This document shows, in pieces, positions 1 to 64,000 of a DNA stretch of 64,000 nt. The position numbers were made by a program, and so were the translations under genes. The stretch is from an uncultured Flavobacteriaceae bacterium. GTDB taxonomy: Bacteria > Bacteroidota > Bacteroidia > Flavobacteriales > Flavobacteriaceae. The notes beneath the pieces were generated by a model that ran no database searches, had not been told where the DNA came from, and saw only the letters and a list, made by a program, of their open reading frames with translations. Position 1 is the first letter of the stretch. The number at the start of each line of letters is the position of its first letter. Location of the stretch: positions 10,009 to 74,008 of the forward strand of contig CASIAE010000005.1 of assembly GCA_949372605.1 (NCBI GenBank), given 5' to 3'.

Positions 1-942
1 GCCGAAAAGGTTCTCGTTGGGATTGCCGAAGGCAAATACAACCCTAGTGAGATTGCTTCATTTTTGACGGTTTTTATGATGAGAAGCATTACACTTAAGG
101 AATTAGAAGGTTTTAGAAATGCTTTGCTAAAGCTTTGCCTTGCCATCGACCTAAGTGAATTCTCACCCATTGATCTTTGCGGAACGGGCGGAGATGGAAA
201 AGACACTTTCAATATTTCCACATTAGCATCGTTTGTAACAGCAGGAGCTGGAATCAAAGTTGCTAAACACGGAAATTATGGGGTATCATCTGGTTGTGGA
301 TCAAGTAATGTTTTAGAACATATGGGAATTAAATTTTCAAATGATGCTGACTTTTTAAAGCGATGCATTGACCAAGCGGGTATTTGTAATCTTCACGCTC
401 CATTGTTTCACCCTGCTATGAAAAACGTTGCACCCATAAGAAGAGAACTCGGCGTCAAAACATTTTTCAACATGTTAGGACCACTAGTAAATCCTTCATT
501 TCCCAAGCATCAACTAACAGGTGTTTTCAATCTCGAATTGGCCAGACTTTATGGATATCTTTTTCAGAAAACTGATCAAAACTTTACCATATTGTATGCG
601 TTGGATGGTTATGATGAAATTTCATTGACTGGACCCACCAAAGCACTACGAAATTCAGGAGAAAGTTTAATTCACCCGGAAGACTTTGGGCTTAACTCTT
701 TGGATGCCTCAGAGATTGCTGGCGGAGATAACATCTCCTCTTCTGCAAAAATTTTCAAAGAAGTTATTAAAGGGAAAGCAACTCAAGCACAACAAAATGT
801 TGTCTGTGCTAATGCAGCCATGGCAATTGCTACAGTTTTAGAATGTTCCCCAAAAGAAGGTTTTGAAAAAGCTAAAGAATCTTTACTTTCGGGAAAAGCT
901 AATCAAGCATTAATCACCCTTCAAAAACTGAGTGCTGAATGA
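1..942 (+). CDS. trpD: Anthranilate phosphoribosyltransferase TrpD (5' end outside window)
   Basis: The frame is open from base 1 (AEKVLVGIAEGKYNPSEIASF...), so ORF 64..942 is only the in-window part. Has the CGTGGDGKDTFNIST motif. Its stop overlaps the trpC start (ATGA at 939-942), and trpC-F-B-A follow. Confidence 0.9.
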   Translation, partial: AEKVLVGIAEGKYNPSEIASFLTVFMMRSITLKELEGFRNALLKLCLAIDLSEFSPIDLCGTGGDGKDTFNISTLASFVTAGAGIKVAKHGNYGVSSGCGSSNVLEHMGIKFSNDADFLKRCIDQAGICNLHAPLFHPAMKNVAPIRRELGVKTFFNMLGPLVNPSFPKHQLTGVFNLELARLYGYLFQKTDQNFTILYALDGYDEISLTGPTKALRNSGESLIHPEDFGLNSLDASEIAGGDNISSSAKIFKEVIKGKATQAQQNVVCANAAMAIATVLECSPKEGFEKAKESLLSGKANQALITLQKLSAE

Positions 943-1724
943 CAATTTTAGATAAAATTATCGCTGACAAGAATATAGAAGTCGCGCAAAGAAAAGCGTT
1001 ATTCCCAGTTTCTTTTTGGGAACAGTCCCCTTTGTTTGAAAAAGCAACTGTTTCAATTTCTGAATGTTTAAAAAACAGTACTTCGGGCATAATCGGCGAA
1101 CACAAAAGAAGATCCCCATCGCGAGAGAACATCAACAGTAGCCTTTCTATTGCTGATGTTGCCAAAGGCTATGAATCCGCTGGTGTATCGGGAATGTCTG
1201 TATTAACTGACACCAAATACTTTGGAGGTTGTTTGGGCGATCTGATCGCAGCAAGGGCAGTCACTCAATTTCCTTTGCTTAGAAAAGAATTTATTATTGA
1301 TTGTTATCAGATTCTAGAGGCAAAGGCGCATGGCGCTGATGTCATCCTTTTGATTGCAGCTGTTTTAAATAAAAATCAGATAAAAGAACTTTCTGAATTT
1401 GCTCAAAGCCTTGGACTTGAAGTTCTTCTTGAAGTTCACAATGCAGAAGAATTGGAAAAATCAATAATGCCCAGTCTGAATCTGTTGGGTGTAAATAATC
1501 GTAACTTAAAAACCTTTGAAGTTTCTCTAGAAACCAGCAAAGTATTGGCGAAGAAGATCCCAGACGATTTTATCAAAGTATCTGAAAGTGGGATTAGTGA
1601 TGTTGAATCCATTAAAGATTTGAAAAAATACGGCTATAAAGGGTTTTTGATTGGTGAGAATTTTATGAAAACTGAAAATCCAGGTGCAAGTGCAGTGGAT
1701 TTCATAAAAAAGCTTGAACAATGA
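939..1724 (+). CDS. trpC: Indole-3-glycerol phosphate synthase
   Basis: Has the LLRKEFIIDCYQILEAKAHGADVILLI motif. Sits in the trp operon with ATGA overlaps on both sides. Confidence 0.9.
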   Translation: MTILDKIIADKNIEVAQRKALFPVSFWEQSPLFEKATVSISECLKNSTSGIIGEHKRRSPSRENINSSLSIADVAKGYESAGVSGMSVLTDTKYFGGCLGDLIAARAVTQFPLLRKEFIIDCYQILEAKAHGADVILLIAAVLNKNQIKELSEFAQSLGLEVLLEVHNAEELEKSIMPSLNLLGVNNRNLKTFEVSLETSKVLAKKIPDDFIKVSESGISDVESIKDLKKYGYKGFLIGENFMKTENPGASAVDFIKKLEQ

Positions 1725-2335
1725 AGTTAAAGGTTTGTGGAATGCGAAGCCACAAAAACATTCTGGCGTTATCTGATTTAAAACCAGACTATATGGGTTT
1801 CGTTTTCTGGGAACCCTCGAAAAGGTTTGTTTCAACTACAACTCCAACACTTCCAAGCAGCATCAAAAAAACAGGAGTCTTTGTTGATGAAGCATTTGAT
1901 GAAATCAAAAGTTTAATTGAAACACATCAACTGCAGGCTATTCAGTTACACGGAAACGAAAACCCTGCTTTTTGTGATCGTTTAAAAGACTTAAACGTTG
2001 AAATCATCAAAGTTTTTTCAATAAAAAAGGATTTTGATTTTTCGGCTTTAGCCCCTTATGAAAATGTTTGTGATTATTTTTTATTTGACACCAAAGGGGA
2101 ACTTCCTGGAGGCAATGGATATGCGTTTGACTGGGAGTTATTGAAATCATATCCTTCGAGCAAGCCATTTTTCCTTAGCGGAGGAATAGGAATAGATGAC
2201 CTAGCAGACTTAGAAGATATCAGTAAATTAAATTTACCGCTTTACGCTATTGATGTAAATAGTAAATTTGAAAGCGAAGCTGGAATGAAAAAAATTGAAC
2301 TATTAAAAGATTTTAAAATCGGACTTTTTAAATAA
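1721..2335 (+). CDS. trpF: Phosphoribosylanthranilate isomerase
   Basis: N-terminal MKLKVCGM and C-terminal FLSGGI motifs. Lies between trpC and trpB. Confidence 0.9.
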   Translation: MKLKVCGMRSHKNILALSDLKPDYMGFVFWEPSKRFVSTTTPTLPSSIKKTGVFVDEAFDEIKSLIETHQLQAIQLHGNENPAFCDRLKDLNVEIIKVFSIKKDFDFSALAPYENVCDYFLFDTKGELPGGNGYAFDWELLKSYPSSKPFFLSGGIGIDDLADLEDISKLNLPLYAIDVNSKFESEAGMKKIELLKDFKIGLFK

Positions 2336-3523
2336 ATGCACATGAAGTATCAAGTAGATGAAAAAGGGTTTTATGGAGATTTTGGAGGAGCTTATATCCC
2401 TGAAATGCTTTATCCCAATGTAGAGGAATTGAGACAAAACTATTTAAAAATAACTGCAGAGCCTGAATTCAAAAAAGAATTCGATTACTTGTTAAAGGAA
2501 TATGTTGGGCGTCCGACTCCTTTATATTACGCTTCAAGACTTTCGGAAAAATACAACACTAAAATTTATCTTAAGCGCGAAGATTTGTGCCATACAGGTG
2601 CTCACAAGGTGAATAACACGATTGGACAAATTCTATTGGCAAAACGTTTGGGCAAAAACAGAATCATTGCTGAAACTGGCGCTGGTCAACACGGAGTTGC
2701 AACCGCAACTGTTTGCGCATTGATGGGTATTGAATGTATCGTTTATATGGGAGCACTTGACATTAAAAGACAAGCCCCTAATGTTGCCCGCATGAAAATG
2801 CTCGGTGCAGAAGTTAGACCTGCTCAGTCAGGTAGTAAAACTCTTAAAGATGCAACTAATGAAGCCATAAGAGACTGGATCAACAACCCAGTTAACACCC
2901 ATTATATTATAGGATCAGTTGTTGGCCCTCACCCCTATCCCGATATGGTGGCACGTTTTCAGTCTGTTATCAGTGCGGAGACCAAAACCCAATTACTAGA
3001 AAAAGAAGGTCGTGATTATCCCGATCATGTAATTGCCTGTGTAGGAGGTGGAAGTAATGCGGCAGGTTTATATTATCATTATTTAGACGATAAACGAGTT
3101 AACATCATTGCAGTAGAAGCTGCTGGAAAAGGAATTGATTCTGGAGAGAGCGCTGCAACCTCAGCACTCGGGAAAGAAGGAATTATTCATGGAAGTAAAA
3201 CCTTATTAATGCAAACTCTAGATGGTCAAATCACTGAGCCTTACTCTATTTCAGCAGGCTTAGACTATCCGGGTGTAGGTCCGATGCACGCACATCTTTT
3301 CAGATCGAAGCGGGCTGAGTTTATATCCATTCCAGATCAGGAAGCAATGGACTGGGGTCTGACGCTTTCCCAAATGGAAGGAATCATCCCAGCGATTGAA
3401 ACAGCACATGCTTTTGCAGCGCTAGATATAAGGGAGTTTAAACCAAATGAAGTCGTTGTCTTCAACTGCTCAGGAAGAGGAGACAAAGACTTAGACACCT
3501 ATATTGAATATTTCAAACTATAA
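2336..3523 (+). CDS. trpB: Tryptophan synthase beta chain
   Basis: HTGAHKVNN PLP-lysine motif and GGGSNA motif. A TAATG junction with trpA at 3521-3525. Confidence 0.95.
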   Translation: MHMKYQVDEKGFYGDFGGAYIPEMLYPNVEELRQNYLKITAEPEFKKEFDYLLKEYVGRPTPLYYASRLSEKYNTKIYLKREDLCHTGAHKVNNTIGQILLAKRLGKNRIIAETGAGQHGVATATVCALMGIECIVYMGALDIKRQAPNVARMKMLGAEVRPAQSGSKTLKDATNEAIRDWINNPVNTHYIIGSVVGPHPYPDMVARFQSVISAETKTQLLEKEGRDYPDHVIACVGGGSNAAGLYYHYLDDKRVNIIAVEAAGKGIDSGESAATSALGKEGIIHGSKTLLMQTLDGQITEPYSISAGLDYPGVGPMHAHLFRSKRAEFISIPDQEAMDWGLTLSQMEGIIPAIETAHAFAALDIREFKPNEVVVFNCSGRGDKDLDTYIEYFKL

Positions 3524-4287
3524 TGAATCGAATCGATCAAACATTTCAAGGTAATAAAAAATTATTATCCATTTATTTTTCCGCTGGACACCCCTCTCTA
3601 GAAGACACTGTCCCAATTTTAAAAGCCCTAGAAGTCTCTGGAGTGGACATGGTTGAAATAGGGTTGCCCTTCAGCGACCCGCTTGCAGATGGCCCTACCA
3701 TTCAAGAAAGCTCTACTCAAGCACTTAAAAATGGTATGACTACTGAAAAACTTTTTAATCAACTAAAAGATATCCGGAGTCACGTTAACATCCCTTTGGT
3801 ATTGATGGGATATTTCAATCCAATAATGCAATTTGGAATTGAGCGTTTTTGTGAACGATGCGCTGAGGTTGGAATCGACGGACTTATAATTCCCGATCTC
3901 CCTGTGGGTTTATATAATGAGCATTACAAATCGATTTTTCAAAAACATGGCCTTTACAACATGTTTTTAATTACTCCACAAACATCCGATGAGAGAATTA
4001 GATATATTGATCAAGTGTCAGATGGTTTTATCTATATGGTCAGTAGTGCCAGTGTAACAGGAGCCAAGTCAACTTTTGGAGACACTCAATCAGATTATTT
4101 CAAGCGTATCAATTCTATGAATTTAAAAACGCCTCAGGTGGTTGGATTTGGAATAAGCAATTCGGTTACTTATCAATTGGCGACCCAATGGAGTCGAGGA
4201 GCGATAATAGGTTCAGCATTTATTAAGTTTCTTAAAGAAAATGGGGTTCAAAAAATAAATTCCTTTGTAAAATCTATTAGGGCTTGA
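3523..4287 (+). CDS. trpA: Tryptophan synthase alpha chain
   Basis: EIGLPFSDPLADGPTIQ motif. Last gene of the trp operon. Confidence 0.95.
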   Translation: MNRIDQTFQGNKKLLSIYFSAGHPSLEDTVPILKALEVSGVDMVEIGLPFSDPLADGPTIQESSTQALKNGMTTEKLFNQLKDIRSHVNIPLVLMGYFNPIMQFGIERFCERCAEVGIDGLIIPDLPVGLYNEHYKSIFQKHGLYNMFLITPQTSDERIRYIDQVSDGFIYMVSSASVTGAKSTFGDTQSDYFKRINSMNLKTPQVVGFGISNSVTYQLATQWSRGAIIGSAFIKFLKENGVQKINSFVKSIRA

Positions 4288-4620
4288 TAATATTTTACTA
4301 AAAATATTTCTGTAAAGTCTCTTTAAAATTTACAAAAAAATGTAAAAAATTATATAAAGCTTTCAGATTGTGTCAATATTGGTTTTCAACTGAAATTATC
4401 ATTTAAGTCAATTCTGTAACTCGTTATCGAAGCTGTTAAGAGCATAGAGTTGTTTTCTTATGTATGAGGACATAATTTAGGATAGAAAACTCAAAATAAA
4501 TAGATATTCAGATGCCTATATACATAAACCACCTAACTATACTGTTATCTATTCAACTATTAACACTTATTCCCGCTTCCTTGATTTCACTTCAGGTGTA
4601 ACTTTATATAATTAAGATAA

Positions 4621-4725
4621 ATGAATAAGAAAAAAGTTATATTATATGTATCGCTTTGGGCGTTGTTGATTTCTTTAGGTGGACTTGCACAACAATACTC
4701 TGACTTTCACACCACCGTCCCTTGA
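4621..4725 (+). pseudogene. 34-codon ORF that is essentially only a Bacteroidetes-type signal peptide (MNKKKVILYVSLWALLISLGGLAQQ + 9 aa); possible 5' remnant of a truncated secreted-protein gene
   Basis: ATG at 4621, TGA at 4723-4725. It overlaps the 3' end of the convergent arsS by 19 nt. No mature domain follows the signal peptide. Confidence 0.3.
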
Positions 4726-5762
4726 CAGCTACTTCCCGATCCTGCCGTACAACCATAGCAGTGTTGTGATATACAAATTTTCCTTTCTTGCAATAGCCCT
4801 AAATTAAAATTACGCAGATGCGATATTGGACTTGCTACTTTTAAGCCTAACATCTGGTTAAAGTCACAATCATAAAGCAACCCGTCCCAGCTAACGGAAA
4901 GTGTGTTGGTACACATCAGATTGGCAACTGCTTTAGGATTAAATGCTTCAACCAAAGATGACATGTAATCCTCATAGTTTTCTGAGGCAATTAAGTAATC
5001 TAGAAAACGACTGATTGGCAAATTTGTGATTGCAAATAATTGATTAAAGTCAATATTAAAATCAATTTTTAAAGCTTTCTTAAATTCTTTTTCTAAAATC
5101 TTCTCATTTGCTGGTAAAAATGCTCCTGAGGGATTGTAAACCAAATCAAGATGTAAATTACTGTTTGACTTTCCATATCCAACAGAATTTAGAAGTTTTA
5201 AAGCAGTTATAGACTGATTAAAAACTCCATCACCTCTTTGACTATCGGTTTTATTTTTTTTATAAAAAGGTAACGAGGAAATAATATGAACTTTGTTTTG
5301 TTTAAAAAAGTGAGGAAGATTATGATATTTTTTATTGGCCATAATTATTGTCAAATTAGATCGGACAATAATCTCCTCAACATCTGTCAAACGTATCTGA
5401 GTAACAAACCAAAGAAAATCAGGATGCATTTCAGGAGCGCCTCCAGTCAAATCAATAGTTTTAACCTTTGTTTTCTTTAATACATCGAGGCACAGCTCCA
5501 TTGTTTCCCTAGACATCATTTCTTTTCGGTCTGGCCCAGCATCAACGTGACAATGAGCACAAACCTGATTACACATATAGCCAACATTAACTTGAAGAAT
5601 CTCTAGTTTTAAAGGACGAGGTGCATTGAGTTCATACGCAACCAAATTGGAGTCAAACTTTGGGAGACCTCCTTCAGAGAAAATACCATTAGAAAGTATT
5701 TCTAATTGGCGTTTAGTTGAAGACAAAAGGCTATTCCTTGCTTTTAAAGATTTGGAAACCAT
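4707..5762 (-). CDS. arsS: Arsenosugar biosynthesis radical SAM/Cys-rich protein ArsS (Cys form)
   Basis: CNQVCAHC radical-SAM CxxxCxxC triad and a Cys-rich C-terminal tail CYGCTAGSGSSCQGTVV (TGT codon, not TGA). The neighbourhood contains arsM and the associated families. Confidence 0.85.
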   Translation of the reverse strand: MVSKSLKARNSLLSSTKRQLEILSNGIFSEGGLPKFDSNLVAYELNAPRPLKLEILQVNVGYMCNQVCAHCHVDAGPDRKEMMSRETMELCLDVLKKTKVKTIDLTGGAPEMHPDFLWFVTQIRLTDVEEIIVRSNLTIIMANKKYHNLPHFFKQNKVHIISSLPFYKKNKTDSQRGDGVFNQSITALKLLNSVGYGKSNSNLHLDLVYNPSGAFLPANEKILEKEFKKALKIDFNIDFNQLFAITNLPISRFLDYLIASENYEDYMSSLVEAFNPKAVANLMCTNTLSVSWDGLLYDCDFNQMLGLKVASPISHLRNFNLGLLQERKICISQHCYGCTAGSGSSCQGTVV

Positions 5763-5763
5763 A

Positions 5764-6099
5764 TTACATACTCAATTTATCGTACACATTCATCATTTGA
5801 ACGCCATGTACCAAGGAGGCACCACTACGTATGGCTGCCCCAACATGAACCGCTTCCATCATTTCAGATTTTTCAATCCCTTTCTGCAAGCCGTCACGCG
5901 TATAAGCCTCAATACAATAAGGACACTGAACTACATGAGAGACTGCAAGAGCAATCAATGATTTTTCACGGGTACTTAGAGTCCCCTCTTTAAAAACACT
6001 ATTGTAATATTCAAAAAACTTTTCACCTAAATCTGGATTCCAATCTGTGATGTTTTTAAATTTTTTCAAATCATCACTTTTATAATAATTTCTTTTCAT
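5764..6099 (-). CDS. Arsenosugar-biosynthesis-associated peroxidase-like protein (AhpD/carboxymuconolactone decarboxylase family)
   Basis: 111 aa with a VVQCPYCIEAY CxxC motif typical of the AhpD-like fold. Lies 1 nt upstream of arsS on the same strand. Confidence 0.8.
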   Translation of the reverse strand: MKRNYYKSDDLKKFKNITDWNPDLGEKFFEYYNSVFKEGTLSTREKSLIALAVSHVVQCPYCIEAYTRDGLQKGIEKSEMMEAVHVGAAIRSGASLVHGVQMMNVYDKLSM

Positions 6100-6570
6100 G
6101 AGTTTTATTTTTTTGGCAAATAATATTAATAACGCATCTGTTTTATAAAAATAATTAATGTTGAAATCCTTGAAAATAATAACGATTTTAATATTATGAA
6201 GAAGTATTAAATACTAATTTTAAAAAATTTACAATATGACAACTTCAACATCAATTATATACTTTTGGATTATCCTCAATATCTTAAAATTGATTCTATT
6301 TCATTTTTTACTTACTTCATTGTTTTTTTTAACCATTATTTATACACAAATTACTATAAAAAAACATATAAAGTTAAGATTAGTCTCTTAGAATCACAAT
6401 CAACATATCAACAAATGAATCCATATTTAATTTTCAATATTTTAAATCGAATCTCAAGTTTATTTTTATTAGGAAAATACTTTTAATTATGATTTACACC
6501 AATGGAAAAGTGTGTGTACATTGGGGTGTTTTATGCTAAAAAACAAAGTTATTTTAAGTAAATTTATTTC

Positions 6571-7179
6571 GTGAAATCACTAATCATAGTTTTCTGTAAA
6601 AACCCAACATTGGGTGGGGTAAAATCGCGATTAGCGAAAAAGATTGGGAAACATAAAGCTTTAGAAGTCTATAACTATTTATTGGCACACACTTCAGACT
6701 GCGTAAAAGAGTCTGGTTTCTCAGCTGCCGTTTTCTACAGTGAATTCATTCCCGAGGCTGACCTTTGGGATGAAGTTGCACAATATAAAGTGCTACAAGA
6801 AGGTTCTGATTTAGGAGCAAGAATGCAACTTGCTTTTCAATGGGCTTTCAACAAAGGTTTTGAGTTTGTATTAATTATCGGAAGTGATTTATGGAGCTTA
6901 AAATCAAAGGATATTGATTTGTCATTCAAGTTACTGTTAACTCATGATGTGGTCATAGGCCCAGCAAAAGATGGTGGCTATTACTTGTTAGGATTAAAGC
7001 AATTGAGAAAAAATATTTTTAAGAACATACCTTGGAGTACTGACCAAGTTTTCAGTAAAACGTTAAATGCATTAGAAGGAAATGATGTGTTTCTTCTCGA
7101 TGAAAAAAACGATATAGATATTTTAAAAGACCTTGAAGATCATCCTGATTTATTAGAAAAAATTAGACCGCATGAATAG
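6571..7179 (+). CDS. DUF2064 / TIGR04282-type arsenosugar-associated glycosyltransferase-like protein
   Basis: GTG start. The N-terminal IIVFCKNPTLGGVKSRLA motif is typical of DUF2064. First gene of the plus-strand arsenic operon, with an 8-nt overlap onto the next gene. Confidence 0.75.
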   Translation: MKSLIIVFCKNPTLGGVKSRLAKKIGKHKALEVYNYLLAHTSDCVKESGFSAAVFYSEFIPEADLWDEVAQYKVLQEGSDLGARMQLAFQWAFNKGFEFVLIIGSDLWSLKSKDIDLSFKLLLTHDVVIGPAKDGGYYLLGLKQLRKNIFKNIPWSTDQVFSKTLNALEGNDVFLLDEKNDIDILKDLEDHPDLLEKIRPHE

Positions 7180-7990
7180 GATAGAAAAACTAAAAGAATC
7201 AATCAGATTCATTAAAAAACGAGGAATAGAATCAACTGAATTTGGAATTATTCTTGGGACAGGTCTGGGGAGAATAGTAAAAAAAATTAAACACATAATC
7301 GTTCTTGATTATGAGGAAATACCCCATTTTCCGCTAACGACACTTTCCCATGATAAAGGAAAACTGATTTACGGAACATTATTTGGAAAGAAAGTTTTGG
7401 TCTTTGATGTCCGCTTCCATCTTTATGAAGCTTATGATTTTTTTGAAATCACATATTCAGTAAGAATAATGAAACTGTTGGGAGTGAAAAATTTAGTGTT
7501 AAGTAACGCTGCTGGAGCTATCAACCTTGAATTCAAAAAAGGAGAAATTATGCTGATAGAAGATCACATCAATCTTCAAGGAGGTTCACCACTTGCAATG
7601 AAAAATATTGAGGAATTTGGAGAAAGATTTGTTGACATGAGTCAACCTTATAATCAAAAATCAATCGAAATTCTTAAAACAATCGCTAGTGAAAATGAAA
7701 TTATAATGCACCAAGGTGTTTATGTAGCCGTTGTTGGTCCTCAACTAGAAACTCCGGCGGAGTATCGCTACCTTAAAATCATTGGAGCGGATGCTGTAGG
7801 CATGTCAACAGTCCCAGAAGTCATTGTGGCCAATCAATTAAAAATACCTGTAATTGCATTTTCGGTATTGACAGATTCTTGCGACCCTGACAACCTACAA
7901 CCGATTAACATTCCTGAAATAATGGACATGGCCAAGAAAGGTGAAAATACGCTTATCTTGTTGCTAGAAAAATGGATGTCTAGAATTTAA
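7172..7990 (+). CDS. Purine nucleoside phosphorylase family protein (trimeric PNP/MTAP class) with Asp at the base-specificity position
   Basis: Aligns by eye with human PNP/PunA: GTGLG, VRFHLYE, SNAAGAIN, GPQLETPAE, GMSTVPEVIVA. The ITN(K) position reads LTD(S), giving D235 at codon 7874-7876. Confidence 0.85.
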   Translation: MNRIEKLKESIRFIKKRGIESTEFGIILGTGLGRIVKKIKHIIVLDYEEIPHFPLTTLSHDKGKLIYGTLFGKKVLVFDVRFHLYEAYDFFEITYSVRIMKLLGVKNLVLSNAAGAINLEFKKGEIMLIEDHINLQGGSPLAMKNIEEFGERFVDMSQPYNQKSIEILKTIASENEIIMHQGVYVAVVGPQLETPAEYRYLKIIGADAVGMSTVPEVIVANQLKIPVIAFSVLTDSCDPDNLQPINIPEIMDMAKKGENTLILLLEKWMSRI

Positions 7991-8010
7991 TTTATAAATT
8001 AAATGAAAAA

Positions 8011-8979
8011 ATGGAATACTTAAAAACCACACACGATGTTTATAAACAGGCTGCTATAACACCAGATTTAGGGCTCTGTTGTACGACCACTCCCCTTTGG
8101 AAATTGCCAGGTTTAACAATACCAATTCGGATGCAAGAAATGAATTACGGATGCGGAAGCACAGTACACCCAAGGGATTTAAGTGGGAATCCAAAGGTGC
8201 TTTATGTGGGTGTTGGTGGTGGAATGGAATTACTACAGTTTGCTTATTTCTCTCGAGAAAAAGGAAGAGTTGTTGGAGTTGATGTTGTAGATGAAATGTT
8301 GGAAGCTTCAAAGGAAAACTTCAAACTAGCTGAAAATGAAAACGATTGGTTTAAGTCGGATTTTGTTACACTCAAAAAAGGGGACGCTTTAAACCTTCCT
8401 GTTCCAGAGAATAGCATTGATGTAGCAGCCCAAAACTGCCTTTTTAATATTTTTAAAATGACCGAGTTGAAGCAGGCTCTAAAAGAAATGTATCGCGTAC
8501 TAAAAACAAATGGACGACTCGTAATGAGTGATCCAATCTGTGATCAGCCGATGAATGAAACCTTAAGGAATGACAATAGGTTGAGGGCCTTATGTCTATC
8601 GGGTTCCATTCCTTTAAAAGAATACATTAAAATGTTAACTGATGTTGGCTTTGGAACCATTGAAATTCGTGCCAAACGACCTTATCGCATCTTAGATCCG
8701 CTAAACTACGCTACTGAAGAATTAATTTATATTGAGAGTGTAGAAGTTTGTGCTATTAAAGATCCGATGCCAGCAGATGGACCCTGCGTTTTCACTGGAA
8801 AAACAGGAATTTATTTTGGCAGTGAAGATTATTTTGATGATGGCAATGGCCATGTGCTTTTACAAAATCAACCGCTCGCTATTTGTGATAAAACAGCGAA
8901 TTCATTGTTAGAATTAAATCGAAAAGATATTTTTATTTCACATGCAACATTCCATTACGATGGTGGAGGATGTTGCTGA
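8011..8979 (+). CDS. arsM: Arsenite S-adenosylmethionine methyltransferase, arsenosugar-cluster type
   Basis: SAM-binding VLYVGVGGGME motif, an N-terminal LCC cysteine pair, further conserved Cys residues (NYGCGS, PICDQP) and a C-terminal GGGCC. Sits in an operon with arsS-associated genes. Confidence 0.8.
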   Translation: MEYLKTTHDVYKQAAITPDLGLCCTTTPLWKLPGLTIPIRMQEMNYGCGSTVHPRDLSGNPKVLYVGVGGGMELLQFAYFSREKGRVVGVDVVDEMLEASKENFKLAENENDWFKSDFVTLKKGDALNLPVPENSIDVAAQNCLFNIFKMTELKQALKEMYRVLKTNGRLVMSDPICDQPMNETLRNDNRLRALCLSGSIPLKEYIKMLTDVGFGTIEIRAKRPYRILDPLNYATEELIYIESVEVCAIKDPMPADGPCVFTGKTGIYFGSEDYFDDGNGHVLLQNQPLAICDKTANSLLELNRKDIFISHATFHYDGGGCC

Positions 8980-8991
8980 AAATTAATTATT

Positions 8992-9687
8992 ATGCTCAAA
9001 ATCTCATTCTTATTGACCCTGTTTTTAACACTTAACTTTTCTCAAAAAAACATCCATGAAAGATGGGATAAACAGCTAAAAAAATTCGTTTCCGAAACCG
9101 GTAAAGTAAATTACAATAGTTGGAAAAATTCAATTTATGACGTTGAATCCTACCTTGAAGCTTTGAAAGATCATCCGCCACAAGAATTTTGGCCCAAAAA
9201 CGATATAATGGCTTATTGGATAAATGCTTACAATGTATTGACGGTACAATTGATCCTTCAAAACTATCCTTTAAAAAGCATAAAAGATCTTAAAGATCCA
9301 TGGGGTCGAAAGGTTATTGAAATAGAAGGCAAATCTTACAGTTTGGGTGATATAGAACATGAAGTGTTAAGAAAAATGAATGAACCAAGAATTCATTTCG
9401 CTATAAACTGTGCTTCGGTCTCTTGCCCAAAGCTTTTAAACGAGGCTTTTAATAGTTTGAAATTAGAGCAACAACTCAATCGCTTAACCTGTGATTTTTT
9501 ATCTGACAAATCCAAAAACCAACTTAATAGTAAAAAAACAATGCTTTCTAAAATTTTCATGTGGTATGTGAAAGACTTTGGTTCTTTTAATGATCGAGTT
9601 GATTTTTTTAAAAAATATGGAGATGATACTATTAATAAAGAAACAAGCTTTAGGTATTTACCCTATGATTGGAATTTAAATGAGTAA
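8992..9687 (+). CDS. DUF547 domain protein with signal peptide
   Basis: N-terminal MLKISFLLTLFLTLNFSQ signal-like segment and the hallmark HFAINCASVSCPKL motif. 12 nt after arsM, with an 8-nt overlap onto the next GT2. Confidence 0.75.
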   Translation: MLKISFLLTLFLTLNFSQKNIHERWDKQLKKFVSETGKVNYNSWKNSIYDVESYLEALKDHPPQEFWPKNDIMAYWINAYNVLTVQLILQNYPLKSIKDLKDPWGRKVIEIEGKSYSLGDIEHEVLRKMNEPRIHFAINCASVSCPKLLNEAFNSLKLEQQLNRLTCDFLSDKSKNQLNSKKTMLSKIFMWYVKDFGSFNDRVDFFKKYGDDTINKETSFRYLPYDWNLNE

Positions 9688-10363
9688 ACATCTTTCCATT
9701 ATTGTTCCAGTGTATAATGAAAGCAAGTGTATTCTTCCTTTTTTAAAACATATAAAAACCCAAGCCTCAGTAAAACACGAAATAATTGTTGTAGACGGAG
9801 AAAGTATTGACGAGAGTGTTTCTTTAATAAAAAGTCAAAAAAAAATTATCGTAATTCAAGCTAAAAAAGGACGTGCAATACAACTAAATGAGGGTGCTAA
9901 TTGTGCAAAAAATGAATGGCTTTTCTTTGTTCATGCTGACACAATACTACCGTATCATTTTGATCGATTATTGCTTGAAAACTTGAAAAACAAAAAAACA
10001 GCAAGGTGTTTTTCATTAACCTTTGATCTTGATCACTTTTTGTTAAAAATTGCAGCACTCGGAAGCCGTCTAAATATTGCTTGGTGTCGAGGAGGTGACC
10101 AGACGCTGATGGTTCACAAAGATTTATTCAGTGATCTAGGGGGATTTGATGAACATTATAACATCGCTGAAGATTTACTTTTATGCAGAAAGATTTATCG
10201 CCATGGTAACTTTGAAATTTTACCGAAATCTGTAATTACCTCTGGAAGAAAATTTTTAAAAAATGGAGTTTTCAAAACTCAACTAAGACATATAATTGTA
10301 AGAATAATGATTTTTTCAGGATTTAATTCAAATGTGGTAAATTCATGTTTTAAAAAATGGTAG
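9680..10363 (+). CDS. Family 2 glycosyltransferase, TIGR04283-type (arsenosugar-associated)
   Basis: SIIVPVYNE and IIVVDGESIDES GT-A motifs, plus FVHADT. Last gene of the tightly coupled operon. Confidence 0.75.
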   Translation: MSKHLSIIVPVYNESKCILPFLKHIKTQASVKHEIIVVDGESIDESVSLIKSQKKIIVIQAKKGRAIQLNEGANCAKNEWLFFVHADTILPYHFDRLLLENLKNKKTARCFSLTFDLDHFLLKIAALGSRLNIAWCRGGDQTLMVHKDLFSDLGGFDEHYNIAEDLLLCRKIYRHGNFEILPKSVITSGRKFLKNGVFKTQLRHIIVRIMIFSGFNSNVVNSCFKKW

Positions 10364-10494
10364 GTAACCTTTAGTTATTTAAACAAATTAAATCGTTTCA
10401 TAAATATAACCTATGTGCCTAAAAATAGATTCACAAGCATAGTTTTGCGGGAAAAAAACTAAATTTATATCAATTAATTTACTTAAATTTTTAC

Positions 10495-10899
10495 ATGATA
10501 AAAGATATCTTAAGATATAGTTTTATATCATCTCTTACAGCGCTATTCTGCTGTGTAGCCCCCTCTATTCTTTTTCTTCTAGGATTAGGTTCTGCAAGCT
10601 TTGCTTTTAGCTTCGCAGATGCGTTTTATAACATCGACGAAGATGGTGCTCCAAATATTTATTCTTGGTTTATTCGTGTGATTGGGATATTAATTATTCT
10701 TTTTGGAATTAAACAGTATAATAAAAAAGAATCTTGTAGTCTTAACTCACCTAGACAAAAGAAAATAAATAAGTTCATTTTCGGGTTAATATTAATCCTT
10801 TTTACATCATTACTATATTACGCTTGGCATTTTGGAAGCTCTTGGTTATTTGAGAATTATATTGACCCAGCTAGACAAAAAGAATATCTTGTTAAATAA
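10495..10899 (+). CDS. Small 3-TM membrane protein with a MerF/MerT-like di-cysteine in TM1
   Basis: LTALFCCVAPSILFLLGLG resembles the MerF TM1 sequence LVALCCFTPVLVILLG. TM2 is followed by a basic stretch and a Cys (KQYNKKESCS). 18 nt upstream of the next GT2. Confidence 0.6.
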   Translation: MIKDILRYSFISSLTALFCCVAPSILFLLGLGSASFAFSFADAFYNIDEDGAPNIYSWFIRVIGILIILFGIKQYNKKESCSLNSPRQKKINKFIFGLILILFTSLLYYAWHFGSSWLFENYIDPARQKEYLVK

Positions 10900-10917
10900 C
10901 AAGTCTAATCTAATAAT

Positions 10918-11616
10918 ATGCAGAAAATAGGAGTTATTATTCCGGCTTATAACGAGGCACTATCAATTAAAAAAGTAATAAACAAAATTCCTTCATTAGC
11001 TGACGAAATACTAGTAATTAATAATGGATCCACCGATGAAACTCAAATCAAAGCAATTTCTGCTGGGGCAACCGTGTTGAATGAACCTAGAAAGGGATAT
11101 GGTCACGCCTGTCTTTGCGGAATTAATTACTTCAACAACTTAACAAAACCTCCAGAAATTATCGTTTTTTTAGATGGTGACTATTCTGACTACCCTGAAG
11201 ATTTAAATGAAATAATAAAACCTATTTTAGAAGATCAGATAGATTTTGTAGTAGGTTCTCGTGTGAAAAGCAAAAGAGAAAGAGGATCAATGACACCTCA
11301 GCAAATTTTCGGAAATGAACTCGCAAGTGTATTGATAAGAATACTCTATGGTGGAAAATTTAGTGATTTAGGGCCTTTTCGCGCAATCAAACTAGAGGTA
11401 CTAAATAAGCTAGAAATGCAGGACAAAACTTATGGTTGGACGGTAGAAATGCAGCTAAAAATATTGGGGAATAAGTTTTCTTATTGTGAAGTCCCTGTTC
11501 GCTATAAAAAAAGAATCGGAAAATCAAAAGTCTCTGGAACTCTTGTAGGAACGGTCATGGCTTCTATTAAGATATTAGGATGGATTTTTAAATACTACTT
11601 TAAAAATGGAAAATAA
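10918..11616 (+). CDS. Family 2 glycosyltransferase (DPM1/GtrB-like polyprenyl-phosphate glycosyltransferase candidate)
   Basis: GVIIPAYNE and FLDGDYSD (DxD) motifs. Soluble GT-A domain of about 230 aa. Confidence 0.8.
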   Translation: MQKIGVIIPAYNEALSIKKVINKIPSLADEILVINNGSTDETQIKAISAGATVLNEPRKGYGHACLCGINYFNNLTKPPEIIVFLDGDYSDYPEDLNEIIKPILEDQIDFVVGSRVKSKRERGSMTPQQIFGNELASVLIRILYGGKFSDLGPFRAIKLEVLNKLEMQDKTYGWTVEMQLKILGNKFSYCEVPVRYKKRIGKSKVSGTLVGTVMASIKILGWIFKYYFKNGK

Positions 11617-13120
11617 TATCGAACAGTTCTCTTATTTACTTGCGATTGTTTTAATTATTATTTACAGCTTTTCGTTGTTTTTTATATTCCTTTACAGCCT
11701 ATCCCAATTGTATCTACTTAGAAACTATCTCAATTTTCAAAAGATAAAAAAAGAACTAGATCCTCCAAAAAAAATCCCTTGGGAACAACTTCCTAAGGTT
11801 ACTATTCAGCTCCCTGTTTTCAACGAAGTCTATGTGATGGAGCAGCTTTTAACAAACATTAGCGAACTTAATTACCCTAAAGAAAGATTAGAAATTCAGG
11901 TATTAGATGATTCTGATGATGAATCTGTTCCGTTAACAGATGCATTAATCTCAAAAATAAAAGAAAAGGGAATTGACATCATTCATTTAAGGCGAAAAAT
12001 CAGAACTGGTTTTAAAGCGGGTGCTTTAAAAGAAGGGCTAAAAAGTGCAAAAGGCACATTTATTGCAATTTTTGATGCTGACTTTCTACCCGAAAAAGAT
12101 TGGTTGTTGAATACAACACCTCATTTTCAAGATGAAAAAATTGGGGTAGTCCAAACTCGCTGGGGCCATCAAAATAGAAATTATTCAATATTGACTAGTG
12201 TTCAAGCCTTTGCACTAGACGCCCATTTTACTTTGGAACAAATTGGCCGTAACAGTCAGAATCATTTTATAAACTTTAATGGTACTGCTGGTATTTTGAG
12301 GAAAGAATGTATCATCGATTCCGGTAATTGGCAGGCGGATACACTAACTGAAGATCTAGACTTGAGTTACCGAGCACAGCTTCGTGGATGGAAATTTAAA
12401 TACTTAGAGGACATCATCACCCCTGCTGAACTGCCAGTTCTAATTAGTGCTGCTCGTTCACAACAATATCGATGGAACAAAGGAGGTGCCGAAACTTTTC
12501 AGAAAATGATTAAAAAAGTTTTACATTCTAAAAAAACTCCGCTTAAAACAAAACTTTATGCTTTAATGCATCTTTTAAACAGCACCATGTTTTTAAATGT
12601 TTTTATCCTAGCCATCCTAAGCATACCAATGCTTTACATAAAATACAGGTGGAGTGATTTAGGCTTGTATTTTAATCTCTTTTCAATGTTTGTTATAAGC
12701 ACATTAATTTTCTTTGTGTGTTACTGGCAAATACACAAACGGATTTACAGTAGTGGTTTTTTAAGTTTCATAAAATACATTCAAAGTTTCGTTGTTTTCT
12801 TAACACTCGCTTTGGGTTTTTCATTTCACAATTCGATTGCAGTACTTCAAGGTCATTTAGGTAAAAAAACCCCCTTTGTTAGAACTCCAAAATTCAATAA
12901 AAAATCTTTTAAAGAAACCTTACTAAAAAATAAATATAATAATCGTAAAATCTCAAAAAACACCTTAGTGGAAGGCCTTTTAGTGATTTATTTTTTATTT
13001 GGAATGTACAGTGCTTTCACCGTGGGTAAAGAAGGAGATTTTGGGTTATTCCCATTCCACCTGATGTTGTTTTGTGGCTTTGGCTATGTGTCATTACGAT
13101 CACTTATTGAAGGAAAATGA
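11606..13120 (+). CDS. Membrane-embedded processive-type family 2 glycosyltransferase (cellulose synthase/CslA/glucosyl-DAG synthase-like)
   Basis: D,D,D,QxxRW signature: VLDDSDD, FDADF, LTEDLDLS, QQYRWNKG. An N-terminal TM helix and several C-terminal TM helices. Confidence 0.8.
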   Translation: MENNIEQFSYLLAIVLIIIYSFSLFFIFLYSLSQLYLLRNYLNFQKIKKELDPPKKIPWEQLPKVTIQLPVFNEVYVMEQLLTNISELNYPKERLEIQVLDDSDDESVPLTDALISKIKEKGIDIIHLRRKIRTGFKAGALKEGLKSAKGTFIAIFDADFLPEKDWLLNTTPHFQDEKIGVVQTRWGHQNRNYSILTSVQAFALDAHFTLEQIGRNSQNHFINFNGTAGILRKECIIDSGNWQADTLTEDLDLSYRAQLRGWKFKYLEDIITPAELPVLISAARSQQYRWNKGGAETFQKMIKKVLHSKKTPLKTKLYALMHLLNSTMFLNVFILAILSIPMLYIKYRWSDLGLYFNLFSMFVISTLIFFVCYWQIHKRIYSSGFLSFIKYIQSFVVFLTLALGFSFHNSIAVLQGHLGKKTPFVRTPKFNKKSFKETLLKNKYNNRKISKNTLVEGLLVIYFLFGMYSAFTVGKEGDFGLFPFHLMLFCGFGYVSLRSLIEGK

Positions 13121-13494
13121 GCCGTAATAAATTAACATCTTATGGCTGCATAATCATCGGATTAATCTGTTATGCATACCAAGGGTATTTCATCGAAAGG
13201 TCCTCTCATCTAGAGTTGATCTCCTCTTTCGTCCTAATGTTCCTGTCCTATTTGTGGCTCCAAAAAACAAAAGAAATTAGATGGAAGGAGATTTTATGGA
13301 TCGGGATTGGTTTTCGCCTAATCTTACTTTTTTCTACCCCTTGGCTTTCTCAAGATTTTTGTAGATTTTTTTGGGATGGTGAAATTCAGCTCTTAGGTTT
13401 TAATCCCTATGAGTTTTCGCCTAATGAACTACTCTCTTCTGATCAAAAGTCTTTATTTTCAAAAACACTGTATGATGAGAATGGGAGAACTTGA
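13117..13494 (+). CDS. N-terminal fragment of a polytopic membrane protein (GT-C/DUF2029-like mannosyltransferase candidate)
   Basis: TM helices plus WLSQDFCRFFWDGEIQLLGFNPY. ATGA-coupled to the upstream GT2. Ends at TGA 13492-13494, only 4 nt into the next ORF. Confidence 0.55.
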   Translation: MSRNKLTSYGCIIIGLICYAYQGYFIERSSHLELISSFVLMFLSYLWLQKTKEIRWKEILWIGIGFRLILLFSTPWLSQDFCRFFWDGEIQLLGFNPYEFSPNELLSSDQKSLFSKTLYDENGRT

Positions 13495-14450
13495 GTCAAT
13501 CTAATTACTCCAATTATCCCCCAGTGAGTCAATGGCTTTTTACTGTTTTGGCATTTGTAAGTAATGGGAAGTTATTTCCCATGATTATAGGACTCCGGCT
13601 CGTTCATATTGTTGCCGATGTTGGATTGTTTTTTATTGGAACAAAACTGTTAAAAAAATTAAAACTTCCTAAGAAAAACATCGGATGGTATTTCTTAAAT
13701 CCATTGGTCATCGTTGAGCTGATCGGTAATTTACATGGTGAAGGTCTGATGTTGCTTTTTCTTCTTTTTGCGGTGTTTATGCTAACTGAGAATCGGCTGC
13801 TCATTGCTGGTATTTTCATGGCGATGGGTGTCGGTGCAAAATTAATTCCACTTTTCTTTTTATTGATTTTAATCTACCCTCAGAAATGGAAAGATCGTTT
13901 TTGTTTTCTTGGAAGTGTTGGCTTCTCCTCTCTGGTGATTTGGGGGCCCTATTTGTCGGTTTTAATGGGAGGGAATTACTGGGTAACCATAAGGCTTTGG
14001 TTTGATACTTTTGAATTTAACGGCAGTATTTACAACTTAATCCGATCCGTGGGCTATCAAATCAGAGGTTATAATGTCATTAAAATAATTGGAAAGTTTA
14101 CGCCTTTCGTTGTAATGGGAATGGTGTTTGTTTTTTCTGTTGTAAAGAAAAACGACACCCTGTCAAGACGTTTTAAAAGCATGTTGTTTCTCATCACCGC
14201 CTATCTGTTTATAAGCACAACCGTCCACCCATGGTATGTGATCACTCCTTTACTATTTGGTGTTTTCACAAACTATCGATTTGCATTGTTATGGACGGCA
14301 ACAGTCACCTTAAGCTATACCAGCTACGGAATACATGAGGTTTATACGAGTCCACTAATCTTATTTCTAGAATACTTACCCGTTTATCTGCTCTTAATTT
14401 TAGAGGTAAGTGGAAAAGACAATCGCATCAAAGCATTTGTAAGAAGTTAA
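13491..14450 (+). CDS. C-terminal part of the same polytopic membrane protein (apparent frameshift split)
   Basis: Begins at TTG 13491 with no ATG for 30 codons. SNYPPVSQW is followed by at least 8 hydrophobic helices. This frame opens only at 13479. Confidence 0.55.
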   Translation: MSQSNYSNYPPVSQWLFTVLAFVSNGKLFPMIIGLRLVHIVADVGLFFIGTKLLKKLKLPKKNIGWYFLNPLVIVELIGNLHGEGLMLLFLLFAVFMLTENRLLIAGIFMAMGVGAKLIPLFFLLILIYPQKWKDRFCFLGSVGFSSLVIWGPYLSVLMGGNYWVTIRLWFDTFEFNGSIYNLIRSVGYQIRGYNVIKIIGKFTPFVVMGMVFVFSVVKKNDTLSRRFKSMLFLITAYLFISTTVHPWYVITPLLFGVFTNYRFALLWTATVTLSYTSYGIHEVYTSPLILFLEYLPVYLLLILEVSGKDNRIKAFVRS

Positions 14451-15192
14451 CTTCTTTGAGGGTAAGTTTCCTCCAATTACCTCTAGGTAAATCCTTTTTT
14501 GTTAAACCAGCAAAAAGCATCCTGTCCATTTGTAAAACTTCAAATTCTAATTTTTCTAACATCTTAGTTAATGTACCTGGAGTCAAATTATAAGCTTCTA
14601 TTCCAATTTCACGCTTGGTTCCACCTTTTTTGTACTCAACATCTTTAACTTGATATACAAAACCCCTAAGACCAATTCCGCTTTTAAGCATCTCTATTTT
14701 GGCAGCACTTATGCTTTTATCCAAAACAACCTGATAAACCATTGCGGTTTTCTTTTGAGCATTATTAAGCTTTTTCCTCAGAGCGTCGTCATTAGTAAAA
14801 AACAATAAACCTGTAATTGGTCTGCCCATATCCCCAATCGGTGAGACATTTTCTGGGTGTGCATTACGAATTAAATCTTGAACAGACTTCTTAACAACTC
14901 CACCTTGAGCCGTTGCAACAAAGCCTTTTGGTTTATTGAGTAAAAGATAAATTGGTTCACTTGCTCTTACTCGTTGTCCATCATATTTAACCTCATCACC
15001 TGGGTTTACTTGGTACCCCATTTCTGTGACAATTTTCCCATTGACCGAAACCAGCCCCATTGCAATATGCTGATCGGCTTCTCTACGAGAACAAAGTCCT
15101 GCATTGGAAAGGTATTTATTCAGTCTTTTAACTGTTTTACCTCCTCGGTTTAAATTGTCGCTATCTGACTTCTTTTTTGGATTATATCGCAC
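14428..15192 (-). CDS. S4-domain pseudouridine synthase homolog (RsuA/RluB family) lacking the catalytic Asp
   Basis: S4 motif LNKYLSNAGLCSRREAD and LLLNKPKGFV. The catalytic loop reads PIGDMGRPITGLLFFTNDD where the family has GR(L/M)DxxTxGLL. GTG start. Confidence 0.75.
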   Translation of the reverse strand: MRYNPKKKSDSDNLNRGGKTVKRLNKYLSNAGLCSRREADQHIAMGLVSVNGKIVTEMGYQVNPGDEVKYDGQRVRASEPIYLLLNKPKGFVATAQGGVVKKSVQDLIRNAHPENVSPIGDMGRPITGLLFFTNDDALRKKLNNAQKKTAMVYQVVLDKSISAAKIEMLKSGIGLRGFVYQVKDVEYKKGGTKREIGIEAYNLTPGTLTKMLEKLEFEVLQMDRMLFAGLTKKDLPRGNWRKLTLKEVNFLQML

Positions 15193-15204
15193 GTTGAGAA
15201 TTTA

Positions 15205-16086
15205 TTATTTGTACATGAAATAGATGCCTATGACTCCTAAAAAAATTAAAACCTTAAGCAAATTATGAATCCAAAGATACATCTTTTGAGTCGATCCTTT
15301 CCAGAGTAACACAAGAACAAAAAGCATATACGGAATTGAGAAGTAGAAGTAATAAGTCATCAATCCTAAGTGGCTTTGAATCAAAAGATAAATCGGAATA
15401 GAATTTAAAAAAATCAAGGCTGAAACTATTGTTTTTGTTTTAAGATTACCAAATACAATTGGTAGGGTTTGATAGCTCTGCACCCAGTCTCCCTTATAGT
15501 TTTGAAGATCCTTTACGATGTCACGAATTAAAATCAATAAAAATAAAAAACTCGCATGATAGATTACAACGGATTCGAAATTTTTAAAATAAATAGTAAC
15601 TGCAAAAAAAGGAATAATCGCCAAAAGTGTAGCAAAAAGATTACTGATCCAAAAAAGACGTTTTAAGCTACTGCTATATATCCATATACCAAAAATGTAT
15701 ACAGTAAAGAATAAAATTGCCTTAAAAGAAGCTGCACCAGCAATAATTAATGTAGCTCCGTTGAGAAGAAAGTACAAGACTAGCTGACTTTGCTGAGACA
15801 ACAAGTGTTCTAATAAGAATTTTTTTGGTCTATTGATTTTATCTTTTTCAGCATCATAAAAATTATTTATAATATAACCGGCAGCTGTTGAAAAGGCAGT
15901 CGCTAAGACCAAATAAAAAAGTTTAAGATTGAAAAGAATTTCATAAAATGTACTCGAGGGGGCAAGGATATAACGTGAGGTCAGGTATTGAGCAAGGATC
16001 AATACAACAATATTGTATCCCCTTACCAAACTAAATAATCCGAATATTTTGATTGCTAATCGCTGATGTGATCTAGAGACTGGCAT
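15205..16086 (-). CDS. UbiA-superfamily prenyltransferase (DGGGP-synthase-like)
   Basis: NNFYDAEKDKIN (NxxxDxxxD) motif and about 8-9 TM helices. Directly downstream of the mevalonate genes. Confidence 0.85.
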   Translation of the reverse strand: MPVSRSHQRLAIKIFGLFSLVRGYNIVVLILAQYLTSRYILAPSSTFYEILFNLKLFYLVLATAFSTAAGYIINNFYDAEKDKINRPKKFLLEHLLSQQSQLVLYFLLNGATLIIAGAASFKAILFFTVYIFGIWIYSSSLKRLFWISNLFATLLAIIPFFAVTIYFKNFESVVIYHASFLFLLILIRDIVKDLQNYKGDWVQSYQTLPIVFGNLKTKTIVSALIFLNSIPIYLLIQSHLGLMTYYFYFSIPYMLFVLVLLWKGSTQKMYLWIHNLLKVLIFLGVIGIYFMYK

Positions 16087-16094
16087 GAAAGGCT

Positions 16095-17024
16095 TTAAAA
16101 GTGATAAACCACTTCCAAACGATGTCCTTCAAGCTCCTTCGATGCAGCTTCAAAGTCTTCTGTAAATCCTAGCATATAGCCTCCGCCTCCCGACCCACAT
16201 AGCTTAAGATAATATGCATTTGAGTCAATTCCCTTTTTCCAAAGCTCATGAAAATGATTTGGAATCATCGGTTTGAAATTATTAAGCACTAAAGAAGATA
16301 AAGATTTAATATTTTTAAATAGTGACTTGATATTTGCATTCAAAAAATCTTCAACACAACGGTCCGTAGTCGTGGTAAATTGATCTCGCATCATTTTACT
16401 AAAACCTTCGTCTTTCATGTTTTCAAAAAACAAGGAGACCATTGGCGCCGTTTCTCCAAAAACACCAGTATCTAGTAAAAAAACGGCACCTTTTCCTTCT
16501 AGGTTTTGAGAGGGAATCCCCGTTGTTTCAATCTTTTCGCTAGAATGAATCAATAAAGGCAAACTTAAGTAACTATTTAAAGGATCTAAACCGGAGGATT
16601 TTCCGTGAAAAAACGATTCCATAGTTGAAAATACAACTTTAAGCTTTTGAAGTTTCTCAGTAGTCAAGTTTTCCAGAACAGTAATTTTGTCAGCAGCATA
16701 ACGGTCATAAAAAGCAGCAACAAGTGCCCCGCTACTTCCTACTCCATACCCTTGGGGTATACTACTGTCAAAAAATAATTTTTGGGATAAATCTTTTTCA
16801 ATACTCATCCAATCAAAAGAAACTATTTTGGTGTCTATTTTGCTAAGATAGTTAGCAAAAGAAATGAGTTTTGAATGAGATTTTTTTGTTATTTCTGATT
16901 CAGAATGTGGAATTTTTAAAGCTCCTCTGAAAAAATTATAAGGTATTGAAAGTCCTTTTGAATCCTTAATAATTCCGTATTCTCCAAAAAGTAAAATTTT
17001 AGCGTAAAAAAGTGGACCTTTCAT
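16095..17024 (-). CDS. GHMP kinase, probable mevalonate kinase
   Basis: AKILLFGEYGII N-terminal motif, GYGVGSSGALVAA GHMP motif and GSGGGGY. Adjacent to diphosphomevalonate decarboxylase. Confidence 0.7.
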   Translation of the reverse strand: MKGPLFYAKILLFGEYGIIKDSKGLSIPYNFFRGALKIPHSESEITKKSHSKLISFANYLSKIDTKIVSFDWMSIEKDLSQKLFFDSSIPQGYGVGSSGALVAAFYDRYAADKITVLENLTTEKLQKLKVVFSTMESFFHGKSSGLDPLNSYLSLPLLIHSSEKIETTGIPSQNLEGKGAVFLLDTGVFGETAPMVSLFFENMKDEGFSKMMRDQFTTTTDRCVEDFLNANIKSLFKNIKSLSSLVLNNFKPMIPNHFHELWKKGIDSNAYYLKLCGSGGGGYMLGFTEDFEAASKELEGHRLEVVYHF

Positions 17025-17033
17025 GAATCTAAA

Positions 17034-18107
17034 TTAGAGTTTTTTTGCCCCCTGACCAACTTGATCTTCAATAAATTGTCCCGCTTCACAGTACTGTGAT
17101 AATTCCTCTTGAATAAAAATCTTAATGGTTGGTATATGTGCTTCTGGATAAAGCAAGTGTACATTCGCTCCTGCATCTAAAGTAAAGCACAATGGAAGTT
17201 GAGTAGCTGATCTAAAATCCCAAATTTTATTGATTACAATTAAGGTATTGGGTTGCATTAAAATAAATCTCGGACTAGAGGTCATCATCATGGAATGCAA
17301 AGTGAGTGCTTCGGATTCTACAATTTCAATAAAAGCATCTAAATCTCCACTTATAATTATCTCACTGAGAAGTTCAAAATTATCATTGGCTTGTATGAAT
17401 CTGTTTTCAGCAAAAGGGTGTCCATTCATAAGCTGATGTCCAAGGCTGCTACTCACTTTTTTAGTACCTCGATCAATAATTAAAATGGTGTCCTGAAAAC
17501 TTTGGAAAACAGTATGAACTTTAGAGGTTAATGGCAGTGCAAAAAGGTCTGTGCTATTTTCAAATATGGTGTTTTCACCCCAAACAGTGAAAGGTCCTTC
17601 AATGCTTCTTGCAGCACTTCCTGAGCCAAGTCTTGCTAAAAAAGAAGCTTTGGTTTTAAACAAATCATCACTAAGCTTTGAGTTTAATCTTTTTTCCCAA
17701 TCCATAAGACATAAAGCTAGAGCTGCCATTGCTGAAGCTGAAGAAGCAATCCCACTGCTATGAGGAAAAGAATTACAACTGCTAATTGCCATGTGTTGAA
17801 ATTTTATCCCTGGCATGTAACTTGAAATTCGATCTAAGAATTGTTCAATTTTTGGGTGAAAATCCACTTGTTCTTTATTTTTAAACAGAAAAGAAAACCA
17901 AGAACTATTTTTAGACAAACGAGGAGTGAATTCAACTGTGGTCGTTGTTACGCATTTAGAAAGTGTTAAGCTAAATGATGGGTTCTTAGGAAGCTGATCG
18001 CCGTGTTTCCCCCAATATTTAACCAAGGCAATGTTACTGGGTGCTTGCCAAGTCGCACGGTGATTTATAGGCGAACTAGACTTAAAAATAAATTTTTTTT
18101 CATCCAT
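17034..18107 (-). CDS. mvaD: Diphosphomevalonate decarboxylase
   Basis: APSNIALVKYWGK, SSGIASSASAMAAL and ARLGSGSAARS motifs. Start taken at the internal Met (MDEKKF); the ORF extends to 18149. Confidence 0.85.
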   Translation of the reverse strand: MDEKKFIFKSSSPINHRATWQAPSNIALVKYWGKHGDQLPKNPSFSLTLSKCVTTTTVEFTPRLSKNSSWFSFLFKNKEQVDFHPKIEQFLDRISSYMPGIKFQHMAISSCNSFPHSSGIASSASAMAALALCLMDWEKRLNSKLSDDLFKTKASFLARLGSGSAARSIEGPFTVWGENTIFENSTDLFALPLTSKVHTVFQSFQDTILIIDRGTKKVSSSLGHQLMNGHPFAENRFIQANDNFELLSEIIISGDLDAFIEIVESEALTLHSMMMTSSPRFILMQPNTLIVINKIWDFRSATQLPLCFTLDAGANVHLLYPEAHIPTIKIFIQEELSQYCEAGQFIEDQVGQGAKKL

Positions 18108-18181
18108 CGAATACAAATATAAGCTTTTGAACTTCTTATTGAAAAGCATTAAAAGCTTAATTATTTAGGTTAGCTTTGAGT

Positions 18182-18664
18182 ATGCGGCGAAAATTATTAT
18201 TTCACGTTTTAATTGGTGTTTTAACCTGTCTTGCAGTGGGTTACTTTTCAAGTATGGCCACTCGAATTTCTGTCGATACTTGGTACCCAACCCTTAAAAA
18301 ACCTTTTTTCAATCCACCCAATTGGCTGTTTGCTCCTGTATGGACTATACTCTATTTTTTAATGGGAATTGCTGCTGGTCGAATTTGGTTTTTTGGGCTA
18401 CATCATCGCTGGGGAAAAACTGCTTTGTATCACTTTGGATTCCAGTTGATTTTCAATGGACTTTGGTCTCTAGTGTTTTTTGGACTAAAAAACCCTGTTT
18501 TAGGACTCGTTGTGATTATAATGCTATTAATTTTAATTGAACGTTCGATCAAATGGTTTAAAATGGTTGATTTGTTTTCGGCTAGATTGCTTTATCCCTA
18601 TTTGGTATGGGTTGCTTTTGCAACCATATTAAATGCAGCAATTGTTGTCCTAAACTACTTATGA
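18182..18664 (+). CDS. tspO: TspO/MBR family tryptophan-rich sensory protein
   Basis: 5-TM, Trp-rich protein with PPNWLFAPVWTILYFLMG. First ATG at 18182 (TTG at 18176). Confidence 0.85.
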   Translation: MRRKLLFHVLIGVLTCLAVGYFSSMATRISVDTWYPTLKKPFFNPPNWLFAPVWTILYFLMGIAAGRIWFFGLHHRWGKTALYHFGFQLIFNGLWSLVFFGLKNPVLGLVVIIMLLILIERSIKWFKMVDLFSARLLYPYLVWVAFATILNAAIVVLNYL

Positions 18665-19232
18665 AATAAGTTAATTTTAAAGTATTTTCGTAACTTAACA
18701 TGTAATTCAAGCCTTAAATTAAAATTATTTTTTTTTAAATCAACTTTAGCAGAAATCTCTTCATCAGTTTCATTTTTCTGTTTTTTGTTCGTTAGTATTT
18801 CTTAAACATCATGGCCATAAATTATTTTCTAATCACACGATAAATATACCTTTTAAAGTAAAAGTTAGAATGGGATTAATTGCCTTTGGTGTCTTGTTTA
18901 TATCATATATTGTTTCATTGCTTTACGGTAATTGGTCGAGGAGAATTACAGCATAAAATCAGGTTTTAATATAGGCGCATTGATCGATTTTTTGTTTGAT
19001 TCGGAATTGGTCATTTCGCCTATGAAACTTCAAACCTAATGAATCTATAAGATTCTTTAGCAGATGCTGTTTGCAGCTTTTTATATCATTGTATTACAGT
19101 AGTATTGATCGTTTTAATTTACAAGATATTGAATCCATTAAAAAAAATAGTTTAAGGTTGGCTTAATAGTAGAAAAAACAGGAAGTGAAGGAGTTTTATC
19201 ACAATATTTTCTTTAAATAATCTAAGAATAAT

Positions 19233-19553
19233 TTATTCTGGAGCTAACTCCACGGTAAGTCCTTCAAGTGCATTTGAAATATGAATTTGACACCCTAATC
19301 GACTGTTTTCTTTTACATGAAAAGCTTCAGATAGCATGGCTTCTTCGTCGTCAGATTTTTGAGGTAAATTATGTTTACTCACCAAATAACATTGACAGGA
19401 AGCACACATTGCCATGCCTCCACAAGTACCTTCAACAGGAAGTTCGTAGGCCTTACAGACTTCCATAAGGTTCATTGCCACATCGGTAGGAGCTATCAGT
19501 TCGTGTGATTTCCCCTCTCTGTCAATAACGGTGACTGTAACGTCTTGATTCAT
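19233..19553 (-). CDS. 2Fe-2S ferredoxin (adrenodoxin/putidaredoxin type)
   Basis: CGGMAMCASCQC and LGCQI cysteine ligand pattern. 106 aa. Confidence 0.85.
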   Translation of the reverse strand: MNQDVTVTVIDREGKSHELIAPTDVAMNLMEVCKAYELPVEGTCGGMAMCASCQCYLVSKHNLPQKSDDEEAMLSEAFHVKENSRLGCQIHISNALEGLTVELAPE

Positions 19554-19555
19554 TT

Positions 19556-20608
19556 CTATTTAATTGCTTTAATTGTAGATTTATTGGCTTCTTTTCTGCT
19601 GCCATCAAAGCCAGTCACACCACTAACGGTAGTATACTTTAACACATTCTTTTTATCAGGATAAATCCTTTGAAAAGCACTTTGACACATTAGGGTGGCT
19701 TCATGGAAGCCACAAAGAATGAGTTTTAACTTGCCTGGGTAAGTATTTACATCCCCGATGGCATAGATTCCCGGGATATTGGTTTGATAATCTAAGCTAT
19801 TGTTAACCTTGATTGCATTTTTTTCGATTTCTAAACCCCAATCTGCAATTGGGCCTAGCTTGGGCGTTAACCCAAAAAGGGGGATGAAATAATCCGTGGC
19901 AATCGTCTTTATCTTTTTTTCATTAGATACAACAATTGACTCTAAAAAATCCTGCCCTTGAAGTTCTATAACCTCTGCAGGAGTAATTAATTTAACTTTA
20001 TTGTCATCTTTTAATTTTTGGACTTTTTCAACCGAATCTAACGCACCACGAAATTCATCTCTTCGGTGAATCAAAGTGACTTCTTTAGCAATATTCGCTA
20101 AAAAAATAGTCCAATCTAGTGCCGAATCTCCTCCCCCAGCAATAACAACTTTCTTGTCACGATATTTTTCAGGATCTTTAATCATGTAGTCAACGCCATG
20201 GTTTTCAAACTTTTCAAGATCAACTAAGTTGGGCTTTCTCGGCTCAAAAGTTCCCAAACCTCCAGCAATAGCAACTATAGGAGCTTGATGCTTTGTACCT
20301 TTGTCTGTGGTGACAATAAATTCATCAGATGAGTTTTTTTCGATAGTTTGAGCACACTCACCCAAGGTGAAGCCCGGTTGAAAAGGACTGATTTGCTTCA
20401 TCAAGTTATCTACTAAATCCCCTGCCAAAATCTCAGGCTGAGAAGGAATGTCATAGATGGGTTTTTTTGGATAAATCTCTGAACATTGACCCCCTGGAAT
20501 TGGAAGTGAATCTATTAAATGACATTTTAATTTAAGTAAACCTGCTTCAAAAACAACGAATAAGCCTGTCGGTCCAGCGCCAATAATAATAATATCTGTT
20601 TTCACCAT
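19556..20608 (-). CDS. Thioredoxin-reductase-like ferredoxin-NADP+ reductase
   Basis: IIIGAGPTGL FAD motif and VIAGGGDSALDW NADPH motif. It lacks the redox CxxC of TrxR. 2 nt from the ferredoxin gene. Confidence 0.85.
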   Translation of the reverse strand: MVKTDIIIIGAGPTGLFVVFEAGLLKLKCHLIDSLPIPGGQCSEIYPKKPIYDIPSQPEILAGDLVDNLMKQISPFQPGFTLGECAQTIEKNSSDEFIVTTDKGTKHQAPIVAIAGGLGTFEPRKPNLVDLEKFENHGVDYMIKDPEKYRDKKVVIAGGGDSALDWTIFLANIAKEVTLIHRRDEFRGALDSVEKVQKLKDDNKVKLITPAEVIELQGQDFLESIVVSNEKKIKTIATDYFIPLFGLTPKLGPIADWGLEIEKNAIKVNNSLDYQTNIPGIYAIGDVNTYPGKLKLILCGFHEATLMCQSAFQRIYPDKKNVLKYTTVSGVTGFDGSRKEANKSTIKAIK

Positions 20609-20612
20609 TAAA

Positions 20613-20855
20613 CTAGGACGTTATACTTACAACTTTTTCGATTTGTGGAACGTACTTTTTAATGGTCATCTCTACCCCTGATTTCAGGGTCATTTGATTG
20701 ACCGTGCAGGAAACACATGCACCGTGAAGTTGAACATTTACTATTTTATCCTGATCAATAGACACCAAAGAGATGTCTCCACCATCAGATTCGAGAAAAG
20801 GACGTATTTCCTCTAGGGCGATAAGAACTTTTTCTCTTATTTTTTTTGAGTTCAT
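20613..20855 (-). CDS. NifU-like C-terminal domain Fe-S scaffold/carrier protein
   Basis: 80 aa, with GGDISLV ... HGACVSCTV motifs. Confidence 0.85.
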   Translation of the reverse strand: MNSKKIREKVLIALEEIRPFLESDGGDISLVSIDQDKIVNVQLHGACVSCTVNQMTLKSGVEMTIKKYVPQIEKVVSITS

Positions 20856-20859
20856 AGTT

Positions 20860-21990
20860 TTATTTTATGGCTGAACAGCCGACCATACTAGTGATTTCCA
20901 CAGCTTTTGTTGGGGGCAAGGTCGTATTTCTTTTTAACAATTGTGCGACCAAATTCTGAGTTACTTCAACTAAAGATTTCTCTATTTCAGTGCCATCCTG
21001 TAATGCTGCTGGTCTTCCAACATCTGCAGCTTCTCTTATGCTTTGAACAAGGGGCAAAGCACCCAAAAATGGAACGTCTTTATCTTTGGCCAGATTTTCA
21101 GCCCCTTCTTTACCAAAGATATAATATTTATTGTTTGGCAATTCATCTGGTATGAAATAAGCCATGTTTTCAATAATCCCTAGCAAAGGAACGCTTATGC
21201 TCTCTTGGGCAAACATCGCAATTCCTTTACGAGCGTCTGCAAGAGCAACATTTTGCGGCGTGCTTACGACAACTGCCCCAGTAAGGGGTAAAGACTGCAC
21301 AATGCTTAAATGAATATCTCCTGTTCCTGGAGGCAAATCAACCAATAAAAAATCAAGTTCGCCCCAAGCGGCATCAAAAATCATTTGATTCAGCGCTTTG
21401 GCGGCCATCGGTCCTCGCCAAATAACTGCCTGATCAGGTTTTGTGAAAAAACCTATTGAAAGAACTTTAACTCCATAGTTTTCAATAGGTTCCATTTTTG
21501 ATTTCCCATCAATGTTTATTGACATTGGTCGTGCGCCTTCAATGTCAAACATCGTTGGAATGGAAGGGCCATAAATATCTGCATCAAGTATCCCTACTTT
21601 ACAACCCATTTTCGAAAGGGTTACAGCGATGTTGGCTGTTACTGTGGACTTTCCTACACCTCCTTTACCGGATGATATTGCAATGATTGAATCAATCCCT
21701 GGTATCGACTTTCCCTTGATAGGTTTGACAGGGGGCGGTGGTGTGTTTACCTTTGTGTTGATTTTTATTTTAGCTTTTTCATAAACCTTTTGGTGAAGAA
21801 GTTCTAAAATGGTAAGCTCTAATTTTTTTCTAGCTTGGAGACTGGGGTTCGCCAAGGTTACATCCAGGTCGATTTGATCTCCGAAAATCATTATGTTAGT
21901 GATCGCTCCACTGTCCATTATATTTTCTCCTTCGCCTGGTTCGCAAATCGTTTTTAAAACAGCAACAACATCATTTTTATTGATTTTCAT
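20860..21990 (-). CDS. apbC: Mrp/ApbC/NBP35 family Fe-S cluster carrier ATPase
   Basis: Deviant Walker A ISSGKGGVGKST, an N-terminal DUF59-like domain and DLPPGTGD. Confidence 0.9.
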   Translation of the reverse strand: MKINKNDVVAVLKTICEPGEGENIMDSGAITNIMIFGDQIDLDVTLANPSLQARKKLELTILELLHQKVYEKAKIKINTKVNTPPPPVKPIKGKSIPGIDSIIAISSGKGGVGKSTVTANIAVTLSKMGCKVGILDADIYGPSIPTMFDIEGARPMSINIDGKSKMEPIENYGVKVLSIGFFTKPDQAVIWRGPMAAKALNQMIFDAAWGELDFLLVDLPPGTGDIHLSIVQSLPLTGAVVVSTPQNVALADARKGIAMFAQESISVPLLGIIENMAYFIPDELPNNKYYIFGKEGAENLAKDKDVPFLGALPLVQSIREAADVGRPAALQDGTEIEKSLVEVTQNLVAQLLKRNTTLPPTKAVEITSMVGCSAIK

Positions 21991-22051
21991 TTGATAATAT
22001 CTTCTTTAAATAGGCTTACAAATATACTCCAATCTGCTTGGAAACAAAAGT

Positions 22052-22393
22052 TTACAAATCAAATTCGAAAGGAGGTAGATAAAGCGATGGATTCCAAAAA
22101 AAATCCTTAAAATTAAGGATTTGATTGTCCTTAATTGTTAGGCCTTCATTCTCCAGAAGCTGTTGCATTAAGTTGGTTCCAGAAAAGTGAAGTTTACCAG
22201 ATAAGAGTCCATTTCTATTAACCACTCTGTGAGCAGGAACATCAGGTGAATTATGAGAAGCGTTCATGGCCCAACCAACCATCCTGGCGCTTTGAGGCGC
22301 ACCCAAATAGGTTGCTATTGCCCCATAAGAGGTAACATAACCTTCTGGTATTTTCTTGACTACTTCATAAACATTACTAAAAAAATCAGACAC
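22052..22393 (-). CDS. MGMT-family alkyltransferase-like (ATL) protein, non-catalytic
   Basis: DNA-binding domain of O6-alkylguanine transferase, with PAHRVV in place of the active-site PCHRV. Confidence 0.8.
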   Translation of the reverse strand: MSDFFSNVYEVVKKIPEGYVTSYGAIATYLGAPQSARMVGWAMNASHNSPDVPAHRVVNRNGLLSGKLHFSGTNLMQQLLENEGLTIKDNQILNFKDFFWNPSLYLPPFEFDL

Positions 22394-22450
22394 TATTTAA
22401 ATTTAAATTGAGTGTAAGTAATCGGTTTCCCTTCTGCAAGAAACATCTTT

Positions 22451-23068
22451 TCATAAAACGTTTGAACCGAAGGTGGCCTCCGAAGGAGAATAATCATTAT
22501 TATATATATTGTGATGGGCATATAATATCTCATAAGCGCTATCATTCAATATCCCAAGAGTGTACCCATGTAGGAACTCACTGTCCGTTTTTAGATGCAT
22601 AACACCGTCTGGAGCAAGAACTTGTTTGTACTGATCTAAAAGTTTTGGGCAAGTCAACCTATGCTTGGTCCGTTTGTGTTTTATTTGAGGATCCGGAAAA
22701 GTAATCCATATTTCAGCAACCTCACCTTTATCAAAAAGTTGCGTAATGAGTTCAATTTGTGCCCTAATAAAAGCCACATTAGAAAGGTCGTTTTCTAAAG
22801 CAGTCTTTGCTCCTCTCCAAAAACGAGCCCCTTTTGAATCTATACCTATAAAATTTTTTTGAGGATTTAATTCCGCCAGATGAACGGAGTATTCCCCTTT
22901 CCCGCAACCTAACTCGAGCGTGATCGGATTATCGTTTTTAAAATACTCACTATGCCACTTGGCCTTAAGCGGAAAAGATTTTAGCAGTAAATCTTCCCTT
23001 TCAGGTTGAATAACGTTTGAGAAAGTACTATTCTCTCTAAATCTTTTTAATTTATTTTTGCTTCCCAC
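22451..23068 (-). CDS. trmB: tRNA (guanine-N7)-methyltransferase
   Basis: LELGCGKGEY SAM motif and FPDPQIKHKRTKHRL. GTG start. Confidence 0.85.
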   Translation of the reverse strand: MGSKNKLKRFRENSTFSNVIQPEREDLLLKSFPLKAKWHSEYFKNDNPITLELGCGKGEYSVHLAELNPQKNFIGIDSKGARFWRGAKTALENDLSNVAFIRAQIELITQLFDKGEVAEIWITFPDPQIKHKRTKHRLTCPKLLDQYKQVLAPDGVMHLKTDSEFLHGYTLGILNDSAYEILYAHHNIYNNDYSPSEATFGSNVL

Positions 23069-23131
23069 AGGTTTAATCTATATAGCGAAAATAGAGATTT
23101 GAATTCTAATATTACTCAAGTAATTTTAATT

Positions 23132-24175
23132 TTAAGTCTTTTGAAGTGTAAATGAAAATTCCGAACCTACACCTGGTGAACTTTCAACAAATATTTTTTC
23201 TTGATGTGCTTCAATAATGTGCTTGACAATTGCAAGCCCCAAACCTGAGCCTCCTTGTTCTCTGTTTCCAGATTTATCTACCCTATAGAAACGCTCAAAA
23301 AGCCTTGGCAGGTGTTCTCTTTCGATACCCTCTCCATTGTCCGTAACCCTCACTATAACTTTCTCATCATTAAGGTCTTGAATGGTAATCTCTGTAGTCC
23401 CTTTGTTTACTCCATATTTTAACGAGTTGATCACCAAATTGGTTAACACCTGTTGAATTCTCTCCTCATCGGCATTTACAAGTATCGGTTGGGACTTTGT
23501 GTTCTCAAATGAAAGTATGATTTCACTCTTATTGGCCTGCATTTCAAAAAGTTCAAATACATTTTTAACTAGTTTTACAATATCAAAATCAATTCTTTCA
23601 ATGGATTTTATTCCAGATTCGAACTGAGTGATTAAGTCCAAATCTTTAACTATATAAACAAGTCGCTCAACTCCTTTGGCCGTTCTTTTAAGGTACTTTT
23701 CTCTTAAACCCTTATCATTTACACCGCCTTCTAGTAGAGTTAAAACATAACCCTGAATTGTGAATAGCGGAGTTTTTAATTCATGAGATATATTTCCAAT
23801 AAACTCTTTCCTATGGCTTTCTTTGTCTTTAAGCACTTCAATTTCAAGCTTTTTATCATCCGCAAATTGACGAAGACTGTCTTTTAAGGATTCCATATCG
23901 GACTCGATTGACTCTCTATTCTCAGAAAACCCAGAAGGGGAAAGGTCATCATATATGCCTTTTAGCTTTCTCAGGATAGAACGTTCAATCCTAAGGTGAA
24001 GTAATAGAATCGAGAATACAAAAAACACCAAAATTAAGACTGATCCAAGCATAACATCTTGAAAGGTGAATTTAACTGAACTGAAAAAATAAAAAACAAC
24101 AGAAACAACAAGAAGGGGGGTCATCAGTAGGACCGAAAGGTTAAATGCTATTTTATAATTCTTAAATATAAACAC
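23132..24175 (-). CDS. Sensor histidine kinase (two N-terminal TM helices)
   Basis: H-box NISHELKTPL, N-box LINSLKYG and G-boxes DNGEGI / GGSGLGLAIVK. 5 nt downstream of the response regulator. Confidence 0.85.
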   Translation of the reverse strand: MFIFKNYKIAFNLSVLLMTPLLVVSVVFYFFSSVKFTFQDVMLGSVLILVFFVFSILLLHLRIERSILRKLKGIYDDLSPSGFSENRESIESDMESLKDSLRQFADDKKLEIEVLKDKESHRKEFIGNISHELKTPLFTIQGYVLTLLEGGVNDKGLREKYLKRTAKGVERLVYIVKDLDLITQFESGIKSIERIDFDIVKLVKNVFELFEMQANKSEIILSFENTKSQPILVNADEERIQQVLTNLVINSLKYGVNKGTTEITIQDLNDEKVIVRVTDNGEGIEREHLPRLFERFYRVDKSGNREQGGSGLGLAIVKHIIEAHQEKIFVESSPGVGSEFSFTLQKT

Positions 24176-24180
24176 AAATA

Positions 24181-24873
24181 TTACAAGTTAAGTGGCACAA
24201 ATTTATAACCAACTCCTTTCACCGTTTTAAAATATTTATCACCGATTTTTTCTCTTAATTTTCTGATATGAACATCAATGGTTCGGTCTCCCACAACAAC
24301 CTCACTACCCCAAATAATTTCCATTATTTTTTCTCTTTTAATAACTTTTTCTTGTTTTGAGGCCAACAAAAAGAGTAATTCAAATTCCTTTCTTGGCAGT
24401 GAAAAAATCTTACCATCAAAAGTAACCTTATACTCTTCCCTATCAATGATTAGTTTTCCTATTTTTAATTTCTGTTCGTTTTTATCCTCATCCCTCAACC
24501 TCCTAAGAAGCGCTTTTACCTTAGAAACCAAAATCTTTGGTTTGACCGGTTTAGTGACATAATCATCTGCACCAGCATCAAAAGCAGCTACGTGAGAGTA
24601 ATCCTCGCCTCGTGCAGTAAGAAACATTATGATAGTTTCTTTGAAACGAGGGTCTTTTCTCAACAGTTCGCAAGCTTCAATTCCGTCCATATTGGGCATC
24701 ATAACATCCATGATGATTAAATGAGGAACTTCTCTGTCCGCCTCTTCTAATGCCTTTTTCCCATCTCTTGCTGTTGAAATACTGTACCCTTCCTGAACTA
24801 AATTAAATCGAATAATTTCAATAACGTCTGGATCATCGTCAACCAATAAGATTCTTATTCCTTTTTTTTTCAT
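24181..24873 (-). CDS. OmpR-family response regulator
   Basis: Receiver domain (LLVDDD ... IIMDVMMP ... KP) plus a winged-helix C-terminus (TIDVHIRKLREK, GVGYKF). Confidence 0.9.
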   Translation of the reverse strand: MKKKGIRILLVDDDPDVIEIIRFNLVQEGYSISTARDGKKALEEADREVPHLIIMDVMMPNMDGIEACELLRKDPRFKETIIMFLTARGEDYSHVAAFDAGADDYVTKPVKPKILVSKVKALLRRLRDEDKNEQKLKIGKLIIDREEYKVTFDGKIFSLPRKEFELLFLLASKQEKVIKREKIMEIIWGSEVVVGDRTIDVHIRKLREKIGDKYFKTVKGVGYKFVPLNL

Positions 24874-24913
24874 TTACTTCTTATGTTTCACTAAAATATA
24901 AATTTAAATGGTG

Positions 24914-24925
24914 ATTAACGTTAAT
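24914..24925. repeat. 12-bp perfect palindrome ATTAACGTTAAT in a divergent promoter region
   Basis: Read directly from the sequence. Lies between the response regulator start (24873) and the T9SS mini-protein start (25014). Confidence 0.8.
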
Positions 24926-25013
24926 AAATAATTATCATATGCAATACATTTTACCCAATCCTTTTAATATTCATTACCTTTACAAGATATCAAACAATAC
25001 GATTTTTACAATT

Positions 25014-25367
25014 ATGCGTTCTTCTGTGTTTCTTACTTTTTTATTGTTTAGCGTTTTTGCTTCGGCGCAACCTTTTAATGAAGCATCTGGAGTAAACGCA
25101 ACGAACGATAGTTCGGCTATCGAAAAGACCATACAGAAATTAGACTTTAAGATTTACCCCAACCCAATGATTGGTGAATACTTAAACATAGATTCTCAAC
25201 GTTCTGAGGTAAAAAATATAATAATATTCAATGTTTTGGGTGAAGTAGTGTTTGAAAAAAAAACATTAGAAAACCGAATTATTCTTCAAAACCTCAAAAC
25301 TGGAATCTATCTTGTTAAGCTCATTCAAGGCAATCACATGGGTTTAAAAAGACTGTTGATTCCCTGA
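25014..25367 (+). CDS. Small secreted protein made of a signal peptide, a ~35-aa linker and a T9SS type A C-terminal sorting domain
   Basis: MRSSVFLTFLLFSVFASAQ signal peptide. KIYPNP ... GIYLVKL ... KRLLIP is typical of the Por secretion CTD. Start taken at the internal ATG, 25014. Confidence 0.7.
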   Translation: MRSSVFLTFLLFSVFASAQPFNEASGVNATNDSSAIEKTIQKLDFKIYPNPMIGEYLNIDSQRSEVKNIIIFNVLGEVVFEKKTLENRIILQNLKTGIYLVKLIQGNHMGLKRLLIP

Positions 25368-25396
25368 TTCTTCATGTATTTAGCACTTGAGTTTTA

Positions 25397-26383
25397 ATGA
25401 ATCCTTTCGACCTTAATCCCTTTTGGAAAATTAAATCCGAAGAATCGTTTGAACGATTAGCGCTTGATACGTTCGAGTTTCAATATGAAAACAATGCGGT
25501 TTACCGTTCATATTGTGACTTAATCAATCGTTCTCCTTCTGACATGATGCACTCAGAGAATATTCCTTTTTTACCCGTTTCCTTTTTTAAATCAATGTCA
25601 GTTATTTCGTTCAAAGAAGACATTGTAAAAGAATTCAGCTCAAGTACTACCACTTCTTCGATCGCCTCAAAACATTTCCTTCGAGATTTGAATGACTATA
25701 AATTAAGCTTTAGAAACTGTTTTGAAAGATTTTACGGTTCAATTGAAGGTTATGTTGTTTTGGCACTACTACCCTCTTATGCAGACCGGGAAGGTTCTTC
25801 GTTAACTTATATGGTTTCTGATTTAATAGCCAAAAGCAATAAACTCGAAAGTGGATTTTATCTAAACGAATGGGATCTCTTAAAAGAAAAAATTATCGAT
25901 CTTGAAGAGCGAGGTCAAAAAACATTATTAATCGGCGTTTCTTTTGCCCTACTTGACTTAATTGAAAAACACACGTTTCAATTAAAAAACACAGTAGTAA
26001 TGGAAACTGGGGGGATGAAAGGCCGAAGAAAAGAACTGACAAGAAGTGAATTACATCAAAATCTATCTAAAGGTTTTGGTGTTGAAAAAATACATTCAGA
26101 ATATGGGATGACCGAACTCCTTTCTCAGGCCTACTCGAAAGGGGATGGCCGATTTAGCTGTCCTCCTTGGATGTTTGTTAATACAAGGGAAAGCGAAGAT
26201 CCCTTTCAAAATCTTGGATTTGAAAAAACGGGTGGGTTAAACATAATAGATTTAGCCAATCGCGATTCTTGTTCCTTTATTGCAACTCAGGATTTAGGGA
26301 AAACCTTTTCGGATGGAACTTTTGAAGTATTGGGCCGTTTTGATGACTCAGAAGTTAGAGGTTGTAATTTGATGGTTTTTTAA
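25397..26383 (+). CDS. LuxE/PaaK-like acyl-protein synthetase (adenylate-forming) family protein
   Basis: IPFLPVSFFK, SSSTTTSS (degenerate SSGTTG P-loop) and EYGMTE motifs. 328 aa. Confidence 0.7.
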   Translation: MNPFDLNPFWKIKSEESFERLALDTFEFQYENNAVYRSYCDLINRSPSDMMHSENIPFLPVSFFKSMSVISFKEDIVKEFSSSTTTSSIASKHFLRDLNDYKLSFRNCFERFYGSIEGYVVLALLPSYADREGSSLTYMVSDLIAKSNKLESGFYLNEWDLLKEKIIDLEERGQKTLLIGVSFALLDLIEKHTFQLKNTVVMETGGMKGRRKELTRSELHQNLSKGFGVEKIHSEYGMTELLSQAYSKGDGRFSCPPWMFVNTRESEDPFQNLGFEKTGGLNIIDLANRDSCSFIATQDLGKTFSDGTFEVLGRFDDSEVRGCNLMVF

Positions 26384-27679
26384 TTAAACCACTTTTAAAA
26401 CAAAGTAATTCTTTTTCCCCCTTTGCAACAAAATATACTTTTTATCAATCAGGTCTTTTTCAGCAATGGCATAGTTTTCGTCAACCTTTTTTTTATTCAC
26501 CGCAATCGAGTTTTCAGCCAAAGCTCTTCTTGCCTCGCCGTTTGATTTTAAAAACCCTGTTTCAGAAGCCAAAAGATTAATCATTTCAATTCCACTCTCA
26601 AATTGACTTTTCGAAATTTCTGCCTGAGGTACGCCTTCAAAAATCTCCAGAAAAGTGTCTTCATCAAGTTGAATAAGGTCTTCCGCTGTCGATCTTCCAA
26701 ACAATATCTGACTGGCTTGCTTTGCTTTTTCTAAATCTTCTTTAGAATGAACCATTTGCGTTACCTCTTCGGCAATTTTGTTTTGCAAAAGCCTTAAGTG
26801 TGGAGTTTCTTGATGTTTACTAATCAGTGATACTATTTCTTCTTGCGTCAGTAGCGTAAAGGTTTTAATGTATTTCTCAGCATCTTCATCTGAGGCATTT
26901 AACCAATACTGATAAAATTTATAAGGGGAAGTTCTTCTTTTATCCAACCAAACATTCCCTCCTTCTGACTTACCAAACTTGGTTCCGTCTGATTTTGTAA
27001 TCAATGGACAGGTTATGCCGTAGGCTTTTCCAGAAGCCTTGCGTCGAATCAATTCTGTTCCTGTGGTTATGTTTCCCCACTGATCGCTACCTCCCATCTG
27101 AATTTTACAGTCCATATTTTGATATAGGTGAAAAAAATCATAGCCTTGCAGCAACTGATAGGTAAACTCAGTAAAAGACATCCCAACCTTCGAATCACTG
27201 CCCAAACGTTTTTTAACGGAGTCTTTCGCCATCATATAATTAACGGACAGATGTTTACCAATATCTCTTGAGAAATCAATCAATGAATAGTTTTTCATCC
27301 AATCGTAATTATTCACCAACTGAGCTGCTGCAGGGTTCGCTTTGTTAAAGTCAATAAATTTTTCTAGTTGTTGCTTGATTCCAGAAACATTTTTCTCAAG
27401 TACTTCGGAATCCAAAAGGTTTCTTTCATCCAATTTCTCAGAAGGATCACCAATCATTCCTGTGGCTCCTCCCAAAAGTGCGATAGGCCGATGCCCCGAC
27501 TTCTGAAAATGAATCAATATCATAATCTGAACCAAGCTCCCAATGTGTAAGGAATCTGCTGTGGGATCAAAACCGATATAACCGGAGCTTGAATTGGCCA
27601 AGAGATGCGCCTCAGTTTCTGGCATAATATCATGCAACATACCTCTCCAGCGGAGTTCTTCAACAAAGTTTTTATACAT
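26384..27679 (-). CDS. tyrS: Tyrosine--tRNA ligase
   Basis: HIGH-type motif (SLHIGSL), KMSKS-type motif (KFGKSEG) and a C-terminal S4-like domain. Confidence 0.95.
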   Translation of the reverse strand: MYKNFVEELRWRGMLHDIMPETEAHLLANSSSGYIGFDPTADSLHIGSLVQIMILIHFQKSGHRPIALLGGATGMIGDPSEKLDERNLLDSEVLEKNVSGIKQQLEKFIDFNKANPAAAQLVNNYDWMKNYSLIDFSRDIGKHLSVNYMMAKDSVKKRLGSDSKVGMSFTEFTYQLLQGYDFFHLYQNMDCKIQMGGSDQWGNITTGTELIRRKASGKAYGITCPLITKSDGTKFGKSEGGNVWLDKRRTSPYKFYQYWLNASDEDAEKYIKTFTLLTQEEIVSLISKHQETPHLRLLQNKIAEEVTQMVHSKEDLEKAKQASQILFGRSTAEDLIQLDEDTFLEIFEGVPQAEISKSQFESGIEMINLLASETGFLKSNGEARRALAENSIAVNKKKVDENYAIAEKDLIDKKYILLQRGKKNYFVLKVV

Positions 27680-27686
27680 TTTAATG

Positions 27687-27725
27687 TTTTGTTTTACAAA
27701 GATAGATTTATAGCGTAAAACAAAA
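27687..27725. repeat. 11-bp perfect inverted repeat TTTTGTTTTAC-N17-GTAAAACAAAA
   Basis: Arms 27687-27697 and 27715-27725 pair perfectly. Lies in the 78-bp divergent spacer between tyrS and the SDR gene. Confidence 0.8.
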
Positions 27726-27757
27726 AATTATTCTTCAAAAAGCAGTAATTTTAATTA

Positions 27758-28723
27758 ATGATTTTAGTAACAGGAGCCACAGGTTTTATAGGATCGTATT
27801 TGTTATGTCATTTGGCAGAGAAAAACATATATCCATTAGCATTATACAGAAGTGACACCAAGAAAAACTCAATCCAATCAATTTTTGAATCAAAGTTCTC
27901 GGACGGAAAATCAAAATTCGAAAAAATTGTTTGGCTGAAAGGTGATTTAACAGACTTCCCTAGCCTTGAGGAAGCATTTCAAGGGATTACTAAAGTTTAT
28001 CATTGTGCAGCATTGATTTCATTTTCTCACAGAAAAACAAAAAAGTTAATCGAAATAAATGAGCATGGAACTTCATACATCGTGAATCTATGTCTGTCCC
28101 ATAAAGTAAAAAAGTTGATTTACGTAAGCTCGGTTGCAGCATTAGGAAACGAAGAAACCAGCGCTGATGTCGACGAAGAAACGCCTTGGGACAATAATGA
28201 AGAAAAAACGCCTTATGCCTATTCAAAATATGGAGCTGAAACAGAGGTTTGGCGTGCTGGTCAAGAAGGGCTTGAGTTTTGTATTGTCAATCCTGGTGTG
28301 ATTTTAGGGAAAGGTAGTCCTGCCAATTTTATTTTAAAAAAAATAAAAAAAGGATTTAGATTTTACACACCCGGAAACACAGGGTATGTTAACGTTTTAG
28401 ACGTTATTTCTGTAATGTCTCAATTGATGGAATCTAATATTAACGGAGAACGCTTTATCTTAGTTGCGGAAAACTGGACCAATAAATCCCTCTATCAATT
28501 CCTGCTTAAAAAAAGTAAAAAAAATGAGAAGGTTTATTTAATTCCAAAATTTACATTCTATTTCTTTTGGATTGTAGAATACTTTTTAGAATTGATTTTT
28601 TTCAGGAAAAGAAAACTAACTCGAGCTTTAATAAAAAGCATGTATAGGCAAAACAACATTAATGGAGATAAAATTAAAACTAGACTTAATTTTCACTACA
28701 CTCCAATTGAAGAGGTTTTATAA
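27758..28723 (+). CDS. NAD-dependent epimerase/dehydratase (extended SDR) with a hydrophobic C-terminal segment
   Basis: MILVTGATGFIGS Rossmann motif and YAYSK catalytic YxxxK. A C-terminal FTFYFFWIVEYFLELIFF helix. Confidence 0.8.
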   Translation: MILVTGATGFIGSYLLCHLAEKNIYPLALYRSDTKKNSIQSIFESKFSDGKSKFEKIVWLKGDLTDFPSLEEAFQGITKVYHCAALISFSHRKTKKLIEINEHGTSYIVNLCLSHKVKKLIYVSSVAALGNEETSADVDEETPWDNNEEKTPYAYSKYGAETEVWRAGQEGLEFCIVNPGVILGKGSPANFILKKIKKGFRFYTPGNTGYVNVLDVISVMSQLMESNINGERFILVAENWTNKSLYQFLLKKSKKNEKVYLIPKFTFYFFWIVEYFLELIFFRKRKLTRALIKSMYRQNNINGDKIKTRLNFHYTPIEEVL

Positions 28724-29089
28724 CTAATCAGATCTCTTTTCAAATCTGTTATTTAATTCTGCAACACTGTCTTTTAAAACCAATAGCCTTTTTTCAATTT
28801 GTTTGTAAATCAAAAGATATTTCTTGGGACTTTGTGCATAATAGTTTTTACTATTTACGAGTTGCATGCTGTCAACACAATATTTTTCAAGAAAATAACC
28901 ATCGCCCAACATGCTATCATATTCTTTCAAAGCATAACCGCTACTTCTCATAGACTTAATCAAGTGCATGTCTAGAAGCACCTCTTCCATTAAGTCTGGC
29001 GGAATCAAATCCTCAAACGGTTTAGGTTTATCTTCTTGTGTGCAGGAAAATAAAAAAAATATTATAAAAATAAGTAATGTGTTTTTCAT
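28724..29089 (-). CDS. DUF4296-like lipoprotein
   Basis: Lipobox LFSC after the signal peptide. LIPPDLMEEVLLDMHL is typical of DUF4296. Confidence 0.6.
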   Translation of the reverse strand: MKNTLLIFIIFFLFSCTQEDKPKPFEDLIPPDLMEEVLLDMHLIKSMRSSGYALKEYDSMLGDGYFLEKYCVDSMQLVNSKNYYAQSPKKYLLIYKQIEKRLLVLKDSVAELNNRFEKRSD

Positions 29090-29096
29090 TATTTAA

Positions 29097-30437
29097 TTAA
29101 TTCTTATAAAAGGTAAGTCTTTTACCTAAACCGTTTTCAATGATTTTCCCTTGATCGTAAACCATATTTCCGTTCACAAAAGTTTTTTCTACGGAAGCTT
29201 CGAAAGTTATCCCCTCAAAAGGCGACCACTGACACTGATAGAGTAAATCACTTTTGGTCACCGTATTTTTTTTCTCTAAATCAACCAAAACTAGATCTGC
29301 AAAATAACCTTCTTTTAAAAAACCACGTTTTTCAATATTAAACAAAATTGCTGGATTGTGACAGGCTTTTTGGACGAGTTTGTCGAATTTTATTTTGCCT
29401 TGCTTAACTGCCGTAAGCATCGCCGGCAGGGCGTGTTGCACGAGCGGACCTCCCGACGGGGCTTTTGTATAAACTTGCTGCTTTTCCTTTAAAGTGTGGG
29501 GAGCATGGTCCGTGGCCAAAACATCAATACGATCATCATTCAAGGCTTTCCATAGTTCATCGCGATCTGTTTTCTTCTTAATGGCTGGATTCCATTTTAT
29601 TAAAGTCCCTTTTTCTTGATAATCTTCTTCTGAAAACCAAAGGTGGTGAACACAAACCTCGGCCGTAATTTTCTTGTCTTTCAGGGGGATATTATTTTCA
29701 AATAATTCTGTTTCTATGGCAGTCGACAAATGAAAAACATGAAGACGAGCTCCAGTTTCTTTGGCAAGTTCTATTGCTTTTGAAGAGGATAAATAACAAG
29801 CTTTTTCGCTTCTTATTTCAGAATGCTTTCCGATTGGAATGTTGTCTCCATATTCGGCAATAAAACGACTTAGGTTTTCCTTAATAGTCCCTTCATCTTC
29901 GCAATGTACTGCAATGGGTAAGTCGATATTAGAAAAAATCTCACGTAAAACTTCTGGATCATCGACCAACATGTTTCCCGTTGAAGAACCTAAAAACAAT
30001 TTAAATCCAGGTATTTTACTTTTATCAATCGATATGATTTCATTAAGGTTGTCATTTGTGCCTCCAAAAAGAAATGAATAATTCGCGATTGAATTTTTTG
30101 AAGCAATTTTAAACTTTCCCTCAAGCGCTTCGCTTGAAGTCGTTTGAGGATTGGTGTTCGGCATTTCAAAAAAGGAAGTGATTCCTCCTGCAACTGCCGC
30201 CCTAGATTCTGAAGCTATCGTCGCCTTGTGAGTCAAGCCAGGCTCTCGAAAATGAACTTGGTCGTCTATCCAGCCGGGCATCAAGTGTAATCCTTTGGCA
30301 TCAATAACTTTGTCCGCCAGTTTTTCGTCGATAAAATTAGCTATTTTATGGATCATCTCTCCTTGAATCAAAAGGTCTTTCTTAATGATTTCTCCCTCGT
30401 TGACCAGCATTGCATTCTTTATCAGTACTGTTTCCAT
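29097..30437 (-). CDS. pyrC: Dihydroorotase (long, allantoinase-like type)
   Basis: DDQVHFREPG metal-binding HxH-type motif, and ATDHAPH. Confidence 0.85.
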   Translation of the reverse strand: METVLIKNAMLVNEGEIIKKDLLIQGEMIHKIANFIDEKLADKVIDAKGLHLMPGWIDDQVHFREPGLTHKATIASESRAAVAGGITSFFEMPNTNPQTTSSEALEGKFKIASKNSIANYSFLFGGTNDNLNEIISIDKSKIPGFKLFLGSSTGNMLVDDPEVLREIFSNIDLPIAVHCEDEGTIKENLSRFIAEYGDNIPIGKHSEIRSEKACYLSSSKAIELAKETGARLHVFHLSTAIETELFENNIPLKDKKITAEVCVHHLWFSEEDYQEKGTLIKWNPAIKKKTDRDELWKALNDDRIDVLATDHAPHTLKEKQQVYTKAPSGGPLVQHALPAMLTAVKQGKIKFDKLVQKACHNPAILFNIEKRGFLKEGYFADLVLVDLEKKNTVTKSDLLYQCQWSPFEGITFEASVEKTFVNGNMVYDQGKIIENGLGKRLTFYKN

Positions 30438-30438
30438 T

Positions 30439-31155
30439 CTATTTTTTAAAAAAATCTTCTATTCGCAAATCTATGACGCCATAAAGCGCTTCCCAAATTA
30501 TATTTCTATTCATTTTAGAAATTCCCATTTTCCGATCAGTAAAAACAATAGGGTATTCCTTGAAGCTAAATCTTTTTCTCCAAGCTTTATACTTCATTTC
30601 TATTTGAAAAGCATAACCTACGAATTTAATTTCATCGAGGTTTAGCTCCTCTAATACTTTTCGTCGATAACCTATGTAACCAGCTGTGGGATCTTTAATC
30701 GGCATAAAAGTGATTAAACGGACATAAATTGAGGCAAAATAAGACAGTAATATCCTGCTTAAAGGCCAGTTCACCACATTAATCCCCTTAACATACCTAG
30801 AGCCGACTATAAAATCAACCTCACTTTCCAATAACTCAAGCATGGGAATCAGTGCATTAGGGTCATGAGATAAATCGGCATCCATCTCGAAAATGTATTC
30901 ATAATTGTTTTTTAAAGCCCACTTAAAACCATGAATATATGCCTTCCCAAGTCCCTCTTTATTTTTTCTAACTTCTAAAAACAACTCTTTGGAATATATT
31001 GGTATAAGCTGGTTAACAGCTTCTGCGGTTCCATCTGGAGAAGAATCATCAACGACCAATACATCAAAACGCTTTAAAGAAAAAGTTTCTTCAAGTACCG
31101 ATTTTACGTTGTCAACTTCGTTATAAGTGGGGATAATAACAAGTGCTTTTTTCAT
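30439..31155 (-). CDS. Polyprenol monophosphomannose synthase-like GT2
   Basis: LVIIPTYNE, VVDDSSPDGT and EMDADLSHDP motifs. Start taken at the internal MKKALVII (ORF extends to 31185). Confidence 0.8.
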   Translation of the reverse strand: MKKALVIIPTYNEVDNVKSVLEETFSLKRFDVLVVDDSSPDGTAEAVNQLIPIYSKELFLEVRKNKEGLGKAYIHGFKWALKNNYEYIFEMDADLSHDPNALIPMLELLESEVDFIVGSRYVKGINVVNWPLSRILLSYFASIYVRLITFMPIKDPTAGYIGYRRKVLEELNLDEIKFVGYAFQIEMKYKAWRKRFSFKEYPIVFTDRKMGISKMNRNIIWEALYGVIDLRIEDFFKK

Positions 31156-31227
31156 AAATTTAAATGTAAATTTACTAAAACACAAGAAATAAATTAAATA
31201 ATAAGAATACTTCCTTAATTTTATTTG

Positions 31228-31884
31228 ATGTTTGAATGGACTGACCGATTACAAGCCCCAAGAGACTGGATTACTTTTGTTCTATTTATGATTTTTGTAC
31301 TGCTGGCTTTTTTGTCTCAGCGACATTATCTACAATTTAGATTATTTGTAGATATAAGAAATTTGAAAAATTATCTAAATATTTATGGGAAAGATAAATA
31401 CTTGAGTCCTTTGCATCAGTTTAATTTTATTTTATTTCTCATCTCATTGCTAACCTTTTCGCTCTATGCTAATTTTTTCTATCAAGAAATTTTATTTTGT
31501 TTTTTAGGAAAAATTAAATTTTATCAAATTTTACTTTTCTTGTTCAGCTTGGAATTTGTTCGGTATCTAGTACTGAAAATGATTTTAACTCCTGTAGGAC
31601 TTAAAAATACACTTGATCAATTGTATTTTAAAACATTGACAGTAAAGGGGTTAATAGGCATAATTGGAGGTTGTTTTTTGTCACTTTGTCACTTTACTTT
31701 TCCTGACAATCAAATTTATTTTTTAATAAGCCTCCTAATTCTATTTGCCTCTTCTTTCATATATCACAATAAAATTTATATTGAAATAACAAGGAAAAAA
31801 CCTTCTTATCTGCTTTATATAATTTTATATCTTTGTGGATTCAAAATAGCGCCCTGGCTCTGGCTCTATTTAATATTATATTAG
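31228..31884 (+). CDS. DUF4271-like polytopic membrane protein
   Basis: About 6 hydrophobic helices. Sits immediately upstream of hemD, as is typical in Bacteroidetes. Confidence 0.6.
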   Translation: MFEWTDRLQAPRDWITFVLFMIFVLLAFLSQRHYLQFRLFVDIRNLKNYLNIYGKDKYLSPLHQFNFILFLISLLTFSLYANFFYQEILFCFLGKIKFYQILLFLFSLEFVRYLVLKMILTPVGLKNTLDQLYFKTLTVKGLIGIIGGCFLSLCHFTFPDNQIYFLISLLILFASSFIYHNKIYIEITRKKPSYLLYIILYLCGFKIAPWLWLYLILY

Positions 31885-31910
31885 GCCAAGAGGTAATTAA
31901 ATTTAAATAT

Positions 31911-32654
31911 ATGAAAGTGAAAACCATTTTGGTTTCGCAACCTGAGCCTGCGAGTGACAAATCCCCTTACGCACGTTTAAAAGAAAAACACAAACTAAAA
32001 ATTGATTTTCGTCCTTTCATTCATGTTGAGGGCATGTCTGCGAAGGAAGTTAGAAAACAAAAAATTAATTTTTCTGAATTTAATAATATTATACTCACCA
32101 GCAGGAACGCTGTTGATCATTTTTTCAGGCTGACTGAAGAGATGCGCTATAAAGTTCCAGATTCTACAAAATATTTCTGTCAATCAGAAGCCGTCGCTTA
32201 TTATCTTCAAAAATATGTAGTTTATCGCAAGAGGAAGATTTATGTGGGTGAAAAAAGTGTAGCAGATTTGGAGTCTGTCTTTAAAAAGTTTGAAATTGAA
32301 AAATTCATGCTGCCCACCTCAGATGTTGACAACCCGAAGATTCCTAATATTTTAGATGAAATTGGAGTTAAGTGGCAACGTGCACAGCTTTACAGAACCA
32401 AAGTAAGTGACCTCTCGGATCTAAGGGATGTGTACTATGATATTTTAGTGTTTTTCAGTCCTTCGGGAATCGAATCTCTGTTGTATAACTTTCCTGATTT
32501 TGAACAAAAAGATACAATGATAGCAGCTTATGGTAATGCTACTATCAATGCTGCAAAAGCTGCAAATTTAAGGGTCGATATAAATGCGCCCAGTCCTGAA
32601 ACCCCCTCAATGAGCATGGCCATTGAAAAATATATTGTTGGGCTCGGTAAATAA
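31911..32654 (+). CDS. hemD: Uroporphyrinogen-III synthase
   Basis: MKVKTILVSQPEP ... ILTSRNAVDHFF ... VFFSPSGIESL. Start taken at ATG 31911, because the upstream extension overlaps the previous gene. Confidence 0.8.
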   Translation: MKVKTILVSQPEPASDKSPYARLKEKHKLKIDFRPFIHVEGMSAKEVRKQKINFSEFNNIILTSRNAVDHFFRLTEEMRYKVPDSTKYFCQSEAVAYYLQKYVVYRKRKIYVGEKSVADLESVFKKFEIEKFMLPTSDVDNPKIPNILDEIGVKWQRAQLYRTKVSDLSDLRDVYYDILVFFSPSGIESLLYNFPDFEQKDTMIAAYGNATINAAKAANLRVDINAPSPETPSMSMAIEKYIVGLGK

Positions 32655-32668
32655 TTTTTGAGGAGTTT

Positions 32669-33037
32669 TTAATCCTTTATTGATTTAATAATTAAAAAGA
32701 ACCAACCTAAAATAAGTAATGTTCCTCCCACTGGGGTGATTGGGCCCATCCATGATAGATCTATTTTTATAATGGACTGGAGGGACAAAAAGAAGATACT
32801 GAAAGAAAACAGTATTGTCCCCCAAAAGAAAAACCTAAAAATCCACTTCTTGTCTTCTATCTGAATTTCTGAAACCAATAGCAAGGCTAACCCATGATAC
32901 ATCATGTATCGGGCACCTGTTTCGAAGGAGTGCAAGGACGTTTCAGTTAACAATATTTTTAAAAGGTGACTTGCAAAAGCGCCCAAAACAACTGAAAGTA
33001 AAGCGAAAACTGCTCCTGCTATTCTGATTTTTTTCAT
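32669..33037 (-). CDS. DUF423 membrane protein
   Basis: 4 TM helices. AVFALLSVVLGAFASH is typical of DUF423. Confidence 0.75.
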   Translation of the reverse strand: MKKIRIAGAVFALLSVVLGAFASHLLKILLTETSLHSFETGARYMMYHGLALLLVSEIQIEDKKWIFRFFFWGTILFSFSIFFLSLQSIIKIDLSWMGPITPVGGTLLILGWFFLIIKSIKD

Positions 33038-33123
33038 TTAACTAATCTAAAGTAAAAAATATAAAAAGGAATTCACTTATATTTAATAGCCAAATATAGA
33101 CTTTTGATTAAAAATTTACAACA

Positions 33124-33594
33124 ATGAAAATAACTAATGAGGAGATTTTAATCGATGGATTAGACAAGATTATTCTTCGAGCACTCATGAATGACGCAAG
33201 AAAATCGATCAATGAAATCGCAAGAACTGCTGGTATTTCAGGTGCAGCTGTTCATCAACGTTTAAAAAAACTGGAAAAAGCACAACTTATTTCTGGTTCT
33301 CAAATTATTTTAAATCCTAAGATTTTAGGCTTTAAAACAATGGCTTTTGTTGGAATTTACTTGGATAAAGCCATACGAAACACTGAGGCAGTAAAGCAAC
33401 TCGAGAAAATACCTGAAGTGATTGAATGTCATTACACCACTGGTAACTGGAGTGTATTAATTAAGATATTGTGTAAAGATAATGAACACCTAATGGGGCT
33501 ATTAAATTATAAAATACAGTCGATCGAAGGGATCTCTAGAACGGAGACTTTTATTTCTTTAAATCAACAGATCAAAAGACAAATTCAGATTTAA
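33124..33594 (+). CDS. Lrp/AsnC family transcriptional regulator
   Basis: An N-terminal HTH (LDKIILRALMNDARKSINEIARTAGISGAAVHQRLKKLE) plus a RAM domain. Confidence 0.9.
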   Translation: MKITNEEILIDGLDKIILRALMNDARKSINEIARTAGISGAAVHQRLKKLEKAQLISGSQIILNPKILGFKTMAFVGIYLDKAIRNTEAVKQLEKIPEVIECHYTTGNWSVLIKILCKDNEHLMGLLNYKIQSIEGISRTETFISLNQQIKRQIQI

Positions 33595-33863
33595 TTATTT
33601 GTTCTGTTTTTAAGGGTCAAAAAGATAATCACAACTTGTAAAATCCCTGACAGTATATTAGCAACAATAACTGCAATGCTATCGATTAAAATGCCATAGG
33701 CGAGCCAAATAATAATTCCGACAAGCATGCAAACGTACATAGAAAGCGAGACACCGTCTGAGCTTCGGTTTTTCCAAATTTTAACCACTTGAGGCACAAA
33801 GGCAAGAGTTGTGAACATGGCTCCTACTAGGCCAACAACTTCAACTAAAATTTCATTAGTCAT
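33591..33863 (-). CDS. SemiSWEET / PQ-loop family 3-TM transporter
   Basis: 90 aa with 3 TM helices and an LAFVPQVVKIWK PQ motif. Its start overlaps the leuS stop (TAATG). Confidence 0.75.
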   Translation of the reverse strand: MTNEILVEVVGLVGAMFTTLAFVPQVVKIWKNRSSDGVSLSMYVCMLVGIIIWLAYGILIDSIAVIVANILSGILQVVIIFLTLKNRTNN

Positions 33864-36679
33864 TAGATAACTATATTGATTATTTTACCAGGAACAACAA
33901 TTACCTTTTTAGGTGAGTTTCCTTGAAGTTGATTTTGAGTTAGCTCTTCGTTAATTACTATTTGTTTAATCTCAGCTATACTTAAGCTTAATGAAAGCTT
34001 TAAAGTAAATCGCATCTTTCCATTAAATGAAACTGGGTAATCTTTGATTGTTTCTGTCACATGGGAAGCATCGAATAAGGGAAATGGCTCGAATTCAACA
34101 CTTTTAGTATGCCCCAAAATTGACCACATTTCCTCACTGAAGTGAGGTGTAAAAGGAGAAAGAAGTATAATAAGAGACGAAAGAATTTCGCGATTTGAAC
34201 AGTTTAAAGCACTCAATTCATTAACGCAAATCATAAAAGTGCTGATGCAAGTGTTAAAAGAATAACGCTCAATGTCATCGGATACCTTCTTTATCGTTTG
34301 GTGCAAAATCTTATAAGCTTCGGGGGATGGCTTATCGTCAGTAACAATAAGTTTTTCTTGATCATAAAACAAGCGCCATGATTTTTTCAGAAAATTATGC
34401 ACTCCGCTTATTCCGGCTGTATTCCAAGGTTTGTCTTGTTCAATAGGCCCTAAAAACATTTCATACATCCGCAAAGTATCTGCCCCGTATTTCTCACATA
34501 TTTTATCGGGATTGACCACGTTATATTTTGACTTAGACATTTTCTCCACCTCTCTCCCAACAATATACTTTCCCTCTTCAAGAATAAAGTTTGACTGCTC
34601 AAAATGTTTTTGCCATGATTTAACTTTTTCTACATCCAATTCGTTATTTAAATTAACGAAGGAAACATCAACATAAATGGACTCCACTTCTTGGCCATTT
34701 ATTAATCCTTTTGAAATAAAATCTTGAGTTCCTTTCTTGCGATAAATAAACGCAGAGTTCCCAAGAATCATACCTTGATTGATCAATTTTTTTGCATATT
34801 CTTCTACAGGTAAATATCCACGATCATAAAGGAATTTTTGCCAAAACCTAGAATACAGCAAATGCCCTGTTGCATGTTCGCCACCTCCCAGGTATAAGTC
34901 TACATCTTGCCAATAATCTAAAGCCTTCTTACCAACAAAATTCTCTTGATTTTGAGCATCCATATAGCGAATAAAGTACCAGGAACTACCTGCCCATCCG
35001 GGCATGGTGTTTAATTCCAGTGGGAAAATAATTTTATAATCAATATCGTCTACACTTACAACTTTCTCTAACTCAATGTTCCAAGCCCAATCTTTTGCAT
35101 TGCCCAAAGGTGGTTTTCCGTCCTCAGTCGGTAAATACTTCTCAACTTCTGGTAATTTAAGAGGTAAATGTTCTGATTTAAGCGGAAATGGAATTCCAGA
35201 CTTAAAATAGATTGGAATAGGTTCTCCCCAATACCTTTGACGACTAAAAACAGCATCCCTTAAACGATAGTTGACAGTTCCTTTTCCAGCGTTCAACTCT
35301 TCCAAAGCGTAAATACTTGTCTCAACCGCTTTTTTATATTGCAGACCATTTAAAAAATCTGAATTTACAAGTCCAACAGCAGCTTTTTCGGTATAGGCAG
35401 ACTCAGAAATATCAATTTGATCGAAAATATTGATGATAGGTATGTTAAAATATTTTGCAAAATCATAATCTCTTTGATCTCCACAGGGCACAGCCATTAC
35501 CGCTCCTGTCCCATAGCCAGCAAGGACATACTCTCCAATCCATACTTGTACCCTTTCTTTAGTAAAAGGGTGAATGGCATAAGCTCCAGTAAAAACACCA
35601 CTAATATTTTTCACTTCCGATTGACGTTCTCGATCAGACTTTTTAGCAGCCTCAACGATATAATCTTCTACAGCTCCCTTTTGCTCGGGAGTTGTTATTT
35701 TTTGAACTAATTCATGCTCTGGAGCCAAAGTCATAAAAGTTACACCAAAAATGGTATCGGGTCTTGTCGTAAAAACTTCAAGTCGACCTTGATGTAGTTC
35801 AAGTTCAAAATAAACAGAAGCACCAATGGATTTCCCAATCCAATTTCTTTGCATTTCTTTTAAAGAATTAGGCCAATCTATTGTATTTAAACCTTCGAGC
35901 AGTCGATTAGCATAAGCGCCAATTCGCATGCTCCATTGTCTCATTTTCTTTTTCGTAACCAGGTGACCTCCACGTTCAGAAACACCATTTACGATTTCAT
36001 CGTTAGCAAGAACTGTACCCAATGCTGAACACCAGTTCACTTCCGTATTAGATAAATAAGTCAATCTGTATTTTAATAAATACTCCTCCTTTTCTAATGT
36101 TCTCATGGCTTTCCATTGCTCAGCGCTAAATTCTGGAATATTATTATCACAATCGGCGTTAACATTTATATTTCCTTCCGCTTCAAAACATGCAATCAAT
36201 TTGCTAATTGGCTGCGCCTTATCATCATCTAAACAATAATAGGAATCAAAAAGTAACAGGAAAATCCATTGAGTCCATCGATAATAATCTGGGCTAGAAG
36301 TCTGTAATTCCCTACTCCAATCGAACGAAAACCCCATTTGATCAAGTTGTTCACGATAGCGTTTAACATTTGTTACTGTAGTTTTCGCTGGGTGTTGGCC
36401 GGTTTGTATGGCATATTGTTCTGCTGGGAGACCAAAAGAATCATATCCCTGCGGATGAAGCACATTAAACCCCTTGTGTCGCTTAAATCGTGCTATTATA
36501 TCACTGGCGATGTACCCCAACGGGTGCCCAACATGTAATCCAGCTCCGGAAGGATAAGGAAACATGTCCAATACATAATATTTCGGCTTATTACTTTGGT
36601 TTTCAACTTTAAAGGTTTCTTGTTCAGACCAGAATTTTTGCCATTTTTTTTCAATTTTTTGAAAATCGTATGTTACCAC
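33863..36679 (-). CDS. leuS: Leucine--tRNA ligase
   Basis: HIGH motif (GAGLHVGHPLGY) and a KMSKS motif (VEKMSKSKYN). 938 aa. Confidence 0.95.
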   Translation of the reverse strand: MVTYDFQKIEKKWQKFWSEQETFKVENQSNKPKYYVLDMFPYPSGAGLHVGHPLGYIASDIIARFKRHKGFNVLHPQGYDSFGLPAEQYAIQTGQHPAKTTVTNVKRYREQLDQMGFSFDWSRELQTSSPDYYRWTQWIFLLLFDSYYCLDDDKAQPISKLIACFEAEGNINVNADCDNNIPEFSAEQWKAMRTLEKEEYLLKYRLTYLSNTEVNWCSALGTVLANDEIVNGVSERGGHLVTKKKMRQWSMRIGAYANRLLEGLNTIDWPNSLKEMQRNWIGKSIGASVYFELELHQGRLEVFTTRPDTIFGVTFMTLAPEHELVQKITTPEQKGAVEDYIVEAAKKSDRERQSEVKNISGVFTGAYAIHPFTKERVQVWIGEYVLAGYGTGAVMAVPCGDQRDYDFAKYFNIPIINIFDQIDISESAYTEKAAVGLVNSDFLNGLQYKKAVETSIYALEELNAGKGTVNYRLRDAVFSRQRYWGEPIPIYFKSGIPFPLKSEHLPLKLPEVEKYLPTEDGKPPLGNAKDWAWNIELEKVVSVDDIDYKIIFPLELNTMPGWAGSSWYFIRYMDAQNQENFVGKKALDYWQDVDLYLGGGEHATGHLLYSRFWQKFLYDRGYLPVEEYAKKLINQGMILGNSAFIYRKKGTQDFISKGLINGQEVESIYVDVSFVNLNNELDVEKVKSWQKHFEQSNFILEEGKYIVGREVEKMSKSKYNVVNPDKICEKYGADTLRMYEMFLGPIEQDKPWNTAGISGVHNFLKKSWRLFYDQEKLIVTDDKPSPEAYKILHQTIKKVSDDIERYSFNTCISTFMICVNELSALNCSNREILSSLIILLSPFTPHFSEEMWSILGHTKSVEFEPFPLFDASHVTETIKDYPVSFNGKMRFTLKLSLSLSIAEIKQIVINEELTQNQLQGNSPKKVIVVPGKIINIVI

Positions 36680-36795
36680 GTTACATATTTTTAAGTAGTA
36701 AAAATACGTTTATTGAATGAAAGGAAAAAGTTTATGTCTTCCTTCATTATTTTTTAAAACTGGTTTACTATTTTTACTTAAAATATTTAAATATT

Positions 36796-37674
36796 TTGAA
36801 ACAAAAACCTGAAGAAAAATATTATAAACGTCGCTTAATTTCGAGTTACTTTTCTGTGGTTTTAAGTATAACCTTGGTTTTGTTTTTAATTGGAATTTTG
36901 GGTTTATTACTCCTTAATTCAAAAAAAGTGGCAGATCATTTTAAGGAACAAATTGCAATGACTGTCTACCTTAAAGGCTCGGTAAAAGAAATTGAAATTA
37001 AGCAATTACAAAAAACTTTAAGTCTTGAAGTCGCAACAAAAAAAACCGTTTTCATCACTAAAGAGGAAGCTTCCGCAGTTCATGCAAACGAAATCGGAGA
37101 GGATTTCATGGAGTTTTTAGGTTATAATCCCTTACTTAACTCAATCGATATCTATTTTAAATCGGCCTATGTTACTCCTTCTTTAATTGAAAAAATTAAA
37201 ATAAATATGGAGAGTTATGACTACATAAATGAAGTCAATTACGATCAACCCTTACTAGAATTATTAGACGAAAACATCAAGAAAATAACTTACTGGATAC
37301 TTTTCGCGAGTTCTATTTTTGTGGTAGTTGCCGTCTTGTTAATCAACAGTTCTATCCGGCTTTCGATATACTCCAAACGTTTTATAATCAGAACAATGCA
37401 ATTGGTTGGTGCCACCAAAAGTTTTATCAGAAAACCATTCATTAAGACCAATATTTTAATGAGTTTCATTGGTTCTTCAATAGCATTAATTGCACTTAGT
37501 GGGGTAATTTATGAAATGGACAAACGCTTTCCTGAATTGCAGATTTTAAACAACCCCCTCGAACCAGCGCTTATTTTTGTTAGCGTTTTCTTTTTAGGAT
37601 TGGGGATCACACTAATTAGCACTTTATTTGCAATGCAACGCTACCTTAATCTGAAATCTGAGGCTGTTTATTAA
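36796..37674 (+). CDS. ftsX: FtsX-like cell division permease
   Basis: TM1, a periplasmic domain, then 3 C-terminal TM helices. MQLVGATKSFIRKPF motif. TTG start. Confidence 0.8.
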   Translation: MKQKPEEKYYKRRLISSYFSVVLSITLVLFLIGILGLLLLNSKKVADHFKEQIAMTVYLKGSVKEIEIKQLQKTLSLEVATKKTVFITKEEASAVHANEIGEDFMEFLGYNPLLNSIDIYFKSAYVTPSLIEKIKINMESYDYINEVNYDQPLLELLDENIKKITYWILFASSIFVVVAVLLINSSIRLSIYSKRFIIRTMQLVGATKSFIRKPFIKTNILMSFIGSSIALIALSGVIYEMDKRFPELQILNNPLEPALIFVSVFFLGLGITLISTLFAMQRYLNLKSEAVY

Positions 37675-37683
37675 ATCAATTAT

Positions 37684-37926
37684 ATGAGTAAGATTAAACA
37701 AAAAAAAATATTATTTGGAGTGAGAAATTATAAGTTCTTGATGTTTTCCATTCTATTAATCACACTCGGATTTATTTTAATGTCAGGCGGGGGAAGTGAT
37801 GATCCAAATGTTTTTAATCCTGAAATATTTAGTTTCCGAAGGATTCGTTTGGCACCAACAGTAATTCTCATTGGATTTTCCATGGCAATCTACGCTATCC
37901 TTTTAGCACCTAAGAAAAGTAAATGA
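37684..37926 (+). CDS. DUF3098 small membrane protein
   Basis: 80 aa with two TM helices. The ftsX-DUF3098-uppP order is typical of Bacteroidetes. Confidence 0.7.
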   Translation: MSKIKQKKILFGVRNYKFLMFSILLITLGFILMSGGGSDDPNVFNPEIFSFRRIRLAPTVILIGFSMAIYAILLAPKKSK

Positions 37927-38711
37927 GTTTATTTGAAAGCCTAATCCTTGGAATCATCCAAGGACTCACAGAGTTTCTTCCGGTTTCTTCAAGTGGTCAT
38001 CTTGAGGTTTTTAAAGTGATATTTGGCAGTGACTACCAGCCAAAAGAGAGCCTATTAATCACCATAACCCTTCATTCGGCAACGGCACTTAGCACTTTGT
38101 TTTATTTTAGAAAAGACATCTATTATATATTTAAAGAATTGTTGCGATTTGAAAAAAGTAAAAGTTTAGATTTTACACTTAAAATTATATTGTCAATGAT
38201 CCCCGCGGTTATTGTTGGGCTTTTTTTTGAAGATTTTATCGCAAATTTATTTAACGGAAACCTTTTATTAGTTGGTTTTATGCTAATAATCACAGCCTTT
38301 TTATTATTTCAAGCAGATCGCATTAGTACAAACAACAAACCCTTGAATTATCGTTCTGTACTATTAATTGGAGTCATTCAAGCGATTGCAATTCTTCCAG
38401 GGATTTCAAGAAGTGGTGCGACGATTGCAATGGCAGTGGTGCTCGGTATTGATCGAGAAAAAGCGGCTAGATTTTCTTTTTTAATGGTCATTCCTCTAAT
38501 TTTTGGAAGCATGGTGAATCGCCTTTTAAAAATCGATTCTGTTACTCAGTCTTTAGATTTATTTTCCCTTTTGGTTGGGTTTATTACAGCATTTATCACT
38601 GGAATTTTTGCTTGTAAATGGATGATTGCAATCGTCAAGAAAAGCCAATTGAAATACTTTAGTTTTTACTGCATCGTTGTGGGTGTTATTGCAATTGTCT
38701 ATGCATTCTAA
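37923..38711 (+). CDS. uppP: Undecaprenyl-diphosphate phosphatase
   Basis: GIIQGLTEFLPVSSSGHL and PGISRSGATI motifs. Confidence 0.9.
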   Translation: MSLFESLILGIIQGLTEFLPVSSSGHLEVFKVIFGSDYQPKESLLITITLHSATALSTLFYFRKDIYYIFKELLRFEKSKSLDFTLKIILSMIPAVIVGLFFEDFIANLFNGNLLLVGFMLIITAFLLFQADRISTNNKPLNYRSVLLIGVIQAIAILPGISRSGATIAMAVVLGIDREKAARFSFLMVIPLIFGSMVNRLLKIDSVTQSLDLFSLLVGFITAFITGIFACKWMIAIVKKSQLKYFSFYCIVVGVIAIVYAF

Positions 38712-39411
38712 ATTAGAATTTAACGAAGCTTCAGTAATCGAAGGACAACTTCTTTTGATTGATAAGCCCCTAAACTGGACTTCTTTTCAGGTTGTGAATA
38801 AAATTCGTTGGGAGTTAAAAAACAAGTTTGGCATTAAAAAACTGAAAGTCGGACACGCGGGAACTTTAGATCCCTTAGCAACAGGTCTTTTGTTGGTGTG
38901 TACTGGAAAAATGACTAAGGAAATTTCTGAAATTCAAGCACTAGTGAAGGAGTACACAGGGTCATTTACAATGGGAGCCACTACCCCCTCTTATGATCTT
39001 GAAACTTCTATTGATGGCACTTTCCCGACAGACCATCTCGATGACAATGCCCTAAAGGAAGTCATCAATCAATTTATTGGGGTAGTTGATCAATATCCTC
39101 CAGTTTTCTCAGCTATAAAAAAACATGGCAGAAGACTCTACAAATATGCCAGAAAGGGAGAAGAAATAAAAATTAACTCGAGACAGGTTGAAATTTTAGC
39201 ATTTGAACTAACAGAAATCAAGCTGCCCACAATAGATTTTTATGTAAAGTGCTCCAAAGGCACCTACATCAGGTCTTTGGCAAATGATTATGGAAAAGCC
39301 TTAAGGTCAGGCGCTCATCTGAGTAGTTTAAGAAGAACCGCTATTGGCTTGCATCGCATTGAAGAAGCTTATACTATTAAACAAATTACAGCAGAGCTAG
39401 AACTAATATAA
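38701..39411 (+). CDS. truB: tRNA pseudouridine(55) synthase
   Basis: LLIDKPLNWTSF and the GHAGTLDPLATGLL catalytic Asp motif. Start taken at ATG 38701, overlapping the uppP stop. Confidence 0.9.
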   Translation: MHSKLEFNEASVIEGQLLLIDKPLNWTSFQVVNKIRWELKNKFGIKKLKVGHAGTLDPLATGLLLVCTGKMTKEISEIQALVKEYTGSFTMGATTPSYDLETSIDGTFPTDHLDDNALKEVINQFIGVVDQYPPVFSAIKKHGRRLYKYARKGEEIKINSRQVEILAFELTEIKLPTIDFYVKCSKGTYIRSLANDYGKALRSGAHLSSLRRTAIGLHRIEEAYTIKQITAELELI

Positions 39412-39473
39412 TCCCAACTTAATAGCTTTAGATTCTTTGTTTTTTAATAATTTTACAAAAATATAATCTTTCC

Positions 39474-40469
39474 ATGGATTTAACTACGGATGAAACCCAA
39501 GAACGTCTTCATAAAAAAGGTTATTTAGATTTCTCTGTTTCTAAAAATATTGATCTAGTTGGCGAAATAAATCGTCTTAAAAAAGAAAAGAAGGCAGTAA
39601 TTCTGGCGCATTATTATCAAGAACCAGAAATTCAAGAACTTGCCGATTATCTTGGAGATAGTCTTTTTCTAGCTCAAGCTGTAGAAAAAATTGCTGCGGA
39701 TATTATCGTTTTTGCTGGAGTACACTTCATGGCGGAGACTGCAAAAATAATCAACCCTAATAAAAAAGTATTGCTTCCTGACTTGAAAGCAGGCTGTTCG
39801 CTCGCCGATTCTTGTCCTCCTCATGAATTTGAAAAATTTATTTCAAAATATCCGGGTGCTCACGTGGTGACTTACATTAATTGTTCGGCGGAAATAAAAG
39901 CATTAAGCACTATTGTTTGCACGTCTAGTAATGCCGTAAGAATTATAGATTCGATTCCTGAAAATGAAACCATAATTTTTGCACCTGACAGAAACCTAGG
40001 ACGTTATCTGATAAAAGAAACGGGGAGAAACATGATATTGTGGGACGGATCATGTATCGTGCATGAAGCCTTTTCATTTGATAGAATTGTTGCGCTTGCC
40101 AAAGAATATCCAAATGCGAAGTTTATCGCCCATCCTGAAAGTGAATCTCAAGTTTTGGATATTGCCCATTATGTAGGCAGTACTTCGGGATTATTAAAAT
40201 ATGTTCAAAAAAATGAAGCGACTTCATTTATCGTGGCTACCGAGGCAGGAATTTTATATGAAATGCAAAATCGCTGCCCTGATAAAACATTTATTCCTGC
40301 ACCAGTAGAAGACGAAACTTGTGCTTGTAGCGAGTGTGCATTTATGAAGCTCAATACCCTTGAAAAACTCTATTTGTGCCTAAAACATGAACAACCTGAG
40401 ATCATTTTATCTCAAGAATTGATAGACAAAGCAAAATTACCCATCACACGAATGTTGACTTTAGGTTAA
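39474..40469 (+). CDS. nadA: Quinolinate synthase
   Basis: VILAHYYQ, FMAETAKI and three Cys ligands. First gene of nadA-B-C. Confidence 0.9.
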   Translation: MDLTTDETQERLHKKGYLDFSVSKNIDLVGEINRLKKEKKAVILAHYYQEPEIQELADYLGDSLFLAQAVEKIAADIIVFAGVHFMAETAKIINPNKKVLLPDLKAGCSLADSCPPHEFEKFISKYPGAHVVTYINCSAEIKALSTIVCTSSNAVRIIDSIPENETIIFAPDRNLGRYLIKETGRNMILWDGSCIVHEAFSFDRIVALAKEYPNAKFIAHPESESQVLDIAHYVGSTSGLLKYVQKNEATSFIVATEAGILYEMQNRCPDKTFIPAPVEDETCACSECAFMKLNTLEKLYLCLKHEQPEIILSQELIDKAKLPITRMLTLG

Positions 40470-40473
40470 GCAT

Positions 40474-42027
40474 ATGATTACTAATATTCTAGTTATAGGC
40501 AGTGGAATTTCCGGCTTGACCTATGCCATTAAAGTAGCAGAGCAAAACCCCGAATTAGCGATCGTAATGATCTCGAAGAATAATCTGTTGGAGAGTAATA
40601 CTCGGTATGCTCAGGGTGGAATTGCAGTGGTTTCTAATTTTAAAAATGATTCCTTCGAAAAACACATCTCTGACACTCAAATTGCAGGCGCAGGAAAATG
40701 CAATGAAGTTGTTGTACGATTTGTTGTGGAAGAAGGTCACGATCGGGTTCAAGAATTGATCGAATGGGGAGCGCACTTTGACACAAATAAAAATACACTT
40801 CATTTAACCAAAGAAGGAGGACATTCTGAAAAAAGAATAATACATAATAAAGATCGGACTGGGCTTGAAATACAACAAGCTTTAATTAAAAAAATAAAAA
40901 CTTTCACTAACATCACTTTGTTAGAGAACCACACCTTGGTTGATTTAATCACAGATCACCACACTGGGAGTGACTACAAACGTTGTTATGGCGCATACGT
41001 CATCTCAAACACCCAACAAGAAATTATTAAAATTTCTGCTCAAATCACCATTCTTTCTACCGGGGGTGCTGGGCAATTATTTTCCTATACTACCAATCCT
41101 AAGAATGCAACTGGCGATGGTCTTGGTGCTGCATATCGTGCCAAGGTAAAAATTGAGGGACTGCCTTTTGTTCAGTTTCACCCAACTGCTCTATTTCCAA
41201 AGATAAAAGACAATACGTTTTTAATTTCAGAAGCAGTTCGTGGAGAAGGCGCGCTACTTTTAACGAAAAGTGGAAAGCGATTCATGCCTTATTATGACTC
41301 AAATGCTGAGCTCGCTCCACGAGACATTGTTGCAAGATCTATTGCACAAGAAATTATGAAATCAGGAGATGACTTTGTTCACCTTGACTGCAGTTCAATC
41401 AGTGAAATGGAATTTCAGAATCATTTCCCAACGATTAGAAAAAGCTGTAGTTCGGTAGGAATTAATCCTCCAAAAGATTTCATACCAGTTATCCCTGCTG
41501 CACATTATTTCTGTGGTGGATTAAAAGTTAACGAACAAGGAGAAACACGACTAAAGGGGCTCTATGCAATCGGTGAATGTAGCCACACTGGGCTTCATGG
41601 AGCCAACAGATTGGCTTCAAATTCTTTGCTTGAATCTTTGGTTTTTTCTCATCGTGCCGCTTTAGATTCTTTGAAGCAGTTAAAAGAAATTCTCCCCACC
41701 AATTCTTTTTATGAAGCAATTTCTGAATGGAAAGGGCAACATTATATTTCCAACGAAAAAATAAGTGCTATAGATAAATTAAAAAAAGAACTGCAAGAAA
41801 TGATGAGTATCAAGGTGGGGATTTTCAAAACTTCTAAAGGCCTTATGGAAGCAGAAGTTGGACTTAAAAAAATATTTTTTGAAACCCAAAAAATTTATAA
41901 ACAAAACAAATTAACGCTTGGCGTATGTGAATTAAGAAACATGGTTAGTGTTGCTTACCTAATGATCAAGCAATCCCAGGAGCTCAAAGCTAACGTTGGC
42001 GTATTTTACAATCACGATTATGCATGA
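40474..42027 (+). CDS. nadB: L-aspartate oxidase
   Basis: VIGSGISGL FAD motif, HYFCGG and GLHGANRLASNSLLE. Confidence 0.9.
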   Translation: MITNILVIGSGISGLTYAIKVAEQNPELAIVMISKNNLLESNTRYAQGGIAVVSNFKNDSFEKHISDTQIAGAGKCNEVVVRFVVEEGHDRVQELIEWGAHFDTNKNTLHLTKEGGHSEKRIIHNKDRTGLEIQQALIKKIKTFTNITLLENHTLVDLITDHHTGSDYKRCYGAYVISNTQQEIIKISAQITILSTGGAGQLFSYTTNPKNATGDGLGAAYRAKVKIEGLPFVQFHPTALFPKIKDNTFLISEAVRGEGALLLTKSGKRFMPYYDSNAELAPRDIVARSIAQEIMKSGDDFVHLDCSSISEMEFQNHFPTIRKSCSSVGINPPKDFIPVIPAAHYFCGGLKVNEQGETRLKGLYAIGECSHTGLHGANRLASNSLLESLVFSHRAALDSLKQLKEILPTNSFYEAISEWKGQHYISNEKISAIDKLKKELQEMMSIKVGIFKTSKGLMEAEVGLKKIFFETQKIYKQNKLTLGVCELRNMVSVAYLMIKQSQELKANVGVFYNHDYA

Positions 42028-42883
42028 TAATTTCTATTCAAAATACAGCGCTGAAATTGATCGTTTTATAAAGCAATCCTTACAGGAAGACATTGAAACT
42101 GGTGATCACAGTAGCAGTTCTTGCCTTGACGGTGACAAAACTGAAACCGCTAATTTGTTAGTAAAAGAATCATGTGTTGTTGCTGGAATTTCATTAGCGG
42201 AGAAAATTTTTAAAAAATTTGACCCCGAACTTGTGGTTGAAAAACACTTCGGAGAAGGAACGGAGCTTGATAAAGGAGAAATTGTTTTCTCAGTAACAGG
42301 AAAAGTAAAATCTATCCTGGCAACAGAACGTTTGGCGCTGAATTGCATGCAACGAATGAGTGGAATTGCTTCATTAACAAAGAGTTTAACTGATAAAATC
42401 GTTCACACCCATTGCAAGATATTGGACACTCGAAAGACAACCCCCTGTTTCCGATATCCTGAAAAATGGGCTGTTGTCATCGGAGGTGGGCACAACCATA
42501 GAATGGGACTTTTCGATGCCATCATGATCAAGGACAATCATCTTGATTTTTGTGGTGGGATGAAAAAAACATTAGAAAAGACAAAGGAATATTTAGAAAA
42601 AAATATGCTCGACATCCCAGTAATTGTTGAGGTGAGAAATCAAAAAGAGATTATGGAGACGCTTGATTTCAGTTGGATTAAACGAATTATTTTAGATAAT
42701 ATGAATCTCGAGGAATTGATTAAAAGCATCAAATTAATCGATGGACATTTTCCAACGGAAGCTTCTGGCAATATAACTGCTAAAAACCTAGTTCAAATTG
42801 CAGAAACTGGAGTGGACTTCATTTCAATGGGTGCCTTAACTCATTCTGCTAGAAATATTGATTTGAGTTTAAAGGCATTATAA
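42020..42883 (+). CDS. nadC: Nicotinate-nucleotide diphosphorylase (carboxylating)
   Basis: RLALNCMQRMSGIAS, DTRKTTP and MIKDNH motifs. ATG 42020 overlaps the nadB stop. Confidence 0.9.
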   Translation: MHDNFYSKYSAEIDRFIKQSLQEDIETGDHSSSSCLDGDKTETANLLVKESCVVAGISLAEKIFKKFDPELVVEKHFGEGTELDKGEIVFSVTGKVKSILATERLALNCMQRMSGIASLTKSLTDKIVHTHCKILDTRKTTPCFRYPEKWAVVIGGGHNHRMGLFDAIMIKDNHLDFCGGMKKTLEKTKEYLEKNMLDIPVIVEVRNQKEIMETLDFSWIKRIILDNMNLEELIKSIKLIDGHFPTEASGNITAKNLVQIAETGVDFISMGALTHSARNIDLSLKAL

Positions 42884-42929
42884 GAATCGCTCTATATTTG
42901 CTATATTAGCATGAATATTTCTTTCATCT

Positions 42930-43634
42930 ATGAAATACAAAAGAATATTGTTGAAACTAAGCGGTGAAGCGCTTATGGGAGATCAAAACCACGGTATAGA
43001 TCCAATCCGAATGAAGGAATATGCCGAGGAGATTAAACAGATTCAACAAACAGGAACTGAAATTGCCATTGTAATTGGTGGTGGAAACATTTTTAGAGGG
43101 GTTTCTGGAGCTAGTAAAGGAATGGATCGCGTTCAAGCAGATTACATGGGAATGCTCGCCACCGTTATTAACGGACTTGCACTTCAAAGTGCTTTAGAAA
43201 ACGCAGATGTCCCAACCCGATTACAAACCGCAATTAGAATTGAAGCCATCGCTGAACCTTTTATTAAGAGACGAGCTACAAGGCATTTGGAAAAAGGAAG
43301 AGTTGTCATTTTTGGATCAGGAACAGGAAATCCATATTTCACAACCGACTCCGCAGCAGTGCTTCGGGCTATAGAAATCAATGCTGATGTTATCTTAAAA
43401 GGAACTCGCGTAGATGGAATATACAATGAAGATCCAGAAAAAAACAAAGAAGCTATTAAGTTCGATTCCCTTTCTTTTGATGAAGTATTAAAAAAAGGAT
43501 TGAAGGTAATGGATACCACAGCCTTTACACTTAGTCAAGAAAACAATCTCCCTATTATTGTTTTTGACATGAATACAAAAGGCAATTTGAGTAGAATAAT
43601 AAACGGTGAAAACATCGGTACACGTGTCATTTAA
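42930..43634 (+). CDS. pyrH: UMP kinase
   Basis: [12 protein letters not shown] and [10 protein letters not shown] motifs. Confidence 0.95.
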
Positions 43635-43649
43635 ATACCATTATTAATA

Positions 43650-44204
43650 ATGAATGAAGAAATACTAATCATCGTTGAGACTGCTAAAGAAAGTATGGAG
43701 TCCTCCATTCTTCATCTAGAAAAAGAGTTACTCAATGTAAGGGCAGGAAAAGCAAACCCCGTAATGCTTAAAAGTATTATGGTTGATTATTACGGAACTG
43801 CTACGCCTCTGAGCCAAGTCGCTAATGTAAATACCCCTGATGCGAGAACTCTATCCATTCAGCCTTGGGAAAAAACATTACTTTCTGAAATCGAAAAAGC
43901 AATTCTTCATGCAAACATTGGATTCAACCCAATGAATAATGGAGAGTCAATTATCATTAACGTTCCGCCTTTAACCGAAGAAAGAAGAAATGATTTAGTC
44001 AAGCTTGCTAAAACTGAAGTCGAAAACGCAAAAGTTGGAATTCGAAATGCAAGAAAGGATGGAAATTCTGAAATTAAAAAATCTGCTGTTTCAGAAGACC
44101 TCCAAAAAAATGCTGAAATTGATATCCAAGAATTAACGGATAACTTTATTACTTTAGTAGATCAAGTCTTTTCTACCAAAGAGAAGGAAATACTCACAGT
44201 GTAA
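43650..44204 (+). CDS. frr: Ribosome recycling factor
   Basis: 184 aa with VRAGKANPVMLKSIMVDYYG. Directly downstream of pyrH. Confidence 0.95.
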   Translation: MNEEILIIVETAKESMESSILHLEKELLNVRAGKANPVMLKSIMVDYYGTATPLSQVANVNTPDARTLSIQPWEKTLLSEIEKAILHANIGFNPMNNGESIIINVPPLTEERRNDLVKLAKTEVENAKVGIRNARKDGNSEIKKSAVSEDLQKNAEIDIQELTDNFITLVDQVFSTKEKEILTV

Positions 44205-44223
44205 TCAAATCCCAAAAAGCAAC

Positions 44224-46623
44224 GTGTCGAAAACAAAAAAGGAAACCAAGACTAACTTTTGGGGAGCCTTTGCAAATCTAATTCTCAGGAATCGAATACT
44301 AATTTTAATTGTACTCGCATTTGCTACTGCATTTTGGATCACTCAATGGAAGTATATGCAGTTTACTTTTTCAGAAGCTAATCTCCTTCCTGACAATCAT
44401 ACGGAAAACATCATTTATGACGAATTTATCGACATCTTTGGTGAGGAAGGAAACCTAATCGTAATTGCAGTTAAAGACACAACCTTCTTTAACAAAGATA
44501 AATTCAATAAGTGGAACGCGTTTAATCAAAGCATTAACGATTTTCCTGAAGTTGATTTCATTCTTTCAGTCAAAAATATTCAGGAATTGGTAAAGGACGA
44601 GGCTAAAAAACAGTTCCAAATAAAACCTGTTTTTGAAAACGAAATCTTTAATGAAAAATCCATTGATCAACTAAAGGAAAAGCTTTTTTTAGAGCTTCCA
44701 TTCTACGAAAACATTCTTTATAGCAAGGACAAAAAAACAATTCGAACGGCGATTTATTTAGACAAAGAAATCGTAAACACTGCACAAAGAAAAAATTTTA
44801 TATTCAAAACTTTCATCCCGCTTGTAGAGTCATTTGAGGAAAAAACCGGATTGGATGTAAAGGTTTCAGGCATGCCCTACATCAGGACTCTGAATGCGCA
44901 AAATATTGTCGATGAAATCGGACTTTTTGTAATCTCTGCAATGTTACTGACCACCCTTATATTCTTCTTGTTCTTTCGTTCGTATCGTGCAACTTTTATT
45001 TCAATGTTTGTTGTGGTCATTGGCGTTATGTGGGCCTTTGGAATTTTAGGTTGGTCGGGTTATCAAATCACCGTATTGACCGCTCTGATCCCCCCCCTAA
45101 TAATCGTAATTGGAATTCCGAACTGCATCTTCCTAATTAACAAATACCAACAAGAAGTTGCTAAACACGGCAACAAGGCAAAATCATTACATCGGGTAAT
45201 TGTGAAAATCGGCAATGCAACCTTAATGACCAATCTGACAACAGCTTCAGGGTTTGCAACCTTTATTCTAACAGATAGTAAAATTTTAAAAGAATTTGGA
45301 ATAGTAGCCTCCATCAATATTATCGCAATTTTTATTTTGTCGTTGTTAATTATTCCAATAGTTTATAGCTTTATGAATCGGCCCAATGAAAAGCATCTAA
45401 AACATCTTAGCAACACTTATATTAAAAGTTTTGTTGGCTGGATGGAGAGCAAAGTGAAACACAAAAGAATCAATGTTTACATAATATCGCTTTTAAGTTT
45501 AGTTTTTGGTATTATCGGAATTTATCAAATAAATATTTCAGGAAGCATTATTGAAGATATGCCAAAAAAATCTACTTTTTTTCAAGATATTCTATTCTTT
45601 GATAAAGAATTCAATGGAATCGTACCCATAGAAATCATGATAAACACCAAAAGAAAAGGTGGAGCCAATAGACTCACAACCCTGAAGCGGATGAATCAAC
45701 TGGAAAAGCACATTAAAGACATCCCGGAGCTTTCTCCGCCTATTTCCTCAGTGAATGGATTAAAATTTATTAAACAAGCTTATTACAACGGAAACCCCAA
45801 TTATTATAAAATTCCAACGTTTCAAGAAAACACTTTCATTTTAGAATATTTAAAAAATGCAGAACAGTCTAAAAATTTAATGAGAAATTATGTTGACAAG
45901 ACGATGCAATACACGAGAATGACGACCTTCATGCGAGACATCAAAACAGATCGGATGGAAGCCATTGAAGCGGATCTTTTAAAACAGATTAATAAAATTT
46001 TCCCCCCAGATCGTTATGAAGTAAGAATGACTGGAAAATCTTTATTGTACCTTAAAGGAACTCATTATTTAATCAAGAATCTGATCCTTTCTTTGTCCCT
46101 TGCCATTTTGTTGATCGCAATTTTTATGGCCTATCTGTTTAGGTCTTTCAAAATGATTGTCATTTCTTTAATTCCAAACCTATTGCCGTTAATCATCACT
46201 GCTGGAGTAATGGGATTCACTGGCATCCCATTAAAACCGTCAACAATCCTAGTCTTTAGTATCGCCTTTGGAATATCGGTAGATGACACCATTCATTTTT
46301 TGGCAAAGTACCGGCAAGAACTCATTGAGAATAATTGGAGAATAAAAACTGCTGTTTACGCTGCCTTAAGAGAAACTGGCATTAGCATATTCTACACCTC
46401 CATTGTTTTGTTCTTTGGATTCGCGGTGTTTATGACCTCAAATTTTGGAGGAACCGTAGCACTTGGAGGGTTGGTTTCTGTTACACTTTTGTTTGCGATG
46501 TTGGCCAATTTAATTCTCTTACCCTCCCTTTTGATTTCTCTAGAAGACACCATGAGTAATGAAAAGGTGATGAAAGAACCTAAGTTCAATATTATTTCCG
46601 AAGACACAGACAAAAAACCCTAA
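44224..46623 (+). CDS. MMPL/RND-superfamily (SSD-containing) membrane transporter
   Basis: 799 aa with two 6-TM bundles, each preceded by a large loop. GTG start. Confidence 0.8.
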   Translation: MSKTKKETKTNFWGAFANLILRNRILILIVLAFATAFWITQWKYMQFTFSEANLLPDNHTENIIYDEFIDIFGEEGNLIVIAVKDTTFFNKDKFNKWNAFNQSINDFPEVDFILSVKNIQELVKDEAKKQFQIKPVFENEIFNEKSIDQLKEKLFLELPFYENILYSKDKKTIRTAIYLDKEIVNTAQRKNFIFKTFIPLVESFEEKTGLDVKVSGMPYIRTLNAQNIVDEIGLFVISAMLLTTLIFFLFFRSYRATFISMFVVVIGVMWAFGILGWSGYQITVLTALIPPLIIVIGIPNCIFLINKYQQEVAKHGNKAKSLHRVIVKIGNATLMTNLTTASGFATFILTDSKILKEFGIVASINIIAIFILSLLIIPIVYSFMNRPNEKHLKHLSNTYIKSFVGWMESKVKHKRINVYIISLLSLVFGIIGIYQINISGSIIEDMPKKSTFFQDILFFDKEFNGIVPIEIMINTKRKGGANRLTTLKRMNQLEKHIKDIPELSPPISSVNGLKFIKQAYYNGNPNYYKIPTFQENTFILEYLKNAEQSKNLMRNYVDKTMQYTRMTTFMRDIKTDRMEAIEADLLKQINKIFPPDRYEVRMTGKSLLYLKGTHYLIKNLILSLSLAILLIAIFMAYLFRSFKMIVISLIPNLLPLIITAGVMGFTGIPLKPSTILVFSIAFGISVDDTIHFLAKYRQELIENNWRIKTAVYAALRETGISIFYTSIVLFFGFAVFMTSNFGGTVALGGLVSVTLLFAMLANLILLPSLLISLEDTMSNEKVMKEPKFNIISEDTDKKP

Positions 46624-46668
46624 GTAGATTTTGGAAATAAGCATATCTTTACATGAAAATACATTTCC

Positions 46669-48102
46669 ATGTCCATCATTCGATTAGTAGATCTATTGAA
46701 AAATCCTGAGATTAACAAAGAAGTTCATGTAAATGGTTGGATACGAACCTTTCGTGCCAACCGATTCATTGCGCTTAATGATGGCTCAACTATAGAAAAC
46801 CTGCAATGTGTAGTAGACTTTGATAAAACAGAAGAAAGTCTATTAAAAAAAATTAACACTGGAGCAGCCGTGAAAATCAGGGGGAAACTTGTTGAGAGTA
46901 TGGGAAAGGGGCAAAGTGTTGAGATCATTGTGGAAGACATTGAAATTATAGGAGAAGCAGATCCTGAAACTTATCCCATTCAGCCTAAAAAACACAGCTT
47001 TGAATTTTTAAGAGAAAAAGCACATTTAAGAGTTCGCACTGTAACTTTCAGTTCGGTAATGAGAATTCGATCGGTACTCTCATTTGCAATACATCAATTT
47101 TTCCAAGATAAGGGCTTTATAAATGTTCACACTCCAATTATCACAGGAAGTGATGCAGAAGGTGCTGGAGAAATGTTTAGAGTCAGTGTTTTGGATGCTA
47201 AAAATCCACCTTTAAAAGATTCTGGAGAAGTTAATTATAAAGAAGATTTTTTTGGAAAAGAAACCAACTTAACAGTTTCGGGACAATTGGAAGCCGAAGC
47301 TTATGCGCTAGCCATGGGAAAAGTTTATACTTTTGGACCAACATTTCGTGCTGAAAACTCTAATACTACGAGACACTTGGCTGAGTTTTGGATGATTGAA
47401 CCCGAAATGGCATTCTGTGATCTTAATGAAAATATGGATTTGGCTGAAGAATTCATAAAATCTACTTTGAAATATATTTTAGAAAAATGCCCTAAGGATC
47501 TTGAATTTCTAGACAAGCGTCTCGCAGATGAGGAGAAAACAAAACCTCAAAACATGAGGAGTGAAATGGGGCTTATAGAAAAAATTAAATTCGTTGTTGA
47601 AAATGATTTTAAAAAAGTTTCCTATACTGAGGCCATCGAAATTCTCAAGAACTCAAAACCTAATAAGAAAAAGAAATTCGGTTATATAATTGACGAATGG
47701 GGAGCTGATTTACAAAGTGAGCACGAACGCTTTTTAGTTGAAAAACATTTTAAAGCACCAGTAATCTTGTTTGACTATCCCGCAAAAATAAAAGCATTTT
47801 ACATGCGAATGAATGACGATCAAAAGACTGTTCGCGCGATGGATATACTTTTCCCTGGAATTGGTGAGATCGTTGGTGGATCGGAACGTGAGGAGCGATT
47901 AGACGTTCTTGAAAAAAGAATTGAAGAACTGGGTGTTGATGCTGAAGAGTTGTGGTGGTACCTCGACTTAAGACGTTTTGGAACTACATCTCACAGTGGA
48001 TTTGGACTTGGATTTGAACGCTTGGTTCTCTTTGCAACAGGAATGAATAATATCCGCGATGTGATTCCATTCCCGCGCACCCCGCAAAATGCATCTTTCT
48101 GA
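46669..48102 (+). CDS. asnS: Asparagine--tRNA ligase
   Basis: N-terminal OB fold and class II motifs (FRAENSNTTRHLAEFWMIEPE, GFGLGFERL). Confidence 0.95.
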   Translation: MSIIRLVDLLKNPEINKEVHVNGWIRTFRANRFIALNDGSTIENLQCVVDFDKTEESLLKKINTGAAVKIRGKLVESMGKGQSVEIIVEDIEIIGEADPETYPIQPKKHSFEFLREKAHLRVRTVTFSSVMRIRSVLSFAIHQFFQDKGFINVHTPIITGSDAEGAGEMFRVSVLDAKNPPLKDSGEVNYKEDFFGKETNLTVSGQLEAEAYALAMGKVYTFGPTFRAENSNTTRHLAEFWMIEPEMAFCDLNENMDLAEEFIKSTLKYILEKCPKDLEFLDKRLADEEKTKPQNMRSEMGLIEKIKFVVENDFKKVSYTEAIEILKNSKPNKKKKFGYIIDEWGADLQSEHERFLVEKHFKAPVILFDYPAKIKAFYMRMNDDQKTVRAMDILFPGIGEIVGGSEREERLDVLEKRIEELGVDAEELWWYLDLRRFGTTSHSGFGLGFERLVLFATGMNNIRDVIPFPRTPQNASF

Positions 48103-48154
48103 TGAAAATAATTAAGCATACTTTTTTATATCTTTATAAGATAGAAAAGTAACC

Positions 48155-49606
48155 ATGCTAAAACAACAGATTCAAATAAAGCTTTCTCAAAAACTGTCTC
48201 CACAACAGATTCAGTTAATGAAACTTATCCAGTTGTCAACACAAGAACTGGAGCAACGGATTCAAGCTGAAATTGGTGAAAATCCAGCGCTAGATAACGG
48301 AAAAGAAATTGATGAATCTGGAGTTAGTCTAGAAGAGGATAACCCTGAATATAGCGAAGACAACATTGACATTCAAGACATTGATATTGATGCTTATTTA
48401 AGTGATGATGAAATTCCTAGTTATCGTTTTCAATCCAACAATCAATCGTCTAACAATGAGGAAAAATCAATGCCTTTCTCTGGAAAAATTAGTTTTCATG
48501 AATATTTAGAAAATCAACTTCAAAATTTAATTCTAAACGATTTTGAAAAACCAATTGCTGAGTTTCTCATTGGAAGCATCGACGGCAGTGGTTACCTTAG
48601 AAGGTCCGATGAAGAAATTATAGATGACTTGGCTTTTACAGAGAACATCGTCCTGTCGAAAGAGGAACTGAATATGGTGCTAAAAAAAATTCAATCTTTA
48701 GATCCTCCGGGAGTCGCGGCACGTTCTCTTCAAGAATGTCTTTCGCTTCAGTTAGAAAGAAAAACTAAAGATAGACCCACCATTAAAATTGCCAAGTCTG
48801 TCATTGACAACGGTTTCGAAGAGTTTTCTAGAAAGCATTATAACAAACTTCAAGACAGATTTCAACTAACTGAAGGAAAATTAAGATCAGTTTTTGATGA
48901 AATCTCTAAGTTAAATCCCAAGCCAGGAGGTGCCCTCTCAGATTACAGTCAAAACAATCATATTTTACCCGATTTCACTTTACTCATTGAAAATGGAGAA
49001 TTAAAAGTTACACTAAATCGAAGAAATGCCCCTGAGCTTCATATCTCTAATAATTATAAAGAAATGCTTACTGGGTATTCTCAAGACCCGAATAAGTCCA
49101 AACCTCAGCAAGAAGCAATACAATTTATAAAACAAAAATTGGACTCGGCGAAATGGTTCATCGATGCGATTGAACAAAGGCATCAAACCCTATACATGAC
49201 AATCAATGCAATTGTTTCATATCAAAAGGAATATTTCCTAACTGGGGACGAACATCGACTTAAGCCCATGATCCTCAAAGATATTGCAGATATAATTAAA
49301 ATGGATATTTCAACGGTCTCTCGTGTTGCTAACAGCAAATACATAGACACCCCTTATGGAGTGATGTTATTAAAAAGCTTGTTTTCGGAAGGAATGAAAA
49401 ATGACGAGGGCGAAGATGTCTCCACCATTGAGATTAAAAATATTTTGGGAAAGTTAATTTCTAAGGAAGATAAAAAAAGCCCTCTTGCTGATCAAGCCCT
49501 TTCTTCACTTCTAAAAGAAAAAGGATTCAGTGTTGCAAGAAGAACTGTGGCAAAATACAGAGAGCAATTGGACATCCCGGTTGCTAGACTTCGAAAATCT
49601 ATTTAA
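48155..49606 (+). CDS. rpoN: RNA polymerase sigma-54 factor
   Basis: Gln-rich N-terminus, an acidic linker and the C-terminal RpoN box ARRTVAKYRE. Confidence 0.95.
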   Translation: MLKQQIQIKLSQKLSPQQIQLMKLIQLSTQELEQRIQAEIGENPALDNGKEIDESGVSLEEDNPEYSEDNIDIQDIDIDAYLSDDEIPSYRFQSNNQSSNNEEKSMPFSGKISFHEYLENQLQNLILNDFEKPIAEFLIGSIDGSGYLRRSDEEIIDDLAFTENIVLSKEELNMVLKKIQSLDPPGVAARSLQECLSLQLERKTKDRPTIKIAKSVIDNGFEEFSRKHYNKLQDRFQLTEGKLRSVFDEISKLNPKPGGALSDYSQNNHILPDFTLLIENGELKVTLNRRNAPELHISNNYKEMLTGYSQDPNKSKPQQEAIQFIKQKLDSAKWFIDAIEQRHQTLYMTINAIVSYQKEYFLTGDEHRLKPMILKDIADIIKMDISTVSRVANSKYIDTPYGVMLLKSLFSEGMKNDEGEDVSTIEIKNILGKLISKEDKKSPLADQALSSLLKEKGFSVARRTVAKYREQLDIPVARLRKSI

Positions 49607-49607
49607 A

Positions 49608-50273
49608 TTATAATAGGTAAAAAATCAATCCAACTTTTAGTGCTCTCACATCCAATTTGGTTCCATCAGAAAGTGAAAATTCTGATTTATATATTAAGTC
49701 TAAATCATATTCAAAATACAAATTCCAAGTATTATACCCCATACTCAGATATAAGGAGCTGATGTTTTTATTTATCATATTGGTTTGCAATTTACCATCG
49801 ATGGGAGATTCAAACTTTTGATTAAAATTGTGACTGTATTTTACACCTCCATATACTCTCCAAAAAGCAGTTTCTGTGAATGTTGAAGTTCTCCAACGAA
49901 ATTCGAGTGGAAAAGTGATCGATGAATAAGTGAGTTTGTTTTTCGAATCATTCAACTGAGAAAGATTCAGATCATTGTTTAAGTTTTCAACTAGGTTTAA
50001 ATTGGAATTAAAATGAGTGAAGCCATAACCTAAACCAATCCCTAGTGAAAAATTTCCTTTTGAATTTAAATGTATGTCACGAATAAACCCTAATTGAAAA
50101 TAATTTGAAAATCCATTTTGTTTAAATTCGGGGATTCCTTGATCTTGAATCGCTAATGAAAATCCAATGTAAAACTGATCCTCACGGTATTTGTCTATAC
50201 CATCTACTTGTTGCGAATAGGCAAAAAAAGCAAGTAAATAAAAAAAAGTTAAAAAATAAAAAGAACGGTTCAT
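49608..50273 (-). CDS. Outer-membrane beta-barrel (porin family) protein
   Basis: Signal peptide MNRSFYFLTFFYLLAFFAYSQQ, followed by alternating-hydrophobicity strands rich in G/Y/F/N. Start moved to ATG 50273 because the listed N-terminal extension runs through a terminator hairpin. Confidence 0.65.
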   Translation of the reverse strand: MNRSFYFLTFFYLLAFFAYSQQVDGIDKYREDQFYIGFSLAIQDQGIPEFKQNGFSNYFQLGFIRDIHLNSKGNFSLGIGLGYGFTHFNSNLNLVENLNNDLNLSQLNDSKNKLTYSSITFPLEFRWRTSTFTETAFWRVYGGVKYSHNFNQKFESPIDGKLQTNMINKNISSLYLSMGYNTWNLYFEYDLDLIYKSEFSLSDGTKLDVRALKVGLIFYLL

Positions 50274-50327
50274 TTTAAAATTAAATCGATAAAAGATAAA
50301 GTTAACGCTAAACATTAAAAAAATGAT

Positions 50328-50351
50328 AAAAAAAAAGTGCCCCAAGGGCAC
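50328..50351 (-). terminator. Rho-independent terminator after the exbD operon
   Basis: On the minus strand: GTGCCC-TTG-GGGCAC followed by a run of 9 T (plus-strand A run 50328-50336, stem 50337-50351). Lies 24 nt after the exbD stop. Confidence 0.65.
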
Positions 50352-50374
50352 TTTTAACAGTTTTAAAAAAATAA

Positions 50375-50857
50375 TTAATCACGATTTTGAGTATAATTCC
50401 CAATACGTGTTGTATAATTAATTTTCAATGCATTCACTTTACGCAGTTCTTGCTTGATATCTGTTATTAAGCCCATTTTTGTATCACCATCAACCTTAAG
50501 TGAAGTCGTTAATACATTTTGAAGTTCTTGACGCTTAGTGGCGCGCTCAGCGAGAACGAAAGCAGCTACTTCTGAAACCGTTGCAAACTTATCATTGAGC
50601 TGAATTCTAGGCTGTGATCCATATTTGTCAGTATATCTAGAAGAAGGTTCTCCTGCATAAATATACATGACACGATCTTTCTTGTCTAATTTCTGGATTT
50701 GATCGGCGGCAGGCAATTTGTTTTTCACCATCAGGGTACTGTCCCGCATTACCGTTGCTACCATAAAAAAGAATAGCAACATAAAGACAATATCCGGTAA
50801 AGATGCCGTAGATATTACGGGTAATTCGCCTCCTTTTTTCTTTTTAAACTTTGACAT
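50375..50857 (-). CDS. exbD: ExbD/TolR family biopolymer transport protein
   Basis: N-terminal TM with LPDIVFMLLFFFMV, plus a periplasmic domain. Confidence 0.85.
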   Translation of the reverse strand: MSKFKKKKGGELPVISTASLPDIVFMLLFFFMVATVMRDSTLMVKNKLPAADQIQKLDKKDRVMYIYAGEPSSRYTDKYGSQPRIQLNDKFATVSEVAAFVLAERATKRQELQNVLTTSLKVDGDTKMGLITDIKQELRKVNALKINYTTRIGNYTQNRD

Positions 50858-50865
50858 TTCTAGTT

Positions 50866-51492
50866 TTAATTTTTGTTTTTACTTGGTTCTGCTTCAGATA
50901 GTTTTTGAGGAAACATTTCCTTAACTACATTGAGCTTGAGCTTGAGGCGATTTTTTTGATCGGGAGACGTTCTGGGATCCGAATACATCTTGGAGGCTTC
51001 AACAAAAGTTAAACCATCATTGGGATTCAGTCTCATAAATTCTCTATCTCTGAGGTCATTATAAGCAGCTACCAACTCATTTTGAACAGAAATATAAACT
51101 TTATAAGAAGTTTCTCTATCGTTTTTAAGAGAAATAATTGCTTTTACAGGATTATCAGAAGATTTTGGATCTCCAGGTCCTTGGCAAAAGTTACATGCAT
51201 CTTCACCTTCTCCTCCTCCATTGTCGAGGAATTCAACGGCCAATGAACGCAAGTCTTCAATACTGGTCAATTCTTCTTCGACTAATAATTGATTGTATTT
51301 GTTCACAACCACAGTGAAGATATTTTTCTGCTTAATAATCGGTGGATCTTCAATATCCTCCATGGGAGGAAGCTTTCTGTTAATTCCGCTATCGGTTTCT
51401 ATGGTAGTGGTAACTAAAAAGAAAATCAATAACAGAAAAGCAATGTCCGCCATAGAGCCCGCGTTAACTTCGGGTGCTGAACGTTTGGCCAT
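50866..51492 (-). CDS. exbD: ExbD/TolR family biopolymer transport protein (long form)
   Basis: MADIAFLLLIFFLVTT TM motif and an extended periplasmic domain. Confidence 0.8.
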   Translation of the reverse strand: MAKRSAPEVNAGSMADIAFLLLIFFLVTTTIETDSGINRKLPPMEDIEDPPIIKQKNIFTVVVNKYNQLLVEEELTSIEDLRSLAVEFLDNGGGEGEDACNFCQGPGDPKSSDNPVKAIISLKNDRETSYKVYISVQNELVAAYNDLRDREFMRLNPNDGLTFVEASKMYSDPRTSPDQKNRLKLKLNVVKEMFPQKLSEAEPSKNKN

Positions 51493-51498
51493 AATTGG

Positions 51499-51948
51499 TT
51501 ATTTTTTAATGATTCTTTTTAATCCAGAAGCCAACATTAGACTAATGGCAATAATTGCCAAGAGGTAAAACATTCGAATTCCAGTACCTACCCATTTGGA
51601 TGCGTTTGCTGATAAAAACTCTCCATCTTTCATTGGTGTTTCCACACCTTCAGAAAAGGCATAAGAAATTAAAAGTACAAGGGCAAAAAATCCAATAGAT
51701 AAAGCTGCTTTTTTCAGTTTTTCTTTATCAGAAAACAAGCCTTTAATTGTAAATATCATGGTAATCCCTATGGTGAGATACAATATCACTTTTGCAAGCT
51801 CTACCAATGGAGATACGACGCCGTAATCGCCCATCGAAGCTGCTAGTTTAATGTCATCATCTCCTGCCCCAAGTATTCTAAGAAGGAAAATCCCTCCGAG
51901 AACACCCAACAAGGCGCTAATAATTTTGACTATATTTTGAAGTTTCAT
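51499..51948 (-). CDS. Hypothetical 4-TM membrane protein embedded between exbB and exbD
   Basis: 149 aa with four hydrophobic helices. Intergenic gaps of 25 and 6 nt within the exb operon. Confidence 0.6.
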   Translation of the reverse strand: MKLQNIVKIISALLGVLGGIFLLRILGAGDDDIKLAASMGDYGVVSPLVELAKVILYLTIGITMIFTIKGLFSDKEKLKKAALSIGFFALVLLISYAFSEGVETPMKDGEFLSANASKWVGTGIRMFYLLAIIAISLMLASGLKRIIKK

Positions 51949-51973
51949 ATGCTTCTAATTAGGTTGTAAGTTT

Positions 51974-52807
51974 TTATTTCTTTTGAGCTACGAGAATATC
52001 AATCAAAGTGATTGAAGCATCTTCCATATCATTCACAATACTATCAATCTTTGCAATAATGTAATTGTAAAAAATCTGTAGGATAATCGCAACAATCAAT
52101 CCAAATACCGTAGTCAAAAGTGCAACTTTAATACCACCTGCAACAAGTGAAGGCTGCATATCACCGGCAGCTTCAATTTTATCAAAGGCCTGAATCATTC
52201 CGATTACAGTTCCCATGAAACCAAGCATTGGCGCCAATGCGATGAATAATGAAATCCACGATACATTTTTCTCTAGCTGTCCCATCTGAACACCTCCGTA
52301 AGCTACAACTGCTTTCTCAGCGCTCTCAACACCTTCGTTAGCACGATCTAAACCTTGGTAGAAAATAGAAGCAACAGGTCCTTTTGTGTCTCTACAAAGT
52401 TCTTTAGCAGCCTCAACTCCTCCAGAAGCCAAAGCTTCCTCTACGCCGCTCGTAAGTTTTTGCGTGTTGGTTGTTGCAAGATTAAGATAAATGATACGTT
52501 CGATGGCGATTGCCAATCCAAGAATCAAACAAATCAATACAATCCCCATAAAACCTGGACCTCCCTCAATAAATCTCTTCTTTAATTCTTGAGTAAAAGA
52601 AACTTCAACTGGTGCTTCAGCCTGAGCTTCTTCAACTATAGCAGCAGGTGATTCTTCAACAACTGGGATTTCTTCCATAACGGCTTCTTGTTGATCTACT
52701 TCATCCTGTAGGATGTTAACGTTAATTGTACTGGCATAAGTCGATGTTTGGGATATTAGAATCCCAAAAAAGCTTAGGGCAAAAAATAATTTTCTCATTT
52801 TAATCAA
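51974..52807 (-). CDS. exbB: MotA/TolQ/ExbB proton channel protein with an acidic N-terminal extension
   Basis: A signal-like N-terminus and an E/A/V-rich segment. C-terminal TM helices with the APMLGFMGTVIGMI motif. Confidence 0.85.
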   Translation of the reverse strand: MIKMRKLFFALSFFGILISQTSTYASTINVNILQDEVDQQEAVMEEIPVVEESPAAIVEEAQAEAPVEVSFTQELKKRFIEGGPGFMGIVLICLILGLAIAIERIIYLNLATTNTQKLTSGVEEALASGGVEAAKELCRDTKGPVASIFYQGLDRANEGVESAEKAVVAYGGVQMGQLEKNVSWISLFIALAPMLGFMGTVIGMIQAFDKIEAAGDMQPSLVAGGIKVALLTTVFGLIVAIILQIFYNYIIAKIDSIVNDMEDASITLIDILVAQKK

Positions 52808-52874
52808 AGGTTTTGTTCTAAATGTTTTTAATGTCTAAAGATAAAAAAAAATACATACGATTGTATTTTTTTTG

Positions 52875-52962
52875 CAGAGAGGAAGGGATTCGAACCCTCG
52901 ATACGCTTTTGGCGTATACACGCTTTCCAAGCGTGCGCCTTCGACCACTCGGCCACCTCTCT
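52875..52962 (-). tRNA. tRNA-Ser (anticodon GGA), class II with a long variable arm; CCA not encoded
   Basis: Reverse complement: AGAGAGG-TG-GCCGAGTGGTCGAAGGC-GCACGC-TTGGAAA-GCGTG-(variable arm TATACGCCAAAAGCGTATC)-GAGGGTTCGAATCCCTT-CCTCTCT-G. The acceptor stem AGAGAGG/CCTCTCT pairs perfectly, and the anticodon loop TTGGAAA gives GGA. Confidence 0.9.
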
Positions 52963-53075
52963 TTACTTTAGTTTTTAATTCGCATAAATAAACAAAAAAA
53001 AATGTGTCTGTGAAAATTTTAAAACAACAAATATATCATGTAAGACTCTGGTTTTAAGATACTTGGTTATTTTGG

Positions 53076-53843
53076 CTAAATTTTAAATATTGAAAGTGCG
53101 CTATTCGTGGTCATGTCTGCTATTTTTTCGGGAGAAACATGATAAATATCAGCCAGTTTTTGAACCACCTTAATCAAATAACTGCTTTCGTTTCGTTTTC
53201 CGCGATAAGGCACTGGTGCCAAATAGGGTGCATCGGTTTCTAAAACAATAGATTCCAATGGTATTTGATCCAAAAATTGATCAATTTTCCCATTCTTAAA
53301 AGTGACTACGCCACCGATTCCTAGTTTTAAATTAAAACCAAGGGCCCGTTTTGCCTGTTCTAGCGTCCCCGTAAAACAATGAAAAATTCCATTTAAGGAA
53401 TCGTCTCTATGGGATTCCAAAACCTCAAAAACTTCATCAAATGCATCCCGACAATGAATTACTATGGGAAGATTTTTTTCTTTTGCCCATTCAACCTGTA
53501 AGTCAAAAGCGTGTTGTTGCTCTTTTATAAAAGTCTTGTCCCAAAACAAATCGATTCCTATTTCTCCGATGGCGGCAAAAGCACGTTGATCCAAATGTTG
53601 TTTTACATGTGCCAATTCCTCAGCTGCATTTTCTTTGACATGCGAGGGATGTAAGCCCATCATCAACTGAACATGATCTGGATAGGCAGCCTCTAGGTCA
53701 AACATGCGTTGGGTAGAAGCACTGTCTATTGACGGAAGATAAAACTGTTTGATTCCCAAAGCGAGCGCCCGTTGAAAAACAGCACTTCGATCTTCATCAA
53801 ATTCTTCAACATATAAATGAGTATGAGTATCGATCAAATTCAT
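53076..53843 (-). CDS. tatD: TatD family metal-dependent hydrolase
   Basis: IDTHTHL, EIGIDL, HCRDA and ETDAPYL motifs. Confidence 0.9.
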   Translation of the reverse strand: MNLIDTHTHLYVEEFDEDRSAVFQRALALGIKQFYLPSIDSASTQRMFDLEAAYPDHVQLMMGLHPSHVKENAAEELAHVKQHLDQRAFAAIGEIGIDLFWDKTFIKEQQHAFDLQVEWAKEKNLPIVIHCRDAFDEVFEVLESHRDDSLNGIFHCFTGTLEQAKRALGFNLKLGIGGVVTFKNGKIDQFLDQIPLESIVLETDAPYLAPVPYRGKRNESSYLIKVVQKLADIYHVSPEKIADMTTNSALSIFKI

Positions 53844-53951
53844 TTTGTGATTTTATAGGTGTTCCTTTTAAGCACAAAGATAGTTAACTAATAAAAGACG
53901 CTTTAAAATTAATTGGAACAATTACTTTTGTTAGGACCTAATATTCATTCC

Positions 53952-54359
53952 ATGAAAACGAAGCGTTCCGTTTCTATACAATTTACCAAAACACGTCATA
54001 TAATTTGTAAAGCTCATATCAATGGTGTTGCCGCGCAACTGTTAATTGACACGGGAGCTTCTAGTAGCTGTATTCATTCTGAATTACAAGAACATTTTAA
54101 GTTACTCAGAAAAGGAGACACCTTTAATGCGGCTGGGGCAAGCCAAGGAAAAATGAAAGCCGTTCTCACCCGAAAAAGTATACTCCAACTGGGAAGACAT
54201 GAAGTGGGCAAACAAGCGTTTGTATTACTCGACTTATCGCATGTCAATGCAACACTAAAAATGCAGGGAACATTACCCATAGAAGGAATTATAGGTGCTG
54301 ATTTTTTAAAAAAAAATAAAGTTATTATTGATTATCGTAATCGAAAGCTTTCACTATAA
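53952..54359 (+). CDS. Retropepsin-like (clan AA) single-domain aspartic protease
   Basis: LIDTGASSS active-site DTG motif and IIGADFL. About 135 aa. Start taken at ATG 53952 (TTG at 53913 is possible). Confidence 0.7.
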
Positions 54360-55562
54360 TTCAAGAGCTTTTTTAATTTCGTCATCCATAAGGAGCACAA
54401 TGGGATCCTCCAAAGCTTCTTTTATGGCGATCAAAAATCCAACAGATTCTTTGCCATCAATAATTCTATGGTCATAAGAGAGGGCCAAATACATCATGGG
54501 GCGAATTTCCACCTTACCAGCAATGGCAACAGGACGTTCTATTATATTGTGCATCCCTAAAATCCCTGATTGAGGTGGATTAATAATTGGTGTAGAGAGC
54601 ATGGAGCCAAAAACACCTCCATTGGAAATAGTAAAAGTCCCTCCGGTCATGTCGTCTAAGGTGATTTGTCCGTCTCTGGCTTTGATGGCCAAACGTTTGA
54701 TTTCAGTTTCTATACCACTAAAACTTAATTCTTCTGCATTGCGAACCACGGGCACCATCAAACCTTTAGGACCTGAAACGGCAACGCTGATGTCGCAATA
54801 GTCGTAGCTTATTTTATGATCTCCGTCGATCATAGAGTTGACATCTGGAAATAATTTTAATGCCCTCACTACGGCCTTGGTAAAGAAACTCATAAACCCA
54901 AGGTTTACTCCGTGCCTGTCCGCAAAGGCTTGTTTGTGCACTTTTCTTAAGGCAAAAATGGGTGCCATATCTACCTCATTAAAGGTGGTTAACATTGCAG
55001 TTTCATTTTTTGCAGCAACAAGACGTTCGGCTACTTTTCTTCGGAGCATGGATAGCTTAGAACGTGTTTGTCCACGTTCTCCATAGTTAGGAGCTGTTCC
55101 CATAGAAGGAATGGCTTTTACCGCATCTTCTTTGGTAATTCGTCCCGCACGTCCCGTACCTTGAATGTTACTTGGATCCATTCCTTTTTCTGCCAATATC
55201 TTTCTGGACGCTGGCGAAAGCGTTTGTGTTGCGTAGTTCGCTTCTTGTAAGTGTGTAGTGACTTTATGGGCTTCTAATGCAACAACGATTGCTGCTTCAG
55301 ATTTGATTCCTACTTCAGGTGCTTTCCCTTCAGTATCGATTAAACATACAACTGCACCTACGGCAATGGCATCTCCTTCCTCAGCTTTTAGGGTAATCGT
55401 TCCGCTTACCTCTGCTGGAAGCTCTAAGGTCGCTTTGTCAGAATCTACTTCTGCAATAGCTTGATCTTTGTCTACATAGTCTCCGTCGGCAACTAACCAT
55501 TGAGCAATTTCAACTTCTGTAATCGACTCTCCTGGTGAAGGAACTTTCATTTCTAAAATCAT
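54354..55562 (-). CDS. sucB: 2-oxoglutarate dehydrogenase E2 (dihydrolipoyllysine-residue succinyltransferase)
   Basis: Lipoyl domain ([13 protein letters not shown]), a PSBD, and a catalytic domain with SYDHRIIDG. Confidence 0.9.
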
Positions 55563-55576
55563 AATGATGACTTTTT

Positions 55577-58345
55577 TTATTTTTTATTTTTTCTTAAAAA
55601 ATTATTTTTCGTTGCATCGAATACGTAATCGATAACCGCTTTGTGTCTTTTTCTAAACCGTGTGGCACTTCCTGCAGCTGGGGAGCCGTAAAAGCGTCGG
55701 GTGGCGGGTCGCATAATACTTGCTTCTGAAAAATGCAGCATTAGGTAACCCCAAACTCCCATGTTTCTCGGTTCTTCCTGAGCCCAAACTACCTCATCTA
55801 CGTTTTTATAACGATCCAATTCTGCTCTGATCTCTGTTTCCGGGAGTGGGAAAAGCTGTTCTAATCTCACAATCGCAATATCCATTTGATTTTTTTCTGC
55901 TCGAGCATCTAATAAATCATAATAGAATTTACCAGAACAAAATACTAACTTCTTAGCTATACTTTCAGTTACAGTCGGATCAGAAATTAATTTTTGAAAT
56001 CCTCCTGTGGTAAACTCTTCAACACTTGAAACCGCTTTGGGATGACGCAACAAACTTTTAGGAGTGAAAACGATCAAAGGTTTGCGATAATTCGTTTTCA
56101 TTTGTCTTCTCAACAAGTGAAACATATTGCCCGGAGTAGTACAATTGGCTACAAACATATTGTCCTTTGCGCACAACTGAAGGTATCTTTCAATACGCGC
56201 TGAAGAATGTTCAGCTCCTTGCCCTTCATATCCATGCGGTAATAAAAAAACAATTCCGTTCTGAAGCTTCCATTTGTCTTCAGCCGCAGAAATGTATTGA
56301 TCAATCATGATTTGGGCGCCATTTGAAAAGTCTCCAAATTGTGCTTCCCAAATGGTTAAGGTATTCGGACTTGCCATAGCATATCCATAATCAAACCCAA
56401 CCACACCATATTCTGACAACAAAGAATTATAGACGTGAAATTTCCCTTGTTTTTCAGGGTTAATATGGTTTAAAAGAATCAATTCTTCTTCCGAAGTTTC
56501 GGCTTTAATCACCGCATGTCGGTGAGAAAAAGTTCCGCGTTCAACGTCCTGACCGGACAAGCGGACATTAAAACCTTCTTGAAGGAGGGTTCCATAGGCC
56601 AACAATTCACCCATCGCCCAATCTAATTTTTGAGTCTCGAAATACATTTTGTTTCTGTCGGCGACCAAGCGTTCTATTTTTCTTAAAAACTTTTTATCTT
56701 TAGGTAACTCAGAAATTGTCTTAGCGACTAAATTAAGAAGGTTCTTGTCAACACCGGTTTGAACATGCTTACTCATTCCCAGCTCATCCACTCGATTGAA
56801 CTCATTCCATATGTCTTTCATAAAAGGAATGACCACTGTGGTGTCTTCTTTTCTCGAAACATTGAGGTTTTCTTCTAACCTGTTTTTGTATTCTACTTCT
56901 TGTTTCTTAACGTAATCAGAATCTATGATCCCTTCAACTATTAGTTTTTCGGCATAAATCTCTCGAGGATTTTTATGCGCTGCTATGACCTTATAAAGTT
57001 TTGGCTGAGTAAATCGAGGTTCATCTCCTTCATTGTGACCATACTTTCGATAGCCCAAAAGGTCAATGAATACATCTGCACCAAACTGCATTCGAAAGTC
57101 CAAAGCAAATTTAACGGCGTGAACTACAGCTTCAACGTCGTCTGAATTTACATGAACGATTGGTGAGAGTGTTACTTTTCCAACATCCGTACAATAAGTA
57201 CTCGACCGTGCATCCAAATAATTGGTTGTAAACCCGATCTGATTGTTTACAACGATATGTATTGTTCCTCCAGTACTGTAACCTTTTAAACGTGCCATTT
57301 GGACGATTTCATAAGCCAAGCCCTGTCCCGCAATTGCGGCATCACCATGCACTATAATTGGCAACACTTTGGAAGCGTCTCCGTTGAATTCGTTTTCGAG
57401 TTTTGCGCGTGCAATTCCCTGAACAACAGCACCCACCGTCTCCAAATGAGAAGGGTTGGGAGCAATATTCATATTGATCTGCTTGCCGTTATTCGATTTT
57501 CTTTTAGAAGTCCATCCCATGTGATATTTTACATCACCATCAAATATGACCTCTTCGTAATCTTTTCCGTCAAACTCACTAAAAATATCTTTCGTGGATT
57601 TTCCGAAAATATTGGTTAAGGTGTTTAGGCGGCCTCGGTGGGCCATTCCCATAATAAATTCTTCGACTCCCTGGTCTGCAGCGGCCTCTATCACTGCGTC
57701 TAAGGCAGGAATAAGTGACTCTCCTCCTTCCAGAGAAAATCGTTTTTGTCCGACATATTTTGTGTGCAAGAAATTCTCAAAACTTACAGCCTGATTGAGT
57801 TTATATAGGATGTGTTTTTTCTGATCTACATTAAAAGCAGGATGGTTTTCATTGAGGTGCAATCGCTCCTGAATCCATCGCTTTTTTTCAAGGTTTCTGA
57901 TGTACATATACTCCACTCCGATTGAATCACAATACACCTTTTTAAGATGGGCGATGATCACCCCCAAAGTACTCGGCCCGATCCCAATGATTATTCCCGC
58001 ATTAAATACGGTTGTCAAATCCGCCTGGGTGAGTCCAAAGTTCTCAACATCTAATGTGGGATGGTAAACCCTTCTGTCACGAACAGGATTGGTTTTAGTA
58101 AATAAGTGCCCTCGGGCTCGGTATCCATCAATCAAATTGATTACCTGAAATTCTTTTTTAACACTTTCTGGAATTTCAACCTCAGCTATTTCATCTAAAG
58201 GTGTTCCGCTTTCTACTCCAAAGTCGAATCCCTGAAAAAAAGCTCTCCAACTGGGTTCCACCCTGTCGGGTGCTTCTATATATTGTTCGTATAATTCAGC
58301 AAAATATGTGGTATGTGCTGAATTTAAAAATGAATACTTGTCCAT
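55577..58345 (-). CDS. sucA: 2-oxoglutarate dehydrogenase E1 component
   Basis: 922 aa. ThDP-binding region ([10 protein letters not shown] ... NNQIGFTT) and [17 protein letters not shown]. Confidence 0.95.
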
Positions 58346-58496
58346 TAAGTTATAATACTTCTTCTCTTAGTTACAAAATTACAATTTTTGTTCAAAGACC
58401 TTTGCCTTTTATTAATAAAACGATGCAATTCTTCTTAAATTTGTATGATTCTTTCTTTTTAGTAAAATAATATTTTCTGTAATCACAATTTCAAAA

Positions 58497-59756
58497 ATGT
58501 TCGCTTTAATTGACTGCAACAATTTTTACGCTTCTTGCGAACGGGTTTTCCAACCTCAATTCGAAAGAAAACCTGTAGTCATTCTTTCCAATAATGATGG
58601 TTGTGTGATTGCGCGAAGCAATGAAGCCAAAGCACTCGGAATTCCGATGGGAGCTCCTGCTTTTAAGTATCACAAAGCTTTTAAAAAAAACAACATCAAA
58701 GTGTTTTCTTCTAACTATCCGCTCTATGGCGACATGAGCAGTCGGGTGATGCACATCCTAGAAGACTACACCCCTAACATTGAAATCTATAGCATTGATG
58801 AAGCCTTTTTAGCGTTTGATGGGTTTGATCATTTCAACCTAAAAGAAATGGGCTTAAAAATGCGAAAGCAGGTGCGCCAATGGACAGGAATCCCTGTTTC
58901 CGTAGGATTTGCTCCTTCCAAAGCATTGTCAAAAATTGCAAATAAAATCGCTAAAAAATTCACAGAAAGAACCAATGGTGTTTACATCATCGACAGTGAA
59001 GAAAAAAGACTAAAAGCACTGAAATGGACACCCATCGCAGACGTCTGGGGAATCGGTCGCCAACATGCAAAACGACTTCAGGTCATGGGAGTGAAAAATG
59101 CTTTGGACTTAACCATGCTTCCTGATGAATGGGTAAAAAAACACATGAGTGTTTTGGGACTCCGCCTAAAAAAAGACCTGCAAGGACTGCCCGCCATACA
59201 ATTGGAAGAAAGTGTTCCAACAAAAAAATCAATTGCTACTACAAGGAGTTTTAAAAACACGCTTACCTCATTGGTTGATCTTGAGGAACGCATCACAACC
59301 TATACCATTTCGTGTGCCGAAAAACTAAGAAAACAGAAAAGTTGTGCCAGCGCACTTTATGTCTTTGTGAAAAGTGATCCAAATAAGGCTGGAGCAACAC
59401 CCTACCGAAATGGCTGCACCCTTACACTACCCAATGCAACAGACTCTAACCTGATCTTGGCACAACATGCCCTCAAGGCTTTAAAAAATATCTACCGATC
59501 AGGAATTGATTATAAAAAGGCTGGAGTAATCGTGTTGGGCCTAACGCCAATGGCAGAACGTCAGATCACTCTTTTTGAGCAGGATACTGCAAGGCACCAT
59601 GACCTAATGAAAGCCCTCGATAAAATTCACCTGCGTTTTGGACCGCACCGCATGAAATTAGCCAATCAGGATTTAAAACAAACATGGAAAATGAGACAGG
59701 AGCATCTCTCGCAACGCTACACCACAGAAATAAAAGAAATCATCCGGGTAAAATAA
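58497..59756 (+). CDS. umuC: Y-family translesion DNA polymerase (UmuC-like)
   Basis: [13 protein letters not shown] and SIDEAFL catalytic motifs. 419 aa. Confidence 0.85.
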
Positions 59757-59760
59757 AATT

Positions 59761-60189
59761 ATGACTAAAAAAATTACTTTTTTTCATCCTGACCAAGATT
59801 CTGGTAAGACTTCCTTACTTGCCAACGAGGGCGTTTCAGCGGGTTTTCCCTCTCCTGCAGATGATTTTAAGGAGTTGCGTATCAGCATTGACAAAGAGGT
59901 CGTTAAAAATGAAACTGCCACTTTTTATGCCCGCGTTTCGGGAGAATCCATGCAAGGTGCAGGATTAGATGATGGCGATCTGCTTGTTATCGATCGAAGT
60001 CTCGAACCTGAAGACAACAAAATTGCCATTTGTTTTATTGATGGTGAATTTACCGTCAAACGGCTAAAAGTTAAAAAAGATTGTGTGTATCTTATGCCTG
60101 AAAATCCTAAATACCAGTCCATTAAGGTCACAGAAGATAATGAATTGATCATTTGGGGCGTGGTAACTTATGTGGTTAAAAAACTGTGA
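59761..60189 (+). CDS. umuD: S24 LexA/UmuD-like autopeptidase
   Basis: AGFPSPA self-cleavage region, and the Ser/Lys dyad context SGESM ... FTVKRL. 4 nt after umuC. Confidence 0.85.
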   Translation: MTKKITFFHPDQDSGKTSLLANEGVSAGFPSPADDFKELRISIDKEVVKNETATFYARVSGESMQGAGLDDGDLLVIDRSLEPEDNKIAICFIDGEFTVKRLKVKKDCVYLMPENPKYQSIKVTEDNELIIWGVVTYVVKKL

Positions 60190-60207
60190 TATTAAATAAT
60201 CGCCCGC

Positions 60208-60557
60208 GTGAAAACTACTGTTTATTTTATCTTGTGCCAATTAAGTCTTTGGCTAGGTTGTTCTAAAAACAACAACACAGAAACTACTCCAAGTTGCATT
60301 ACTGAGAAAATTAATGTGATAAAAAAAGAGAACGTTCGGAATCCGCCGGCAAAAGTTTATCGGTATGAATACCAAGGGAAAAGTGTTTACTTTTTCCCTG
60401 AACATTGTTGTGATTTTTTCAGTGAATTGTGTGATGACAACTGCACCCTGATCTGTGCTCCCGACGGAGGTATTAGCGGAATGGAGAGGGAAAATGTTCA
60501 GATTTTTTTACGGAAAGAACCGCTCCTGAATTAATCTGGGAAGATGATCGAAAGTAG
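60208..60557 (+). pseudogene. Cys-rich lipoprotein (DUF6970-like) with an apparent 1-nt frameshift near 60478-60482
   Basis: Lipobox LWLGCS. The listed ORF ends at 60534 with an implausible tail (MERENVQIFLRKEPLLN). The adjacent frame, open from 60477 to TAG 60555-60557, encodes NGEGKCSDFFTERTAPELIWEDDRK, which reads as a natural continuation after DGGISG. Confidence 0.5.
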
Positions 60558-60578
60558 TTTTGGTTCGGTTTATCTTGA

Positions 60579-61748
60579 CTACAAACGTTCAAAAATTCCA
60601 GCAATTCCTTGTCCTCCACCCACACAGGCAGTAACCATTCCATACTTCTGATCTCTACGCTTCATCTCATTCAACAGCTGAATGCTGAGCTTTGCGCCAG
60701 TACATCCCAGCGGATGTCCCATCGCAATGGCGCCTCCATTGACATTGACCTTTTCTGGGTTTAAACCACTTTGCTGAATGACCGCTAAAGCCTGAGTAGC
60801 AAAAGCTTCGTTGAGTTCTGTCAAATCGATATCTGCGACTTTGAGCCCTGATTGTTGTAATGCTTTTGGAATGGCAACACATGGCCCTATTCCCATATAA
60901 AGTGGATCGACACCACCAACGGCGCAACCTGCCATTCTGGCAATGGGTTCTAGCTCTAGTTGTTTTACTTTTTCTTCGCTCATCACCAAAGTGAAAGCAG
61001 CTCCATCAGAAGTTTGAGAAGAGTTTCCCGCAGTTACGACACCTCCCACTTTAAATGCAGCCCTCAATTTTGCCAATCCTTCCAAAGTAGTTTCGCGGCG
61101 AACTCCTTCATCGATTGCTACGGTATGGGATGCTGTAACTTTTTTACCGTTTTTCACAAAAACCTCTTCAATAGTAATAGGAACAATTTCATCATTAAAT
61201 ATGCCACTATCAATCGCTTTTGCAGCTTTTTGATGTGACGCAACGGAAAAAGCATCGGCAGCTTCCCTGGTAATATTGTATTTGGCTGCAACCGCTTCTG
61301 CAGTTGCTCCCATACTGACATGGTAATTGATGTTGTCTAAGTTGGCTTTGTAACTCGGAGCCAATTTGTAACCGGTCATCGGGAGCAAACTCATGCTTTC
61401 CGTACCCCCAGCGATATAGACATGACCCATGCCTGATTTGATTTTTGCTACCGCCATAGAAATGGCTTCTAATCCAGAGGCACAATAGCGATTGATGGTG
61501 ATGCCAGGAACTTCGATACCCAATGAACGTGCAGCAATCAAACGACCGATTTGCAGTCCTTGCTCCCCTTCGGGATTTGCGCAGCCTACGATCAAATCAT
61601 CTACGGTAGTAGGGTCTAGTTGCGGTACTTGTTCAGCTAAATACTTAACCACATCTACTGCCAAATCATCAGAGCGGTAATTTTTAAATCCCCCTTTCTT
61701 TGCTTTTCCTACTGCAGAGCGGTATCCTTTTATAATATATGCTTCCAT
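60579..61748 (-). CDS. fadA: Acetyl-CoA C-acyltransferase (thiolase)
   Basis: Nucleophile motif NRYCASGLEA, GHPLGCTGA and CVGGGQGIA. Confidence 0.9.
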   Translation of the reverse strand: MEAYIIKGYRSAVGKAKKGGFKNYRSDDLAVDVVKYLAEQVPQLDPTTVDDLIVGCANPEGEQGLQIGRLIAARSLGIEVPGITINRYCASGLEAISMAVAKIKSGMGHVYIAGGTESMSLLPMTGYKLAPSYKANLDNINYHVSMGATAEAVAAKYNITREAADAFSVASHQKAAKAIDSGIFNDEIVPITIEEVFVKNGKKVTASHTVAIDEGVRRETTLEGLAKLRAAFKVGGVVTAGNSSQTSDGAAFTLVMSEEKVKQLELEPIARMAGCAVGGVDPLYMGIGPCVAIPKALQQSGLKVADIDLTELNEAFATQALAVIQQSGLNPEKVNVNGGAIAMGHPLGCTGAKLSIQLLNEMKRRDQKYGMVTACVGGGQGIAGIFERL

Positions 61749-61758
61749 GCTTTTGTTA

Positions 61759-64000
61759 TTAGTTTCTTAGGGGCTTGTTATTCATTAATAAGTATTGAAT
61801 TCGATCTAAAGTTTTTTGGTTCCCCAAAAGACTCATAAATCCTTCTCGCTCGAGATCTAGTAAATATTGCTCACTCACTATTTGAGATCCCGTGAGGTCC
61901 CCTCCACAAAATACTTGTGCAATTTTACGGGCAATCTCAACATCATATTCTGACATGTATCCCGCCAATCTAAACTCGTTAATTGCAGAATAGAGTGTAC
62001 CCAGTCCGGTTCGTCCTAGTACTTCGATGTCTTCTCGAGGAGCAGGAGGAATATAATCCTTAGACAATTCTAACACTTTATCTTTTGCCATTCCAATGTT
62101 TCGCTGGGTGTTATAGCTCACAAAATCTTTGCCTTCTTTTAGATAATGAAGATCAAATGCATTGGGTGCAGAAGTCGCTACTCCGGCGGTTGCAATCGTT
62201 TTAAAATGATCGATTAGCATTGGTATTTGAACATCGCCCTCATAGAAACCGTCGGAAACTCTTAGCGTCATTTCTTTGGTACCTCCTCCTCCGGGTAAAA
62301 GCCCTACGCCAACTTCCACAAGTCCGATGTAGGATTCAGCAGCGTAGATTCCTGCGTCACAATGCATGGCGATTTCACAACCTCCTCCAAAGACATATCC
62401 TTGAGTTGCAACAACTACAGGTATTTTAGACGTTCGGATTTTCATGTTGATCGCCTGAAAATCGGCTACTAACTTTTCTAATGGTTCATATTGCTTTTGC
62501 ATGGCGAGCATTCCCACATTCATGAGGTTGGCTCCAACACTAAATTGTTTTGCATTATTTCCAATGACAATTCCATTCCAATTTTCTTTCTCCGCCAAAT
62601 CAATCGCCTCTGACATTGCTGTTCCAATGCCTTCTCCGATCGAATTACTTTTACTCTGGAATTCTAAACACATCACTCCGTCTCCGATATCATGAATCGT
62701 GCATTCACTGTTTTTGATAACTGGAGTGTTCTGTCGGTAACTGTCTAGGATAATGAAAGCGTCTGATCCAGGAATCGATTTGTAGGATTGTGTCGCATTG
62801 TCAAAATATTTTTTCTTACCCTTTTCGTATTTATAAAAAGTTGAAGCTCCTGCTGCTTTTATTTTTAAAATCCAATCTGGAATTTTTTCACCTGAATCTT
62901 CTACCAACTGAATTCCTTTGTCTAATCCAATTAAATCCCAATATTCAAATGGCCCGTAATCCCAAACATATCCTGCGCGCATGGCATCATCTATTTGATA
63001 GAAATGATCAGAAATCTCAGGGACTCTCTGTGCAGTGTAAGCGAAAATTGTTGTGAAATATTCATTTAAAAATAGACTTTCTTTCTCTGTTCCAGAGATT
63101 AAAAAATCAATTCTTTTGCTCATTAAATCAATCCCTTTTGCTTTTTTGACTAAATCAATTTTAGGCTTAACGCTAGGTTTGTATTCAAGGGTTTTAAGAT
63201 CAAGGGCATTGATTATTGTTCTTCCATTTTTATCTTTCTCTTTTGTTTTTTGATAAAAACCTTTGCCTGTTTTATCTCCTAAAAAATTATTCTCCAACAA
63301 AAAAGTAAAAAACTTAGGAACAGCCACTTTTCCAACTTTTTCAAAGAATGGGTCTCCTTTTACGTTTTCAACCACAAACTTGGTAACCTTATCGCTGGTG
63401 TCGAGTCCGACCAAGTCTTGAAGGCGATAAGTTGCCGTATTGGGTCTTCCTATTATGGTTCCTGTTATGGCGTCTACTTCTTCGATTGATAAATCGTACT
63501 TTTCTGTAATTTCAAAAATCTTAGCACCTGCCATTACCCCAATTCGGTTGGCAATAAATGCAGGAGTGTCTTTACACAAGACGGTTTGTTTTCCTAGGTT
63601 GATATCACCAAATTGCATGAAAAAATCAATCATTTTCTGACTAGATTCCTTTGTAGGGATAATCTCAAGAAGCCTCAGGTAACGCGGAGGGTTAAAGAAG
63701 TGTGTTCCACAGAAATGTTTCTTAAAATCATCCGAACGTCCTTCCGCAAGAAACGCGATCGGAATACTCGAGGTATTGGAGCTTACTAAACTTCCTGGCT
63801 TTCTGAACTTTTCGACTTTCGCAAAGATCATTTTTTTGATGTCGAGACGTTCCACAACCACCTCAATAATCCAATCAGCTTCATTAATATTTTCAAAGTG
63901 ATCTTCAAAATTTCCTATGGAAATCCTGCTTGAATAACTTTTTTTATAAAGCGGTGCGGGTTTGGACTTAATGGATTTATCCAGTGCAGTCTGGGCAATA
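61759..64000 (-). CDS. 3-hydroxyacyl-CoA dehydrogenase / enoyl-CoA hydratase fusion protein (5' end outside window)
   Basis: The reading frame stays open from 63861 to the window edge (...FENINEADWIIEVVVERLDIKK). HAD domain at the N-terminus, and a crotonase domain at the C-terminus (VVATQGYVFGGGCEIAMHCD). 10 nt upstream of the thiolase gene. Confidence 0.9.
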   Translation of the reverse strand, partial: IAQTALDKSIKSKPAPLYKKSYSSRISIGNFEDHFENINEADWIIEVVVERLDIKKMIFAKVEKFRKPGSLVSSNTSSIPIAFLAEGRSDDFKKHFCGTHFFNPPRYLRLLEIIPTKESSQKMIDFFMQFGDINLGKQTVLCKDTPAFIANRIGVMAGAKIFEITEKYDLSIEEVDAITGTIIGRPNTATYRLQDLVGLDTSDKVTKFVVENVKGDPFFEKVGKVAVPKFFTFLLENNFLGDKTGKGFYQKTKEKDKNGRTIINALDLKTLEYKPSVKPKIDLVKKAKGIDLMSKRIDFLISGTEKESLFLNEYFTTIFAYTAQRVPEISDHFYQIDDAMRAGYVWDYGPFEYWDLIGLDKGIQLVEDSGEKIPDWILKIKAAGASTFYKYEKGKKKYFDNATQSYKSIPGSDAFIILDSYRQNTPVIKNSECTIHDIGDGVMCLEFQSKSNSIGEGIGTAMSEAIDLAEKENWNGIVIGNNAKQFSVGANLMNVGMLAMQKQYEPLEKLVADFQAINMKIRTSKIPVVVATQGYVFGGGCEIAMHCDAGIYAAESYIGLVEVGVGLLPGGGGTKEMTLRVSDGFYEGDVQIPMLIDHFKTIATAGVATSAPNAFDLHYLKEGKDFVSYNTQRNIGMAKDKVLELSKDYIPPAPREDIEVLGRTGLGTLYSAINEFRLAGYMSEYDVEIARKIAQVFCGGDLTGSQIVSEQYLLDLEREGFMSLLGNQKTLDRIQYLLMNNKPLRN

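Follow-up and report, generated by a model that had tools for sequence, protein, structure and literature searches.

A typical marine-flavobacterial arsS/arsM gene cluster, very probably of the arsenosugar type, and a candidate route for the later steps of the pathway

The closest described system is the arsM-arsS pair of Synechocystis sp. PCC 6803 (Xue et al. 2017, 2019, as cited in the literature searched), in which the genes for the two founding enzymes are linked and co-transcribed. In characterized homologues, ArsM converts As(III) to dimethylarsenite by methylation, and ArsS cleaves SAM reductively and joins the 5'-deoxyadenosyl radical to the arsenic of dimethylarsenite. Formation of dimethylarsinoyl-adenosine (DDMAA) by ArsS, followed by removal of adenine, is stated in PMC13598754 and in bioRxiv 10.64898/2026.04.29.721666. 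The original prediction for the locus described here had claimed that biochemical assignments exist for the ArsM and ArsS steps alone, and this agrees with the literature searched, in which no other step was assigned and no arsenic product from any flavobacterium was found.

The locus lies in a stretch of 64 000 nt, referred to below as the window. ORF calls recovered the seven genes, together with their overlaps, gaps and divergent spacer, as they had been described, and a profile search placed every one of the seven proteins in its expected family above the curated cut-off. Five of them (ArsS, the AhpD-like protein, the TIGR04282 protein, ArsM and the TIGR04283 protein) exceed the NCBI curated cut-offs for arsenosugar families. 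As the gene set is also kept in other arsS-positive genomes, recurring in dozens of species and far beyond chance, we consider it very likely that the locus is an arsS/arsM cluster of the arsenosugar type, as predicted. Judged from its genes, it is probably (at roughly 0.6) a chromosomal, Bacteroidota-type cluster that converts arsenite to dimethylarsinoyl-ribosides (arsenosugars).

Gene neighbourhoods were surveyed in 80 Bacteroidota species loci with arsS. The genes commonly run in the order AhpD-ArsS-DUF2064-PNP-ArsM-DUF547-GT2 on a single strand, and in a widespread lineage of Flavobacteriaceae, with 70 % ArsS identity, all seven are colinear. The window departs from this order in the inversion of the AhpD-ArsS pair and in nothing else. 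The divergent orientation, found also in loci L001 and L018, is a minor rearrangement. PNP is present in 45 of the 80 loci and DUF547 in 33, the latter adjoining GT2 in 23 of the 33. Both therefore co-travel with arsS, mostly beside DUF2064 or GT2, as had been expected, but both genes belong regularly to the arrangement common in Flavobacteriaceae and are not the unusual extras they had been taken for. The cluster is genuine but typical of marine flavobacteria, and its gene set is an ordinary one. In 10 of the 52 loci whose flanks extend for 8 kb or more in each direction, AhpD-ArsS has none of the five plus-strand genes nearby.

The arsS gene (4707-5762, minus strand) encodes a radical-SAM enzyme with the Pfam domains DUF3641 and Radical_SAM that scored 430.8 bits against TIGR04167 (cut-off 300). 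The gene for the AhpD-like CxxC protein (5764-6099, minus strand) is 1 nt away, the two genes adjoining in 77/80 loci, and its product scored 190.4 bits against TIGR04169 (cut-off 120), which, like TIGR04282, is a 'hypothetical equivalog' model. The motifs quoted for both proteins in the original prediction are present: the CX3CX2C motif of ArsS (C64/C68/C71, CNQVCAHC) and its C-terminal C335/C338/C346 are invariant in 82/82 sequences, and C59-P-Y-C62 of the AhpD-like protein is at least 95 % conserved among 79 relatives. An ArsM/AhpD fusion family, NF041537, exists in NCBIfam. The AhpD-like protein is a probable thiol-disulfide oxidoreductase serving ArsM/ArsS, and would supply the thiol reducing power that keeps arsenic or ArsM reduced.

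The divergent spacer (6100-6570) is 471 bp long and AT-rich, with a GC content of 0.20, and is presumed to hold promoters in both directions. Consensus promoter scans of the spacer were at or below chance, and it contained no Rfam match and no meaningful repeat. A 13-codon uORF (6533-6574) overlaps the GTG start of the DUF2064 gene.

The first plus-strand gene, DUF2064 (6571-7179), encodes a CofC-like protein that scored 189 bits against TIGR04282 (cut-off 134) and gave weaker matches to CofC models (34.9, cut-off 105). It also resembles PDB 3cgx ('putative nucleotide-diphospho-sugar transferase'; E 4e-20). The K/R and Asp motifs of nucleotidyltransferases are retained, and across 54 sequences conservation is at least 95 % at K18, R20, D106, D134-G-G-Y, D181, D183 and D187. 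We propose that it is a sugar-1-phosphate nucleotidylyltransferase. ArsM (8011-8979, plus strand), separated from PNP by 20 nt, matched the arsenosugar ArsM model NF038099 over its full length (556.5 bits, cut-off 400), and Cys23/24, 48, 143, 195, 259, 292 and 321/322 are invariant in 40/40 sequences. The GT2 gene (9680-10363, plus strand) overlaps DUF547 by 8 nt, and its product scored 216.9 bits against TIGR04283 (cut-off 182). The DxD-like and ED motifs are retained, with D39, D44, H85-A-D87, D140 and E164-D165 at least 95 % conserved in 29 sequences, and this family-2 (inverting) glycosyltransferase is proposed to be the arsenoribosyl transferase.

DUF547 (8992-9687, plus strand), 12 nt from arsM, encodes a protein that scored 92 bits against PF04784 (cut-off 27). 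Its N-terminus carries a hydrophobic signal or anchor, and Cys140 and Cys145 are an invariant pair. Across 35 cluster sequences, conservation of the motif I134-H135 ... C140-A-S-x-S-C-P146 is at least 95 %; in a 31-sequence set, R133 and N139 are invariant as well. Its AF2 model is of high pLDDT (92.8), and no fold relative was found in the PDB (best E 0.73, TM 0.28). For this reason our proposal that the exported protein has an extracytoplasmic role in a thiol or arsenic step is a guess, and the least certain of the assignments.

The PNP gene (7172-7990, plus strand) overlaps DUF2064 by 8 nt. Its product, of the trimeric family, scored 312.6 bits against NF006054 (cut-off 218) and fell under the inosine/guanosine-specific cut-off (275, cut-off 293). 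MTAP identity was ruled out by sequence, the score against the MTAP model TIGR01694 being 80.5 bits, far under the cut-off of 274.85. With human PNP as reference (sequence verified against 1ULA), R84, H86, Y88, E201, M219 and S220 are kept in all 48 cluster PNPs, and the catalytic residues are retained. Phe200 is replaced by Leu in all 48, Asn243 by Asp and His257 by Ile, Val or Leu in 48/48; the window PNP is of the Thr30/Leu192/Asp235/Ile247 type. The Asp at Asn243 corresponds to MTAP Asp220, the adenine-selecting position, and His257 is the 5'-OH ligand. The closest solved structures, 4LNA (Spirosoma) and 4M1E (Planctomyces), are both deposited simply as PNP. The cluster PNP is proposed to be a phosphorylase for DDMAA.

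Put together, these assignments suggest the following route. ArsM and ArsS would yield DDMAA, which the cluster PNP would phosphorolyse to adenine and 5-deoxy-5-dimethylarsinoyl-alpha-D-ribose-1-phosphate. The translationally coupled DUF2064 protein would then combine the sugar-1-phosphate with an NTP to give an NDP-arsenoribose, and the inverting GT2 would move the arsenoribose to an alcohol acceptor (glycerol, glycerol phosphate or a lipid), forming a beta-riboside. Phosphorolysis gives an alpha-1-phosphate, nucleotidyl transfer retains the configuration and GT2 enzymes invert it to beta; natural arsenosugars have the beta-riboside configuration. We know of no precedent for an NDP-ribofuranose donor. 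That PNP and DUF2064 act in the arsenosugar pathway is probable, and the exact sequence of steps, from PNP through the nucleotidylyltransferase to GT2, is put forward tentatively. With PNP and DUF547 travelling with the pathway, a testable route for the later arsenosugar steps is suggested.

Another reading, which we consider unlikely, is that the cluster makes DDMAA or methylated arsenic and that the PNP serves in salvage or clean-up, recycling adenine from MTA, adenosine or the 5'-deoxyadenosine released by abortive SAM cleavage by ArsS. DUF2064 and GT2 would then use another substrate, and adenine would leave DDMAA by a different route. The MTAP-like features of the PNP suit 5'-deoxyadenosine and MTA as well as DDMAA, and the Thr/Leu/Asp/hydrophobic type is widespread outside any ars context. 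The signature occurs in all 120 relatives of 4LNA from Spirosoma and related bacteria; for two of these the neighbourhood was inspected, and both are solitary genes, without an ars gene closer than 8 kb. The signature is common to stand-alone homologues and not specific to arsenosugar clusters. As 56/57 of the more distant Asp-type metagenomic PNP loci also have no ars neighbours, the enzyme could be a phosphorylase of general use, acting on adenosine, MTA or 5'-deoxyadenosine. Fusions point the same way: none to DUF2064 was found among the 150 closest representatives, and those present in the protein library join PNP to nucleoside catabolism enzymes only (DeoC, DeoB or a second, DeoD/uridine-phosphorylase-like, nucleoside-phosphorylase domain). 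About 40 % of arsS loci, including those of Cytophagales, have no PNP within 10 kb. However, clean-up needs no coupling to DUF2064, yet PNP adjoins it in 41 of the 45 loci that have PNP, and the linkage survives rearrangements in Chitinophagales (L074, L079 and L083). When the search was started from PNP, 20 of the 21 informative loci of the closest metagenomic clade adjoined DUF2064, ArsS or ArsM, and the seven-gene set holds no other candidate for adenine removal.

The locus had been called an island, a description that is not supported. The GC content of the cluster (0.33-0.34) is near that of the window (0.36), no tRNA was found near it, and the genes scanned or called in its surroundings include no integrase- or transposase-like product. 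It is flanked on one side by the trp operon and on the other by glycosyltransferase genes, a setting shared with a 96.7 %-identical relative, and nothing marks it as transferred. A 131 nt gap (10364-10494) separates GT2 from a gene for a 'MerF-like' small membrane protein (10495-10899, plus strand) that had been included in the pathway set. Its product has a Cys-Cys pair in the first helix and a sub-threshold match to Pfam MerT (15.8 bits, cut-off 32.9). The gene occurs in 2/80 loci and in the close relative L001, and the next gene downstream is in every case a 232-aa GT2. It goes with a separate GT2-GT2-GT87 module, is rejected as a pathway member and probably lies outside the arsenic set.

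This downstream module (10918-14450, plus strand) comprises the 232-aa Dpm1/AglJ-like GT2, a 504-aa membrane GT2 and a GT87-like gene that is split into two ORFs here and single (443 aa) in L001. Among the 80 loci, 8 had an above-threshold match to the 504-aa GT2 and 5 had one to the GT87 gene. The module is a neighbour of the arsenic genes, and any link to them is putative. The genes from 6571 to 14450 are all on one strand with short gaps, and the 232-aa GT2 recurs within 10 kb of arsS in 10/80 loci, including two Pontibacter species, as would suit an envelope-glycan or glycolipid pathway made up of DUF2064, DUF547, GT2 and the downstream glycosyltransferases and merely lying beside arsM/arsS, two unrelated operons joined by synteny. 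This is improbable: TIGR04282 and TIGR04283 accompany arsS in many loci that lack the module (52 and 27, against 10), ArsM sits mid-run in DUF2064-PNP-ArsM-DUF547-GT2 both in the window and in the majority of flavobacterial loci, and NCBI curators name both families arsenosugar-associated.

As predicted, neither the locus nor 10 size-matched ORFs from the rest of the window yielded an arsR, acr3 or arsC. This lack of resistance genes nearby, the 'hypothetical equivalog' models and a role in the Bacteroidota clade deduced from homologues would fit a pathway acting on another metalloid or a non-arsenic substrate (e.g. selenium or antimony) under transferred annotation, but with an ArsM that matches the arsenosugar-specific model full-length with all conserved Cys kept, and an ArsS family characterized biochemically with dimethylarsenite, this is the least credible reading.

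Compared with known systems, our preferred reading, an arsenosugar cluster, shares with Synechocystis sp. PCC 6803 an ArsS in TIGR04167 with CX3CX2C and a Cys-rich C-terminal domain and the conserved cysteines of ArsM. Unlike that system, the pair in the window is embedded with five more conserved genes, its ArsM falls in the separate model NF038099, and the host is a heterotrophic flavobacterium whose product is predicted from genes alone. The common Flavobacteriaceae cluster (e.g. L002-L006 and L008) has the same seven families and DUF2064-to-GT2 order at 57-70 % ArsS identity, and differs in that the AhpD-ArsS pair is not inverted and set off by a spacer. Accessory genes of other arsS loci, namely a secreted rhodanese (27 loci), an FA_hydroxylase membrane protein (15) and a second DUF2064 paralogue (16), are absent from the window. 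The window PNP shares its fold family and its phosphate and ribose ligands with MTAP/MtnP and human PNP. It resembles MTAP in the adenine-selecting Asp and in having a hydrophobic residue at the position of the 5'-OH ligand of PNP, but is a PNP by sequence, with DDMAA a putative substrate. DUF2064 matches the models of CofC, the 2-phospho-L-lactate guanylyltransferase of F420 synthesis, below their cut-off; its proposed substrate is a furanose-1-phosphate and its partner is GT2, not CofD, yet the logic would be that of CofC and its downstream transferase, a phosphate monoester being activated by an NTP and then transferred.

The ORF list reproduced all coordinates of the original prediction. 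The genes for ArsS (4707-5762) and an AhpD-like protein (5764-6099) lie 1 nt apart on the minus strand and are separated by a 471 bp spacer (6100-6570; 20% GC) from five genes on the plus strand. These encode a DUF2064 protein (6571-7179, with a GTG start), a trimeric purine-nucleoside phosphorylase (PNP; 7172-7990, overlapping the DUF2064 gene by 8 nt), ArsM (8011-8979, after a gap of 20 nt), a DUF547 protein (8992-9687, after a gap of 12 nt) and a GT2 protein (9680-10363, overlapping the DUF547 gene by 8 nt). In the spacer, no Rfam family was found, the repeat search returned only AT-rich chance repeats, and scans for sigma-70 and Bacteroidetes -7 motifs did not exceed chance. A 13-codon uORF (MLKNKVILSKFIS) at 6533-6574 terminates in a TGA that shares bases with the GTG start codon of the DUF2064 gene (GTGA). 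The overlap may be a coupling device, or a chance occurrence in AT-rich sequence.

The NCBIfam curated cut-offs were used as the standard for family assignment, and were passed by six of the proteins. ArsS scored 430.8 bits against TIGR04167 (cut-off 300; model positions 6-302 of 303) and matches PF12345 (E 2.4e-52). Both the CX3CX2C motif and the Cys-rich C-terminal DUF3641 domain are present, and C64/68/71 and C284, 299, 335, 338 and 346 are invariant in 82/82 sequences. ArsM scored 556.5 bits against NF038099, the arsenosugar type (cut-off 400; model positions 2-321 of 321), with the conserved catalytic cysteines (Cys23/24, 48, 143 and 195) invariant in 40/40 sequences. The scores of the AhpD-like (190.4 bits against TIGR04169, cut-off 120), DUF2064 (189 bits against TIGR04282, cut-off 134) and GT2 (216.9 bits against TIGR04283, cut-off 182) proteins are also above the cut-off, and all three genes are located beside arsS. 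The PNP belongs to the trimeric PNP family (NF006054/PF01048; 312.6 bits against NF006054, cut-off 218), and DUF547 is recognised by Pfam only (92 bits). The motifs originally quoted for ArsS and the AhpD-like protein are present, with Cys residues that do not vary among relatives. Sub-threshold model scores had been put forward as grounds for rejecting the assignment; as all NCBIfam matches lie above the cut-off, it is not rejected on these grounds. Five of the seven genes are already named as arsenosugar-associated by NCBI curated models, and no experimental paper on the catalytic role of TIGR04169, TIGR04282 or TIGR04283 in arsenosugar formation was found in the literature searched.

The species-representative genomes were scanned for the 80 loci nearest to the ArsS of the window, all from Bacteroidota (57-70% ArsS identity), and these were searched with the proteins of the window. 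With flanks of at most 10 kb and many contigs cut, and for Bacteroidota rather than cyanobacterial or other clusters, the AhpD-like gene was found in 77/80 loci, DUF2064 in 52/80, PNP in 45/80, ArsM in 38/80, DUF547 in 33/80 and the TIGR04283 GT2 in 27/80. All five plus-strand genes were present in 15 of the 52 loci that have at least 8 kb on each side. At most 200 bp separate PNP from DUF2064 in 41/45 loci, and DUF547 adjoins GT2 in 23/33. Hence, the proposal that PNP and DUF547 travel with arsS holds at 45 and 33 of the 80 loci, respectively, and the same gene set recurs across Flavobacteriaceae. One widespread Flavobacteriaceae lineage (70% ArsS identity; >140 contigs, including Tara samples) carries the order AhpD-ArsS-DUF2064-PNP-ArsM-DUF547-GT2 on a single strand. 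The divergent AhpD-ArsS orientation is a minority arrangement, seen in the window, in its 96.7% identical relative (L001), where the layout and the trp-operon flank are the same as in the window, and in locus L018. Apart from this inversion, the layout of the window is the commonest one in Flavobacteriaceae, and the locus is in itself ordinary.

Other Bacteroidota arsS clusters (L009-L064) carry accessory genes that are missing from the window (for example, L047, 11204-11737; L039, 14092-14997; L035, 11068-11781). In 27 loci, ArsS and DUF2064 are separated by a secreted rhodanese of approximately 165 aa, and in 15 loci a membrane protein of the FA_hydroxylase type is encoded between ArsM and DUF547; a second paralogue of DUF2064 is present in 16 loci. 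A 12-helix transporter (8 loci), TetR (7 loci), metallophosphoesterases (7 and 5 loci) and a PiT-like transporter (4 loci) are also found in these clusters.

Neither the MerF-like gene nor the term island was upheld. The MerF-like ORF (10495-10899), previously counted as a possible pathway member, was found in only 2/80 loci and L001, always directly upstream of the gene for a 232-aa GT2, and its position in other flavobacteria is occupied by an oxidoreductase and a polyferredoxin. As a candidate MerF/MerT transporter it falls below the Pfam gathering threshold (15.8 bits against MerT, cut-off 32.9; E 0.015), sharing with MerT only the Cys-Cys-x-x-Pro of the first helix, which is kept in its orthologues. 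Anti-phage defence models gave no matches to the DUF547, MerF-like or AhpD-like proteins. A Bacteroidetes-type -7 motif (TAGTTTTG) at 10440-10447 precedes the MerF-like ORF by 48 nt. It lies in a 131-nt gap that is the only sizeable one in the run of plus-strand genes. Such a position would fit a downstream module that is transcribed separately, although the motif overall is at chance frequency in the window. No support was found for a horizontally acquired genomic island, as the GC content (0.33-0.34) is near that of the window (0.36) and the genes are widely distributed, as a set, in the family. In addition, no tRNA was found in window positions 1-20000, none of the neighbouring genes scanned or called encodes an integrase- or transposase-like protein, and the flanks are housekeeping genes that are the same in L001. 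As had been reported, arsR, acr3 and arsC are absent from the locus, and none was found among the ten size-matched window ORFs scanned.

The module at 10918-14450, which consists of genes for the 232-aa Dpm1/AglJ-like GT2, a membrane GT2 of approximately 500 aa (504 aa in the window) and a GT87 (GT-C) protein, recurs near arsS (also listed for L002, which has the common Flavobacteriaceae order, and for L006, L008, L015, L027, L032, L040, L042, L053, L073 and L077). In 10/80 loci, no more than 10 kb separates the gene for its 232-aa GT2 from arsS; two of these loci are from Pontibacter (Cytophagales), where the orientation is opposite. Either conserved synteny or a functional connection, such as polyprenyl-phosphate-linked export, could account for the recurrence. 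In the window, the GT87-like gene (13117-14450) is broken into ORFs of 125 aa and 319 aa by two single-base insertions, near 13478 and 13490, relative to L001, which has a single 443-aa gene (1318-2649). The ArsM gene of L001 is in turn split by a 1-nt deletion at window position 8374. These splits could be real pseudogenisation or assembly errors.

In marine food webs, organic arsenic occurs mainly as arsenosugars, which in nature have the beta configuration. To our knowledge, the known biosynthetic enzymes are limited to those of the first two steps, ArsM and ArsS, and no enzyme for removal of adenine from the adenosyl intermediate or for formation of the riboside bond is assigned in the literature searched. 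Nor was any relevant paper found there for the later steps of the pathway, for DUF2064/TIGR04282 or for arsenosugars of Bacteroidetes. Homologues of ArsM methylate arsenite, and homologues of ArsS make dimethylarsinoyl-adenosine (DDMAA) (for the ArsS step, PMC13598754; bioRxiv 10.64898/2026.04.29.721666). By homology, ArsM and ArsS of this locus would convert arsenite to DDMAA. The PNP would then cleave DDMAA by phosphorolysis to adenine and an alpha-1-phosphate, DUF2064 would form NDP-arsenoribose from it, and the inverting GT2 would make a beta-riboside. The tight DUF2064-PNP and DUF547-GT2 pairs fit a picture of two modules. We put at roughly one in three the probability that marine Flavobacteriaceae and other Bacteroidota make arsenosugars via NDP-5-deoxy-5-dimethylarsinoyl-ribose, formed by a phosphorylase dedicated to DDMAA together with DUF2064 as nucleotidylyltransferase, and used by the TIGR04283 GT2. 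A further possibility is that the product is handed over to the neighbouring polyprenyl-phosphate-type GT2/GT87 module and an exported DUF547, for display on envelope lipids.

If the NDP-sugar route is correct, NDP-arsenoribose would represent a nucleotide-sugar class that has not been described before, and the missing half of the arsenosugar pathway would be found in abundant heterotrophic ocean bacteria, beyond algae and cyanobacteria. Clusters of this kind are frequent among marine heterotrophic Flavobacteriaceae, which bears on who makes arsenosugars at sea. The value of the locus is that, with its seven genes in a compact arrangement and together with the comparative data, it singles out PNP, DUF2064 and GT2, and gives a concrete route for the later steps, in an order of action that is stereochemically consistent and testable with a 5.7-kb construct.

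DUF2064 matches PDB 3cgx, a 'putative nucleotide-diphospho-sugar transferase' (E 4e-20), and also CofC. It keeps K18, R20, D106, D134-G-G-Y and, towards the C terminus, three Asp residues; enzymes that couple a phosphate monoester with an NTP have such features. GT2 keeps the Asp motifs usual for inverting family-2 transferases. The AhpD-like protein keeps its CxxC, and an ArsM/AhpD fusion family in NCBIfam points to a role as a thiol-redox helper of ArsM. DUF547 has an N-terminal hydrophobic signal or anchor and a conserved I-H ... C-A-S-x-S-C-P motif. Its AF2 model is confident (pLDDT 92.8), and neither a fold match to this model nor, in a profile search, a sequence relative was found in the PDB. 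The sole functional hint in the literature searched is the DUF547 fused in plant class IV glutaredoxins (glutaredoxin-DEP-DUF547; PMC13621322).

The best solved relatives of the PNP are PDB 4LNA (Spirosoma) and 4M1E (Planctomyces). The PNP was aligned to human PNP, and the human sequence used was confirmed to match 1ULA exactly. Residues that bind phosphate and ribose (R84, H86, Y88, E201, M219 and S220) are kept in 48/48 cluster PNPs, and in all 48 S33 is replaced by Thr, F200 by Leu, N243 by Asp and H257 by Ile, Val or Leu (T30, L192, D235 and I247 in the window). It is established that the selectivity of PNP for 6-oxopurines depends on Asn243, and that an Asp at the corresponding position of MTAP confers selectivity for adenine; the site of His257, which binds the 5'-hydroxyl in PNP, is a hydrophobic pocket in MTAP. 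With Asp at N243 and a hydrophobic residue at H257, the PNP would seem a good fit for adenine nucleosides that are modified at the 5' position, such as DDMAA.

The main rival explanation is that the PNP merely salvages adenine from 5'-deoxyadenosine or 5'-methylthioadenosine. The same signature is found in 120/120 relatives of 4LNA (Spirosoma and related bacteria), and both of the 4LNA-type relatives with surroundings checked stand alone. As it is common to stand-alone homologues, the signature was rejected as proof of DDMAA specificity, and the cluster PNPs form a single clade within a broader subfamily of adenine-type PNPs. The stronger argument for a role in the arsenosugar pathway is gene linkage. 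In a metagenome scan from the PNP side, 20 of the 21 informative loci among the 23 closest were inside ars clusters, and ars neighbours were found at 1/57 more distant Asp-type PNP loci. No PNP-DUF2064 'Rosetta stone' fusion was found among the 150 nearest representative PNP relatives; the fusions found were with DeoC, DeoB or a second nucleoside-phosphorylase (DeoD/uridine-phosphorylase-like) domain. The broad trimeric 'PNP' subfamily (L086, L087 and L111-L167, with 4LNA and 4M1E, both deposited simply as PNP) has Thr33/Leu200/Asp243/hydrophobic-257, not Ser/Phe-or-Tyr/Asn/His, which suggests a specificity for adenine or 5'-modified nucleosides that database names do not reflect. The window PNP was not assigned to the canonical 6-oxopurine PNPs, as it falls below the cut-off of the inosine/guanosine-specific TIGR01700 (275 vs 293.35 bits), and Asp235 and Ile247 replace Asn243 and His257. 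Nor was it assigned to MTAP/MtnP (80.5 bits against TIGR01694, cut-off 274.85), and its likeness to MTAP is confined to the base and 5'-pocket positions.

Follow-up and report, generated by a model that had tools for sequence, protein, structure and literature searches.

A trimeric-type purine nucleoside phosphorylase of bacterial arsenosugar gene clusters is a candidate for the adenine-removal step

RESULTS

Organization of the arsenic locus

The stretch of DNA analysed here, 64 kb long and called the window throughout, carries the genes listed in Table 1, among them one for a purine nucleoside phosphorylase (PNP). Profile models for ArsS, ArsM, TIGR04169, TIGR04282 and TIGR04283 all scored above their curated cutoffs within positions 4707–10363, and the arsenic context of the PNP is real. 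Promoters presumably lie in the region between the two divergent units, where promoter-like consensus matches were no commoner than in shuffled sequence and a search for riboswitches or other RNA elements upstream of the operon matched no Rfam family. The sole Rfam match in the 64 kb is a tRNA at 52875–52962. Re-reading of the coordinates bore out the tight gene coupling described in a first-pass annotation of this DNA. The PNP start codon (ATG, 7172–7174) precedes the DUF2064 stop codon (7177–7179), giving an 8-nt overlap with the junction ATGAATAG, and a gap of 20 nt separates the PNP stop codon (7988–7990) from the ATG of arsM at 8011.

Table 1 Features of the arsenic locus, in window coordinates
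Feature	Position	Strand	Support
ArsS, radical SAM	4707..5762	-	TIGR04167 430.8 bits (cutoff 300) + DUF3641
AhpD/CMD-like protein, arsenosugar-biosynthesis-associated	5764..6099	-	TIGR04169 190.4 bits (cutoff 120)
AT-rich intergenic region separating two divergent units, ArsS/CMD and DUF2064-PNP-ArsM-DUF547-GT2	6100..6570	.	Sequence read
DUF2064/TIGR04282 protein, CofC/MobA-like nucleotidyltransferase-type fold	6571..7179	+	TIGR04282 189 bits (cutoff 134); CofC E=1e-8
Trimeric-type PNP, Leu200/Asp243 clade	7172..7990	+	Family scores, AF2 model, Foldseek, residue mapping
Asp61 codon, human His64 (phosphate-loop) position	7352..7354	+	His in 53/54 cluster-linked homologs
Leu192 codon, human Phe200 (purine-stacking) position	7745..7747	+	Leu in 54/54 cluster PNPs
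Asp235 codon GAT, human Asn243 / MTAP Asp220 position	7874..7876	+	Asp in 54/54 cluster-linked PNPs
Codons Ile247 to Ile250 (I-P-E-I)	7910..7921	+	MAFFT alignment; DNA read
Arsenosugar-type arsenite methyltransferase ArsM	8011..8979	+	NF038099 556.5 bits (cutoff 400)
DUF547 protein, conserved module member	8992..9687	+	PF04784
GT2 glycosyltransferase, TIGR04283 family	9680..10363	+	TIGR04283 216.9 bits (cutoff 182)

Family and fold of the PNP

The PNP ORF encodes 272 amino acids. Its product exceeds the cutoffs of the purine-nucleoside phosphorylase model NF006054 (312.6 bits, cutoff 218) and of TIGR01697 (273.3 bits, cutoff 197.1), and matches PF01048 with E=4e-42. It falls below the cutoff of TIGR01700, the inosine/guanosine-specific equivalog (275.0 bits vs 293.35), which we count in favour of the role proposed below. 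Scores were also below cutoff for the MTAP model TIGR01694 (80.5 bits vs 274.85) and for the other MTAP and MTIP models (40–70 bits vs 223–453). In the AlphaFold2 model (pLDDT 88.6, pTM 0.89), the predicted monomer fold is that of trimeric PNPs, with Foldseek TM-scores of 0.92–0.94 to 4lna, 4m1e, 8swt, 8swu and human PNP. By family scores and modeled monomer fold, the protein is a trimeric-type (NP-I) PNP of the PNPH/PunA/XapA subfamily. In a neighbor-joining tree, the window PNP falls in a clade apart from the Bacteroides fragilis, Clostridium and human enzymes. We found no second PNP, MTAP, DeoD or MtnN gene in the window, and when approximate sequences of E. coli DeoD and MtnN were used as tblastn queries, the window gave no match better than E = 0.3 and the Bacteroidota loci gave none.

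The nearest solved relatives are 4lna from Spirosoma linguale and 4m1e from Planctopirus limnophila (46% and 43% identity; TM 0.93–0.94 by Foldseek), structural genomics entries named “purine nucleoside phosphorylase I” with titles that give no function. The Thermus thermophilus trimeric PNP 6tk9 is a further structural match (TM 0.94). That enzyme is said to have been described by Tomoike et al. in 2013 as adenosine-preferring, and we take it to combine a natural Asp at the Asn243 position and a preference for 6-aminopurines with an Ala in place of Glu201, a residue that the window PNP keeps. We know of no arsenic context for it. The trimeric PNP of A. migulanus was considered as a further precedent and is uninformative, its adenosine activity being only ~3% of its inosine activity.

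Active-site residues

Residues were mapped with MAFFT against MTAP and a human PNP reference sequence that is 100% identical over 289 amino acids to PDB 1pf7/1ula. All of the motifs listed in the first-pass annotation (GTGLG, VRFHLYE, SNAAGAIN, GMSTVPEV, GPQLETPAE, TTLSHDKG and SVLTDSC) are present, and the alignment upheld its assignments of the specificity residues, Asp235 at the position of human Asn243 and Leu192 at that of Phe200. The remaining equivalences, from human to window PNP, are Glu201 to Glu193, His64 to Asp61, His257 to Ile247 and Val260 to Ile250. In the alignment with MTAP, Asp235 pairs with Asp220, in agreement with the claim that this Asp is natural in MTAP, and Ile247 and Ile250 pair with Val233 and Val236. 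Among 54 cluster-linked PNPs, Asp243 and Leu200 are invariant, and the His257 position is occupied by Ile in 51, Val in two and Leu in one, never by His. The phosphate/ribose residues R84, H86, Y88, N115, A116, F159, E201, M219, S220 and T242 are retained in these proteins. Of the phosphate/ribose catalytic set Ser33, His64, Arg84, His86, Tyr88, Asn115, Ala116, Phe159, Met219 and Ser220, the window copy has eight and departs at two, His64 (Asp61, in this lineage only) and Ser33, which is Thr throughout the clade.

Phe200 stacks on the purine and His257 hydrogen-bonds the 5'-OH (PMC4308819). The first-pass annotation had further held that an Asn-to-Asp change of the N243D type brings activity on adenosine; this agrees with the Kluyveromyces lactis PNP, whose N256D variant favors adenosine over inosine (PMC5074518), and the same article quotes a 5000-fold gain from the N243D change in the human enzyme. 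The Asp of the window PNP is natural, unlike these engineered ones. The classical trimeric PNPs (human PNP, PunA, C. perfringens 8swu and S. mutans 3la8) have the fold and most of the phosphate/ribose catalytic residues in common with the window PNP, which differs from them in having Leu for Phe200 and Ile for the 5'-OH ligand His257, and in scoring below the TIGR01700 cutoff. Thus, Glu201 is retained, Asn243 and His257 are not, and the inosine/guanosine-PNP residue set is incomplete.

MTAP/MtnP converts 5'-substituted adenosines to adenine and 5-substituted ribose-1-phosphate by phosphorolysis. The window PNP has both of the traits that recall this enzyme, an Asp at the base-specificity position and aliphatic residues lining a hydrophobic 5' pocket. 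Identity to human MTAP is only ~24%, with the TIGR01694 score below cutoff, and the PNP-type Glu201, Tyr88 and Phe159 are kept where MTAP has Ser178, Ile67 and His137. As read from the alignments, the window PNP has an adenine-type base pocket and a hydrophobic, MTAP-like 5' pocket, a resemblance in predicted mechanism and not in family membership. The Asp does not exclude 6-oxopurines, since the B. fragilis PNP (8swt) also has it and was crystallised with Immucillin-H.

The Leu200/Asp243 clade outside arsenic clusters

The substitution at Asn243 had been described in the first-pass annotation as a switch within the arsenic operon. Scanning metagenomes with 4m1e as the query yielded 80 Planctomycete-like PNP loci, and the signature Leu200/Asp243/hydrophobic-257 was found in 79 of these PNPs. 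Only one of the 80 (L106) has ArsS beside the PNP, and DUF2064, ArsM, DUF547 and GT2 were found near none (0/80). Clustering of their neighbors returned only ileS, TPR proteins and similar housekeeping genes. The signature is also present in 4lna and 4m1e (with Leu at position 257 in both), and the relatives of 4m1e are mostly not beside arsenic genes. We therefore rejected the Asp as an adaptation specific to the arsenic operon; by sequence, the signature characterizes a broad clade of bacterial PNPs.

Two loci (L160 and L162) carry Asp-type and Asn-type paralogs in tandem beside deoC. Both types are thus kept side by side, which argues for functional divergence. At the Phe200 position, the Asn-type copies (L160_2 and L162_2) carry Tyr or Phe, so that Leu200 co-varies with Asp243. 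They also lack His257, which weakens the loss of this His as proof of a 5'-substituted substrate; it is instead a trait of the clade.

These observations lend some weight to a housekeeping function in purine salvage, in which the enzyme would be an ordinary broad-specificity adenosine/inosine phosphorylase loosely linked to the operon, for example through recycling of adenine or ribose-1-phosphate. The same signature occurs in PNPs that stand alone by housekeeping genes, and by deoC in L160; the NCBIfam name is simply purine-nucleoside phosphorylase; and the window holds no other gene of the PNP superfamily, so this may be the cell’s only adenosine/inosine PNP. The clade branches apart from the PNPs of B. 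fragilis, Clostridium and humans, which speaks against this explanation, as does the genomic linkage presented below, and we regard housekeeping salvage as unlikely.

Linkage of the PNP with arsenosugar genes

In Bacteroidota, 53 of 80 ArsS loci have a PNP gene no more than 10 kb away; for the 52 loci whose flanks are complete, the figure is 36. The same 80 loci contain ArsM in 41 cases, DUF547 in 36 and TIGR04283 in 27, and the TIGR04169 CMD gene adjoins ArsS in 78. The genes flanking the arsenic locus in the window (trp, RluB-like and UbiA-like) recur in only 1–2 of the 80, and co-occurrence of PNP and arsS is thus far above the background of synteny. Of 56 PNPs, 50 have DUF2064 as their immediate upstream neighbor, and DUF547 comes after PNP or ArsM in five loci (L001–L003, L170 and L171). 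All seven contexts viewed from the PNP side read DUF2064–PNP–(ArsM)–DUF547–GT2, even with ArsS elsewhere. The complete genome of Nonlabens marinus has such a split system, with CMD–ArsS–ArsM–DUF2064' at 0.42 Mb and DUF2064–PNP–DUF547–GT2 at 1.32 Mb. In Gimesia aquarii (Planctomycetota), the gene order is different, ArsM–ArsS–x–PNP being divergent from GT2 and DUF2064, and the metagenome contig L106 shows the same adjacency of ArsS and PNP. PNP-like genes thus accompany arsS in two phyla.

These results indicate that the PNP is a conserved, non-accidental member of the arsenosugar cluster and that, in Bacteroidota, it is a fixed member of a module, DUF2064(TIGR04282)–PNP–(ArsM)–DUF547–GT2(TIGR04283), that accompanies ArsS. 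Its frequency in ArsS loci, set against the 1–2 of 80 for background synteny, is hard to reconcile with housekeeping salvage. So is its central position in the module, where it is coupled in translation to DUF2064, a position held across many rearrangements and in both phyla. Counting against a part in the arsenosugar pathway, no PNP was within reach of ArsS in 27 of the 80 loci, and the same is true of the ArsS loci of Thalassoroseus and another Planctomycete. Non-orthologous displacement was considered for the PNP-less ArsS loci, and MtnN, DeoD and MTAP were sought there; none was found.

The split systems also bear on a second alternative, the clearance of by-products. Like MTAP or MtnN, the PNP could remove 5'-deoxyadenosine, formed when ArsS cleaves SAM abortively, or further adenosyl by-products with an inhibitory effect on radical SAM enzymes and methyltransferases, with the sugar phosphate left unused for arsenosugar. 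The adenine-type pocket and hydrophobic 5' residue would be no less fitting for 5'-deoxyadenosine or MTA than for the arsenic-bearing adenosine, and an MtnN/MTAP homolog was found in none of the Bacteroidota loci examined. An enzyme that protects ArsS should remain alongside it; in the split systems of N. marinus, Flagellimonas and Maribacter, the PNP instead goes with DUF2064, DUF547 and GT2. This makes by-product clearance a decidedly unlikely account.

Lineage-specific departures of the window copy

The altered His64 loop, TTLSHDKG in place of STVPGHAG, is indeed present in the window PNP, as the first-pass annotation had pointed out, and it proved to be a quirk of this lineage and not a feature of the family: it is peculiar to the window’s population, as 53 of 54 cluster-linked homologs keep the His. 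Even P0001, which is 90% identical to the window PNP, has His at this position. Near the phosphate site, H61D, G80V, G87A and P96S depart from residues kept in at least 33 of 34 homologs, and we count these changes against the arsenosugar role for the window copy.

Unusual substitutions around the phosphate site might instead point to arsenate activation, in which the PNP would arsenolyse nucleosides and thiols would reduce the labile ribose-1-arsenate to arsenite, supplying As(III) to ArsM. Mammalian PNP with dithiols reduces arsenate in vitro (Gregus and Nemeti 2002; Radabaugh 2002, both quoted in the review PMC12608789), a reaction whose relevance in vivo the same review considers doubtful. 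None of the other 53 cluster PNPs has the phosphate-site substitutions, and arsenate activation leaves the invariant Asp/Leu base pocket and the coupling to DUF2064 and GT2 unexplained. We consider it highly improbable.

DISCUSSION

In marine algae and seafood, arsenosugars are the principal organoarsenicals, and to our knowledge only the first two enzymes of their biosynthesis, ArsM and ArsS, are known. Edmonds and Francesconi are said to have proposed a pathway with adenine-removal and glycosidation steps. In the arsenosugar literature that we searched, adenine removal is not assigned to any enzyme, in line with the first-pass annotation; adenine “can then be removed”, or a hypothetical “adenosyl nucleosidase” is invoked. 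Given the conserved membership of the PNP in the arsenosugar cluster and its predicted adenine-type active site, we suggest that it is the best candidate for removing adenine from the arsenic-bearing adenosine intermediate.

Based on these findings, we propose the following route, whose substrate, later steps and stereochemistry are inferred. First, ArsM and ArsS would produce DDMAA (5'-deoxy-5'-dimethylarsinoyl-adenosine); the ArsS reaction is described in PMC13598754. With phosphate, the PNP would then convert DDMAA to adenine and 5-deoxy-5-dimethylarsinoyl-α-D-ribose-1-phosphate. DUF2064, with its nucleotidyltransferase-like fold, might turn the arsinoyl sugar-1-phosphate into an NDP-sugar, from which an inverting GT2 could pass the sugar to an acceptor, giving the β-riboside configuration of natural arsenosugars. 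That the PNP phosphorolyses DDMAA and that the sugar-1-phosphate feeds DUF2064 and GT2 has, in our estimation, about an even chance of being correct. The fullest version, in which DUF2064–PNP–DUF547–GT2 would be a complete and undescribed sugar-activation route, with DUF2064 as a new sugar-1-phosphate nucleotidylyltransferase making NDP-arsenoribose and the inverting TIGR04283 GT2 forming the β-arsenoriboside, is possible, though we hold it doubtful. The best solved relative of the DUF2064 protein is 3cgx, a “putative nucleotide-diphospho-sugar transferase”, and its relatives include the CofC guanylyltransferase; this kinship favors a nucleotidyl-sugar step. The NCBIfam label for DUF2064/TIGR04282, glycosyltransferase and not nucleotidyltransferase, counts against it. 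For DUF547, no solved relative was found by sequence.

The proposed logic is reminiscent of methylthioxylose (MTX) capping in Mycobacterium tuberculosis, where Rv0539/MtxS, a small GT2, makes the MTX lipid donor (PMC12088412). In both, a 5-substituted pentose from an adenosyl compound would be moved by a small GT2; the MTX pathway differs in its methylthio rather than dimethylarsinoyl substituent, its other sugar epimer and its polyprenyl phosphate donor. An MTAP-family gene, Rv0535, presumably lies in the same cluster as the MTX genes, and we know of no DUF2064 protein in that pathway.

ArsS is accompanied more often by the PNP than by ArsM (53 vs 41 of 80 loci), and the PNP sits between two proteins labelled arsenosugar glycosyltransferases by NCBI, so that the next steps of the pathway become testable with four proteins. 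For the PNP family, our analysis defines a large trimeric-PNP clade with Leu200/Asp243 and without the 5'-OH ligand, of which two structures are solved; judged from its residues, this clade would contradict the textbook rule that trimeric PNPs are specific for 6-oxopurines. If true, the sugar-activation route would supply the adenine-removal and glycosidation enzymes and assign a function to DUF2064. The role proposed for the PNP suggests that ribose is released from the intermediate in activated form, as its 1-phosphate, instead of as a free sugar.

Identity and active site of the PNP

The PNP encoded in the arsenosugar locus is of the trimeric type, scoring 312.6 against NF006054 (cutoff 218) and 273.3 against TIGR01697 (cutoff 197.1), while it falls below the inosine/guanosine-specific equivalog TIGR01700 (275.0 vs 293.35). 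An AlphaFold2 model (pLDDT 88.6) superposes on PNP structures with TM scores of 0.92–0.94. In alignment with human PNP (sequence identical to PDB 1pf7/1ula), Asp235 (codon 7874-7876, GAT) occupies the position of Asn243, Leu192 that of Phe200, and Glu193 that of Glu201. Alignment with human MTAP places Asp235 on Asp220, and Ile247 and Ile250 on Val233 and Val236; these MTAP residues line the methylthio pocket. The sequence statements of the first-pass annotation all hold, including a trimeric-type PNP with Asp and Leu at the positions of Asn243 and Phe200; the 8-nt overlap of DUF2064 with the PNP start and the 20-nt gap to arsM are likewise correct.

Asp243 and Leu200 (human numbering) are common to all 54 homologs linked to arsenosugar genes, in which the phosphate and ribose residues are also conserved. 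His257, a feature missed at first pass, is aliphatic in every one (Ile in 51, Val in 2, Leu in 1). In human PNP (PMC4308819), the 5'-hydroxyl is bound by His257, and the purine stacks against Phe200. Trimeric PNPs have been turned to adenosine use by Asn-to-Asp changes (PMC5074518), bearing out the claimed N243D-type shift toward adenosine. Asp alone does not exclude 6-oxopurines, because the PNP of B. fragilis (8swt), which has Asp together with Phe200 and His257, was crystallised with Immucillin-H.

The alteration reported for the STVPGHAG loop (TTLSHDKG) is present but peculiar to the window's population rather than family-wide: His occupies the His64 position in 53 of 54 homologs and in P0001, a 90%-identical homolog. 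At four positions grouped about the phosphate-binding motif (H61D, G80V, G87A, and P96S), the protein differs from residues that at least 33 of 34 homologs share; P0001 has the consensus residue at each. At least 22 metagenome contigs carry the exact protein sequence; being abundant and intact, the TTLSHDKG allele is not a sequencing error. The window's copy is the least typical of its family.

The Leu200/Asp243 signature across the PNP clade

The closest relatives of solved structure, 4lna (Spirosoma) and 4m1e (Planctopirus), both carry the Leu200/Asp243/aliphatic-257 signature, as do 79 of 80 metagenomic relatives of 4m1e, which rules out the proposal that the switch was made inside the arsenic operon. 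Among these 80 relatives, ArsS adjoins just one and no other cluster gene accompanies any of them; the remainder lie amid housekeeping genes. In a neighbour-joining tree (no bootstrap), all Leu/Asp PNPs form one clade, apart from the human, B. fragilis, C. perfringens, and S. mutans enzymes. Overall, the earlier observation stands and its interpretation is upheld in part.

Within this clade, on two metagenome contigs (L160, 231-2893; L162), deoC is followed by tandem PNP paralogs, one with Leu200/Asp243 and the other with Tyr or Phe200 and Asn243. The two appear to be natural counterparts within a single nucleoside-catabolism operon, a trimeric PNP of the adenine type beside one of the 6-oxopurine type. 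Comparison of the paralogs shows Leu200 and Asp243 varying together as a pair that sets base specificity, and shows a functional difference between the two types. The Asn copies also lack His257, which makes its loss a feature of the clade; the loss is consistent with 5'-substituted adenosines without proving such a substrate.

Linkage of the PNP to the arsenic system

By profile matches, the window holds a complete arsenosugar gene set (4707-10363) downstream of a trp operon. The host is an uncultured marine flavobacterium, whose closest ArsS locus in our scan belongs to a Candidatus Arcticimaribacter MAG (70% amino acid identity). The scan took one genome per species and covered 80 Bacteroidota ArsS loci, together with as much as 10 kb of sequence to either side; as a control, each gene of the window neighbourhood was counted in the same loci.

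Features of the arsenosugar locus and its PNP, with homolog counts in ArsS loci
Feature	Position	Strand	Remark	ArsS loci with homolog (of 80)
ArsS	4707-5762	minus	TIGR04167, 431 bits	
AhpD/CMD-like protein	5764-6099	minus	TIGR04169	78
DUF2064/TIGR04282	6571-7179	plus	first of five tightly packed genes	65
PNP	7172-7990	plus	second of five	53
PNP residue 61	7352-7354		H61D	
PNP residue 80	7409-7411		G80V	
PNP residue 87	7430-7432		G87A	
PNP residue 96	7457-7459		P96S	
Arsenosugar-type ArsM	8011-8979	plus	NF038099, 556 bits	41
DUF547	8992-9687	plus	fourth of five	36
GT2	9680-10363	plus	TIGR04283; last of five	27
trp genes				2
RluB-like, UbiA-like				1

The PNP is thus tied to ArsS more often than several NCBI-named arsenosugar genes, and is found in 36 of the 52 loci with full flanks. 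The loci are phylogenetically related, so that these counts are not independent events, though gene arrangements vary widely. No PNP lies nearby in 27 of the 80 loci, nor in two of three Planctomycete ArsS loci. That the enzyme is just a common salvage PNP which travels with the operon is a rather unlikely alternative. Another PNP, DeoD, MtnN, or MTAP was found neither in the 64-kb window nor in the fetched loci.

DUF2064 lies immediately upstream of 50 of 56 PNPs, and the order DUF2064-PNP-(ArsM)-DUF547-GT2 is kept in all seven flavobacterial contexts examined from the PNP side, even without ArsS nearby. In the complete genome of Nonlabens marinus the system is split: CMD-ArsS-ArsM-DUF2064' lies at 0.42 Mb, and DUF2064-PNP-DUF547-GT2 lies at 1.32 Mb, so that the PNP belongs to the downstream half, the one concerned with glycosyl handling. 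That the enzyme clears 5'-deoxyadenosine or comparable by-products we consider improbable; this reading loses weight because the PNP, where the system is split, keeps company with DUF2064 and GT2 instead of ArsS. The planctomycete Gimesia aquarii (Planctomycetota) has GT2 and DUF2064 divergent from ArsM-ArsS-(123 aa)-PNP, and a Gimesia-like metagenome contig carries ArsS and then PNP. The co-occurrence of PNP and ArsS is thus present in a second phylum, in a different gene order.

Many Bacteroidota genomes (L013, L038, L061, L062, L064, L080, L172 from N. marinus, and others) have two DUF2064 paralogs: the one adjoining ArsS or ArsM is 27-38% identical to the window's DUF2064, and the one directly upstream of PNP 40-50%. 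Only the PNP-linked type is within reach in the window. DUF547, a constant component of the DUF2064-PNP-DUF547-GT2 module, carries the motif HFAINCASVSCPKL, with two Cys four residues apart; a sequence search for a solved relative found none. It could conceivably have a thiol or redox role, for instance in dealing with As(V)/As(III). Several flavobacterial genomes (L001, L002, L171) show, just 3' of the module, the recurrence of a GH113-family gene, another DUF547 paralog, and a pair with Pyr_redox_2 and ferredoxin domains; these are absent from the window.

Directly 3' of the arsenosugar genes, 10495-13120 encodes a 134-aa membrane protein, a Dpm1/AglJ-like polyprenyl-phosphate-type GT2 (232 aa), and a 504-aa membrane GT2. 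These genes co-occur with ArsS in just 2-11 of 80 loci and are thus probably outside the arsenosugar core, though such a combination of genes is reminiscent of lipid-linked sugar pathways. A GT-C-like gene (13117-14450, plus; relatives MptA/GT87-type) is split into ORFs 13117-13494 and 13491-14450 by two 1-nt insertions 13 nt apart, relative to an intact 443-aa gene in the near-identical contig L004; identity to L004 is 94.4% across this stretch and 98.8% across the surrounding 16 kb. The split may reflect a pseudogene, strain variation, or faulty assembly. In the divergent intergenic region, 6236-6391 (plus) corresponds to a 51-aa ORF called in the near-identical contigs L004-L006; hydrophobic-looking and without a family match, it may not be a gene.

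Proposed role in arsenosugar synthesis

ArsS makes DDMAA (5'-deoxy-5'-dimethylarsinoyl-adenosine), as shown in vitro (PMC13598754). One review postulates an 'adenosyl nucleosidase' for the step that follows, and a May 2026 preprint states that adenine 'can then be removed' and nothing further. In agreement with the first-pass annotation, our literature search found no enzyme named for this step, and no paper coupling arsenosugars with PNP, MTAP, or glycosyltransferase genes.

The best-supported reading, to which we give roughly even chances, is that the PNP is a dedicated DDMAA phosphorylase, which would release adenine and 5-arsinoyl-ribose-1-phosphate. Arsenate activation by arsenolysis is a very improbable alternative. 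Following phosphorolysis of DDMAA, DUF2064 could nucleotidylate the sugar-1-phosphate, since its relatives include the CofC guanylyltransferase and 3cgx, a structural-genomics entry titled 'putative nucleotide-diphospho-sugar transferase'. PNPs yield α-ribose-1-phosphate and GT2 enzymes invert, so the GT2 step would give a β-riboside, the configuration of natural arsenosugars. The PNP is a trimeric-PNP-clade enzyme that probably works like MTAP on an arsenic-bearing adenosine, and the comparative evidence makes this biosynthetic question directly testable.
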